Below are positions 1 through 57,314 of a stretch of 57,314 nucleotides of DNA, in pieces. Source of the stretch: Dehalococcoidia bacterium (lineage in GTDB: Bacteria; Chloroflexota; Dehalococcoidia; Lucifugimonadales; Lucifugimonadaceae); contig JAAXHR010000342.1 of the NCBI GenBank assembly GCA_012270805.1, positions 1 through 57,314 on the forward strand, read 5' to 3'. A model generated the notes under the pieces. The model was not told the origin of the DNA and did not search any database. It worked only from the letters and a program-made list of their open reading frames with translations. The position numbers and the translations under genes are program-made. Each line of letters begins with the position of its first letter. The stretch's first letter is position 1.

Positions 1-10
1 CGTCTACAGC
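1..10. repeat. 10-nt terminal direct repeat CGTCTACAGC, identical to 57305-57314 (assembly overlap of a circular or circularly permuted genome)
   Basis: First and last 10 nt of the window are identical. The minus-strand operon continues logically across the junction. Confidence 0.6.
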
Positions 11-1377
11 GTCAGAAGTGTGTGAACCCACTGTCGAAGTTCCTTTCGTTCGACGGGCTTACTGTTGCCGATCCGTCCGACTTGGATCGCACCGGCTATG
101 TTTCCTACGAATCCTATCACAGCCGGAGGCGCACCGACAGCGGCTAGAGGGGCCGTCACAGCTAAGAAAGCATCCCCCGCACCGATCCGATCAACGACCT
201 TCGTCGCAAAGGCCGGTATCCGTTCCCACCGGTCAACGTCGTCGTCAGCTATGACGCACCCGTTGTGACCGAGGGTAATAGCGCCAACACTGGCGAGAGC
301 ATCACGAATCATCATTCCAAGTAACGTTTCGGGATCGCTGTGATCGTCTTGGAAGTTTAGCCGTGCTTCGGCTTCGTCCAGAACGACATAGTTAACATTC
401 GTTAGTTTCGTCCACTTCCGAAGGGTGTTCATGCCCCAATTCATAGAGTTCGCCTGAACGGTCAGGGCAAGAAATGGAGGGGTAAGCGTTGGAATAGAGA
501 TAACATCAAACAACCCATGCCCATAGTCAACGACAGTTAGAAGATCGTGTTCAAACTGATATTCAACCTCATTCCCGTTTAACTGTGACTCGATTTCGTA
601 GATAGCGAAGACTTTGTTCACAAATGGCTGTTCGACATACCGCCGTTTACGTAGTAGTACCTGTCGAGGCATTACATAGCCAGCGGACGAATCGGCTACA
701 GCTAACGTATGTTTCTGAACGCTTACTATACCTCCAGCCCATTCGTTTGATCCCTCTGCCGTCCATGCAACGATTGAATCCTTAGCCGATCTACCCATCG
801 GCTTAACCGTCACATATTCATCAATGATGTGTTCACCAGCACTGGCAACCCTTACCTTGCTTGCCTTGTCGAGCCACCGACGAACATCTTCTTCGCTATA
901 CCGCTCACGGAATCCCCGCAACCACTCCATCGTTTCTTCAGGAAGCGGCGGGGCAGCATTGTTCAGATATCGTGTAGTTGACCGTATCTCCGTCTCGGTG
1001 AAGACTATCTTCCCGCCTATCCGTTCGACCGCCTCACGTTCTCTGTCGAGGTTCCCTGCAAGATCGCCGTCTTCTACGTAGTCATAGCCTTTCGCGTAGA
1101 TGTCCGGCTTCACTACATACTCGATTAGCTGTGCGGCGTCGGCCTCCATGTTGATGATCGTCCGGTCTACGACACGAAGCGCCGTCAGCGCCCTAGCACG
1201 TTCCCGAACGTTGTGAACGGGGCGTCCTGGGCCTTTGTTCACGAATTCGTCTGCCGTAACGCTGACTACTAGCTCGGCGTTCTCCCCTCCGGCCAACTTC
1301 GCAGCGACTAGGTGATCGACGTGCCCAGGCGTCAGTACATCAAAGACGCCGTGGCACATTACTATGGTTTTCTTCAT
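4..1377 (-). CDS. bifunctional sugar-1-phosphate nucleotidyltransferase (RfaE domain II-like, N-terminal) / pfkB-family sugar kinase (C-terminal)
   Basis: N-terminus MCHGVFDVLTPGHVDHL...KGPGRPV...VVDRTI...KPDIYAKGYDY resembles cytidylyltransferase/HldE domain II with an (T/H)xGH motif. C-terminus has DRIGAGDAF, the pfkB signature. Start taken at MKKTIVM (ATGA overlap with the upstream ORF). Confidence 0.8.
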   Translation of the reverse strand: MKKTIVMCHGVFDVLTPGHVDHLVAAKLAGGENAELVVSVTADEFVNKGPGRPVHNVRERARALTALRVVDRTIINMEADAAQLIEYVVKPDIYAKGYDYVEDGDLAGNLDREREAVERIGGKIVFTETEIRSTTRYLNNAAPPLPEETMEWLRGFRERYSEEDVRRWLDKASKVRVASAGEHIIDEYVTVKPMGRSAKDSIVAWTAEGSNEWAGGIVSVQKHTLAVADSSAGYVMPRQVLLRKRRYVEQPFVNKVFAIYEIESQLNGNEVEYQFEHDLLTVVDYGHGLFDVISIPTLTPPFLALTVQANSMNWGMNTLRKWTKLTNVNYVVLDEAEARLNFQDDHSDPETLLGMMIRDALASVGAITLGHNGCVIADDDVDRWERIPAFATKVVDRIGAGDAFLAVTAPLAAVGAPPAVIGFVGNIAGAIQVGRIGNSKPVERKELRQWVHTLLTL

Positions 1378-1547
1378 ATTTTTATGCAATCTGGACAGAG
1401 ACCGGCTCTGACCTTGGAAGGCCGAGACTTCACACCGCAGATGTTACACGGAATCTTTTTCAGGCTCCTACGACGATTACGTTTAACTGTTGCCGAAGAA
1501 CCCCGCTTACGACGGGCGGCTGAGTTGTCGCGGTGAGTCTTAGACAT
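1374..1547 (-). CDS. small basic zinc-ribbon protein
   Basis: ORF with CNICG...CPDC. GAGAGGAA lies upstream of ATG 1547. Stop overlaps the next start (ATGA). Confidence 0.5.
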   Translation of the reverse strand: MSKTHRDNSAARRKRGSSATVKRNRRRSLKKIPCNICGVKSRPSKVRAGLCPDCIKI

Positions 1548-1562
1548 TGTTCCTCTCAGTTG

Positions 1563-1636
1563 TGGCAACCCCGCTAGGAGTTGAACCTAGCCCTCCGGTT
1601 TCAAAGACCGACGTGCTACCAATACACCACGGGGCT
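1563..1636 (-). tRNA. tRNA-Gln(TTG), CCA encoded
   Basis: Cloverleaf by hand. Acceptor AGCCCCG/CGGGGTT, anticodon loop CTTTGAA, T-arm CTAGG-TTCAACT-CCTAG, G73-CCA. Confidence 0.85.
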
Positions 1637-1639
1637 GTA

Positions 1640-1713
1640 TGGCACTCACGGAAGGATTTGAACCTTCACCGACAGGGTAACAACCTGTAATGCTACCGTT
1701 ACACCACATGAGT
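1640..1713 (-). tRNA. tRNA-Asn(GTT), CCA encoded
   Basis: Acceptor ACTCATG/CGTGAGT, anticodon stem ACAGG/CCTGT with loop TTGTTAC, T-arm GAAGG-TTCAAAT-CCTTC. Confidence 0.85.
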
Positions 1714-1718
1714 ATGAG

Positions 1719-1791
1719 TGGGCCTAGTAGGACTCAAACCTACGATCTTCGCTTTATGAGAGCGCCGCTTTTGTCGCTAAGCTATAGGCCC
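1719..1791 (-). tRNA. tRNA-Met(CAT) (elongator Met or Ile2-type), no CCA encoded
   Basis: Acceptor GGGCCTA/TAGGCCC, A73, anticodon loop CTCATAA. T-loop is TTTGAGT (U at position 56) and the D-loop AGCGACA lacks GG. Confidence 0.75.
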
Positions 1792-1798
1792 GTTGTAA

Positions 1799-1873
1799 TA
1801 GCCCTGGTCGGACTCGAACCGACACTTTCCGAATTTTAAGTCCGGTGCCTCTGCCTGATTGGGCTACAGGGCC
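1799..1873 (-). tRNA. tRNA with Leu anticodon TAA but a class-I body (5-nt variable loop), A73
   Basis: Acceptor GGCCCTG/CAGGGCT, anticodon stem CCGGA/TTCGG, loop CTTAAAA, variable AAAGT, T-arm GTCGG-TTCGAGT-CCGAC. Confidence 0.7.
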
Positions 1874-1878
1874 ACGGA

Positions 1879-1953
1879 TGGCGGCACGTAGGGGAGTCGA
1901 ACCCCTGTCTCGGCATTGACAGCGCCGTATCTTAACCGTTAGACCAACACGCC
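1879..1953 (-). tRNA. tRNA-Asp(GTC), CCA encoded
   Basis: Acceptor GGCGTGT/ACGTGCC, anticodon stem CGGCG/TGCCG with loop CTGTCAA, T-arm AGGGG-TTCGACT-CCCCT. Confidence 0.85.
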
Positions 1954-2223
1954 TTATGAAAACCGTCCCATCTCGATATAGTCCGCATCGTCGGGACTGT
2001 CGAGCAAGACGTTAGTCGAAAACTCCGCACGTTTCTTCGTTACCGTCACGATCTTCCGGTTTTCGCCAAGGTGAAGTTCGATCTCGTCGTAGTGAAAAGA
2101 TTCTCCCTTTTCGGAAACATATTGAACGGCATCACTCTCGGCCACGAACGCGCTGACAGCCATCTCGCTCCAAGAGTACGTAGATGGATCGAAAGTATCT
2201 TCTGTTACTAGCCACGCCTTCAT
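1954..2223 (-). CDS. hypothetical protein
   Basis: 89-aa ORF packed tightly between the tRNA array and the next ORF (start/stop overlap). Confidence 0.55.
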   Translation of the reverse strand: MKAWLVTEDTFDPSTYSWSEMAVSAFVAESDAVQYVSEKGESFHYDEIELHLGENRKIVTVTKKRAEFSTNVLLDSPDDADYIEMGRFS

Positions 2224-2645
2224 CAGAATATCCTCACTCCGAGTTCTTTCGCTCTTGCCTTCACTCCGTCCCGTGTGTAGCCATCTGGCAAACCGTCGAT
2301 GTCCTTCACATCCTTGAACAACCCGATTCCTGTCCCGCGCCTAGCCCGTATTAACGGCACGGTCATGCGAAAGTCATTCCCGCGCCAAGTCTCATAGGTG
2401 ACGATACAGTATCGCACCTTGTCCTTCTTCCGGCGCTTCCTAGCCGGTCCAACTGGACGACCGTCGTCTTCGACCGGTGTCTGACGTATCTCGGTTGCTG
2501 ACTTCATCCCCATGAGCTTTTCGAACTTACACATCTTGCACATATCACCCTTGTCGTGATCGTCACGGGCAGCTTCGAGCGACTTGTACACGCCGAGTAC
2601 CGAAGTCACGTCCCAATCCGACGACTCGACAATCCAGACCTTCAT
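2223..2645 (-). CDS. hypothetical protein
   Basis: 140-aa ORF, translationally coupled on both sides. Confidence 0.6.
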   Translation of the reverse strand: MKVWIVESSDWDVTSVLGVYKSLEAARDDHDKGDMCKMCKFEKLMGMKSATEIRQTPVEDDGRPVGPARKRRKKDKVRYCIVTYETWRGNDFRMTVPLIRARRGTGIGLFKDVKDIDGLPDGYTRDGVKARAKELGVRIF

Positions 2646-3796
2646 CAGACAAAGTTCACATGGAGTGGGTCGGGACCGGATGAAGGTACTATCTTCTGTC
2701 CACGATTAACGTGATTGTTGAGCGCACGGTTCGTTAGGTCTTGGATACATAATTGTCCACACATACGCTTAGCGTCGAAGTTGTCAGACCGTAGATAGTC
2801 CATGACTTCCCAATATCGGTCAGACTTCCATATGTCCATCCATCGCTGTTCAACAATGTTCCCGATGTGAAATTTGGCGAATTTCGAGTTGAAAAGCATC
2901 CCACAGGGCGCGACAAGCCCCGTCCCGCTCATTTGTATTAGGAATGGTGGGCCATAGCAGCGGCTATAGTCTCGATTATTTCCAACTCCGATCTTGTTCC
3001 ACTTCACCACGACCTTGTACGTGTCCGTCGAGTATCCCTCAGCTTCTTTCAGCAACGGATACAGTGATTCGTAGCCTTCGTAATCCACGCCGAGGGAACC
3101 GTCTTCATCATCGCTGCAATGTTTGATGATGGCGTAGTCAACGTTTAGTTCCTTTCCGAGCTTGGCGAACGGTATGATCTGATCGGCGTCCTGGGGCATT
3201 AGCACCATCTGTATGCCAATAGTAACCGGCAAGTCGTGTACGGACTTGTACATCGTAGCGAAGCGAATGTTCTTCGTCACCCGTTCCCATGCCCGTTGGT
3301 TGAACGCCATGATGTCTTCGTAGCGCTCAGGTGTTCCGGCGCTGACATTGAATCTTAGGTATGTGAGGTGGGGAAGGACAGCCGAAAGCGATTCTTCGGT
3401 TAACATTCTACCGTTAGTGCCAGAGGCCATACTGATACCGAGTTCCGCCCCGCGTTGAATTGTGTGTGTGTAGATAGGATTGAGTAGCGATTCTCCGTCC
3501 GAAACCAGCGAAATCCCCCTAACACCCATCTCCGCGCTGTCTTCCAAGAATCCATCGATCACGTCCTTCGTTATCTCATGTTCTTCGTTAGCCTGTAGCA
3601 TCGCGTAGCAGAACGAACAGGCCGCGTCACACTTCCTTGTCAGCGCCATGTCGATTGTGATCGGCGCGATGCGTTCCCCGTTCTCCCACTGGCGAAGCCG
3701 ATCATAGTGGTACGCTATTTTTGTCCCGTCTAGGATCATCTGTTGATGTTCTTCCGCAACGGAAGCCTGTTCATGCGGTGTGTGCATCGGAAACAT
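2645..3796 (-). CDS. radical SAM enzyme with C-terminal Cys-rich (SPASM-like) region
   Basis: CDAACSFCYA (CxxxCxxC) about 55 aa from the N-terminus. Extra Cys cluster CGMLF...MCGQLC. AAAGGGAA RBS. Confidence 0.8.
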   Translation of the reverse strand: MFPMHTPHEQASVAEEHQQMILDGTKIAYHYDRLRQWENGERIAPITIDMALTRKCDAACSFCYAMLQANEEHEITKDVIDGFLEDSAEMGVRGISLVSDGESLLNPIYTHTIQRGAELGISMASGTNGRMLTEESLSAVLPHLTYLRFNVSAGTPERYEDIMAFNQRAWERVTKNIRFATMYKSVHDLPVTIGIQMVLMPQDADQIIPFAKLGKELNVDYAIIKHCSDDEDGSLGVDYEGYESLYPLLKEAEGYSTDTYKVVVKWNKIGVGNNRDYSRCYGPPFLIQMSGTGLVAPCGMLFNSKFAKFHIGNIVEQRWMDIWKSDRYWEVMDYLRSDNFDAKRMCGQLCIQDLTNRALNNHVNRGQKIVPSSGPDPLHVNFV

Positions 3797-3998
3797 TTAT
3801 TCCCTTTGATGAAATTGTGACGACGTGTAACTCACACGAAACTAACCCATCACCATAACGAAACCAATTTTTCGGTAGGGATACGGACGGCTGATTATAA
3901 CTTGTAGCAGTTCCGGTGGTTCCAACCATTACACGCATCCACGGTGCAGAGAATTCAACTTGACGGTGACATATAGAACATTCTGATTTCCTTCTCAT
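3771..3998 (-). CDS. hypothetical protein
   Basis: 75-aa ORF preceded by GGGGCGTGAAGGT, the same box as upstream of the ORF starting at 4125. Confidence 0.4.
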   Translation of the reverse strand: MRRKSECSICHRQVEFSAPWMRVMVGTTGTATSYNQPSVSLPKNWFRYGDGLVSCELHVVTISSKGINVSDAHTA

Positions 3999-4011
3999 AC
4001 CTTCACGCCCC

Positions 4012-4125
4012 TTAACTGTGTGTCCAAACGTCCCACGCTAGCCGTATCAACGCCCATACGAAAATTATAAAGGCAAAGGCAACTCCGACGCCTGAACCTA
4101 TCACTATCCACATCCAACAGGGCAT
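4012..4125 (-). CDS. small hydrophobic (single-TM) protein, 37 aa
   Basis: MPCWMWIVIGSGVGVAFAFIIFVWALIRLAW.... Start overlaps the upstream stop (TAATG) and is preceded by GGGGCGTGAAGGT. Confidence 0.35.
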   Translation of the reverse strand: MPCWMWIVIGSGVGVAFAFIIFVWALIRLAWDVWTHS

Positions 4126-4439
4126 TAGACCTTCACGCCCCGTAATCGTACCCGTAAGGCGTTCATGTCGCCGGTCGGTTCTAAGAATACCTCAATCCAC
4201 GGCCACATTGTACGAAGAAGCCTTTCAACTTCCAGAAGCGCCGATCCGCGTTCAGCTATCGACAGATCAGGCTTTACACATCGCAGGGTTATACGTCCGC
4301 GTCTATCAGCCCTGACGACTTCCCACCACAGAGCGATACGTGCCTTCGATACGACGCCCATGTTCACATCAACTAAGACGCGGCGATCTTCGTCGGACAT
4401 CGCTAGCCATTCCTTAGACGGTCGTGGATCGTATGTCAT
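4125..4439 (-). CDS. hypothetical protein
   Basis: 104-aa ORF, ATGA-coupled to the upstream small ORF. Confidence 0.55.
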   Translation of the reverse strand: MTYDPRPSKEWLAMSDEDRRVLVDVNMGVVSKARIALWWEVVRADRRGRITLRCVKPDLSIAERGSALLEVERLLRTMWPWIEVFLEPTGDMNALRVRLRGVKV

Positions 4440-4597
4440 ATATCCTCACAGTTACAGAACTCGTAGTGACCATATCCGTACCCGACGCCGGTGTACCCAT
4501 CGAGGACGAAGTGATGAACCATCATGTGTTGTTTAACTTGACGTTTTCGTTTTTCTTCCGGCGTCTCGGTAAACAACTTCTTCAACCATTGGATCAT
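4436..4597 (-). CDS. small hypothetical protein, 53 aa
   Basis: MIQWLKKLFTETPEEKRKRQ.... ATGA overlaps at both ends (with 4597..5580 and 4125..4439). Confidence 0.45.
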   Translation of the reverse strand: MIQWLKKLFTETPEEKRKRQVKQHMMVHHFVLDGYTGVGYGYGHYEFCNCEDI

Positions 4598-5580
4598 CAA
4601 AACGCCTCGATCCGTCCATCCCTCACAGGAAGAACATCATCGTCCAGTTGAACCGTCTGATGTGGAAGGCCGAGCATGTCAGCGGCCTTATGCCAGATAC
4701 GCGCCGCTGTCGGATACCACTGTCGTTCGAGATGTTCAGCGGTAGGGCACGGCGTATTCGGTGGCTGTACTAGCCCTACGCTGTATCCGGCCTGGGACAG
4801 ATTCGAAACTAGCCAGTCCGCTTGGCCGTGGGCGGTATCTACAACAACGATGGGAACATTATGTCCATGTAAAGAAGGCGGATACCAGTGAAGGAGTTCT
4901 TCGACAGGGTTAACAGTAGCATGAACACCAGAATCGTTCATCGCGTTTGCCGCCGCCATTGCTTCTAAAACACAATCACCTAGTGTCGTGAAGACAATCT
5001 TCGGGCTACGTGGAGGTTTCCGAATACCGTAATCCCATAACGCTTTTGAGTATTGATACATCCGGCGAGGCTCGATTATGATCGACGGCTTTCCTTCGAG
5101 ACATGATTTTCTAAAGAACCACTGAACCGTATGAGCGAACACCGGATAGTACACGTTCAGCCCAGGAACCGACTGTAGCCATCCGTGGAACGATTGGCTG
5201 TGAGTTGGGCCTTGCCCCCATCCACGACCGACCAGCATCCGTATGATGATCGGCAAGTTCTGGCCGCCATGAAGCCACGGCCATTTTGCAATCGTGTTTA
5301 CCATATGCTCGAAGGCCAGCAATGAGAACTCGGCCCTAGCGTGGACATATATGGGACGTAACCCGTTCGACGCCATCCCCGCCAACGCTCCGGTTAGCAG
5401 GTTTTCAGACAATGGTGTCTCGTAGACGCGATCAGGATACTTTTCGTGTGCCGCCTTCGTTGTTCCGAATATACCCTTCGGATCGGCGACACCTTCACCG
5501 AGAACGATAACAGATTCATCATCGTCCATTAACCGGACAGTCGTAGAGGCGATTTCCTGGGCATAAGTGACGGTAGACAC
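4597..5580 (-). CDS. ThDP-dependent enzyme, E1 beta / transketolase C-terminal-like subunit
   Basis: GEGVADPKGIFGTTK...YETPLSENLLTGALAGMASNGLRPI matches the pyrimidine-binding domain pattern of 2-oxoacid dehydrogenase E1 beta. Confidence 0.75.
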   Translation of the reverse strand: MSTVTYAQEIASTTVRLMDDDESVIVLGEGVADPKGIFGTTKAAHEKYPDRVYETPLSENLLTGALAGMASNGLRPIYVHARAEFSLLAFEHMVNTIAKWPWLHGGQNLPIIIRMLVGRGWGQGPTHSQSFHGWLQSVPGLNVYYPVFAHTVQWFFRKSCLEGKPSIIIEPRRMYQYSKALWDYGIRKPPRSPKIVFTTLGDCVLEAMAAANAMNDSGVHATVNPVEELLHWYPPSLHGHNVPIVVVDTAHGQADWLVSNLSQAGYSVGLVQPPNTPCPTAEHLERQWYPTAARIWHKAADMLGLPHQTVQLDDDVLPVRDGRIEAF

Positions 5581-5584
5581 TAGG

Positions 5585-5827
5585 CTAGTCCTTTACGTGG
5601 CTGTACGGCGATCCTCGAAAGCCTGAAGGGGTATCCGCAGCCCATAGATAGCCGTGAATGAAGCAACCCACTTCTAACCACTCTGCACAACTGGAGCAAA
5701 CATAGACAATCAAACTGATATTCCATTCGTGAAGGTGAAAGGCAAAGGTACACGTAACTCTGCCACTACATTTCGATAAGTAACGTAACCCTGTAAATAG
5801 AGGCACATTCTCACAATACTTAGGCAT
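5585..5827 (-). CDS. hypothetical Cys-rich protein
   Basis: 80-aa ORF in the operon gap. No recognisable domain. Confidence 0.35.
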   Translation of the reverse strand: MPKYCENVPLFTGLRYLSKCSGRVTCTFAFHLHEWNISLIVYVCSSCAEWLEVGCFIHGYLWAADTPSGFRGSPYSHVKD

Positions 5828-5989
5828 CTACTTCACTACTGAGACTATCACTTCGACCAGTACCATCAAAAACCATATCCAAAACAGAAATAAGACAATC
5901 CCCATCGGGACGAAGACGAAAAGCCATATTGCACATCCGACTGCCATGTCCATAACCGAAAGCCTGTCGTCCTCCGGCTTTTTCGCCAT
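5828..5989 (-). CDS. small membrane protein, 53 aa
   Basis: MAKKPEDDRLSVMDMAVGCAIWLFVFVPMGIVLFLFWIWFLMVLV... Confidence 0.4.
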   Translation of the reverse strand: MAKKPEDDRLSVMDMAVGCAIWLFVFVPMGIVLFLFWIWFLMVLVEVIVSVVK

Positions 5990-5993
5990 CTAC

Positions 5994-6893
5994 TCACGAT
6001 CTGTCTCCCACCTTCTCGAACGCTTCCCTGACCTCGGTGTTGACCGCAGACCATATCTTCTTCATCGCGTGTTGACCGTGTTCACCTTCGATCTTAGCAC
6101 CGAGTAGGTCAACGGGATCGCGGTCCATATGCCACTGCCCTTCATCTTCGAGCGACCGGTATCCCATGTCCCAATCGTCTTCCATACCAACGTGTGCCTT
6201 ATACCGATAGGTGAAGATTGAGACGAAGGCAGGTCGTTCAATGGCTAATGAACTATTTACAGTCCTGAATACCGCCTCACAGCCATCTGCATAACGGTCT
6301 AAAACCTTCTCACGAAAAGGTTTTGATGGAAATTTTGACCCCTGCCGGTACTTCAACGCCGTCTGTGTTGCATACCCGTTATCCTCCATCACGAACAGGA
6401 TCGGCAGCTTCCAGAGCGCCGCTAGGTTCAGTGCTTCCCAAAACTGGCCCGTCTCAGGAACAGAGTCGCCGAAGTAGGCTACAGCAACCGCCTGGGATTT
6501 CTGGCGCTGAAGGGCCAGCGCCGCGCCAACTGCAACGCTGACACAATCCCCGACGACCGCAAACGATCCCATGAAGCCGCAACGTGGATCAGTAAGATAC
6601 ATAGAACCACCATAGCCGCCAGTACAACCGTCCGGTTTCCCGTATAGCTCGGCAACCATAGCGTCAAGACTACCGCCCTTTGCAAGATAGGGCGCGTGTG
6701 ACCTGTGCGATGCGTAGACAAGGCTTCCCTCCGGCAATGCCATCATCGTTCCGACCGCCGCCGCCTCCTGGCCGACGCTGAGGTGTACAGGAGTTTTCAT
6801 CTGTCCGGCTGGATACCGCTCGATTATCGCTTCCTCGACCTTTCGGATACGGTACATCTGACGGTAGGCTTCGAGTTCGTTGAAGTTACTCAC
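5994..6893 (-). CDS. ThDP-dependent enzyme, E1 alpha-like subunit
   Basis: HLSVGQEAAAVG plus ThDP-binding motif GDSVPETGQFWEALNLAALWKLPILFVMEDNGYA. Confidence 0.8.
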   Translation of the reverse strand: MSNFNELEAYRQMYRIRKVEEAIIERYPAGQMKTPVHLSVGQEAAAVGTMMALPEGSLVYASHRSHAPYLAKGGSLDAMVAELYGKPDGCTGGYGGSMYLTDPRCGFMGSFAVVGDCVSVAVGAALALQRQKSQAVAVAYFGDSVPETGQFWEALNLAALWKLPILFVMEDNGYATQTALKYRQGSKFPSKPFREKVLDRYADGCEAVFRTVNSSLAIERPAFVSIFTYRYKAHVGMEDDWDMGYRSLEDEGQWHMDRDPVDLLGAKIEGEHGQHAMKKIWSAVNTEVREAFEKVGDRS

Positions 6894-7068
6894 ACCAGTG
6901 ATCCTCTACTTTTGACAATGCAAGCTGGTAACCGTAGTCAATAACCTCGTAACAATATCCAGTATGAGGACTTCTATCTAGATGCCAATGCTTATCTTCA
7001 TAAACCGGTCTCCCACACCCGACCGCGAAGATCACCGTCGTCACCAGAACGATTAATAGCTTCTTCAT
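6886..7068 (-). CDS. putative lipoprotein
   Basis: MKKLLIVLVTTVIFAVGC gives a signal peptide plus lipobox. ATGA overlap with the upstream ORF. Confidence 0.55.
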   Translation of the reverse strand: MKKLLIVLVTTVIFAVGCGRPVYEDKHWHLDRSPHTGYCYEVIDYGYQLALSKVEDHWCE

Positions 7069-7487
7069 TCGGGAATTTCCTTCGTGACTAGCTGCCACGT
7101 CGTCCCGCCCCGACTGACACCTAACCCCATGATCGCCCGTCCCGTCTGGCCCTGTTCAGCGGCCCACAGAGGCGTATTCCGGTGCATCCGGTAGTATCCA
7201 CCCTTCCATCCCTGATATTTTCGCCCTACGGCACCCTTACACACCGAGAGAAGATGGCCGACAGACCGAGGTTCTTCCTTGGAGTCAAGCGCGAAGTCTT
7301 CATAGTAGCCACGGTAGCTATAACCGTGCCCTACGTACTCCGAGTTGAAATCGAACGTGATCGGCGCGTCTTGTGGCAAGCCTTCTAGCTTATCGATCAT
7401 CTCTCCGAGCGTCACGTGATAGTTAGCCCGTGTTTCCTGCATTGCTTTCGTTACAACGTCCCTTATTTCGCCTAAGCTCATATTCAC
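7065..7487 (-). CDS. hypothetical protein
   Basis: 140-aa ORF. Confidence 0.6.
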   Translation of the reverse strand: MNMSLGEIRDVVTKAMQETRANYHVTLGEMIDKLEGLPQDAPITFDFNSEYVGHGYSYRGYYEDFALDSKEEPRSVGHLLSVCKGAVGRKYQGWKGGYYRMHRNTPLWAAEQGQTGRAIMGLGVSRGGTTWQLVTKEIPE

Positions 7488-7747
7488 TCCCTTCGGTGCC
7501 AGCTACCCCTGCCAGCAATCTGCCGCTGTCGTTCTTCCCAACGCGACGGTTCCGATCCACGTTCGACCCTTCCCGCCATAGCGCAACTTCGTAGTACTTC
7601 GTTACGCTGCGTCCGGCAGTCCTGCATATTAGCTCTACGCTACCGGTTCCCCGTCACGGATTACTTGAAGAAGGTCTTCGTGTAAGTCCCATGCCGCGCC
7701 ACGGAAATATTTCACCGTGGCATCCTCATGAACGTTACCGTGTTTGG

Positions 7748-8023
7748 TCACGATAGCCATCCTCCGAGCGCACCGAGCGCCATCGCTATCACCAGACACA
7801 CCGCAGCAACTTGTAAGTGCCCCTTGACCACCGACATCCAACTAACGGGATCAATGACGCCCATCAATAAGTTGTGGCTCGGATGGAACGGTTCCCACCC
7901 CGCCTCTAGTGCCCTCTGTTCACGGCTAGAGGTTGTCTTCATGTCCGTCAGCGACGATTCGATCACCTTCTGCGTCGCCTTCGGTAGTACGTACCCGTCT
8001 TTCACCTTCAACTTAACTGACAT
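7748..8023 (-). CDS. hypothetical protein with C-terminal TM segment
   Basis: 91-aa ORF ending in AAVCLVIAMALGALGGWL. Confidence 0.5.
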   Translation of the reverse strand: MSVKLKVKDGYVLPKATQKVIESSLTDMKTTSSREQRALEAGWEPFHPSHNLLMGVIDPVSWMSVVKGHLQVAAVCLVIAMALGALGGWLS

Positions 8024-8344
8024 CTACTTCCGTCCTTTCTTTTCCTTCAGGTGCTTCGTTCCTGCTAATAACCGTTCAGCGTTCGTCTTCATCTGATCGC
8101 GCTCGGCCTTCGTCGTGCCCTGTAGAGGAATCTTGGGTATCGGCTTCCAGTAGTACGGGTAACAACGGTTACAGAGCGGGCCACCGTCTAGGACACGTAG
8201 GTGATAGGACAGGGAACCGCAACCATGGGGTAATAAGCGAATAGTGTGACGCCGGTCGTCAAAAGGCCAAGGGGAATATTCGACAGAAGGCAGAGACGGA
8301 CGGCGTGTAGGTCGCGGTGAGGGTGTGTTACGATTGTTCTGCAT
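8024..8344 (-). CDS. hypothetical protein (Cys-containing, basic C-terminus)
   Basis: 106-aa ORF with AAAGGAACAAACACCG upstream of the ATG. Confidence 0.55.
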   Translation of the reverse strand: MQNNRNTPSPRPTRRPSLPSVEYSPWPFDDRRHTIRLLPHGCGSLSYHLRVLDGGPLCNRCYPYYWKPIPKIPLQGTTKAERDQMKTNAERLLAGTKHLKEKKGRK

Positions 8345-16600: not shown

Positions 16601-16875
16601 GCCTGGGCGCGGAGGTAGATAGCTCGATATGCCGGTACGGACTGTGCATACTGACGACCGTAGACTTCCGGTGCCCAGGAACGGGAGTCTTCATCAACAC
16701 CGGTAGTACGTGCCCGAACAATATCTTCGAGCGTCGCCTTTTGATTGGACTCCGTTAGCGGCTGATAGGTGCCGTCAGCGTTGACAACAACCCACTGGCC
16801 GTTGACATCATCCGGTATCTGTGGCGTTGATGTCTTGGCCCACTGGAGCGGGTTGATCCACTTCTGCCAGTCCAT
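13657..16875 (-). CDS. portal protein fused to a Mu F / SPP1 gp7-like head morphogenesis domain, interrupted by an intein
   Basis: Sits directly downstream of TerL. The N-terminal ~470 aa are portal-like. Residues ~600-727 are MuF-like, ending in ...AKNTINCR/C. A Hint domain is inserted inside the NCRC motif. Confidence 0.8.
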   Translation of the reverse strand: MDWQKWINPLQWAKTSTPQIPDDVNGQWVVVNADGTYQPLTESNQKATLEDIVRARTTGVDEDSRSWAPEVYGRQYAQSVPAYRAIYLRAQAVRSAPLQVMRRRTDGDPEPVEDNHPVQELLNRVNPFWSAGDLLESLETYLCLYGSAFWFLDREGSLTGIPKTIWPLRPDRVKIIGGKVNDVQDFQNSDYIVGYEYHAGTMKVSLTTDEVVWFRRFNPLSELAGLSPVAPARATLDMGRNATMYNNRFFVNGAMPSTLVFVTNHALSDEQAKEFYKRLDKRHGGAVNAHKPMLWDGTAGEPKNIGLTQRDMEFLKTLEWTVEDAARVWGVPVPLMMSMVQSTFNNLKESRVWFYTGTIEPEWSFISEEINELFIPLVSGGRGRSDIFVTFDTSQILPLQEAMTELYERDRADIDSGVLTINEVRAKRNLEPVAWGDVWWAKGVVTPVEDATIEVESSEAAFGEDEERRYKALPQPDLDAVAKAFSDRYDAGVTGFSAMQRRLFERQRRDVIRRLNDMVPKGITEVVWEGEIPHAVHRQGPSSPLFHPADWLETFKDSGERLIATMLITEGRDHSDEFGLGGIDTDAPEIDEWVKDRTDFWARRVNDETARMIVNEMAQGLAAEESIPDLQRRVENVFAFNDTVRSERIARTEILGAANQGHLEAYRQSGVVEEKRWIATLDERTTRPDHLAAHRQVVPFESKFIVGGELLDAPGVGGSAKNTINCRCVPGETFVRASGIEAVTRRWYEGDLVEITTSSGYKLAGTPNHPILTDTGWVGLGRLSKGDNVAHSSRGNDFFTPLSRPDVDDMPTPISQVYDTLSLSPLVGGAAHRVRGSVMQFHGDGRRGHVDVVFPDDVLWNQRQTGVFEQLAEFKLSLTERKMGLTGDPASDFRVLQSQFVGIRASTGCYSLGTKPSVDNVPVSSVVLGDSINRHAGLVEHGNFGFVNTFSGAASRRSPFTNNPLSLSRSSENAAFYDGRAKSFVSNMEFPTEIVDTPTSDVGFDRIVNITITRFAGHVYNLQTPDFTFEANGIITHNCTVAPVVKSARKAANLPEPRALPEASKNGHAVVS
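13762..14694 (-). mobile_element. intein (311 aa) inserted in the MuF-domain NCRC motif
   Basis: Starts CVPGETFV...GDLVEITTSSGYKLAGTPNHPILT (blocks A/B). Ends VYNLQTPDFTFEANGIITHN followed by +1 Cys (CTVAP). Excision restores INCR-C. Confidence 0.8.
13822..14622 (+). CDS. putative homing endonuclease (tandem HTH motifs + Vsr/DUF559-like PD-(D/E)XK domain), encoded antisense inside the intein
   Basis: ORF open from 13765. GGAG lies 9 nt upstream of ATG 13822. HTH-like SIDNLSREFHIGYKRLRSTI and SVNAIAKHYGTNRNVIDARL. C-terminus is GEYNIDMASPPIAVELH...RERQRIVDLTNRGWHIIYVW. Confidence 0.6.
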   Translation: MTRKACDRNVDDAVKAYIAGGSIDNLSREFHIGYKRLRSTIVERGVLRTPAETERIIRERATATRRARKGIDESEVAMLYESGMSVNAIAKHYGTNRNVIDARLRAQGITPRGRSDANKLRLQHPEVRGRITRKAHLSLGEGELELRQLLEDSGLSLVPQYIVGEYNIDMASPPIAVELHNRATNPVSRTAYKGRERQRIVDLTNRGWHIIYVWTRKRRKEVITPAAVRDVISFAQSAKPNPSGIGQYRVIRGSGELIAAGCGDLD

Positions 16876-17248
16876 TGTACGGTTCCTCCGCAGGCGGGTC
16901 TATTAGCTCATTCCAGAACGCCGCCCACTGTTCGCGGGTTATGTTGGACGATTCGAGAAGACCATCATCTATAGTTACAACAACATCGTTGTCCTGCTGG
17001 AATGATAACAGGGATCGGTATAGCGCGAACGTTATCATCTTCAGGTTCGTCATTGTCAGCCGAACGTTAACCTGGGGAACGTCCTGTTGAGTGTCGAAGT
17101 CGTGGGCTGCGAACATGATAGCCGAGCCGTACATATGCAGCGTTATCCTGAACGAATCGGAGAATACGTCAGTCGGAGTAACCGGTTGGCCTGGGGTTAC
17201 TCCGCTTGGCGGAAAAGCTGCGGGGAACGGTGTCGTGTTCTGATTCAT
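16808..17248 (-). CDS. hypothetical protein
   Basis: Start chosen at MNQNTTPF with an AGAAAGGAA RBS. Overlaps the portal start by 68 nt. Confidence 0.5.
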   Translation of the reverse strand: MNQNTTPFPAAFPPSGVTPGQPVTPTDVFSDSFRITLHMYGSAIMFAAHDFDTQQDVPQVNVRLTMTNLKMITFALYRSLLSFQQDNDVVVTIDDGLLESSNITREQWAAFWNELIDPPAEEPYNGLAEVDQPAPVGQDINATDTG

Positions 17249-17408
17249 TAGATTCCTTTCTGCTGAACAACTTTTCTCTATCCCAATTTGGGCTTTTACA
17301 TGCGGGGCATACCCTTGGAGTACCCCTACCTCGGCGCGGTAGCCACTCATGACCACAACGACACCGACAACCCTCTAGTTTCACTTTACCGATTGGCAAC
17401 TTAGCCAA
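17169..17408 (-). CDS. small zinc-ribbon protein (3' extent uncertain)
   Basis: CRCGHEW...CPACKSPNW motif in the first 45 aa. The remainder overlaps the next ORF. Confidence 0.35.
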   Translation of the reverse strand: MAKLPIGKVKLEGCRCRCGHEWLPRRGRGTPRVCPACKSPNWDREKLFSRKESNESEHDTVPRSFSAKRSNPRPTGYSD

Positions 17409-18711
17409 CGTGTAACGGTACTCCGGTTCCTACGCCCGATAATACACCAAACGCACCGGACAGTGCATCAACCTGATCGTCGTGAACACCATCTTCGGGG
17501 AAAGCGTCGATTTCGTCAAAGAAGTCACCGACCCACGGCCCGTTGACAATGAGAATGTTGCCTGCGTGGGCCGTCGAAGACACTGGTCGCGCACGGTCTA
17601 CCTTGTTCTTCGTTGAGGGAATCCCGTCGAAGTTATACCCGTCGAAAACCGTTCGACGGAAGTGGTCTATCGTTATTTTCCCACTGGCCCCAGGCTCTTG
17701 TTCCATACGCTGCGAGACGTACAGACCATCGATTCTAGCCTGATTCTTCATGCGGATGTCCATATCACCAGGATTCATCTGAAAGCGGTCGATATGGCCG
17801 ATATAATACGTACCGCTGTCGTCTCTGCCAACTAGACAACCCACCGTCCAGTCAGGCTCTACCCCAGTTTTAGGCTCGGTAGCAGCCAAGTCCCAGAAGC
17901 GAACCCACCTGATCTGTCGCCCTTGTGGAAGTTCATCAACTACCCTGAACCACTCACGGCGCAGAAGTCCTCCTGCTGAACGTACTTCCCAATCGCCGTT
18001 AAGAAGCTGTGCCCTAGTGATCGGGTCAAGCTCCATGAGCGATGCTGTGTATTCCTCACGGTCGAGATACGGATTATCGACAAGACGGGCAGGAATAAAT
18101 ACCCGCCCATTCTGTTGACCCTCATCTATCATCCGGCGTTTGACCCATTCATGGCCGACACCACCTGGATTCGATGCCGACCGCATACGGAGAGGAACGT
18201 TAATATCAGTAGTCCGTCTTAACCGAGAGAACAGATAACGGTAATCCTGTTCATTGAATTGGGTGAGTTCATCCCACCCCACGAAACTCCACGCAGCGCC
18301 CTGATATCTGTACTTATGAAGTGCAGAATCAAGATACCCAAAGGATAACGTCGCACCTGAAGGGAAAGTCCATCGTTTGTGCATCTCTGACCAGTGGGCA
18401 TCGGTCGAAGCTAACCAGTCCTTAGACCTGTCCATCAACGCACCTTCAAGGGCTAGGTCTTGATAAGTACGTCGGAAAAGAATCGCATGATAGCCAGGGG
18501 TTTCGACGTATTGCAGAGCCGCCATAAGCAATGCGTCCGACTTCCCTCCACCTCCGCTCCCGCCGAAAAAAGCCTCTCGGCATCCGAGCAATAGAAACGC
18601 TAGTTGCTTCGGGGTAGGTCTATGCGGAATATAGTCCGACCACGGAAGCTCGAAACCACCGCCATCGGTCTTCCATGACCAGATTAGAGGGTTATCGGTT
18701 ACTGTCGTCAT
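17401..18711 (-). CDS. terL: terminase large subunit
   Basis: Walker A-like FGGSGGGGKSD. Its size and position between TerS and portal fit TerL. Confidence 0.85.
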   Translation of the reverse strand: MTTVTDNPLIWSWKTDGGGFELPWSDYIPHRPTPKQLAFLLLGCREAFFGGSGGGGKSDALLMAALQYVETPGYHAILFRRTYQDLALEGALMDRSKDWLASTDAHWSEMHKRWTFPSGATLSFGYLDSALHKYRYQGAAWSFVGWDELTQFNEQDYRYLFSRLRRTTDINVPLRMRSASNPGGVGHEWVKRRMIDEGQQNGRVFIPARLVDNPYLDREEYTASLMELDPITRAQLLNGDWEVRSAGGLLRREWFRVVDELPQGRQIRWVRFWDLAATEPKTGVEPDWTVGCLVGRDDSGTYYIGHIDRFQMNPGDMDIRMKNQARIDGLYVSQRMEQEPGASGKITIDHFRRTVFDGYNFDGIPSTKNKVDRARPVSSTAHAGNILIVNGPWVGDFFDEIDAFPEDGVHDDQVDALSGAFGVLSGVGTGVPLHVG

Positions 18712-18929
18712 AAAGCAAATATAGGATACTTATCACGTCCATAGTGTCGAGCGAACATAAGCCGACCCTTAGCGTGATCGTTACAGATAACTAGGACACC
18801 ATTCGCTTTTCGTGAAGGACAGACCCATGCTGCATTACCGTCACAGCGATATTTTGGTAGGCTTCGGATTTTCCATTCACACTTCGACGGCCACCACGTT
18901 TCGACAATAACTTTCGAATCCCACATCAC
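18708..18929 (-). CDS. hypothetical Cys-rich protein
   Basis: 73-aa ORF coupled on both sides. Confidence 0.5.
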   Translation of the reverse strand: MMWDSKVIVETWWPSKCEWKIRSLPKYRCDGNAAWVCPSRKANGVLVICNDHAKGRLMFARHYGRDKYPIFAL

Positions 18930-19774
18930 AGCGCCATCACCATCTGAGACATTCTGTTCGCGGCGATTTCACAATACTTTTCTTCAATTTCAATACCGAT
19001 AGCTTTTCGTCCCAGGTCTTTCGCTGCACGAAGCACTGTACCGGAACCGGCTAGTGGGTCAAGAACCGTATCGCCTTTTTTACTCCACGTCGCTATGTGG
19101 TCTGCCGCCATTTTGTACGGCATACGGGCGGGATGGTCGGGATCACCACGACGATAAGGATTAGAAATATACCACCAGTTATACCGAAGCCCATATTCCG
19201 GTATTATCGCACCTTGGCGAGATTTCAAAGACATGGAACCATCTCGGTTTCTATCCGTACTATGTATGTCACTCCCCGCACTCACATTCTGTCGATCTTT
19301 CAATCCATTGAAGACATTCGGCTTCCCCTTACTGAAAACAAACATGTATTCAAAAGCCGGAAGGTAACGGTTAGCGTCGGGGAACGTGACTCCCGTCTTC
19401 ATGTAGATCATCGTATCGTGCAAATACATTCGACATTCGTCCATCATGTACAACGCTTGCCTGAACGACGTGCCGGTTTCCGATCCGTTGATCGTCTGAT
19501 CAGCTACGTTCCATACTACGACGCCACCCTTCGCTGTCACTTCTGATAATCCTCGCATCGTCTTACGCCAATCGAATTCATATCCCTCGTAAGTACGGAT
19601 GTCGTCATATGGCGGTGATGTTACAGTCAGATGAATGTCAGATAACGACGGCAGTACGTCAAGACAGTCAGCATGATAGATCGTTACGGCTTCGTCCTCA
19701 TAATATGGCTTAATCACGTTTCCCCCTCCGTTGTGTGTCATTTCAAACTGTTCTATAGAACGACTGTAAATCAC
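18926..19774 (-). CDS. DNA methyltransferase (N6-adenine/N4-cytosine, beta class)
   Basis: Motif IV TSPPYDD precedes motif I LDPLAGSGTVLRAA. Confidence 0.8.
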   Translation of the reverse strand: MIYSRSIEQFEMTHNGGGNVIKPYYEDEAVTIYHADCLDVLPSLSDIHLTVTSPPYDDIRTYEGYEFDWRKTMRGLSEVTAKGGVVVWNVADQTINGSETGTSFRQALYMMDECRMYLHDTMIYMKTGVTFPDANRYLPAFEYMFVFSKGKPNVFNGLKDRQNVSAGSDIHSTDRNRDGSMSLKSRQGAIIPEYGLRYNWWYISNPYRRGDPDHPARMPYKMAADHIATWSKKGDTVLDPLAGSGTVLRAAKDLGRKAIGIEIEEKYCEIAANRMSQMVMAL

Positions 19775-19984
19775 TCAACCTTGACGATATGACGGTGAAA
19801 AATACTCAGATGTTGTCTCACCGTAACCTAGTAGCCAGCTAGCCGGTATCTCCACAACACCTATTTTCGTCCACGACCGATACCAGCGCCGACCGCACTC
19901 ATTACAAGTAACCTCCGAATAGTGTGATGCGCGTGTCCGTACACTTCGGCTGCGATTGTGGGCACAGAGATAGCGTTTCGGCAT
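19775..19984 (-). CDS. hypothetical protein
   Basis: 69-aa ORF containing CNECGRRW. Confidence 0.45.
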   Translation of the reverse strand: MPKRYLCAHNRSRSVRTRASHYSEVTCNECGRRWYRSWTKIGVVEIPASWLLGYGETTSEYFSPSYRQG

Positions 19985-20112
19985 TAGTTCACAATATCAG
20001 CGACCAGCATGTACCACGCAAATCCCAAGATGCTAAACCCTGCGATCATCCATGAGAAGAACCATATCACCGCTAGCCACTGTCCGAGTGTCATTTTACG
20101 GAGTTCATTCAT
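19984..20112 (-). CDS. small membrane protein, 42 aa
   Basis: MNELRKMTLGQWLAVIWFFSWMIAGFSILGFAWYMLVADIVN. Overlaps both neighbours. Confidence 0.4.
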   Translation of the reverse strand: MNELRKMTLGQWLAVIWFFSWMIAGFSILGFAWYMLVADIVN

Positions 20113-20695
20113 TTTTGGGCTTAGACCCCTCTTCAGATTCGTCCATAGAGGCGTCTAGCAGCGCCGTAGAGCCGTTTTCTGGCGTCGGGAGTACATTACT
20201 ACCGGCCAGCACCTTAAACGCCTCTGTCACGTCCTCTGACGTTATCGTTAGGTTTTTAGGTTCCTCATTACGGACTTCAACCTTTACCTCGGCCTTCTGA
20301 TCGACGTTCTGTTGATTCACCTGTTGGGTGTAGTGAACGTTCGGCTGACGTGGGACGATCCCGTTGATAACGTCGATGCGGTTGAGAACCTTCATGACGT
20401 TTTGGAACGCGCGTTCTCGGAGTTCAACTGGACAGTACGGATTCGTAGCAACATCCCACCATGTCAGCATAAGTTTTCCGTAACGTTCCATCTGAAGCGC
20501 CCGAACCTCTAAGACTCCAGCGGCGTTGGACTTCGCCATCTCGCCGAGGTATCGGGATACATCGTTCTGAACTACCGACCGGCTTACGCCGAGCTTTTCA
20601 GCAATAGCGTTTTCAGTCATGCCGGAGATTTTCAACTCCATGACTTCAGCGCGGCGCTTCTTCAGTGCTAGGGTTCGTCCGTTTTGTCTAGGCAT
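20105..20695 (-). CDS. terS: terminase small subunit (HTH)
   Basis: N-terminal HTH TENAIAEKLGVSRSVVQNDVSRYL. First gene of the late block, upstream of TerL. Confidence 0.65.
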   Translation of the reverse strand: MPRQNGRTLALKKRRAEVMELKISGMTENAIAEKLGVSRSVVQNDVSRYLGEMAKSNAAGVLEVRALQMERYGKLMLTWWDVATNPYCPVELRERAFQNVMKVLNRIDVINGIVPRQPNVHYTQQVNQQNVDQKAEVKVEVRNEEPKNLTITSEDVTEAFKVLAGSNVLPTPENGSTALLDASMDESEEGSKPKNE

Positions 20696-20710
20696 ATATT
20701 ATTGCTGGCG

Positions 20711-20801
20711 ATTATAACATCTACGATTATCCTTCGATTTTGCAATACTTACAATATTGCACGAAAAGGGTATTGACATGTAATGGCGTAGAGTATATCT
20801 T
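20711..20801. promoter_or_regulatory. divergent control region: TATAAT (minus, 20716-20711), palindrome TGCAATA-N7-TATTGCA (20741-20761), TTGACA-N17-TATCTT (plus, 20773-20801)
   Basis: Hexamers and the palindrome were read directly. The region lies between the divergent late (minus) and early (plus) blocks. Confidence 0.45.
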
Positions 20802-20989
20802 TGATGTACAGAAAGGAACAAACACACACGACGGAGGGGCACGAACGGCAGAGACGAACAGATTCCAGCTAAAGGGGCTGAGTAGACCGAACCTCAAGAG
20901 GGCGGCTGAAGCGAAAGCGAGAGTAGGCCGGATGCGGGGAACTAGAGTGGGTAGCTAGTAACAAAAACATGGAGGGACACACAACACTA

Positions 20990-21349
20990 GATTGACCTTC
21001 CATGTAGCGCGACCGATCAGTTATTGCAAAAACGCAACAACTCAACACACACACGACGGATGGAATGACAATGGCACTAGCATTTGTATTTGGTGGCCCG
21101 ATCCAGACCGTAGGCGACCTTATGGACGCCGTCACAGAAGCGAAAGAGATCGTCGCAACAGTCAACATCGGCGATCACTATATCTCAGTTCCGGTCACGA
21201 AGAAGTCCATTCGAGATGCATATAAAGATGACAGCGACCCCGACGGGTGGCTTGACGAACAAGGGAGATATGAGCCTCAGTTTGACCATGACACCAAAAC
21301 CCTTTATCTCGGCTAAACTGCACCGGTCGCGCTACATGGGCGGTCAATC
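20990..21349. repeat. 26-bp inverted repeat (24/26) flanking ORF 21065..21316
   Basis: GATTGACCTTCCATGTAGCGCGACCG (20990-21015) versus CGGTCGCGCTACATGGGCGGTCAATC (21324-21349). Confidence 0.8.
21065..21316 (+). CDS. hypothetical protein
   Basis: 83-aa ORF preceded by ACACACACGACGGATGG. Confidence 0.55.
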   Translation: MTMALAFVFGGPIQTVGDLMDAVTEAKEIVATVNIGDHYISVPVTKKSIRDAYKDDSDPDGWLDEQGRYEPQFDHDTKTLYLG

Positions 21350-21378
21350 GCCTAAATACACAACGGAGGGCTACCCAT

Positions 21379-21564
21379 ATGTGCGAACACGGAATGTTCT
21401 ACTGGTGCATCAAGTGTGACGAAGACGACCGGATTGCAGAGCTAATCAATACCTGGGAGATACGTCGGGCAGGGTACGAAGCCGAAGCGTACTACGACTA
21501 CCTAGCCGACGCTGGGATCATCGACGCTGACAGCGTTGATCTGGAACCGATGGAGGTTGCTTAA
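21379..21564 (+). CDS. hypothetical protein
   Basis: 61-aa ORF preceded by CACAACGGAGGG. Confidence 0.55.
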   Translation: MCEHGMFYWCIKCDEDDRIAELINTWEIRRAGYEAEAYYDYLADAGIIDADSVDLEPMEVA

Positions 21565-21713
21565 TGCAAAAACAAGATGTTCTCAAAACCCCTAACCCCG
21601 ATGATCCATGTTGTCACGACTACTGCGGTCACGCTTTCAAAGATCACTGGAAAAACGGGTTCATGAAAGGGATATGCCGTATCTGTATTTCCTGCAAGGA
21701 ATTCAAACGATAG
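21564..21713 (+). CDS. small Cys/His-rich protein, 49 aa (paralog of 21966..22118)
   Basis: CCHDYCGHAFKDHWKNGFMKGICRICISCKEFKR. TAATG coupling. Confidence 0.5.
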   Translation: MQKQDVLKTPNPDDPCCHDYCGHAFKDHWKNGFMKGICRICISCKEFKR

Positions 21714-21807
21714 GCACAGAACGACGGCGGTCTTCGGATCGCCGGTAATGTGGCACCGACACCGTAAGCTGTCGGCTATCGTCGCAAATCTAAACCGGAG
21801 GTAATCT

Positions 21808-21966
21808 ATGATAGAACGCCGCGGGACGAAACCGTTTGCTGTGAGACATCTTCCCGTCGAAGTGTGGGAACGGCTAAAAATCCAGTCGGCCTATCAGCAA
21901 AGGCCAATGACGGAAATCGTAATCGAAGCGATCAGAGAAAAACTCGACAAGCTGGAAGGGGAGTGA
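21808..21966 (+). CDS. ribbon-helix-helix (Arc/CopG-like) DNA-binding protein, 52 aa
   Basis: KPFAVRHLPVEVWERLKIQSAYQQRPMTEIVIEAIREKL is an RHH pattern. GGAGG RBS. Confidence 0.55.
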   Translation: MIERRGTKPFAVRHLPVEVWERLKIQSAYQQRPMTEIVIEAIREKLDKLEGE

Positions 21967-22118
21967 TGCCCTTAGCAGACCGAGACAACCCCGTTCTGTG
22001 CCGTGAACGCGACTGTGGACATTCGATAATGGATCACATCAAAAACCGCGTCGTGCGAGGGTGTAGCCGCTGCGGGTGTCCACGGTTCAAACGTCAACCA
22101 CGGCACATAATCAGATAG
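21966..22118 (+). CDS. small Cys/His-rich protein, 50 aa (paralog of 21564..21713)
   Basis: CRERDCGHSIMDHIKNRVVRGCSRCGCPRFKR. Start overlaps the upstream stop. Confidence 0.5.
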   Translation: MPLADRDNPVLCRERDCGHSIMDHIKNRVVRGCSRCGCPRFKRQPRHIIR

Positions 22119-22170
22119 CACGCCGCTACGTCGCTCTACGGGCGACCTACGGCGTTAGAAAGGAAATATA

Positions 22171-23001
22171 TTGAACAAACAGAAGGTATACAACACAACT
22201 GAATTGCGAGAGGTTGACATATCTCCGCAGCTAGCCGAGGAAATGCTTACTCGGAATGGACACAACCGCCCGATGTCGGAGAGACGTGCCCAACGACTAG
22301 CCGAGCGGATCAAACGGGGCGAGTGGCGGTATAACGGCGAGTCGATCATCGTAGATTGGCACGACAACATCCTCGACGGTCAGCATCGTTTGTGGGCGAT
22401 ATTCCTGTCAGGTAAGACTGTCAAGTCGGCCATAGTCTATGGGATTGATCCTGCCACGTTCACAACAATTGACGTTGGTCGCGGGCGGTCAAGTGCTGAT
22501 TCCCTCGCCGTGTTTGGATACCAGAACACGTCTTCATTGTCCGTCGCCGCTCGGATAATCTACAACCTCGAACTGAACGCCGAACAATATCAGGACGCTT
22601 ACGGCGTTTCGAACGAAGCGATCATCGACATCGTAGAGCGCCATCCTGGGTTAATCGAGTCCACCGCGAAGTGTCTTTCCTGGGGATCAAGAACGGGACT
22701 CGGCAGAGGGCGCACAGCAGGACTACACTACCTGTTCAGTCAGGTTAACCAGGAACAGGCGGATACGTTCGTGGCAGATTTCGCCAACGGGACCGGTGTC
22801 GTTGCAGAGAACGACGCCTTTATCCGGTTACGGGACCGCCTGCGGGACGCAAGGATGTCTGCCACTGTCAACATCGACGTTGCAACTCAGCTAGCGTTGG
22901 TAATTAAGGCGTGGAATATGTACCGGACCGGAAAGGTACTACGGCACGTTGCATGGAAGCGCACCGGCGAAAAGCCTGAACCGTTCCCGAAGCCTGTCTA
23001 G
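22171..23001 (+). CDS. ParB-like nuclease domain protein
   Basis: NILDGQHRLWAI motif (ParB/Srx DGxHR). TTG start after AGAAAGGAAAT. Confidence 0.65.
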   Translation: MNKQKVYNTTELREVDISPQLAEEMLTRNGHNRPMSERRAQRLAERIKRGEWRYNGESIIVDWHDNILDGQHRLWAIFLSGKTVKSAIVYGIDPATFTTIDVGRGRSSADSLAVFGYQNTSSLSVAARIIYNLELNAEQYQDAYGVSNEAIIDIVERHPGLIESTAKCLSWGSRTGLGRGRTAGLHYLFSQVNQEQADTFVADFANGTGVVAENDAFIRLRDRLRDARMSATVNIDVATQLALVIKAWNMYRTGKVLRHVAWKRTGEKPEPFPKPV

Positions 23002-23010
23002 GCAAAAGTA

Positions 23011-23104
23011 AAGGCCGGATCAGTGTTGGCATGTCATGAGCGTAACACTGGCAGCGACAATCTCTTAGGGGGGCAGATTGCGATGTGTGAGGCTGATCCG
23101 GCCT
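23011..23104 (+). other. structured element closed by a 13-bp stem
   Basis: AAGGCCGGATCAG (23011-23023) pairs with CTGATCCGGCCTT (23092-23104). Inner hairpin CAGTGTT...AACACTG. No T-tract follows. Confidence 0.4.
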
Positions 23105-23145
23105 TACTCGCATAGTACAATACTCAACACGACGGAGGTCAAGAC

Positions 23146-23289
23146 ATGAAGCTACGTTCTATTCTCTATTTCATCGCCGCCCTTCTAGGTGACGCAAATG
23201 CGGTATCGAAGAACCGTGTCGGTCGGCGTGTCGCTAGACGTGCAGCAGGACGGGCAGCGGGGAGAGGCATGGGGAAGCTGTTCAAATGA
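23146..23289 (+). CDS. small membrane-anchored basic protein, 47 aa
   Basis: MKLRSILYFIAALLGDANAVSKNRVGRRVARRAAGRAAGRGMGKLFK. ACGGAGG RBS. ATGA coupling to the next ORF. Confidence 0.55.
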   Translation: MKLRSILYFIAALLGDANAVSKNRVGRRVARRAAGRAAGRGMGKLFK

Positions 23290-23561
23290 ACTACCCCGAC
23301 AACCGAAGGGCGTTGACAGATTACTACCTTCAGTACGACTTGGACGTTCTTTCCGACTCCAACGCAATCGATATACAGAAGGAACGGGACGACCTGTTTG
23401 ACGCGCTCCAGAAGATGCCCAAATACAACGGACTGCAATCGTGGTGTTATGGCTGCGGTGTAGTTCGTGGGTTTAATGTACATCGAACCGGATGTATTGT
23501 GAAACATGCCGAAACGCTCATTGCCCGTATCAAGAAAGGAACTTCCAATGACGAACCGTAA
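23286..23561 (+). CDS. hypothetical protein
   Basis: 91-aa ORF. Confidence 0.55.
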   Translation: MNYPDNRRALTDYYLQYDLDVLSDSNAIDIQKERDDLFDALQKMPKYNGLQSWCYGCGVVRGFNVHRTGCIVKHAETLIARIKKGTSNDEP

Positions 23562-23928
23562 ACCGTGGCGTGGATGGGCGGCGGACAGGAAACCGGAAAA
23601 GATCAAGTACGGCGCACCGGACGGACGGCGTGAACGCTATGCCGAGCTAGAGCGACAGACTGAAGGCTACATATGCGGTGTCTGTACCTCAGAAATCCGC
23701 ATCGTGTGGATGAAAGATCAGAGCGACTACGGTCTTCGATGCAACTGCCATCCTCACAGGCCACGACCAGTCCGAGACTCACAGAGCCGGTACATCGAAC
23801 AGAAGCGCGGGAAGATGGTCAGATCACAGATAACGGGTTCGGTGTCTGTGTTCGCTGACGATGAAGTATCCGAACCTGATCGGGTCGTTGCGGACGCCGC
23901 CGACCTGTTCCCGATGGAGGGTGAATAG
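23548..23928 (+). CDS. hypothetical protein
   Basis: Start at MTNRKPW after AAAGGAA. Contains CGVC...CNCH. Confidence 0.55.
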   Translation: MTNRKPWRGWAADRKPEKIKYGAPDGRRERYAELERQTEGYICGVCTSEIRIVWMKDQSDYGLRCNCHPHRPRPVRDSQSRYIEQKRGKMVRSQITGSVSVFADDEVSEPDRVVADAADLFPMEGE

Positions 23929-25112
23929 TGGCAAAACGTAGAGTTATAGACGAAAACGGCGTCGTGGTCGAAGAATACGACTCGGAGGTAGATTCATACT
24001 CTTACTCGTATCCCGACATCGACAAACCCGTTCAGCAACGGGACATCGCCGTTACACCGGCAACGGTAGGCGAACCGCTAGCGCCACAAGATTTCCTGAA
24101 CCGGATCAATCTTATGAAGACGGTCGTCAAGGAAATGTCTGAAGATGTCCACTTCGGCGTCATCCCAGGAACGAACAACAAGCGATCACTATGGGAACCT
24201 GGGGCCGAGTTCCTGCGGATGGCCTTCGGTATCCGATGGGATTACGAAGTCATTGACGAAACCGTTGACATCGAACGCGGTCATTACCGATACGTCGTGG
24301 AAGCGTTCGCTCTCGACAGCGCGGGCCAACGCGGGGCAAAGTGGCGCGGTGTAGCTGACAGCCGATCATCGAAATTCGGTCGGATGGAGGCCGGAGAACT
24401 GGAACACAACGTCTTCGACAGGGCGCTGAAACGCGCCTTCGTCAATCTGATTAGGAACGTCACGGCGGCGTCCGGTGAGTTCCAGACAATCGTTGACGAT
24501 ACAGACGTTGACGTTTACACCCAGGCCGACGAACGGATAGATACGAGCGGAGGGTTCGACCCGTCTCGGTTCTGCCCACTCCACAGCAACGTGCAGAACC
24601 GCAAGGCGTGGGTCGCTTGGCAGAAAGGCGAGTACGGTCGCTATCACCGGATGGACAACGGTAAGTTCTGCAACTACAAAGCTATTTTAGACGCACGGTG
24701 GGCCGAGCTAGCGAAGTCGATTGACTACACTCGGAAAGACCTGAACGAATGGCTCAAGGAACGGGCCATGACAACCCTCGGCAAACTATCCGACGAAGAC
24801 AGGGCGAAGTTCCTAACTGAGTTTGAAGCCCACGTCGATTCCGTCAAGGCCGGTGCCATTGAAGCCGAAGATGCACCAGAATCGCCGGAGAGCGACGAAC
24901 CGCACACCGACAGTGCCAATACACCAGAGGAACCCGAAACGCCCGTCTCTGGAGATACTCATGCGTCAGAGGGAGGGAGAATCGCCTACATACAAGGCGT
25001 TTTAGAAGATGCGGGGATTGATGAACCTTCCGTTAGCATGATGGAGTTCTTCACCGAGAACCCCGAAGCCGACGCAGACGACTACCTTCAGGAAGTCGGG
25101 GCGTTGATATAA
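23928..25112 (+). CDS. hypothetical protein with acidic C-terminal tail (possible recombination/ssDNA-associated protein)
   Basis: 394-aa ORF. The functional guess rests only on its early-region position and acidic tail. Confidence 0.6.
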   Translation: MAKRRVIDENGVVVEEYDSEVDSYSYSYPDIDKPVQQRDIAVTPATVGEPLAPQDFLNRINLMKTVVKEMSEDVHFGVIPGTNNKRSLWEPGAEFLRMAFGIRWDYEVIDETVDIERGHYRYVVEAFALDSAGQRGAKWRGVADSRSSKFGRMEAGELEHNVFDRALKRAFVNLIRNVTAASGEFQTIVDDTDVDVYTQADERIDTSGGFDPSRFCPLHSNVQNRKAWVAWQKGEYGRYHRMDNGKFCNYKAILDARWAELAKSIDYTRKDLNEWLKERAMTTLGKLSDEDRAKFLTEFEAHVDSVKAGAIEAEDAPESPESDEPHTDSANTPEEPETPVSGDTHASEGGRIAYIQGVLEDAGIDEPSVSMMEFFTENPEADADDYLQEVGALI

Positions 25113-25147
25113 TCAAATAGCCGGAATAGCATATATTCATGATCTGC

Positions 25148-25242
25148 GGCGTGGTAGCGCCAAGTCTACAGAAAGGAACGACTATCGCTGCATACGAATT
25201 ACGATCTGACTCACCCCGCGCTACCGCGCCGTTTTTGTTTTT
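25148..25242 (+). terminator. stem (13 bp, one U:G) with large loop followed by a T-tract
   Basis: GGCGTGGTAGCGC ... GCGCTACCGCGCC followed by GTTTTTGTTTTT. Confidence 0.4.
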
Positions 25243-25275
25243 CGGCTATCTACAAAGCGAAAGGAATGCCATGAA

Positions 25276-25620
25276 GTGACTACGACCGTCTCACACGAAG
25301 AACAGACTAGCATGGACGAATACATTGTTCCCGACCGGAATCTCCAGACCCTTCTGGACGACCGGATGAAGCTACGCGAAACAAAACTCGCCGCCAATCG
25401 TGAATTCGAAGCGTCCAGGGAGGCCGTCGAGGAAGCGTTGAATGACCTCACAATCGGTCAGCTTTCGATCAACGCTTGGCTCAGGCAGGACAGCGCGAAC
25501 CGGAAAGTCCGGTGTGGCCCTCACGTCATTTCCCTGCGTGAAACCGACGCGATTACCGTCGAAGCCCACACGCGGGATGCTGCGGAACGTCGGGTCTACA
25601 CCCACGACCCTGGCGAGTAA
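25276..25620 (+). CDS. hypothetical protein
   Basis: 114-aa ORF with a GTG start 10 nt after AAAGGAA. Confidence 0.5.
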   Translation: MTTTVSHEEQTSMDEYIVPDRNLQTLLDDRMKLRETKLAANREFEASREAVEEALNDLTIGQLSINAWLRQDSANRKVRCGPHVISLRETDAITVEAHTRDAAERRVYTHDPGE

Positions 25621-25664
25621 AGTTTCCTAGCTTCTAACGATCCCCTGATCTTCTGAATCGAGTC

Positions 25665-25703
25665 GGCGGGTGATGGAGCCATCTGTCACCCGCCTTTGTT
25701 TTT
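25665..25703 (+). terminator. rho-independent terminator
   Basis: GGCGGGTGA-N12-TCACCCGCC followed by TTTGTTTTT. Confidence 0.7.
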
Positions 25704-25716
25704 GAAAGGAAAACTC

Positions 25717-26574
25717 ATGGCAACATATTACAAACTGGCCCGCCCCGACGGGTTCGATTTCTACAGTGGGAAGACGATCAACTACCGTGAAAACATCGGG
25801 AAGACCGTTCTCTGCCCTCCTTCCGACTGGCCGAACCGCATTAGGGAAGGAGTGTGGCGTCTATGCACCACCGACGTACTCCACGCATCCGACACCGCAG
25901 AGAAGTGTTTCGTCGGAGCGAAAGTTCCCTGTTCTCTTTACCGAGTTGAGGGTACGCCCGTGGTTGAACATTACGAAAAGGCGGGGTTTGCAGAGTTATA
26001 CGTCCTTGAAGAACTCGACCCCGCCGAACACTTTAAGTGGAGGTATCAAGAGGCTGTCAGCCCCATGCATCCTCTGAAAATCAGGCCTTCCGATATAACC
26101 GAATCTCAAATCTCACTTGTTCGTGCGTGGGCTTCGGTCTGGAATTCGGTCACGGATTCGGTCAGGGCTTCGGTCTGGGCTTCGGTCACGGATTCGGGAA
26201 GGGATTCGGTCTGGGATTCGGTCTACGCTTCGGTCAGGGATTCGGTCTGGGCTTCGGTCAGGGATTCGGTCTGGGATTCGGTCTGGGCTTCGGTCAGGGA
26301 TTCGGTCTGGGATAAGGTCAGGGATAAGGTCAGGGATTCGGTCTGGGATTCGGTCAGGGCTTCGGTCAGGGCTTCGGTCTGGGCATATACCGGTCACATA
26401 TTCGTCCCTGTTGTAGATACCTGGAAATACGTCACCCCTTTTGAGGGTCAATACCCGTTCCAGCCTGCCGTTAACCTGTGGATGCAGGGGTTAGTCCCAA
26501 GTTTCGATGGCAAGCGATGGCGACTACACGGCCACGAAGACGCCCGAATACTATGGCAAGGACAGATAACATGA
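25717..26574 (+). CDS. protein with 21 tandem (A/D)SV(W/R) tetrapeptide repeats
   Basis: Start MATYYKLARPDG after GAAAGGAAAA. Central segment is ASVWNSVTDSVRASVWASVT...DSVRASVRASVW. Confidence 0.7.
   Translation: MATYYKLARPDGFDFYSGKTINYRENIGKTVLCPPSDWPNRIREGVWRLCTTDVLHASDTAEKCFVGAKVPCSLYRVEGTPVVEHYEKAGFAELYVLEELDPAEHFKWRYQEAVSPMHPLKIRPSDITESQISLVRAWASVWNSVTDSVRASVWASVTDSGRDSVWDSVYASVRDSVWASVRDSVWDSVWASVRDSVWDKVRDKVRDSVWDSVRASVRASVWAYTGHIFVPVVDTWKYVTPFEGQYPFQPAVNLWMQGLVPSFDGKRWRLHGHEDARILWQGQIT
26131..26382 (+). repeat. 21 x 12-nt tandem repeat (consensus GATTCGGTCTGG / GCTTCGGTCAGG)
   Basis: Counted directly. Lacks stops in 3 plus frames and 1 minus frame, which generates spurious ORFs. Confidence 0.9.
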
Positions 26575-26876
26575 CGGTTGAACATGAACCGGATTGGATC
26601 GTCCTAGACGGCCCGTGGATCGTAGTACCGCTCGAAGACGATCAACAATATCGAGAATATTCAACACTGGTCTGTTGCTTCACCTGTGCCGGTGCGGTAG
26701 AAGACCACGACGCTGAACCCCGAACGATCCGCGACGAATACAACTACCCACGACCAGCGGCACAGCTAGTCGTTCCGTTGAACGTAGCTGGCCTCCGGTA
26801 CGCGACCGAAGCCGAGCTAGAGGATTTCTGGAAACGTCGGTTCGATGTACAAACGACCCACTTCCGTGTAACATAG
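26571..26876 (+). CDS. hypothetical protein
   Basis: Start MTVEHEPDW is ATGA-coupled to the repeat-protein stop. Confidence 0.55.
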   Translation: MTVEHEPDWIVLDGPWIVVPLEDDQQYREYSTLVCCFTCAGAVEDHDAEPRTIRDEYNYPRPAAQLVVPLNVAGLRYATEAELEDFWKRRFDVQTTHFRVT

Positions 26877-26932
26877 TCCCCAAGAGGTCGGTGTCACCTT
26901 CCCTTACCCGCGACACCGCCCTCCGTTGTGTG

Positions 26933-26981
26933 AAGTCCCGCGTCTGTCTTTATCCCTCCAAGATGTGAACAGGCGCGGGAC
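26933..26981 (+). terminator. long hairpin (14 bp, one U:G) followed by GTTTCATTC
   Basis: AGTCCCGCGTCTGT ... ACAGGCGCGGGACT. Confidence 0.4.
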
Positions 26982-26996
26982 TGTTTCATTCAAGCC

Positions 26997-27172
26997 GAAC
27001 CGGATAGCTAGACGAAGACTGCACATCAAGTGTGCTACACCTGAAAAAGTAGCCGATGTTGAGTTGTTAAGGTAATACCTCCGTGATAACGGAGAACGGC
27101 GATTAAAGCACCGTCGTCCCCTAATCTCGCAGTCTACGGGAGTCGGCCCCGTTCACGTCTAGCTATCCGGTT
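26997..27172 (+). ncRNA. structured element 1 (176 nt) closed by a perfect 17-bp stem
   Basis: AACCGGATAGCTAGACG pairs with CGTCTAGCTATCCGGTT. Inner stem AGACTGC/GCAGTCT. Hairpins CTCCGT-GATA-ACGGAG and CGGGAGTCGGCCCCG. Strand not determined. Confidence 0.5.
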
Positions 27173-27176
27173 CTAG

Positions 27177-27349
27177 GACTGGACAGCCGCATGAAAGATC
27201 GCACCATTCAGATGTCGGATTCAGGCTCTAGTGGCTAGAGGCGGCTGTATCTGTGCTTCTCAGACACCGCCCACCTGTGGGATTACGGACCGTATGTTGC
27301 AGGCGCTATCTGCGGGAGTCGGTCCCGTGTATCGTGCGGCTGTCCAGTC
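27177..27349 (+). ncRNA. structured element 2 (173 nt) closed by a perfect 15-bp stem, paralog of element 1
   Basis: GACTGGACAGCCGCA pairs with TGCGGCTGTCCAGTC. Hairpin CGGGAGTCGGTCCCG sits in the equivalent 3' position. Inner stem AGATCGCACC/GGCGCTATCT is imperfect. Confidence 0.5.
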
Positions 27350-27371
27350 TTTAGAAAGGAACAGAAGACCT

Positions 27372-28136
27372 ATGCAACACTACTCGACGGAAGTCATGGC
27401 CGGTCGGATCAACAAGCGGCGATCTGTGACGACCGGTGAAGGATATGTTCGCCGTAAACAGAAGACGGAAAAACAGAGGATGCGTGATCTAATAATCACG
27501 GAGCTTTCACTTCGACACTGGCCCAACGCTCTGAACGTCCTCACATTCCCGTCGATACACTGGTCGTTCGAGAACGATCTAATCAACAAGAGGGAACGAC
27601 CGCGTGACCTCCAGCGGGGCTACGTCAACGCGACGATCATCACCGCTATCGAGCGAGAGACGCCGATCTTCAGGGCCGCTGCGCTCCGTATGCCAGGGAC
27701 ACGCGACGGTGAGATTCACATTCTCGAAACGCCTCCGTGGGCCAGTGCCGCCGTTCGTACTCGAAAGATCGGTAGGTTCTATCAAACCGACTTCGAATCG
27801 TTAGCGGCGAAACAGGATTACGTGTACGATGCAGCGTGGCTCGACTTCAACGGGCCGCTGTCGCCGAAGCTGGTCGCTCACATTATTTCGTTCTGGTCGA
27901 GAAAGATCAGATGGAAGATGTTCGTCACCGTCATGCACGGACGGTACACGCCAGACGCGATGGAATCGATTGAACGGTACGGATCGCCGGAGGAATGGCT
28001 GTCGTCGTCGCTGACCGATAGCCGTCAGATCATGTCGGAGCGGTATCGGGACAACATGACGATGATCCAAATGGGATTCGTCAAGACGTTTGACCTGTTC
28101 GATACTACAGACCTTTTGAAACTGCTGGAGGGCTAG
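27372..28136 (+). CDS. hypothetical protein
   Basis: Start MQHYSTEV after AGAAAGGAACAGAAGACCT. The longer ORF from 27231 would overlap structured element 2. Confidence 0.6.
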   Translation: MQHYSTEVMAGRINKRRSVTTGEGYVRRKQKTEKQRMRDLIITELSLRHWPNALNVLTFPSIHWSFENDLINKRERPRDLQRGYVNATIITAIERETPIFRAAALRMPGTRDGEIHILETPPWASAAVRTRKIGRFYQTDFESLAAKQDYVYDAAWLDFNGPLSPKLVAHIISFWSRKIRWKMFVTVMHGRYTPDAMESIERYGSPEEWLSSSLTDSRQIMSERYRDNMTMIQMGFVKTFDLFDTTDLLKLLEG

Positions 28137-28137
28137 T

Positions 28138-28401
28138 GTGGAACCTCAAGATCAAATCTCCCGCGAAGCGGCAATCGTCAGGCTCGAAGTTGCCGCCCCT
28201 GACCTACTCGAAGCATGTAGGACGCTTGTTGATTGGGTTGAAACAGGCAGGGAAGACCTTAGCGATCCGTCCGTTGGGTTGTACAGCAATCCTGACTATT
28301 GCCTCCTGTGCCAACCTGGGATGCCGGACGATCCCAGGCACGTTGACGATTGTCCTGTCGTTCTGGCAATGGCCGCGATAGAGAAGGCCGAGGGTAGTTG
28401 A
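28138..28401 (+). CDS. hypothetical protein
   Basis: 87-aa ORF with a GTG start. Confidence 0.5.
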   Translation: MEPQDQISREAAIVRLEVAAPDLLEACRTLVDWVETGREDLSDPSVGLYSNPDYCLLCQPGMPDDPRHVDDCPVVLAMAAIEKAEGS

Positions 28402-28427
28402 CATATCGACGCCGGTCGGCATATCAT
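28398..28427 (+). promoter_or_regulatory. sigma70-like promoter TTGACA-N18-TATCAT
   Basis: Read directly at 28398-28403 and 28422-28427. Confidence 0.45.
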
Positions 28428-28434
28428 CGCTGTT

Positions 28435-28571
28435 GACTGAACTCAGTAGATGAATCACAATAGCTATATCGTCCGGCGAGTATCGTCCAAATCTATTCGA
28501 TCCTAGCTGGCCGGACACCAGAACAATCGCCCCGACCGCTGAGTTCAGTCACCTCACACAAGGTCGGGGCG
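28435..28571 (+). promoter_or_regulatory. structured leader with mutually exclusive helices upstream of the HNH gene
   Basis: Stem GACTGAACTCAG/CTGAGTTCAGTC (28435-46 / 28539-50) encloses GTCCGGC/GCCGGAC. Its 3' arm lies in the loop of hairpin CGCCCCGACC/GGTCGGGGCG (28528-37 / 28562-71), which is followed by TTGTGCGTT. Confidence 0.4.
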
Positions 28572-28593
28572 TTGTGCGTTACTGGAGGTATGG

Positions 28594-29121
28594 GTGGTTC
28601 TAGTAAATATGGCCGACTGTGTTGAATTCGCCCCGCATAAAGGCGTACTTGTGCTTCAGAAAACATTGAAGATTACGGCTGACGACCTTGCATGGATGGC
28701 AGTTACGGCGCTAAAGCACATGGAGGATGAATTATTCACATCGGCGTATAAGAAAAACCATCGTAATGAATTCTATAAGGTCGTTGTCGAAAAATACGGG
28801 CGTTTTGAAGTTAGGATTTCATATCAAGAATTTGAGTCACTTCTTAAAATCGCACGTCTCAATTCAATCACACGCAGTAAGAAACAAGAATTGATTAAAG
28901 ATCGGCGACAGGAATTCCAGCGATCACGGAAGTACATTATGTTAGCAATGATCGAGGATGGACACATCTACGCCTGCAATGAGTGTCATTCATCGTCTGA
29001 TATTACCATCGATCATGTGGTTCCTCTTTCAAGAGGCGGTTCAGACGAATTAGAGAATCTTCAATTCCTCTGTCGTTCATGTAACAGCCGAAAATCTGCG
29101 AAGGTGAACAGTAGTGCATAG
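28594..29121 (+). CDS. HNH endonuclease
   Basis: CNECHSSSDITIDHVVPLSRGGSDELENLQFLCRSCNSRK. AT-richer than its flanks. Confidence 0.85.
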   Translation: MVLVNMADCVEFAPHKGVLVLQKTLKITADDLAWMAVTALKHMEDELFTSAYKKNHRNEFYKVVVEKYGRFEVRISYQEFESLLKIARLNSITRSKKQELIKDRRQEFQRSRKYIMLAMIEDGHIYACNECHSSSDITIDHVVPLSRGGSDELENLQFLCRSCNSRKSAKVNSSA

Positions 29122-29929
29122 GACGTTGGCCGAAAAGGTTCTGCCCTGTTCAATACCATCGGGACAAAAACTAACTCTGATCGCCCTTGCCGTTCACGCC
29201 GACGACGACGGGGCAAACTGTTTCCCTGGTCTACACCGCCTCATGCTCTACACTGGATTCTCAGATCGCGGAGTTCGCAACCACATTGAGAGCCTAATCG
29301 AAGACGGGTGGATACGAAGAACATCTTCGCGGACGGGTGGACGTGGACACCGTATAGGATATATTATCGACGCCGAAAAGGTGGAACGTCGTTCACTGTT
29401 TGAAGACGTAAAGGGTGAACCTAGTACCATGAATACAGTTCACCCTTCTGAAGAAAAGGGTGAACGTCGTTCCGTAAAGGGTGAACCTAGTTCAACAAAG
29501 GGTGAACGTCGTTCCGCTGCTATAAAGGAAGAAGACCAGATACTACCAACTACTGACCTTAATAATATGTCCGAAAAGCCGGAATGGTATCATCGTCTTC
29601 GGTTATACGATTCTCGCCTTGATCGGTCTGACCGATGGATACAGAACGTCGAGAAGGAATATCCCGACCGGAACCTAGCCGATGATGCCGAGGATGCTAT
29701 CGCGTGGCTTATCGCTAACGCTCATACCAAACGTGGCAATAAAAAAGACATTGGCCAGTTTTTCAAGAATTGGCTCAAGCCTAAAGATTGGCAAACGACC
29801 TCAGCGAAGAACGGCGTCGCACCGTCTACCAACGGCTCGAAGCCTATGAAGACTGACGAAGAACGCTACGCCGCTGGTGAGCTACGGAAGCCGAGCTTCA
29901 TCCCTGACGATATGGAGAAAGCGAAATGA
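29114..29929 (+). CDS. replication initiator-like winged-helix protein
   Basis: N-terminal LTLIALAVHADDDGANCFPGLHRLMLYTGFSDRGVRNHIESLIEDGWI. Contains internal iterons and sits upstream of the DnaC-like loader. Confidence 0.55.
   Translation: MHRTLAEKVLPCSIPSGQKLTLIALAVHADDDGANCFPGLHRLMLYTGFSDRGVRNHIESLIEDGWIRRTSSRTGGRGHRIGYIIDAEKVERRSLFEDVKGEPSTMNTVHPSEEKGERRSVKGEPSSTKGERRSAAIKEEDQILPTTDLNNMSEKPEWYHRLRLYDSRLDRSDRWIQNVEKEYPDRNLADDAEDAIAWLIANAHTKRGNKKDIGQFFKNWLKPKDWQTTSAKNGVAPSTNGSKPMKTDEERYAAGELRKPSFIPDDMEKAK
29376..29515 (+). repeat. iteron-like repeats AAGGGTGAAC (5 direct, 1 inverted): candidate replication origin
   Basis: Cores at 29378, 29411, 29456, 29477 and 29498, with an inverted copy at 29438-29447. 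The last three are spaced 21 bp apart. An AT-rich stretch follows at 29516-29570. Confidence 0.5.
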
Positions 29930-30270
29930 AGCTACTGGTCTGCGGTGATCGGGATTGGAAAGACTACGATGCTATCTACAGGATCGTTCAACGATTACAA
30001 CCTTTGTGCATCATTGAAGGTGGCGGGTCTGGAGCGGACGCAAAAGCGATGGATGTTGCAGCCTGTCTAGGCATCCCTAGGACAACTGTTAGTGCGGAAT
30101 GGAACATATACGGTCGGGCCGCAGGTCCGATCAGAAATCAGAAGATGATCGACATGCACCCTGATCTTGTCGTAGCATTCCACTCCGACATCACGAAGTC
30201 AGCCGGTACGATGGACACCCTCTGTCGGGCCGAAGATAATGGGATTCCATACGCTCTAGTCGAGGGATGA
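29926..30270 (+). CDS. SLOG/DUF2493-like protein
   Basis: MKLLVCGDRDW...IIEGGGSGADA...GRAAGPIRNQKM pattern. Confidence 0.55.
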   Translation: MKLLVCGDRDWKDYDAIYRIVQRLQPLCIIEGGGSGADAKAMDVAACLGIPRTTVSAEWNIYGRAAGPIRNQKMIDMHPDLVVAFHSDITKSAGTMDTLCRAEDNGIPYALVEG

Positions 30271-30271
30271 T

Positions 30272-31081
30272 ATGGCCGATCTGAAGACACTCCCATACCT
30301 GTTCAGCGTTGCCGGTATTCAGGCGTTCCAACAAGACCCTTTCACCCGCATCGAAGACGACTGGTGGTGTGAGACATGCAATCACCTTCTGTTCAAGTTC
30401 TACGCACCTGAGATAACCCACGTTCTCAACAACCGTGGAGTACCGCCAGAGAAATACCACGAATTCGATTGCCGGTGCCCTGCGATACAGCAAGAGGAAC
30501 AGATGCGGGCCGCACAGCGCCGTACCGACTCCGGTCTACCGCTTCTCGATAAGACGTTCGATATGTGGACACGGCGCGAAGGTGCAGAGAACGCTTATTG
30601 GGCTGCAAGAAACTTTCCCGAAGCTATCAACGACAAAGAAAACATCCTCGTATTCATCGGAGAACCTGGGACTGGCAAGACGCATCTACTCCAGGCTATC
30701 GGTCACGAATGTCTTCGGCGTGGGCGAACGGTACGCTTCGCTCAGGCTGCGGAACTACTTCAGTCGATTCGTGATACATACAGCGACGACGCAGACGTAT
30801 CGACCGGCGCGTTGCTGGACTCGTATAAATCGGCCAGCGTCTTGCTGATAGACGACCTCGGCGCGGAGTCTTCAACGTCGTGGACGATTGAACAGCTAAC
30901 GGCGTTGATAGACGACCGGTATCGCTCCGGTCGTCAGCTAGCGATAACGACCAACATCAACAACCGTAAAGACATGGCGGCTAACTGCGGGTTCCGTCTA
31001 GCTGATCGGATATTTGACATCAACACCGGTATCGTCGCACACGTCCAGCTAACGTGTAGTTCATACAGGCAGAAGGAGTAA
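30272..31081 (+). CDS. DnaC/IstB-like AAA+ helicase loader
   Basis: Walker A GEPGTGKTHL and Walker B LLIDDLG. Confidence 0.8.
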   Translation: MADLKTLPYLFSVAGIQAFQQDPFTRIEDDWWCETCNHLLFKFYAPEITHVLNNRGVPPEKYHEFDCRCPAIQQEEQMRAAQRRTDSGLPLLDKTFDMWTRREGAENAYWAARNFPEAINDKENILVFIGEPGTGKTHLLQAIGHECLRRGRTVRFAQAAELLQSIRDTYSDDADVSTGALLDSYKSASVLLIDDLGAESSTSWTIEQLTALIDDRYRSGRQLAITTNINNRKDMAANCGFRLADRIFDINTGIVAHVQLTCSSYRQKE

Positions 31082-31091
31082 TGGACAGACA

Positions 31092-31388
31092 ATGACTACA
31101 CGCGAAGAACGAAACGCGTACAGCCGTGGTTACTTTGCTGGCCTACGTGGGCATTGGCCTATCTACCTACCGCCTACTATTCCTAACACAGAGCAACAGC
31201 GCCTTGTTGATGCCGCTGTTGCGTTATCACAGCGCGTCGATGAAGTGTTCGCTACTACATTCGATGAAGAAGACCGTGAAAACGACTTCGCAGGATTAGA
31301 GTCTGCAAGACTAGAGGTTTTAAGAATCGTGGCCGATGTTCGCCTATCCGTAACTCAACGACTAGAGGCGTCCAATGATACCGAGTGA
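31092..31388 (+). CDS. hypothetical protein
   Basis: 98-aa ORF. Confidence 0.55.
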   Translation: MTTREERNAYSRGYFAGLRGHWPIYLPPTIPNTEQQRLVDAAVALSQRVDEVFATTFDEEDRENDFAGLESARLEVLRIVADVRLSVTQRLEASNDTE

Positions 31389-31593
31389 AGGTCGTCTTCT
31401 AATCCGCAGCAACGGGACGCATGTCGCGTTCATCGGTGTTGACGTTCCCGACGCAGAGATAATCTCAGGGAACAACATGTCGTTACTGGTACGACTCGGT
31501 GACGACGAAGCTGTTCTTCACCTGACGCCGGAACCTAGCACGAACGCAATCCCGTTCACTAAGGGCAGGATCGAACACGGGAGATTCTACTAA
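31375..31593 (+). CDS. hypothetical protein
   Basis: 72-aa ORF coupled to RuvC (TAATG). Confidence 0.5.
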   Translation: MIPSEGRLLIRSNGTHVAFIGVDVPDAEIISGNNMSLLVRLGDDEAVLHLTPEPSTNAIPFTKGRIEHGRFY

Positions 31594-32084
31594 TGCGAAT
31601 AATGGGGATCGACCCAGGAACACAGATAACTGGCGTTGCCGTTCTCGACACTGAGCTTCCAGAGGGACTGTTCCATTTCGACTATCTTCAGACTCCAGCT
31701 AGTCAACCGATCCCGCAGCGTCTATCAAGACTGTTCGAATACTTAGAGTCGGCTCTCGCTACTTGGAAACCCCACCATGTATGTGTCGAGAAGGGGTTCG
31801 TCGGCGGCTACCCGTCTGCTACACTCGCCCTCGGTATGGCGCGTGGACTCGTAATGGTAGCGGTCGAACGGGCTAGAGATGTTATCTATTACGAACACAC
31901 TCCAGCCGAAGTGAAGAAAGGCTTCACAGGCAACGGTCGGGCGAAGAAGGACACAATACGATCATATGCCGAGACGATGTTCAACCTCGATCTATCGTAC
32001 AAAGGCGGGGAGGACGTAGCAGATGCAATAGCGGTCGCGGTTTGTCACGCACGTCAACGGAACCCACAAGCGTTAATAACCTAA
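31593..32084 (+). CDS. ruvC: RuvC-like Holliday junction resolvase
   Basis: MRIMGIDPGTQITGVAVLD...VCVEKGF...ADAIAVAVCH. Confidence 0.85.
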   Translation: MRIMGIDPGTQITGVAVLDTELPEGLFHFDYLQTPASQPIPQRLSRLFEYLESALATWKPHHVCVEKGFVGGYPSATLALGMARGLVMVAVERARDVIYYEHTPAEVKKGFTGNGRAKKDTIRSYAETMFNLDLSYKGGEDVADAIAVAVCHARQRNPQALIT

Positions 32085-32100
32085 ACACGAAAGGAACGAT

Positions 32101-32481
32101 ATGGACACAGTAACAGTTAGGAAAGATGAACTACTAAAAGCATTACGGGAGAACCGTGATTCACACAGGGACGCCTTTCTTCTGGCACAAGAGGGATGGC
32201 GTGAAACGATCATCGAAGAACTCGACCGTCGTCTAGCCGATGCACGTGCCGCAAAGAAGGTACACGCCACATTCCACATGCCCGAACCCCAAGACCATAC
32301 GACCGACTACGACCGGATCATCCGTATGGTCGAGATGAACATATCCGATGAAATAGAACTCGACGGGTATGAGTTCTCTCGGTTCGTGATGGACGATTGG
32401 GACTGGAAGGCCGAGTGGTCAGGATCGAATTTAGCCTACACACAGACTGCCACGGCCAGACGTGCCCGTAAAGCAAAGTAA
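32101..32481 (+). CDS. hypothetical protein
   Basis: 126-aa ORF with an AAAGGAA RBS. Confidence 0.6.
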   Translation: MDTVTVRKDELLKALRENRDSHRDAFLLAQEGWRETIIEELDRRLADARAAKKVHATFHMPEPQDHTTDYDRIIRMVEMNISDEIELDGYEFSRFVMDDWDWKAEWSGSNLAYTQTATARRARKAK

Positions 32482-32535
32482 ATTCACCGTAGCCCGTCAG
32501 CTAGAGGGGCAGAATCTAAGAAAGGGGGTAGCGAT

Positions 32536-32673
32536 ATGCAAGGATACTGTCTTCGGTGTAAGACACACCGCGAAATAGCTAATCCTGAAAAGGTCACGAT
32601 GGCGAACGGAAGACCCGCAACGACCGGCGTCTGTTCCATCTGTGGCGCGAAGATGTACCGTATAGGCCAGTAA
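32536..32673 (+). CDS. small zinc-ribbon protein (DUF5679-like), 45 aa
   Basis: MQGYCLRCKTHREIANPEKVTMANGRPATTGVCSICGAKMYRIG. AAAGGGGG RBS. Confidence 0.55.
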   Translation: MQGYCLRCKTHREIANPEKVTMANGRPATTGVCSICGAKMYRIGQ

Positions 32674-32711
32674 CTCTCGCCGATCCTCTAACACACAACG
32701 GAGGTCTACAT

Positions 32712-32924
32712 ATGCCTACAGCTTCTAACCTCAGCCTGAAGTCGTGTCCACGCTGTAGGGGCACGACTCACAAAACCCGCGACCACTACGGTGAATACGT
32801 CAACTGTCTTCGCTGTGGATGGTATGTAGACCTCCGTCACGACGAAGGTATTTCCATTGACGAACTCAAGGCGGCTTCCCCGCCGCATCCGAGAGCTACA
32901 AGCTACACTAGACGAACCGGTTGA
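32712..32924 (+). CDS. zinc-ribbon protein
   Basis: CPRCRG...CLRCGW. ACGGAGG RBS. Confidence 0.55.
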   Translation: MPTASNLSLKSCPRCRGTTHKTRDHYGEYVNCLRCGWYVDLRHDEGISIDELKAASPPHPRATSYTRRTG

Positions 32925-33096
32925 CAAGTACATAGTCGACCTATACAACAGCGGTAAGACGCTTGCTGAGGTCGGCGAAGTGCTAGGGATACCGAAAGGG
33001 ACCGTCTTCTATTGGTTCTCAATCCTGAACATAGAAGTCCGTCACGTTGCTGTCAGAGACGGTGAGCGCGTCGAAGTAGTGTCAGATATGGATTAG
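32857..33096 (+). CDS. HTH DNA-binding protein
   Basis: TLAEVGEVLGIPKGTVFYWF. TTG start 8 nt after GAAGG. Overlaps the upstream ORF by 68 nt. Confidence 0.5.
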   Translation: MTNSRRLPRRIRELQATLDEPVDKYIVDLYNSGKTLAEVGEVLGIPKGTVFYWFSILNIEVRHVAVRDGERVEVVSDMD

Positions 33097-33154
33097 TACC
33101 AGTACCCCACTGGACAAGGCGGATAACCCCGTTCCAATGCGTTAGAAAGGAAAT

Positions 33155-33466
33155 GTGATGGTGGTTAACTCTCGATCATCCTGGGAAGAATGGAAAGCCG
33201 AAGAACAGCGTCGTGAAGAATCCCTTCCCGTCTGTGGTTGCTGTAAGAAACGTATCTACCCCAAGGACGCCGACAAATCATTTCCGAAGATTGCCGTCGT
33301 TTGCAGTCAAGACATACGTCATATTCAAACGCTCGACATGGGCGAGCATATGATGTCGCTCTGCAGTGTCTGTCTCGACGGATGTGGTCACTACGAAGAC
33401 GGTAGTCTTTCGTATTACGACCACGACACCGATGAATTCATAGTCACGGCGAAGTGTAAGAGATAG
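33155..33466 (+). CDS. hypothetical Cys-rich protein
   Basis: 103-aa ORF after GCGTTAGAAAGGAAAT. Confidence 0.6.
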   Translation: MMVVNSRSSWEEWKAEEQRREESLPVCGCCKKRIYPKDADKSFPKIAVVCSQDIRHIQTLDMGEHMMSLCSVCLDGCGHYEDGSLSYYDHDTDEFIVTAKCKR

Positions 33467-33477
33467 AAAGGTTCGAT

Positions 33478-33762
33478 ATGAAAGTAATACTGCAGGGAAC
33501 CGAAGACTCAGAACACATCTACGCTAAGTTTGCACTAGCACCGGACAAGACCGGCGTTGTCGAGTTCATATCCCACGAAGAAATATCTATCGACAACGCC
33601 GTTCAAAAGGGCAAGTGGACCGAGCGACACCTATTTCAGATAACACTCGGCGACCTGACCCGCCTCAACGGTCGGTTTCGTAGAGCGTATATGAATGTCG
33701 GCAAGACGCCCGTAGAGCCGAGTAAATTGTCTTCCGATACCCGTACTGCTACTGAAGGCTAG
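33478..33762 (+). CDS. hypothetical protein
   Basis: 94-aa ORF. Confidence 0.6.
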   Translation: MKVILQGTEDSEHIYAKFALAPDKTGVVEFISHEEISIDNAVQKGKWTERHLFQITLGDLTRLNGRFRRAYMNVGKTPVEPSKLSSDTRTATEG

Positions 33763-33768
33763 AACGCC

Positions 33769-33804
33769 GCTCTACGGGGCGCACAGACGCCTTAGAATCG
33801 AAAA
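33769..33804 (+). promoter_or_regulatory. conserved 36-nt intergenic box (copy 1)
   Basis: GCTCTACGGGGCGCACAGACGCCTTAGAATCGAAAA is 32/36 identical to the minus-strand read of 42771-42806. A related copy lies at 22133-22160. Confidence 0.5.
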
Positions 33805-33825
33805 CACACAACGGAGGTACATCGA

Positions 33826-34668
33826 ATGTCGCAACTAGAGAAAGTACAGATCGCAGCGTTCCTAGCTTTTCTCGGACTCGCCCTGTTCATGACAGCGGCT
33901 AACCTAGCATCGGCAGACGGACCTGTTACGGTGGCAGAATGGTACTACGATGAAAATGGAGTCCGCATCGACTACAAGGGCACCTATGTGCCCGAAGTCG
34001 TGATGCCTGTGGAATTGAGGGACATCGAACGGAATGGAGTGATAAGCCATTGCCAGGGTGGGTGTACCAGAGAGAATGGATTCTTTCACCTGGGGCAGAT
34101 ACCGGAGGGTCTCATTATCACTGCCATCAATGATGATCTGCCGCCGCCACGACTGAGTCTTGACCTATTTCCTAGCCTACCTGAGACTGAAGATGTGAGA
34201 CTGCCTGACGGAAGCACGTTGCCTGAAGACAGGAACGTCTGGTGGGTCGAGGATGCAGACAATGGCAGAGTCCTAACGTGGTCTGACAACTTCAGCGGTG
34301 CTACAGAGGCAATTAAGAGACTGGACATGAAGCTGTTTGATGTTGCTATCGGGTCGGCAAAACAGCTTGTTGAAGCCATTGCTAGGTGGGGTATTAAAGC
34401 ACTGGCAATACTTGGCCCGATAGATGATGTTTTAGCTATTCATACAGCTATTACAACCCAGGCAGGCAAACAGGAAATCACAGACCTGAACGATGCACTT
34501 GAAGCTATTCCAACACCTTTACCCCCACCCCCCGATATCATTCCTGTCTTCCCAGGCCCGATTTTAGACCCGCTACCGTTCGACTTTGTTGACCCGCCTG
34601 ATATTCAACTGGAAATCCCTGACTTCAACTTCGATTTTAACCCGATGCCTTCATTTTCGTTTGCATAG
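33826..34668 (+). CDS. secreted/membrane-anchored protein with Pro-rich C-terminus
   Basis: N-terminal hydrophobic segment IAAFLAFLGLALFMTAANLASA. AT-richer composition. Confidence 0.6.
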   Translation: MSQLEKVQIAAFLAFLGLALFMTAANLASADGPVTVAEWYYDENGVRIDYKGTYVPEVVMPVELRDIERNGVISHCQGGCTRENGFFHLGQIPEGLIITAINDDLPPPRLSLDLFPSLPETEDVRLPDGSTLPEDRNVWWVEDADNGRVLTWSDNFSGATEAIKRLDMKLFDVAIGSAKQLVEAIARWGIKALAILGPIDDVLAIHTAITTQAGKQEITDLNDALEAIPTPLPPPPDIIPVFPGPILDPLPFDFVDPPDIQLEIPDFNFDFNPMPSFSFA

Positions 34669-34680
34669 AAAGGACAAGTC

Positions 34681-34869
34681 ATGAACGGAACAGAAGTCCG
34701 GTTCCCAACGTGTAACGCCTACATGCCTTACAAAGACCGAGACGACGGCGGTCAATGTAGGAATTGCGACGGGCCGGTAACGTCACACATCAATCACATC
34801 GCGCCCCAGGCGTACCGTCCTAAGCGCCGTTGGGACAGGGTGAAGTGGGAGTACGTTAACGAAGACTGA
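34681..34869 (+). CDS. hypothetical protein
   Basis: 62-aa ORF with CNAY...CRNC. Confidence 0.5.
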   Translation: MNGTEVRFPTCNAYMPYKDRDDGGQCRNCDGPVTSHINHIAPQAYRPKRRWDRVKWEYVNED

Positions 34870-34885
34870 ACAGAAAGGAACAACA

Positions 34886-36307
34886 ATGAGACTGCCTCTA
34901 ATCCTCCGCACCGACGCTTACAAGAATTCACACCCGTGGATGTACCCGCCGAACACCGTGAACATGCATAGCTATTTCGAGTCACGTGGAGGTCTGTACA
35001 ACGAATACGTTATGTTCGGCATGTCCTACCTGATCGGCGAGTACCTTTCGCGGCGTATTTCAATGGGCGATATTGAGAAGTCGAGGGACTTCGTTACACG
35101 CATGGGTCTGCCGTTCCCCTATGACGGATGGTATCGGATAGCTCACGATCTCGACGGTCGTCTTCCAATCCACATCCGCGCGGTTCCCGAAGGTACTATC
35201 GTTCCAGCCGGTAACGTAATGTTCACCGTCGAGAGTACCGACCCTAAGACATGGTGGGTCGCAGGATGGGTCGAAACGATGATGGTTAGGTTGTGGTATC
35301 CGATCACCGTTGCAACCCGTTCATGGAACATCCGACAACAGCTTTACAGCTATCTTGAGAAGACATCCGACAACCCCGACGATCATATTGACTTCATGCT
35401 TCACGACTTCGGAGCGCGTGGAGTCAGTAGCGCCGAGTCTGCCGCCCTTGGCGGTGCCGCTCATCTACTGTCTTTCAACGGGACCGACACCCAGGAAGGC
35501 GCGTTCCTGTTGAACACTCACTACGGCGGGATGGGCTACTCAATCCCTGCCGCCGAACACGCCGTCATTACGGCATGGGGAAAAGATAGCGAAGTAGAAG
35601 CGTACAGAAACATCCTGAAGGCGTTCGCCGCGAAGGGAAAGACAGTCGCCGTCGTGTCGGACTCATACGACATATACAATGCCGTCGAAAAGCTGTGGGG
35701 TGAAGACCTTCGTCAACACGTCATTGACTCCGGCGCGGTCGTAGTTATCCGCCCTGACTCCGGCTATCCACCTGATGTCGTAGAACTTATCAGTCATACC
35801 CTCTCATCGGCTTTCGGTCACACTGTTACTGATAAAGGGTTCAAGGTTCTGCGACACGTCAAGATAATCCAAGGCGACGGAATAACGGAAGATACTCTTG
35901 AAACTATCCTCGACCGTGTAACGAGAGCAGGTTTCTCAACCGAAAACTATGCCTTCGGCATGGGCGGCGGTCTTCTTCAAGACCTGACACGGGATACCGG
36001 TGACTTCGCCTACAAGTGTTCGTCGGTCGGAATCGCTAACGACATGGGACAGCTTATCGAACAGCGTCCTGTGTACAAAGACCCTGTGGATGGGACTAAG
36101 ACTTCAAAACGTGGGCGTCAAGACCTCGTAAGACTCTACGACGGAACACTGACAACGAAGGCGTTAGAGTGGAGGAATACACCCTACGAGAACACCGCCC
36201 TTCAAACCGTCTTCTACAACGGGACGGCTGAGAACGGATGGGACTCGGTTGACGTGATGCGGCGACGGATGCATTCTTATAAACGGAGTGAAACTGTCAA
36301 CGCATAG
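34886..36307 (+). CDS. nadV: nicotinamide phosphoribosyltransferase
   Basis: LILRTDAYKNSHPWMYPP N-terminus plus overall length and pattern of the NAMPT family. Confidence 0.85.
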   Translation: MRLPLILRTDAYKNSHPWMYPPNTVNMHSYFESRGGLYNEYVMFGMSYLIGEYLSRRISMGDIEKSRDFVTRMGLPFPYDGWYRIAHDLDGRLPIHIRAVPEGTIVPAGNVMFTVESTDPKTWWVAGWVETMMVRLWYPITVATRSWNIRQQLYSYLEKTSDNPDDHIDFMLHDFGARGVSSAESAALGGAAHLLSFNGTDTQEGAFLLNTHYGGMGYSIPAAEHAVITAWGKDSEVEAYRNILKAFAAKGKTVAVVSDSYDIYNAVEKLWGEDLRQHVIDSGAVVVIRPDSGYPPDVVELISHTLSSAFGHTVTDKGFKVLRHVKIIQGDGITEDTLETILDRVTRAGFSTENYAFGMGGGLLQDLTRDTGDFAYKCSSVGIANDMGQLIEQRPVYKDPVDGTKTSKRGRQDLVRLYDGTLTTKALEWRNTPYENTALQTVFYNGTAENGWDSVDVMRRRMHSYKRSETVNA

Positions 36308-36312
36308 AGACA

Positions 36313-36351
36313 GACGGCACGACTACCGTTCTTTGCAGTAGTCGTGCCGTC
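36313..36351. terminator. bidirectional hairpin between convergent blocks
   Basis: GACGGCACGACTAC-N11-GTAGTCGTGCCGTC (14 bp perfect). Confidence 0.65.
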
Positions 36352-36352
36352 A

Positions 36353-36820
36353 CTATTCAACTACTCTGAAACTCTCCGTCGTCCACCAGAGTGTTTGTCG
36401 TTCTTCACCGCGATAAGTAGAATTCTCGCCTTCATGTACCCAAACCCCAGGTGTAACCCCTTCAGGTAGCTTATTCTCGAATGTTCGAGGATCGTAACAC
36501 CCAGGCTGAAGTTGACCACCAGACCGAGGCGGATCAGGTATCTGTAGCTGTCCACCATTATCAATTCGTCGCCATTTCGAGTTACCCGTCACGCTGATCG
36601 GATGGTCGAGCTTATTGCATTTCACAACGCCGACTGTCGTGATTGAACCATCTATTTTGACTTCATCCTCTAAAACGACTTGGGGTTCATCAAACCCCGA
36701 CCCGTACATCGGCGCGTATACATCATTCGGCCACCACAGAACCGCCTGCATTGCTAGCGTCACACCGACTAATGCACTTATCCAAGCTAGAGGGAAGAAA
36801 TATCGTTTATGCTGTCTCAT
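36353..36820 (-). CDS. membrane-anchored hypothetical protein
   Basis: N-terminal TM segment FFPLAWISALVGVTLAMQAVLWW. Confidence 0.6.
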   Translation of the reverse strand: MRQHKRYFFPLAWISALVGVTLAMQAVLWWPNDVYAPMYGSGFDEPQVVLEDEVKIDGSITTVGVVKCNKLDHPISVTGNSKWRRIDNGGQLQIPDPPRSGGQLQPGCYDPRTFENKLPEGVTPGVWVHEGENSTYRGEERQTLWWTTESFRVVE

Positions 36821-37041
36821 GGTGTCGGCGGTTGCCTCACTACCAGATACAGAAGACCACCGAGGACTGACACCATCGTGACCGCTACCATGCCATACAC
36901 GATCATCCTGATCGGATTGAACTCGGCGTGTGTAACGTAGTCCCTCTTTAGTTCATCCTGAATCTGCGAGATATTCCGCTCCATTGCCTGTGTCCGTTCG
37001 TCAATACGGGCAAGCAAGTTTTCGTTATCACTTGTGACCAT
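36817..37041 (-). CDS. small protein with coiled N-terminus and C-terminal TM segment (holin/spanin-like position)
   Basis: IVYGMVAVTMVSVLGGLLYLVV. Confidence 0.5.
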   Translation of the reverse strand: MVTSDNENLLARIDERTQAMERNISQIQDELKRDYVTHAEFNPIRMIVYGMVAVTMVSVLGGLLYLVVRQPPTP

Positions 37042-37220
37042 TAGGATTCACGTTGTCGCTGGTACGTCTTGATTACGACCCACGCCTGACGCATTAGATC
37101 GTCACGTTCGTCAGCCGTCAGCTTAGAGTCGTCAAATGCATCACCAGCTTTCACAAGAAAGCGAAACGTCTCACGTAGTACGTCGGGTCGCAGGATCAGC
37201 TTCAGGTGCTTTAGTTCCAT
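37041..37220 (-). CDS. small hypothetical protein, 59 aa
   Basis: MELKHLKLILRPDVLRETFRF.... TAATG coupling. Confidence 0.45.
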   Translation of the reverse strand: MELKHLKLILRPDVLRETFRFLVKAGDAFDDSKLTADERDDLMRQAWVVIKTYQRQRES

Positions 37221-37229
37221 GACTTCCCT

Positions 37230-38363
37230 CTACGTTATCCCGTGTTCGATCATTGTGTCTACGATAGACCCGCTTGACCTGTCGGGTCGGATGCGTAGCT
37301 GACCGTTCACATGATTACAAGTTGTTTCTTCAATGAAGAACGTTCGGTAGGCGTCCAGAGTAACCGTTCCGAGGTCGCCGGTCTTCGGTGTGAAGTCCAT
37401 TATCCGAAGAACATCACCGGCCCTCACTCGGCAAAGTGGAAACTCGACGCCGTTCGTGTCCCATATCCTCGACAACGTGATTCCGTCTGTTTCCTGTTGA
37501 GGGTCTTTCCGTTTCGTTAGCTCGGTATCTCTGCGCTGTTCAGCCGGTCCCGAAGTAGACGTGCCAATGTTCGGGACATAGTAGTCGCGCTGAATGTACT
37601 TCGCTATCGACGCCGCGTTCTCTGTGGTCCCTGTGTGTGTCCCTGTTCCGCCTGACTCATAGGCTACAGCTACGCTGTTCCCTACCGTCCGCCAGCTAAT
37701 ACGTGGACGAAGTGCGTCTACGCCGCCACCAGGACGTATAAAAGCCTGCCACGTAACCGCAGACGGATTTCGCTCGGTGTAGTAAACTTCTCTGTCTTCC
37801 CATACAGCGAGGTCAATCGGGTTATCGTTCGTTGATCCAAACGACGTTACCCCACGTCGCGGGTCTGTAAGAATCCTCCACATCGTCCAGTCGTCTTGAT
37901 AGTCCTGATCGACGGTTGGCCCTGTCGCTAGGTTAGCCGTGGACGTAGACAACTGGCGAGTGTCCGAATCCATCTGTGTGACTACAAGGTCGCTGATTAT
38001 CACGTTGCCTGCCGTCGCGTAGTTAGAGTTCCGGACGTTGTCGGTAAGATTCGACCAGTATCCGAAGAACTTCAGGGCAACAAAAAACTGATCGCGGAGT
38101 TCAACGTCTTCAAGACGACCTTCCCATATCACCTTACCGCCACCTTCTTCGATCCTCAGCCGTGCTAGCAACCGTTCAGTACGCCATTGCCAGTATTCTT
38201 CTTCAGTCGAAGGTATCACCACCTGAGCGGTGAAGAATCCCCCAGGTAGCCGTGTCGTATGTTGATACTCGCTGAAGTCCTCGACCTTGAAGTACGCAAG
38301 CTGGACCGTCGATGTAACATCAGCTTCGAACAACTTTGCGTGTTGGAGAACGAATCTAGGCAT
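37230..38363 (-). CDS. minor tail / baseplate-type structural protein
   Basis: Second ORF after the tape measure. Confidence 0.55.
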   Translation of the reverse strand: MPRFVLQHAKLFEADVTSTVQLAYFKVEDFSEYQHTTRLPGGFFTAQVVIPSTEEEYWQWRTERLLARLRIEEGGGKVIWEGRLEDVELRDQFFVALKFFGYWSNLTDNVRNSNYATAGNVIISDLVVTQMDSDTRQLSTSTANLATGPTVDQDYQDDWTMWRILTDPRRGVTSFGSTNDNPIDLAVWEDREVYYTERNPSAVTWQAFIRPGGGVDALRPRISWRTVGNSVAVAYESGGTGTHTGTTENAASIAKYIQRDYYVPNIGTSTSGPAEQRRDTELTKRKDPQQETDGITLSRIWDTNGVEFPLCRVRAGDVLRIMDFTPKTGDLGTVTLDAYRTFFIEETTCNHVNGQLRIRPDRSSGSIVDTMIEHGIT

Positions 38364-39832
38364 TAGAGATCAGCTACCAGCGGCGTATAGTTTCCATTGA
38401 CGATGAATGTTACCGATGTCGGGTCTCCAGTATCATCACGAAGAACGTAGATACGGGTGTCTTCCGGTCCGATGTCGAACGGGCCACCTGTAGCCGTAGC
38501 GAATTGCTGAACGACCTCATCTGAATCGTTTATTAAATAGACACCTGGGGTGTCCGAAAGTCCATCAATCAGCACTTTATGTGTGTCGCCTACTGCATCA
38601 ACAGTAACTACTCCTTCGTCAATCGGCAGCAGAAAGAGATAGTCAATGAACCAATCAACTTTCTCGTTAAAGTTAACATTCGCTGCCGTATCGTCTTGAA
38701 CAAGGTATATCCGAAGATTAAGTGTCTCACCTGTGTAGCCATCTGGAACGTTGTGAGGGGGAAGGGCTAATTCTCCAAGATCAATCGTTTGATACTCGCC
38801 ATGCGCCGAGGGATACACTTCATCACCATCAACAGGTGTGTACGACTGTGCGCCGTAAGCCCATCCGAGTGCAAACCCTACATCGCCAACAGCATGAGCC
38901 GACACGTCGGAATCAATCCGCCCGCGTACAAGTACGCGAAACAGACCTTGGGGCAAGCTACCGGCAACTATGTTGTATTGCACATAGCCTGCATTTAGGT
39001 ATCCAGCAACAGTATTTCCTACTCCAGAATTGCCCGTCCATCGTGCCTGTGCAGTCTGCCCACCTGATGTATTGGAAGAATGCGCCGCATTCGCTCCATC
39101 TGTTGAAAATGTACCTCCAGTTCCATCAAAAGGATCAGTACCCTCAACAAACGAATCCTCGGCTTCTCCCTGAATGAACAGCGTGTCGGTCCGGCGCTCA
39201 CCTGAGCGCATGGCGACCCATATCTTTTTCGATCCGGTCCACGCTGACGCACCGCCTTCTTCGACTTCAAACTGGAGCTTAGCCCCGTGTGTCCCTGTGA
39301 TAGATGTAACGTCGATGTAGTTAGCGTTCGAGTCCTGTTCGTTTTCTAGCGTGTCCTGTGAGAGATTGACTGCGGCCAGCCTTCCGAACGGCTCTACTAG
39401 CAGCGTCAGAAGTGCGTTACGTATCCGGTTATTCGTGTCTACATCTACCGTGTCCAGAGACGACGGAGATAGATCGAGGGCACCAGATAATATCCTGAAT
39501 GAAATATCTGAAGCGTCGTTATCCCCTAGTTGTGTCTTCAGAACGACTATCGTCCCCTGGTCGAACTTCTGTCGGCGGATCGCCTTTGCAAGCATCGAGT
39601 GAAGATCGCGTATCTTCGTTTGAAGATCAGCAACGGATGATCCCTTAATCCACAAAGGGAAGCTAATCTCACGCGGCCCGTAGTGAACACCACGAAGCAT
39701 CGTACCGGCAAGGATAGAACGTGTCTCTGGCGCACCGAAGCGAATTGATCCACGCCGAGGCCCATAATTACCGCTAGCATCGGCGAAGTTGATCGTAGTG
39801 CTTCCGTCGAATAGTTCTAACGTCGGAGCCAT
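38363..39832 (-). CDS. distal tail protein-like structural protein
   Basis: First ORF after the tape measure. Confidence 0.55.
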   Translation of the reverse strand: MAPTLELFDGSTTINFADASGNYGPRRGSIRFGAPETRSILAGTMLRGVHYGPREISFPLWIKGSSVADLQTKIRDLHSMLAKAIRRQKFDQGTIVVLKTQLGDNDASDISFRILSGALDLSPSSLDTVDVDTNNRIRNALLTLLVEPFGRLAAVNLSQDTLENEQDSNANYIDVTSITGTHGAKLQFEVEEGGASAWTGSKKIWVAMRSGERRTDTLFIQGEAEDSFVEGTDPFDGTGGTFSTDGANAAHSSNTSGGQTAQARWTGNSGVGNTVAGYLNAGYVQYNIVAGSLPQGLFRVLVRGRIDSDVSAHAVGDVGFALGWAYGAQSYTPVDGDEVYPSAHGEYQTIDLGELALPPHNVPDGYTGETLNLRIYLVQDDTAANVNFNEKVDWFIDYLFLLPIDEGVVTVDAVGDTHKVLIDGLSDTPGVYLINDSDEVVQQFATATGGPFDIGPEDTRIYVLRDDTGDPTSVTFIVNGNYTPLVADL

Positions 39833-39834
39833 AT

Positions 39835-42201
39835 CTACCGTACCCTAGAATGAAAGTCTCTTGACATCTGCCCCTGTAGCTGTTCACCGTTCAGGTTAAT
39901 CGTTACTGACGGAAGAACCCTATCGTTGAGTATGGATTGGAATTCATCACCGAACAGTCGCGCTATTGATGTAGCGTCGTCATGAGAGAATCCCTGTATC
40001 TGTGCCGTGCGGAAAGCAAGAGATGTCCCAGTTAAACCGAAAGGCTGTAAGGGCGAAGGAATCACATCTTCGAGAGCTTTCTTCATTTTCTCAAGAGCGT
40101 CTGTAGCATCAAGGATGGGCGAAGTAAATGCGTTCTGCAATCTTTCCCCAAACGTATTTATCGAATTGATGCGATCAGGTAAGGACCGAACGAAGGCAGC
40201 GAACCGTGTATGTATTGCGCCTATCTGTTGTTCAACAGGATCAACTATGAGACGTTGACCGGCTACCATCCGTTGTCCCGTTAGAGTGTCGAACATCTCC
40301 ATGAAGTTTGTACGTTCTTGTCCCCACGTTTGCCCGACTTCTTCTGTCTCGTTAGCTAATTTATCGATAGCCGGTAAGAAAGCATTGTTTAGATGGTCGG
40401 TAACTGGCCGAACGAATTCTTCAAATTCATTCATACGAATGCCTGCCATTCTAAACCCGTCTGTTAGAAGGCGCAGTTTTCCAGTTGTCGTGTCGAATAT
40501 CGTTTGGAGGGGTCTTAACCCCGTTATCGCTCCAGTCGTTCCCTCGAAACCGGTTTTCACTTCTCTAAGAACTGAAGGGAGTCCCTCTAAACCTTTCCCT
40601 GTTCCCGCCTCACCCATCATCTTATCAACCGTTCGCTCGGCATCTGCGATAGTGTCTTCGAATTCTTCTATTGCACCGGTCGTCCCGAAGACAGCATCAT
40701 TAACAGAGTTAAAGGCATTTGACACACGATCCCCAAGTTCCGCAGCGAATACCTGAAAGACATTCCCCCCTTCACGGAAACGACGGGTTGCGTCTCGGCC
40801 AAGGAACATACTTTCGTTACTAGACATAAAGGCGCTAATCGCGTCTATAGCAGTCGGCAACGCTAGAGCCGCAGCAACCAGGGCCGTAACCGGTCCCGCT
40901 GCGACTGAGGCCGCTGCACCTACCGAGAGGATTGTCGTTGCAATCTGTTTAATGTTGGCCCTGCCAAGAGCGACCATTGCAATTGCCAGTCCGCGAGTTG
41001 CCGTCACGACGGGAGGCATCACGACACCCAAGGTAAACATCACCGCCCCGAACCCTGCTAGGACTCCAGCGGAAATCCCGACCCACCGTGCAATGTCAGG
41101 GTGTCTCTCAATAAAGTGTCCTAACGAACTAATTACCGGCTGCAAGAATTCAGCAATGGACCGTATCGCGGGAACGAATACGCGACCTATTTCAAGCGCC
41201 AGCCCTTCGAAGGCTGACTTCAGTAGTGTTAGCTGTCCTTGAAGTGTGTCGAGTTGTGCATCTGCAATCCGCTCGGCGGTTCCACCGGACTGTTGCATTT
41301 TTTCAACTAAGGTGTCGAGTGCGTCGCTACCTTGCGAGATAAGTGCAAGCATCGCTGGTCCTGCCCGTTGCCCAAAGAGGGTCATTGCATCGGCAGCGTT
41401 AAGACCGACACTTTCAAATTGAGCAATGAGATTTCTGAGAGGCAGTATGTTTCCGTGCGCGTCAAGAACGCTAACCCCCAAGCGATTCATAACGTCAATC
41501 GAATCGGAAGTTGGGGTTAGTAGCCTTGTGATAGCCCCTCGCAGACCTGTACCGGCCATTGTCGCTTGAATACCAGCGTTACCCATAAGAGCCAGCGATG
41601 CGGCAACTTCTTCAAATTGTATTCCGGCAGATGCGGCAACGGGGCCAGCAAACTTGAACGCTTGCCCTAGTTGTGTCAGGTCAGTATTCGCAGATGTAAA
41701 GGCCGTCACCAGAACATCGTTCGCTCGCGCTAGATCGCGTGTTTCAAGGTTCATTCCGGCCATGACGTTCGTAACTATGTCAGCGGCCTGACCGAGCTCG
41801 ATAGCACCAGCAGACGCAAGTTGAAGGACAGATGGTAACGCCTCAATAGACATCTGCGCGTTCATTCCTGCCATTGCCATGAATTGCAACGCTTCGGCAG
41901 ATTCGTTTGCAGTAAATACTGTCGTCCGCCCCATCTCACGGGCAACTCTCTCTAACGCCTCCATCTCGCTAGCAGTTGCACCGCTTATCGCTCCGACCCG
42001 CGCCATCGTTTGTTCAAACCTTGCAAACGTCCTAACACCCAACAGTCCTAGACCAGTTATTGCACCACCGGCAAGTGCCAATGAACGTCCAACTTGACGA
42101 AAACCTTCAGCGGTACGCTTAACACTCGCGTCCATGTTCTTCAGCCCACGCGATGCACGATCAACAAGGTTGATTATTATGTCGAGCTTCGAACTAGCCA
42201 T
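39835..42201 (-). CDS. tail tape measure protein
   Basis: 788 aa, Ala/Gly-rich with hydrophobic segments. Follows the frameshifted chaperone. Confidence 0.85.
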   Translation of the reverse strand: MASSKLDIIINLVDRASRGLKNMDASVKRTAEGFRQVGRSLALAGGAITGLGLLGVRTFARFEQTMARVGAISGATASEMEALERVAREMGRTTVFTANESAEALQFMAMAGMNAQMSIEALPSVLQLASAGAIELGQAADIVTNVMAGMNLETRDLARANDVLVTAFTSANTDLTQLGQAFKFAGPVAASAGIQFEEVAASLALMGNAGIQATMAGTGLRGAITRLLTPTSDSIDVMNRLGVSVLDAHGNILPLRNLIAQFESVGLNAADAMTLFGQRAGPAMLALISQGSDALDTLVEKMQQSGGTAERIADAQLDTLQGQLTLLKSAFEGLALEIGRVFVPAIRSIAEFLQPVISSLGHFIERHPDIARWVGISAGVLAGFGAVMFTLGVVMPPVVTATRGLAIAMVALGRANIKQIATTILSVGAAASVAAGPVTALVAAALALPTAIDAISAFMSSNESMFLGRDATRRFREGGNVFQVFAAELGDRVSNAFNSVNDAVFGTTGAIEEFEDTIADAERTVDKMMGEAGTGKGLEGLPSVLREVKTGFEGTTGAITGLRPLQTIFDTTTGKLRLLTDGFRMAGIRMNEFEEFVRPVTDHLNNAFLPAIDKLANETEEVGQTWGQERTNFMEMFDTLTGQRMVAGQRLIVDPVEQQIGAIHTRFAAFVRSLPDRINSINTFGERLQNAFTSPILDATDALEKMKKALEDVIPSPLQPFGLTGTSLAFRTAQIQGFSHDDATSIARLFGDEFQSILNDRVLPSVTINLNGEQLQGQMSRDFHSRVR

Positions 42202-42756
42202 CTTGTTGTGACGCTTCCGACTGGGCGTTCATTAACAGAAAGATGTTCTGAACAAGATCATCCGGTGCTTCACAGTATTGTTCCCAAGACCAACGCATTT
42301 CTTTTATAAACGCCGCCTCAGCTAGTTCACCGTCGAGACTTCCGTCACCGTAGGCCCAAGCTGCCGCGTCCCGTCTAAATTTCGATCTTGTTCCTCAGTC
42401 CTGACGTATAACTCACGCATCCGAGCGATTATCGCCTCGGTCACTTCGTCCGGTAGTTCGTCTATTTCCTCAGCGGTTGGCTTTTCCTCACCGAACGACC
42501 AGCCGGTTATACAATGCCAGAGCCACATATCTTCTTCGTCAGGGTTGCGCGGGTCAGCAATACGTTCTTCGCCGGAGTCCTCGGCACGGGCCATCATTTC
42601 ATCTGTGTCCAGCGCCCCACGGAACAACCCCATTAGCTGAACCGCTTCCCGCTGCGTGTGCTTATCTATTGCACGACGCTGCCCACGGGTCAGATACTTT
42701 TGTATCTCTACCCACTCGCCGTCACCGAGTTCTATCCGTTCCGTTGGAATCCTCAT
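42194..42756 (-). CDS. tail assembly chaperone -1 frameshift product (G-T-like)
   Basis: The -1 frame is open from the slippery site to TAG 42196-42194 and reads ...AEAAFIKEMRWSWEQYCEAPDDLVQNIFLLMNAQSEASQQDG. Confidence 0.6.
42322..42756 (-). CDS. tail assembly chaperone (G-like)
   Basis: Acidic 144-aa ORF between the tail tube and tape measure genes. Confidence 0.75.
   Translation of the reverse strand: MRIPTERIELGDGEWVEIQKYLTRGQRRAIDKHTQREAVQLMGLFRGALDTDEMMARAEDSGEERIADPRNPDEEDMWLWHCITGWSFGEEKPTAEEIDELPDEVTEAIIARMRELYVRTEEQDRNLDGTRQLGPTVTEVSTVN
42376..42382 (-). promoter_or_regulatory. -1 slippery heptamer A_AAU_UUA in the zero frame
   Basis: CGA AAT TTA GAC in the chaperone frame. Confidence 0.6.
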
Positions 42757-42770
42757 GTGCCCCTTTCCCT

Positions 42771-42806
42771 ATTTTCGATTCTAAGGCGTCTAGCAGCCCC
42801 GTAGAG
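42771..42806 (-). promoter_or_regulatory. conserved 36-nt intergenic box (copy 2)
   Basis: Minus-strand read GCTCTACGGGGCTGCTAGACGCCTTAGAATCGAAAA, upstream of the chaperone gene. Confidence 0.5.
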
Positions 42807-42875
42807 CAACGCTACGGCCCTCAGCAATACATTCTACTACCGAGGGCCGAAAATCGCTTACAAGGCGTGGAAGGA

Positions 42876-43310
42876 TTATGCGTGTGTCGTCAACGTAGCT
42901 TGCCCGTCCAGCCGGAACGTTGCCGTGTAACGAACAGTCTCTTTCGACGCGGCGGCAGGCATGTAGGAAGTACAGAACATCTCTCCCCTGATTCCCCGTG
43001 CGCCTGATGCTGTACCGACCGGCCAGAACTCGACTGTCCGAGCGGTCCCGCCTACCAGTGTCCCGAACACTACGTCGGGGCCAGTCGAAGCGGTGTCGTC
43101 AAATGGCCCTTCGACAGTGAGGGTTTGGGATGTCTCGATCCCGATTATGATCCTCTCGCCATCGTCTGCGAACGTCGTAACGTCGAGGTCTTGAAATACC
43201 TTTCCAAGACCGTCTCCTACGCTGTCAATGTATGAAGACATATCGAGCGTTGCCGCAGAGGACGAATCGAAAAGAACCTTCGTGTTCCCGTTTACTTTGA
43301 ACTGAGCCAT
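42876..43310 (-). CDS. major tail tube protein
   Basis: 144 aa, immediately upstream of the chaperone pair. Confidence 0.6.
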   Translation of the reverse strand: MAQFKVNGNTKVLFDSSSAATLDMSSYIDSVGDGLGKVFQDLDVTTFADDGERIIIGIETSQTLTVEGPFDDTASTGPDVVFGTLVGGTARTVEFWPVGTASGARGIRGEMFCTSYMPAAASKETVRYTATFRLDGQATLTTHA

Positions 43311-43330
43311 GTCTATTACCTCTACGATTC

Positions 43331-44065
43331 TTATGAACGTGCGACGTTAGCCGCGACCGTGATTGATGATCCAGCGTTAATCATACGAATACGAGTAAAC
43401 TGTCTGACCGTGCCGGAGAATGTCGCTAGGATCGACTGATTAGTATTGATGCCGCCCATTGTTGCTATCGACGCCCACGTTCCGGTTCCTGAAGTCGAAT
43501 GGTCAAGGTGTAGGATCGCCGTACCCGTCCCATCCTCTCCATATGTTCCTGTCGTGACGTGGACGTAAACTGTCCCGCCTGCGGTAGTAGCCCCGCCGTT
43601 ATCATGAGCGTTTGTATTTCCTGTTGCCGTTCCTGAGATCGTTTCCAGTAGAATTCCGTTTCCACGACTCCACGTTCCGTCTACAGCAATTCCCGCCGAC
43701 TGCCTGACAAGTCCGACGTTCTCCGAAAAGGGACGGTTATCTATGTTGGCGATCTGTGCCGAGTAACCGATAGCAGTTGACAGTGTTCCGCTGATCGTCC
43801 CGCACATCCACGTAAAGACGGTATTCGTCCCGATAGACCCTCCAAGCGCAGACGCGGCAGCATCCATCGAGTTCGAGTCGTCAAACAGACCGGCCCACTC
43901 GCCTTCATCGGCACGAACGCCAGCTACGAACGTTTCAGCCGCTTCGCCGAACACAGTCTTCTCTATCGGCTCGGCCTGAAGCGTTACGGACGATTGTGTT
44001 GTTGCAGTCCCAGGATCGTAACCGCCGTAGTAGATCGAAACGTGTCGGGAGTATCGCTTAGCCAT
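43331..44065 (-). CDS. tail/neck structural protein
   Basis: Gly/Thr-rich 244-aa ORF between the gp10-like gene and the tail tube gene. Confidence 0.5.
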   Translation of the reverse strand: MAKRYSRHVSIYYGGYDPGTATTQSSVTLQAEPIEKTVFGEAAETFVAGVRADEGEWAGLFDDSNSMDAAASALGGSIGTNTVFTWMCGTISGTLSTAIGYSAQIANIDNRPFSENVGLVRQSAGIAVDGTWSRGNGILLETISGTATGNTNAHDNGGATTAGGTVYVHVTTGTYGEDGTGTAILHLDHSTSGTGTWASIATMGGINTNQSILATFSGTVRQFTRIRMINAGSSITVAANVARS

Positions 44066-44548
44066 TTAGATGCGCTCCCATAGTTGTTCTATTTCCTCTG
44101 AAGCCATGTCGAGGAACTTGTTGATGTCGTCTTCTGATTCTTTCAACGCCGGTTCCATGTACGGCTGTGGTTTCGTTCCATGTCGAGCAATTGCCCTTGC
44201 TACCAGAAAAGCCCCTACCCGTCCGGCAGGAAAGCCGTGTCGCCTAGCCCAAGGTTGCATCGCTGACAACGGAGGCCAGTGTGGGCGTGTTCCAAACTCG
44301 ACGTATGGAGCATAGGGAACTCCTGCCCTCACAATTCCTCTCGGCTGCGGAACCTGCCGCGTGAAACTCCGTATCGAAGACCGCAGACGCCCTCGGTCTA
44401 CCGGTGCCTTTTCCTTCGCCTTCGCCTCAACCTGTTTAACAGAGCGATCAAGAAAACGACGTACAGGTTCACGGAACTTCTTCGTTCCCTTTGATAAGGC
44501 GTCCTGTATTTCTTTATTGCCCTGTAGGGTTATCTTGAACTCAGCCAT
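44066..44548 (-). CDS. HK97 gp10-family tail component
   Basis: KAPVDRGRLRSSI...VPYAPYVEFGT pattern. Confidence 0.65.
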   Translation of the reverse strand: MAEFKITLQGNKEIQDALSKGTKKFREPVRRFLDRSVKQVEAKAKEKAPVDRGRLRSSIRSFTRQVPQPRGIVRAGVPYAPYVEFGTRPHWPPLSAMQPWARRHGFPAGRVGAFLVARAIARHGTKPQPYMEPALKESEDDINKFLDMASEEIEQLWERI

Positions 44549-44964
44549 TATGCGATTGACTTTATGAACGACACCCGAACGTCCGCAGCGACAAGGTTCA
44601 TGTCCTCGATATTTTCATAGCGGAAGTTCTCGATTGCCATTACTTCGGCATCGTCAACTTTGTTGTTGAGGTTTCGGTTGTCACGAATCCCTTTGATTAG
44701 CGACTGTCCACCAGTCGGTGAGATTACTTCTTCCAGTTGCGCCCATCCATCCGCTTCCTTGTCCGAGTAACACGCAGCCGTTACCAGGATTTCACCCTCG
44801 ATTGTGTTCCCCTTGAAGACAACAACGGTGTCGTTTTCTTCATAGTTCATCCATATCGCCGGAACCTGAAGTCCTCTTGGCGCGTATGTATAAACGTTCC
44901 ACCCGTCTACTTCAGCCTCGATAGCCGTCTTCAGGCCGTCCCTTACGTCTGACAGGTCGCTCAT
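44548..44964 (-). CDS. head-tail adaptor-like protein
   Basis: Called on position alone. Confidence 0.45.
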   Translation of the reverse strand: MSDLSDVRDGLKTAIEAEVDGWNVYTYAPRGLQVPAIWMNYEENDTVVVFKGNTIEGEILVTAACYSDKEADGWAQLEEVISPTGGQSLIKGIRDNRNLNNKVDDAEVMAIENFRYENIEDMNLVAADVRVSFIKSIA

Positions 44965-45803
44965 ATTGCGATCCGCCTGAACCGTGCTAGCTCGAACTTC
45001 ACATCCTGGTCGAGTCCACGGAATGTCATAAACTCGCCAGTCTGCGGATTACCAATCTCCGTAGCGAATGAAGACTTTCTTCGATTGAAGATTCTTGCAC
45101 TCTGAATGAACGCCGCGTTCGTCACCGCGTTCGGGTAGACGTGGTAATTGATGGACGCTCCGCTTCCATGTGATCCAGCGGTCGAACCGTTGACGGCCCT
45201 CGTCACTGTTATCGAAGTACCGGTCCCAACGTCCCGAACAAACATCTGTTCAGAGCCGATTACTATCGTGTGTCCTACTTCAATCGTTCCGGTAGCAACT
45301 GCGTTCACGTCGAACGCCGTCGCTACTGTGCCTACGTCAGCCGAAGCGCCGATCCCCGAATCCCGTATTGCGCTAATCCATCCGTAGGTTCCGGTTATCT
45401 CATAGTTCTTTATCCCGCCTAAGAAAACATCCTGTGTCCCGACAGAGAAGGGCGTCACCTGTATCTGACTATACGGAGCGCCGTTAGCAGAGGTCGGATT
45501 TGCATTGTGAGGTAGAAGAATATAGTCGGTCCCATTCCATGTCGTGTCGTATGTCCCGTCGTTAACGCTATCCTCTTTCAGCGTCCCGACAGAGATAAGA
45601 CCAGGAACGTCGAGGAACGTAGACGCTTCGCCGTCGTAGTAGCGCGTCTCTGCACGGGGATGTATCTCTCGGTTGACATACTGTTCGATGTCTTCTGACA
45701 CAGCCTGAACGACAGATAGAAGCCAAGTCCTGTCCGCCGAGCCGGTGAACGATAGGCCACCTGTCCCTTGCACGTAGTCAACTGTTACGAAGGCGTAATC
45801 CAT
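44961..45803 (-). CDS. head-tail connector (gp6-like N-terminus) with C-terminal extension
   Basis: Position plus N-terminal pattern ...LLSVVQAVSEDIEQYVNREI. Confidence 0.45.
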   Translation of the reverse strand: MDYAFVTVDYVQGTGGLSFTGSADRTWLLSVVQAVSEDIEQYVNREIHPRAETRYYDGEASTFLDVPGLISVGTLKEDSVNDGTYDTTWNGTDYILLPHNANPTSANGAPYSQIQVTPFSVGTQDVFLGGIKNYEITGTYGWISAIRDSGIGASADVGTVATAFDVNAVATGTIEVGHTIVIGSEQMFVRDVGTGTSITVTRAVNGSTAGSHGSGASINYHVYPNAVTNAAFIQSARIFNRRKSSFATEIGNPQTGEFMTFRGLDQDVKFELARFRRIAI

Positions 45804-46000
45804 TATTCGTCTTTAGTCTCTACCAGCTTTACGAGTCCGCCAGCGAGTCCCGCGACGGCGGCGGTTGCCACTTCGTTGAAGCCGTGGAACATCGCGTACA
45901 TAGCTATAACCGCGACGGCGATGATGAGAAGTATTAACGGAGGTCGCCACCACTTGATATTCATGGTCAAACCTCCACCGGCACAGGAGTAAGACCCCAA
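45803..46000 (-). CDS. small membrane protein
   Basis: WWRPPLILLIIAVAVIAMYAMF. Confidence 0.45.
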   Translation of the reverse strand: MGSYSCAGGGLTMNIKWWRPPLILLIIAVAVIAMYAMFHGFNEVATAAVAGLAGGLVKLVETKDE

Positions 46001-46305
46001 GTTGCCAGAGCGTTCGGGTCTACCCTCTCCGAGACCATCATTAACACACCACCTGCGATCAGACCAGGAAGCGTAGCCCCGTTCACCGCCCTATCCTCCA
46101 GATAGGAAAATTGCTTCTTGGTCATCGAGCCGTGCGTCACCCACCATGAGTTAGTGCCGTCCGTGTACTCCACAGGGAAGGCGTTAGAGAAGCCATGCTC
46201 AGTATGACCTTTGCCGAAGTTAGGGTCACCATCGAGCATGGTTTGAAGCGCACCCTTATGGGTGTCCCGAACAGCTACGAAATAATGGACTCTAGGTGAT
46301 GGCAT
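45967..46305 (-). CDS. hypothetical protein
   Basis: 112-aa ORF. Confidence 0.55.
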   Translation of the reverse strand: MPSPRVHYFVAVRDTHKGALQTMLDGDPNFGKGHTEHGFSNAFPVEYTDGTNSWWVTHGSMTKKQFSYLEDRAVNGATLPGLIAGGVLMMVSERVDPNALATWGLTPVPVEV

Positions 46306-49300
46306 CAGCCGACCGGCTTTCCCGCTTCATAGTCAGCAAGAATAGCTTCGATGTCCTTCTGTAGTTTACCAACAGGATCAACCCCATCGACTTCAAGGAC
46401 GGGACCACAGTAAATGTGTGCAAACTCACTCTCGGATGATCTTTTCAGAGCACCTAGAGAAAAGGTGTCGGCTCCGGCTAGGTCCGCCATCCAGTCTCCA
46501 TCATCCCCACCTCCACTAATGGCATCATCAACCTTGGAGATTCGTAGGGTAGTCCCTCCACTCTCTCCGTTTGATGTCGCACCAACAATATACGTGTTCC
46601 CCGCCACAAGAGCAGTTGTTCCATCTTTGTCATCCTGCCCACCAGAATTCTGGAACCTCTGCATAATCTGGTCACCAGATCCATTGATAGCCAGACCATT
46701 ATAGTTGACATCCGCACCTGTGTCTGCCTGAGCAAAAATAGTTTGGTTGGTAGCATCAAGACTGATGGGATGAATAAGAGCGAAAACACCACCTTTCTCG
46801 CCAGTGAACGGTGCTGCTGCTCGTGTCATGATGGATGTGATGCCGTCGAACAAGAACGCGGGATTCCCATTAAAGATTGCGTTACCGGAACTATCCACAG
46901 GCTTCTCGACCCACCCAGGCCGACTGGCAACCTGATTCTGTGTAAGGTGATTTCCTTCCCCTGACTGATCCTCAACGGTGCCTGGGACACCTGCCGAGTA
47001 GCCCGCACCATTAACGTCTCCCTCGGTGAGCGACCCGTTGTTGGTGAGAGCAATAGAGTTATGCCGCCCATCAAAGGCAGTTGCTCCATGACTGTCCATG
47101 TCGAAGGTCTCAACTAGACCCCAAGCCGTCTTCTGCGCAGCCGAGATGTCATCGTACTTGATGCCATAGCCATCGTTGAAGAGAGCAGCCGCAATATTGG
47201 CGAAGGTCTCCGTCATACCCTGCGCTGCACACCCCATCATCACAGCATCAATACGACCATCAAAGTGACTACTACCGCCAGCGTTAGAACCTATCTCAAG
47301 ATCAGCACCACTCGCAGGTTGATACATACCAGACGTGTGAGAAGTTGCCGAAGTCAGTACCCCATTGACGTATGACGAGATTTCGTCATTAGTAGCGTCA
47401 TACCAGAAGAACAAGTGATACCAATTTTCAGCCACCATAACCACAGTAGATTCATGAGTTGTATTCGTTCCTGAGGTGCCATCAGACGATAAAATGATTT
47501 CAGGTTTGCCGTCAGGAGCATTCCAGATAGACCAAGCACGCTTGTCACCTACATTGACCCACTTGGCGGCAACTGCGGCAACTTCTAAAGCATCAGGTCG
47601 AATCCAGGTGCTCCACCAACAATCCTGGTCGCCTGGGCTGAACAAAGCGTTGGGGTCCCAATTTGTGACCGAGGCTGACTGCTCAACTTGGACACCTGTA
47701 ATATAGAGGATATCCCCTGCGTTGTTGACATCGGGTGACCCAGCTAGCCTCGCATATATAATGCCGGTTACATCCGCTCCAGGAGTCCATGTAAACGTCG
47801 CGCGTTGCCACGTAGTCGTGTTAGGTGTTACAGCGTCACCATCGCCATTCGACGTGTAATGAGACACCGACGCAGAGACTGGAGACGAAGTATAGGGGTT
47901 ACCAGCTAGCACATAAAATGAAAACGTGTGAGGATTGTTGGTGATCGTGACATTTTCGATTTTGCCGAGTGTTTCACCACCACCATCAAACGTCATTTTA
48001 ACGGCAGTCTTAACACCACTAGGCAGACCAGTGGTTGGTAGTCCTTCATCCGCTAATACTACTCTTTCAATCGCAGAGAGTCCCGAGCCTACCGCATCAT
48101 CCCACTGGCCGACAGTTGCGTAGGCTATCGAGTCGTCAGACTTGAGCAAATTCTTTGAAGCTAAACTGAGGTACTGGCTCGCCCCATCAAAGCTCGTAGC
48201 CTTGTTGTAGTCAAGTGCCTGCCCACCACGGATACCCTGAGTGAGAGTAACAGGATTAGCCACCTTGATCGACAGATCGTCAATTGTGACATCCCCATTG
48301 TTGCCTTGCCGTTGAATTTGAAGGTCTTGGGCTGAGGGATGTGATGTAGCAGTACCTGACTGAACCCCCGTACCGGAAGTCGCGCCTAGACCATCTCTCC
48401 AGACAGTCAAATTATCATCAATACGAACGTTCTCTGCTGCTGCCGCCTTGATATCAATCGAATAGGCGTACTCGGTGCTTGGCTGAATGTTGATGTCCTG
48501 CTTAAGACCAATGGGAGATGTATCCCACTTAATTTGGGCCTGCCCTGTAGGATTCTCCGTAACCTCTCGATTGGGGGAAGATTCGGTCCCAATCAAAGTC
48601 CAGTTATCGGGGTTATCACCTGTCCAGTTGGCAAAGTCTCCATTGGTGACAAGCTCAGCGGCATTTGGTGTTAGGTGATTACTGCCCTTCGAGTCGAAGC
48701 GCGTCTCCCCGTCGCCCTCGCCAAAGTCCCACATGGCTTTCAGGAATGCATCGTCCAGACCTGCACCGTCTCCAGTACCGTTTTCAATATCGTCTGCGAT
48801 CCTGCCATCCCCGCCGTTGTGCAGCCAGGTAATCTCTGCGGCGGTGAGCAGTCTACCACCTGTCCAGATGAAACCAGAATCGACCGAGCCATCCAAGAAC
48901 TGGAGCATCGCGCCGTGACAACCAACAAAGAAAGCTCCAGTATTATCCAGGTTGGTCGTATCATCCAGAACAACCCGTGTGCCCGTGTCCGTGTCGTCTA
49001 CATCATCAACCCTGAGAGTGGACGCAGACGCATCGCTTCGGTCTACGTTGATGGAGATATTGTAATACTGGGAAGTCGAAGTGTAGGTGGAGGAGGAATC
49101 AAGCTGGATGATTGTTGTGCCAGCTTTGACAGCCTTGAACTGAATCTTGTTGTTGCTGACCCAGACCAACTGCCAATAGTTTGACCCGTCCTGGCGCTTA
49201 TGCAGAATGGTCTGGTTGGTGCCTACAACATCGCGGTCTACCTGGATGTTGATGGCAAGGTCGCCAGTACCCAGATCAAGCCCCGACTGATCGGCATGGG

Positions 49301-49469
49301 CGATGGTTAGATATTCTTTGTTATCCGAGACAAACTTCGCCGCACCATCCTGAAATACACCAACACGAGGGTTGATGGCGAATTTAATGTCAGGATTGGA
49401 TACGACAGAGTTCCATGAAGGACTCTGCCTCGGTGCGATCATGTGTGGCCTGCGAAGTAAAGAAACCAT
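46305..49469 (-). CDS. 1054-aa protein with several LamG/concanavalin-like domains
   Basis: Repeated patterns such as DCWWSTWIRPD...NWYHLFFWYDATNDEISSYVNGV...FDGRIDAV are typical of Laminin_G_3. Confidence 0.6.
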   Translation of the reverse strand: MVSLLRRPHMIAPRQSPSWNSVVSNPDIKFAINPRVGVFQDGAAKFVSDNKEYLTIAHADQSGLDLGTGDLAINIQVDRDVVGTNQTILHKRQDGSNYWQLVWVSNNKIQFKAVKAGTTIIQLDSSSTYTSTSQYYNISINVDRSDASASTLRVDDVDDTDTGTRVVLDDTTNLDNTGAFFVGCHGAMLQFLDGSVDSGFIWTGGRLLTAAEITWLHNGGDGRIADDIENGTGDGAGLDDAFLKAMWDFGEGDGETRFDSKGSNHLTPNAAELVTNGDFANWTGDNPDNWTLIGTESSPNREVTENPTGQAQIKWDTSPIGLKQDINIQPSTEYAYSIDIKAAAAENVRIDDNLTVWRDGLGATSGTGVQSGTATSHPSAQDLQIQRQGNNGDVTIDDLSIKVANPVTLTQGIRGGQALDYNKATSFDGASQYLSLASKNLLKSDDSIAYATVGQWDDAVGSGLSAIERVVLADEGLPTTGLPSGVKTAVKMTFDGGGETLGKIENVTITNNPHTFSFYVLAGNPYTSSPVSASVSHYTSNGDGDAVTPNTTTWQRATFTWTPGADVTGIIYARLAGSPDVNNAGDILYITGVQVEQSASVTNWDPNALFSPGDQDCWWSTWIRPDALEVAAVAAKWVNVGDKRAWSIWNAPDGKPEIILSSDGTSGTNTTHESTVVMVAENWYHLFFWYDATNDEISSYVNGVLTSATSHTSGMYQPASGADLEIGSNAGGSSHFDGRIDAVMMGCAAQGMTETFANIAAALFNDGYGIKYDDISAAQKTAWGLVETFDMDSHGATAFDGRHNSIALTNNGSLTEGDVNGAGYSAGVPGTVEDQSGEGNHLTQNQVASRPGWVEKPVDSSGNAIFNGNPAFLFDGITSIMTRAAAPFTGEKGGVFALIHPISLDATNQTIFAQADTGADVNYNGLAINGSGDQIMQRFQNSGGQDDKDGTTALVAGNTYIVGATSNGESGGTTLRISKVDDAISGGGDDGDWMADLAGADTFSLGALKRSSESEFAHIYCGPVLEVDGVDPVGKLQKDIEAILADYEAGKPVG

Positions 49470-49972
49470 TAGTCAGGCGCTATCGTTAGAGTGACCCTGA
49501 TCTTCGCACCGTTCGTCGGGGTGTAGGCACCGGTACGAATTACCAACACTCCATACAGTGTATTGTCAGACGCCGCACAGATGAAAGGCTTCGGCATCCC
49601 CGTATCCCCAGGAACGATCTCCGCTTCCGATGCTCCGCCTAGGTCTTCCATTGCTCCCCAATCTAACCGACCGATGTAGTTATCGGACTCGGTAGCGTAG
49701 ACGGGATTCGTGTTCGCCACGTTGTCGTTCAGGTTTCCTGTTGGAGTAACGTTGAACAGGTACATCGTGAACGTCGGAGTGATGTTCGTGTCGTCGCACT
49801 GTATAAGGGCTTTAGTGATGAACCCCGTCTGTGCGTTGAAAAGCGTGACGCGAGAGAATGTCCACGCGGTCCCCGTAGAAGTGTTTTCCGACCAGACATC
49901 TTCATTCGCATAAGCTGTCGTGTCGGCGGGGCGCGTCTTCTCGACGGTGATTTCCCGTTGGTTCTTTGCCAT
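49469..49972 (-). CDS. hypothetical structural protein
   Basis: 167-aa ORF, ATGA-type coupling to the LamG gene. Confidence 0.55.
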   Translation of the reverse strand: MAKNQREITVEKTRPADTTAYANEDVWSENTSTGTAWTFSRVTLFNAQTGFITKALIQCDDTNITPTFTMYLFNVTPTGNLNDNVANTNPVYATESDNYIGRLDWGAMEDLGGASEAEIVPGDTGMPKPFICAASDNTLYGVLVIRTGAYTPTNGAKIRVTLTIAPD

Positions 49973-50084
49973 CAGTCAAAACCCTTTTCTAGTTTGACCT
50001 GATGGCCGAGGGGCTAGTTACTCCGCGACCATCATCATTATCATTTCGTCGCTGGAAAAAGCTGTTCGAAGAAGTTCTTCGTCT

Positions 50085-50324
50085 TCAGTTTTCTTCTATC
50101 GCTCCACAACGACAGGTGCCGTCTTTTCGGAAGTAGTGCTGTCGGTGTGAGGCTTTAGGCTTTTCTTGTTCTTCCGGTTCGTCTTCAACAATCTCGAACA
50201 TCGACGGGTTCTGATTTACTGCCGCCAGAGCTATCGACTCCGGTATGTCCATCTCAGAACGTGCCGCGACCTCGTAACCGGAAAGGCCAAGGTCGCTATC
50301 CGTCTTGTTGCGTAGACGCTTCAT
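50085..50324 (-). CDS. hypothetical protein
   Basis: 79-aa ORF. Confidence 0.45.
   Translation of the reverse strand: MKRLRNKTDSDLGLSGYEVAARSEMDIPESIALAAVNQNPSMFEIVEDEPEEQEKPKASHRQHYFRKDGTCRCGAIEEN

Positions 50325-57314: not shown

What the first reader, a model, noticed from the sequence alone, without database searches (positions are those of the whole stretch)
26997..27349. Two tandem, paralogous ~175-nt elements, each closed by a perfect 15-17-bp stem
Element 1 (26997-27172) has ends AACCGGATAGCTAGACG / CGTCTAGCTATCCGGTT. Element 2 (27177-27349) has ends GACTGGACAGCCGCA / TGCGGCTGTCCAGTC. Only 4 nt separate them.

Both have a second inner helix and the same 3'-proximal hairpin: (A/G)CGGGAGTCGG(C/T)CCCGT at 27136-27152 and 27312-27328. 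They lie after a terminator-like hairpin and immediately upstream of ORF 27372..28136, whose function is unknown.

They are not CRISPR repeats. They are not an obvious retron either, since no reverse transcriptase is found anywhere in the window. No known ribozyme core was visible by eye. Candidate roles are Y-RNA-like Ro60 ligands, RNase III-processed sRNAs, protein-binding decoys or DNA-level cruciform sites.
Basis: seen in the sequence. Interest (0 to 1): 0.65.

Follow-up and report, generated by a model that had tools for sequence, protein, structure and literature searches.

The report
Twin panhandle RNA-like elements in phage
Two neighbouring ~175-base stretches in an uncultured phage each fold into a long perfect stem with a shared side hairpin; they look like a pair of structured RNAs of a kind not yet catalogued, but their job is unproven.

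Summary
Element 1 (26997-27173) closes with an 18-bp perfect helix. Element 2 (27175-27351) closes with 15 perfect pairs, or 18-20 if G.U pairs are allowed. Both then have one unpaired A, a 7-bp inner helix and the same 5-bp hairpin with loop AGUCGGY.

Between the two copies all 18 outer pairs are kept: 6 by changes on both sides, 2 by a change to G.U. Pairing is therefore under selection.

They match no Rfam family. Exact-pattern scans of IMG/VR, the species genomes and JGI metagenomes found no relative. Five assemblies of the same phage are identical, so neither strand nor function can be settled by comparison. No RNA reads were found.

My best reading (0.4): they are plus-strand RNA modules in the early operon, cut out at their long helices by RNase III. 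The shared junction and hairpin would be a protein-binding site.

The Y RNA idea is weak. Ro60 lies 16 kb away on the other strand, with its own YrlA-like cluster beside it. The replication origin is elsewhere, as iterons inside the O-like gene. The downstream ORF has a SAM methyltransferase fold, but its relatives carry no such elements.

The parts
26884..26923 (+). H1: 12-bp hairpin with a pyrimidine-rich loop (ACCUUCCCUUACCCGC). It is the first module of the 495-nt non-coding stretch 26877-27371.
   Evidence: Inverted repeat I6; sequence.
26934..26982 (+). H2: 14-bp hairpin (one mismatch) with a 21-nt loop that contains CCCUCC.
   Evidence: Inverted repeat I5; not called as a terminator.
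26997..27173 (+). Element 1, whole (177 nt).
26997..27014 (+). Element 1, P1 5' strand (GAACCGGAUAGCUAGACG). It pairs with 27156-27173 in 18 Watson-Crick pairs.
27016..27022 (+). Element 1, P2 5' strand (AGACUGC). It pairs with 27129-27135 in 7 Watson-Crick pairs. The unpaired A27015 separates P1 from P2.
27023..27128 (+). Element 1, variable apical domain with three predicted hairpins. It has little similarity to element 2.
27136..27152 (+). Element 1, conserved side hairpin ACGGG-AGUCGGC-CCCGU. UCA follows it, then the P1 3' strand.
27175..27351 (+). Element 2, whole (177 nt with the G.U-extended helix; the perfect core is 27177-27349).
27175..27194 (+). Element 2, P1 5' strand (AGGACUGGACAGCCGCAUGA). 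It pairs with 27332-27351 in 18 Watson-Crick and 2 G.U pairs.
27196..27202 (+). Element 2, P2 5' strand (AGAUCGC). It pairs with 27305-27311 in 6 pairs plus one C.U mismatch. One pair differs from element 1 by a compensatory C-G to U-A change.
27312..27328 (+). Element 2, conserved side hairpin GCGGG-AGUCGGU-CCCGU (closing G.U). GUA follows it, then the P1 3' strand.
27372..28136 (+). Downstream gene: 254-aa protein with a class I SAM-dependent methyltransferase fold (family motif DAAWLDFxGP). Its ribosome-binding site starts about 5 nt after the element 2 helix.
23011..23105 (+). Other long-range perfect stem in the same early block (13 bp enclosing 69 nt), just after the stop codon of ORF 22171..23001.
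28434..28551 (+). Other long-range perfect stem (13-14 bp enclosing 92 nt). It begins about 7 nt after the best sigma-70-like promoter of the region (28398-28427), upstream of the HNH gene.
32698..32837 (+). Other long-range perfect stem (15 bp). Its 5' arm covers the GGAGG and the ATG of ORF 32712..32924.

Best explanation
The two elements are paralogous structured RNA modules read from the plus strand. They are transcribed as part of the phage's early rightward operon, in the 495-nt gap between ORF 26571..26876 and the methyltransferase gene.

Each folds as a panhandle. An 18-20-bp uninterrupted terminal helix stacks on a 7-bp inner helix. The same 5-bp / 7-nt-loop hairpin branches from the 3' strand, and a variable ~105-nt apical domain sits on top.

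Inferred mechanism:
- The long perfect helices are substrates for the host double-strand-specific RNase III.
- Cutting there separates the upstream and downstream cistrons.
- It leaves the methyltransferase mRNA and the upstream mRNA with structured ends.
- It releases two stable RNAs of about 150 nt.
- The invariant parts are the helix core GGAYAGC/GCURUCC, the junction RYGAA(A)GA, and the hairpin loop AGUCGGY. Together they would form a common binding site for one protein. That partner is unknown.

Shown: the anatomy, the paralogy, the selection for pairing, and the absence from known families. Inferred: transcription, strand, RNase III cleavage, and protein binding.
For: Selection for pairing:
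- All 18 P1 pairs are kept in both copies. Six changed on both sides, two changed on one side to G.U, and none is broken.
- P2 has one further compensatory change.

Strand:
- All three one-sided changes (two in P1, one in the hairpin) give G.U on the plus strand and A.C on the minus strand. This is weak evidence: 1 in 8 by chance.

Context:
- The elements lie in a block of plus-strand genes (20.7-36.3 kb). No sigma-70-like promoter or intrinsic terminator of their own was found on the plus strand.
- Perfect long-range stems are far above chance, and all five lie in this one block.
- One of them starts at the predicted transcription start of a strong promoter. Another covers the Shine-Dalgarno sequence and AUG of an ORF. 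Both make sense only as plus-strand RNA.

Coding and known families:
- The gap holds no ORF of 50 aa or more, apart from a GTG-initiated 5' extension of the methyltransferase frame at 27231.
- There is no Rfam match at E <= 10.

RNase III:
- A continuous helix of about 26 bp (P1 plus P2) is the kind of substrate bacterial RNase III cuts. This rests on established knowledge of T7 early mRNA sites and rRNA operon stems, not on a test here.
Against: - No transcript data. The only runs that hold the sequence are DNA runs, and three RNA runs with the same organism label have no reads.
- No homologue was found, so covariation rests on two paralogues only.
- The minus strand folds as well as the plus strand. 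For element 1 it folds better.
- The interior of element 2 is not more stable than shuffled sequence.
- Terminal inverted repeats that bind one protein would also co-vary, so the compensatory pattern does not by itself prove RNA.
- RNase III cleavage and a protein partner are pure inference.
Confidence: 0.4

Rival explanations
1. Extra Y-RNA-like ligands of the phage Ro60 (TROVE) protein. The panhandle stem would carry the Ro60 site, and the variable apical domain would tether another protein such as PNPase.
For: - The phage encodes a TROVE/Ro60 protein (9621..11084).
- Y RNAs are panhandles closed by their 5' and 3' ends, and species usually have two to four paralogues (PMC4201824).
- Element 1 has an exact GNCGAAG (GACGAAG, 27011-27017) on the 5' strand at the top of P1. 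This is the motif proposed for bacterial Ro60 binding. CGAA was shown to matter for a phage Ro60 (PMC12135203).
- The authors state that Ro60-bound RNAs often escape bioinformatic detection.
Against: - The elements lie 15.9 kb from Ro60 on the opposite strand. Reported bacterial and phage Y RNAs lie within 4 kb on the same strand.
- They are 173-177 nt; characterised Y RNAs are 80-130 nt.
- There is no T or D arm and no YrlA or tRNA hit at E <= 10.
- Element 2 has UGAA, not CGAA.
- GNCGAAN0-1G occurs 1.2 times per kb in this window, so one hit in 353 nt is expected 0.4 times.
- The stems have no bulge.
- A better candidate sits directly upstream of Ro60: four repeated hairpin units, a YrlA-type T / acceptor-like / D module (24 bits) and a canonical T arm.
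Confidence: 0.15
2. Purely cis-acting leader or intercistronic structures with no trans-acting RNA product. They would set the stability, processing or translation of the methyltransferase mRNA, or act on RNA polymerase as an antitermination signal after hairpin H2.
For: - The element 2 helix ends about 5 nt before the ribosome-binding site of ORF 27372.
- The elements have no promoter or terminator of their own.
- Other long-range stems in the same operon block sit at a transcript start and over a start codon.
Against: - Eight relatives of the methyltransferase gene in IMG/VR are packed against their upstream genes, with no comparable leader.
- A simple stabiliser needs neither two 175-nt copies nor an invariant side hairpin and junction.
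- An 18-20-bp perfect helix is poorly suited to a switch.
Confidence: 0.2
3. DNA-level elements: inverted repeats that serve as protein-binding sites or single-strand hairpins, or two decayed MITE-like insertions with 18-bp terminal inverted repeats.
For: - Both strands fold equally well.
- Nearly all shared pairs are Watson-Crick.
- Size (about 175 bp) and perfect terminal repeats resemble MITEs.
- Both arms binding one protein would also give matched changes.
- The methyltransferase relatives lack the whole 495-nt gap, as if it had been inserted.
Against: - There are no target-site duplications at either element.
- There are no other copies in the window or in any collection scanned.
- The replication origin is accounted for by five ~20-bp iterons at 29377-29516 inside the O-like gene.
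- No transposase, integrase or recombinase was found among the 38 ORFs scanned.
- A cruciform with a 140-nt loop is not expected in duplex DNA.
- The three one-sided changes are all wobble pairs on one strand.
Confidence: 0.15
4. Retron-like or other guide-type non-coding RNA (msr/msd, bridge RNA, omega RNA) that works with an enzyme encoded nearby.
For: Flanking inverted repeats resemble retron a1/a2. The size is close to the roughly 177-nt bridge RNAs (from my own knowledge). The conserved scaffold with a variable interior is guide-like.
Against: No reverse transcriptase, IS110 recombinase, TnpB or IscB domain appears among the 38 ORFs scanned. The adjacent ORF has a methyltransferase fold. 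There is no Rfam hit.
Confidence: 0.03

Closest known systems
Bacterial and phage Y RNAs (YrlA/YrlB, Rfam RF02553; Yrl1/Yrl2 of Thermus phage phiLo)
   Same: - Panhandle closed by the 5' and 3' ends.
- Several paralogues per genome.
- The genome encodes Ro60.
- Element 1 carries GNCGAAG on the 5' strand.
   Different: - Far from Ro60 and on the other strand.
- About 50% longer.
- Uninterrupted helix without a bulge.
- No tRNA-like T or D arms and no covariance-model match.
- Element 2 lacks CGAA.
- The phage already has a YrlA-like cluster next to Ro60.
RNase III processing stems (T7 early mRNA sites; the stems that enclose 16S and 23S rRNA in rrn operons)
   Same: Double-stranded helices formed by sequences that flank a structured RNA, placed between cistrons of a polycistronic transcript. 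The helix length (18-20 bp, about 26 bp with P2) fits the enzyme.
   Different: - T7 sites are single ~60-nt hairpins with an internal loop.
- Here the helix encloses a 140-nt multi-branched domain.
- A conserved side hairpin is present, and the unit is duplicated.
- Cleavage is not shown.
Adenovirus VA RNA I/II and EBV EBER1/2 (from my own knowledge, not tested here)
   Same: Two tandem, paralogous viral RNAs of about 160-175 nt. Each has a terminal stem formed by its ends, a conserved central junction and a variable apical part.
   Different: - Those are eukaryotic Pol III transcripts with imperfect stems and known partners (PKR, La, L22).
- There is no sequence relation.
- No bacterial target is known.
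- The resemblance is one of form only.
Retron msr/msd non-coding RNA
   Same: Flanking inverted repeats enclose a structured ~150-nt region.
   Different: There is no reverse transcriptase in the window, and the inner structure is unlike msr/msd.
MITEs (miniature inverted-repeat transposable elements)
   Same: About 175 bp with perfect 15-18-bp terminal inverted repeats; non-coding.
   Different: - No target-site duplication.
- No further copies anywhere.
- The two copies differ in their repeats but keep them matched.
- Inner helices and a conserved hairpin are present.

Membership tests
Bacterial Y RNA (YrlA type) | Encoded within about 4 kb of the Ro60 gene and on the same strand (criterion of PMC4201824) | tested here: not met
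   Ro60 is at 9621..11084 on the minus strand. The elements are at 26997-27351 in a plus-strand block, 15.9 kb away.
Bacterial Y RNA (YrlA type) | GNCGAAN0-1G motif near the 5' end | tested here: inconclusive
   Element 1 has GACGAAG at 27011-27017, but 15 nt into the helix. Element 2 has GCAUGAAAG. The motif is expected 0.4 times by chance in 353 nt.
Bacterial Y RNA (YrlA type) | tRNA-like module (T arm, acceptor-like stem, D arm); match to Rfam RF02553 | tested here: not met
   No YrlA or tRNA hit at E <= 10 in 26800-27500. The same model gives 24 bits just upstream of Ro60. The loop AGUCGGY is D-loop-like by eye only.
Bacterial Y RNA (YrlA type) | Length 80-130 nt, with a long stem formed by the 5' and 3' ends | tested here: not met
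   The stem is present, but the elements are 173-177 nt.
Bacterial Y RNA (YrlA type) | Bound by Ro60 | not testable with these tools
   Needs EMSA or immunoprecipitation.
RNase III processing stem | Continuous double-stranded RNA helix of about two turns formed by flanking sequences | tested here: met
   P1 is 18 bp in element 1 and 20 bp in element 2. P2 adds 7 bp across a one-nucleotide bulge.
RNase III processing stem | Lies within a polycistronic transcript | tested here: inconclusive
   The flanking genes are on the same strand, and no promoter or terminator is predicted in the gap. There is no transcript evidence.
RNase III processing stem | Cleaved by RNase III | not testable with these tools
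   Needs an in vitro cleavage assay or a comparison with an rnc mutant.
Retron non-coding RNA | Reverse transcriptase gene adjacent to the msr/msd region | tested here: not met
   No RT domain in the 38 ORFs scanned. The adjacent ORF has a methyltransferase fold.
MITE / terminal-inverted-repeat transposon | Target-site duplication flanking the inverted repeats | tested here: not met
   The flanks are GCC/TAG for element 1 and TAG/TTT for element 2.
MITE / terminal-inverted-repeat transposon | Multiple dispersed copies | tested here: not met
   Only these two copies are in the window. None turned up in the collection scans.
Phage replication origin | Iterons bound by the initiator, next to or inside the initiator gene | tested here: not met
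   Five ~20-bp iterons lie at 29377-29516 inside the O-like gene 29114..29929, not in the elements.
Any Rfam family (riboswitch, ribozyme, sRNA) | Covariance-model match | tested here: not met
   Nothing at gathering score. Nothing inside the elements at E <= 10.

The most novel reading that the evidence does not exclude
The pair is a new class of phage-encoded panhandle RNAs that act in trans as protein decoys or scaffolds. They would be a bacterial-virus counterpart of adenovirus VA RNAs or of Y RNAs. The conserved helix core, junction and hairpin would capture one of three partners: a host factor that senses double-stranded or structured RNA (RNase III or a defence sensor), the phage's own Ro60, or the adjacent methyltransferase. 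The variable apical domains would give the two copies different partners.
Probability: 0.12. Interest if true: 0.8.

Novelty: new variant of a known kind. Interest (0 to 1): 0.5.

Why it matters
If these are RNAs, they would be a structured phage RNA with no family in Rfam, and a clean case of duplication with compensatory evolution.

The phage also carries other RNA-biology genes: Ro60 with a Y-RNA-like cluster, ten tRNAs, and a methyltransferase whose fold resembles RNA-modifying enzymes.

Phage non-coding RNAs that bind host or phage proteins are few, and each new one has opened a mechanism. Here, however, the element is known from one phage lineage only and has no expression data. For now it is a well-defined candidate for experiment rather than a discovery.

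Tried and rejected
Known families:
- Rfam at gathering score over the whole window, and at E <= 10 over 26800-27500, gave only tRNAs elsewhere. Two meaningless weak hits fell on hairpin H2.

Close relatives:
- blastn/tblastn against GenBank phages found nothing.
- Protein-anchored searches of IMG/VR with the downstream ORF, the O-like initiator and DnaC found no close relatives.
- The upstream gene 25696..26574 belongs to a very large family, but synteny is not kept and no similar element follows it.

Same phage in other assemblies:
- Exact-protein look-ups returned five ENA contigs from four samples. Their 495-nt gap is 100% identical.
- Eight DNA runs hold the sequence. The four I laid on it showed no variants.
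- Three RNA runs had no reads.

Pattern scans:
- Exact IUPAC patterns for the hairpin, and for the helix plus junction, were run on IMG/VR, the species genomes and JGI metagenomes.
- All hits lacked a closing stem and look like chance. Many lie in coding sequence, for example an ABC transporter in Endozoicomonas.

Downstream methyltransferase:
- The family has 166 representatives.
- Eight IMG/VR loci have no upstream gap or element. A conserved partnership with that gene was therefore rejected.

Other ideas dropped:
- Replication origin: rejected after finding the iterons.
- Retron, bridge RNA or omega RNA: rejected for lack of a partner enzyme.
- A loop-to-interior pseudoknot: 6 bp are possible in element 1, but only 4 bp at a non-equivalent place in element 2. 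I judged this to be chance.
- A resemblance of P2 plus UA/UG plus the hairpin to the acceptor-like stem / UA / D-arm order of YrlA. I noted it by eye but did not accept it, because there is no T arm and the covariance model finds nothing.
- I did not build a covariance model, because only sequence already fetched could have been searched with it.

Full report
**What the window is.** It is an uncultured tailed phage. It carries a portal-MuF fusion with an intein, a large terminase, a capsid protease and capsid, and tail genes. It has ten tRNA genes and a TROVE/Ro60 protein at 9621..11084 on the minus strand. A block of plus-strand early and replication genes runs from about 20.7 to 36.3 kb. That block includes an HNH endonuclease, an O-like initiator, a DnaC-like loader and a RuvC-like resolvase. 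The phage has no close relative in GenBank phages or IMG/VR. Eight DNA runs hold the sequence: four labelled with one coded organism and four coral-reef metagenomes. The four I laid on it showed no variants. Five ENA contigs from four samples also carry the region, and their 495-nt gap is identical.

**The observation.** The 495-nt gap between ORF 26571..26876 and ORF 27372..28136 holds four stem-closed modules:
- hairpin H1 (26884-26923);
- hairpin H2 (26934-26982);
- element 1 (26997-27173);
- element 2 (27175-27351).

Element 1 has an 18-bp all-Watson-Crick outer helix P1. One unpaired A follows, then a 7-bp helix P2 and a ~105-nt interior. After the P2 3' strand comes the hairpin ACGGG-AGUCGGC-CCCGU, then three nucleotides, then the P1 3' strand. 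Element 2 has the same order. Its P1 is 15 perfect pairs, or 18-20 with G.U pairs. Its P2 has one mismatch. Its hairpin is GCGGG-AGUCGGU-CCCGU.

Such stems are far beyond chance. Perfect inverted repeats of 13 nt or more with a 60-250-nt spacer are expected 0.13 times in shuffled sequence. The whole elements fold with z = -6.7 and -5.6. So the description stands, with small corrections to the helix ends.

**Evidence that pairing is selected.** I aligned the elements without gaps in P1 (element 2 taken from 27176). All 18 pairs are standard in both copies: ten are identical, six differ on both sides, and two differ on one side and give G.U. None is broken. P2 adds one compensatory change and one mismatch. 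The hairpin adds one A-U to G.U change. Outside these parts and a 25-nt block around the hairpin (84% identical), the copies are barely alignable: 78 identical columns of 181. The scaffold is conserved and the interior is free to vary.

**Limits of the structural evidence.**
- Without P1, the interior of element 2 is no more stable than shuffles (z = -0.2). Element 1 is only mildly so (z = -2.3).
- The minus strand folds equally well.
- The only strand-specific signal is that all three one-sided changes are wobble pairs on the plus strand and A.C mismatches on the minus strand. That has a 1-in-8 chance.

**Context that favours plus-strand RNA.** Perfect long-range stems of 12 nt or more occur at only five places in 57 kb. 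All five lie in the plus-strand early block: 23011, 26997, 27177, 28434 and 32698.
- The one at 28434-28551 begins about 7 nt after the best sigma-70-like promoter in the region (TTGACA-18-TATCAT, 28398-28427). It would form the 5' end of the HNH and replication transcript.
- The one at 32698-32837 pairs the GGAGG and ATG of ORF 32712..32924 with a downstream segment.

Both make sense only as plus-strand RNA. This suggests the phage uses long-range helices as post-transcriptional devices. No plus-strand promoter or intrinsic terminator is predicted within the 495-nt gap. The two elements would therefore be part of a longer transcript.

**What it is not.**
- No Rfam family matches.
- It is not the replication origin. 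Five ~20-bp iterons (AAAGGGTGAACGTCGTTCC) lie at 29377-29516 inside the O-like gene, as in lambda.
- No reverse transcriptase, transposase, integrase, IS110, TnpB or IscB domain was found in the 38 ORFs scanned. This removes the retron and guide-RNA readings.
- There are no target-site duplications and no other copies, which argues against MITEs.

**The Y RNA question.** The phage has Ro60, and element 1 carries an exact GNCGAAG (27011-27017). That is the motif proposed for bacterial Ro60 binding (PMC4201824), and CGAA was shown to matter for a phage Ro60 (PMC12135203). Against this:
- The motif is expected 0.4 times by chance in 353 nt, and element 2 lacks it.
- The elements are 16 kb from Ro60 on the other strand.
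- They are about 50% longer than known Y RNAs.
- They have no bulge and no T or D arm, and give no YrlA hit.

Directly upstream of Ro60, on its strand, lies a 620-nt non-coding stretch. It has a promoter-like site and four repeated hairpin units. It also has a canonical T arm, and a T / acceptor-like / D module that scores 24 bits with the YrlA model. That is the natural Y RNA locus. I give the Y RNA reading 0.15.

**The neighbouring gene.** ORF 27372..28136 looked like an orphan in the word-indexed search. A full HMMER search found 166 representative relatives. With their alignment, AlphaFold gives pLDDT 91.7. Foldseek matches class I SAM methyltransferases, among them NodS, Trm1, RsmD/YhhF and TrmK. 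The family motif DAAWLDFxGP recalls, from my own memory, the Trm1-type DLDPFGS. Eight relatives in IMG/VR sit directly against their upstream genes and have no such elements. The RNA and the enzyme are therefore not a conserved pair.

**Search for relatives.** Exact-pattern scans for the hairpin and for the helix plus junction returned only hits without a closing stem. The scans covered IMG/VR, one genome per species, and JGI metagenome contigs.

One oddity remains. A 1.4-kb high-GC metagenome contig (L073) has TCTACGGGAGTCGGCCCCGT, then 3 nt, then GCTATCCGGTTC. That is the element 1 hairpin plus 12 nt of its P1 3' strand, with 6 nt missing. It lies in the gap between an Ada-like regulator gene and a tRNA-Ser gene, with no 5' partner. 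By my rough count this is unlikely by chance (below 0.001). I cannot explain it.

**Verdict.** The elements are real, paralogous and under selection for pairing. They belong to no catalogued family. My best reading (0.4) is that they are plus-strand RNA modules of the early operon, excised at their long perfect helices by RNase III, with the invariant helix core, junction and hairpin as a shared protein-binding site. The rivals are purely cis-acting mRNA structures (0.2), Ro60 ligands (0.15) and DNA-level inverted repeats (0.15). Transcription, strand, cleavage and partner are all inferred. They need the experiments listed under decisive next steps.

Noticed in passing
window 11085-11705 (minus strand): This is the likely true Y RNA locus, a 620-nt non-coding stretch directly upstream of Ro60. 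It has a promoter-like TTGACT-17-TATGCT (11636-11608). It has four repeated hairpin units GUAGUAAG-N8-9-UUACUUCGC (the third reads AUACUUCGC; the fourth starts CAGUAAG). It has a canonical T arm, CAGGUUCGAUUCCUG (11557-11543). It also has a YrlA-type T / acceptor-like / D module at 11265-11334 (Rfam YrlA 24 bits, below the gathering score).
   Followed up: partly
window 23011-23105, 28434-28551, 32698-32837: Three more long-range perfect stems (13-15 bp) lie in the same early block. One follows a stop codon, one starts at a predicted transcription start, and one covers the Shine-Dalgarno sequence and ATG of a small zinc-ribbon-like ORF. They share no sequence with the two elements.
   Followed up: partly
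window 29377-29516: Five ~20-bp iterons (AAAGGGTGAACGTCGTTCC) lie inside the O-like initiator gene 29114..29929. This is a lambda-type origin of replication.
   Followed up: yes
window 26128-26383 (gene 25696..26574): A 12-nt (36-nt) tandem repeat of about 21 copies lies inside a gene of a very large phage family (phrog_8332, over 3000 relatives). Copy number differs between assemblies of the same phage (products of 273, 285 and 292 aa). It is the only variation seen between the assemblies compared.
   Followed up: partly
window 27372..28136: This ORF has a confidently modelled class I SAM methyltransferase fold and belongs to a family of about 166 representatives with no Pfam model. Conserved motifs are LTMPGxxWxFE, ERD and DAAWLDFxGP. 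The substrate is unknown.
   Followed up: partly
L073 727-761 (JGI contig Ga0066388_101027108): This high-GC bacterial contig shares two co-linear blocks with element 1: 20 nt (hairpin) and 12 nt (P1 3' strand). They lie in the gap between an Ada/AraC-methyltransferase gene and a tRNA-Ser gene. There is no closing stem and no Rfam match. Unexplained.
   Followed up: partly
window 26884-26982: Hairpins H1 and H2 have pyrimidine-rich loops (CCUUCCCUUACCC; CUUUAUCCCUCC). The second contains CCUCC, which could pair with Shine-Dalgarno sequences. This recalls C-rich-loop sRNAs and the 'long hairpin with pyrimidine-rich loop' type of second Y RNA.
   Followed up: no
window 34886..36307 and 4..1389: A nicotinamide phosphoribosyltransferase (NAMPT) and a cytidylyltransferase-like/PfkB fusion are present. 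This looks like an NAD+ salvage pair of the kind phages use against NAD-depleting defences (the link to defence is from my own knowledge).
   Followed up: no
window 13657..16875: The portal protein is fused to a Mu F-like domain and carries an intein splicing domain.
   Followed up: no
window 2645..6893 and 53979..57078: Auxiliary metabolic genes are present: a radical SAM/SPASM protein, E1 dehydrogenase alpha- and beta-like subunits, a SIS-domain protein, a DegT aminotransferase and an NAD-dependent epimerase/dehydratase. This looks like a sugar-modification set.
   Followed up: no
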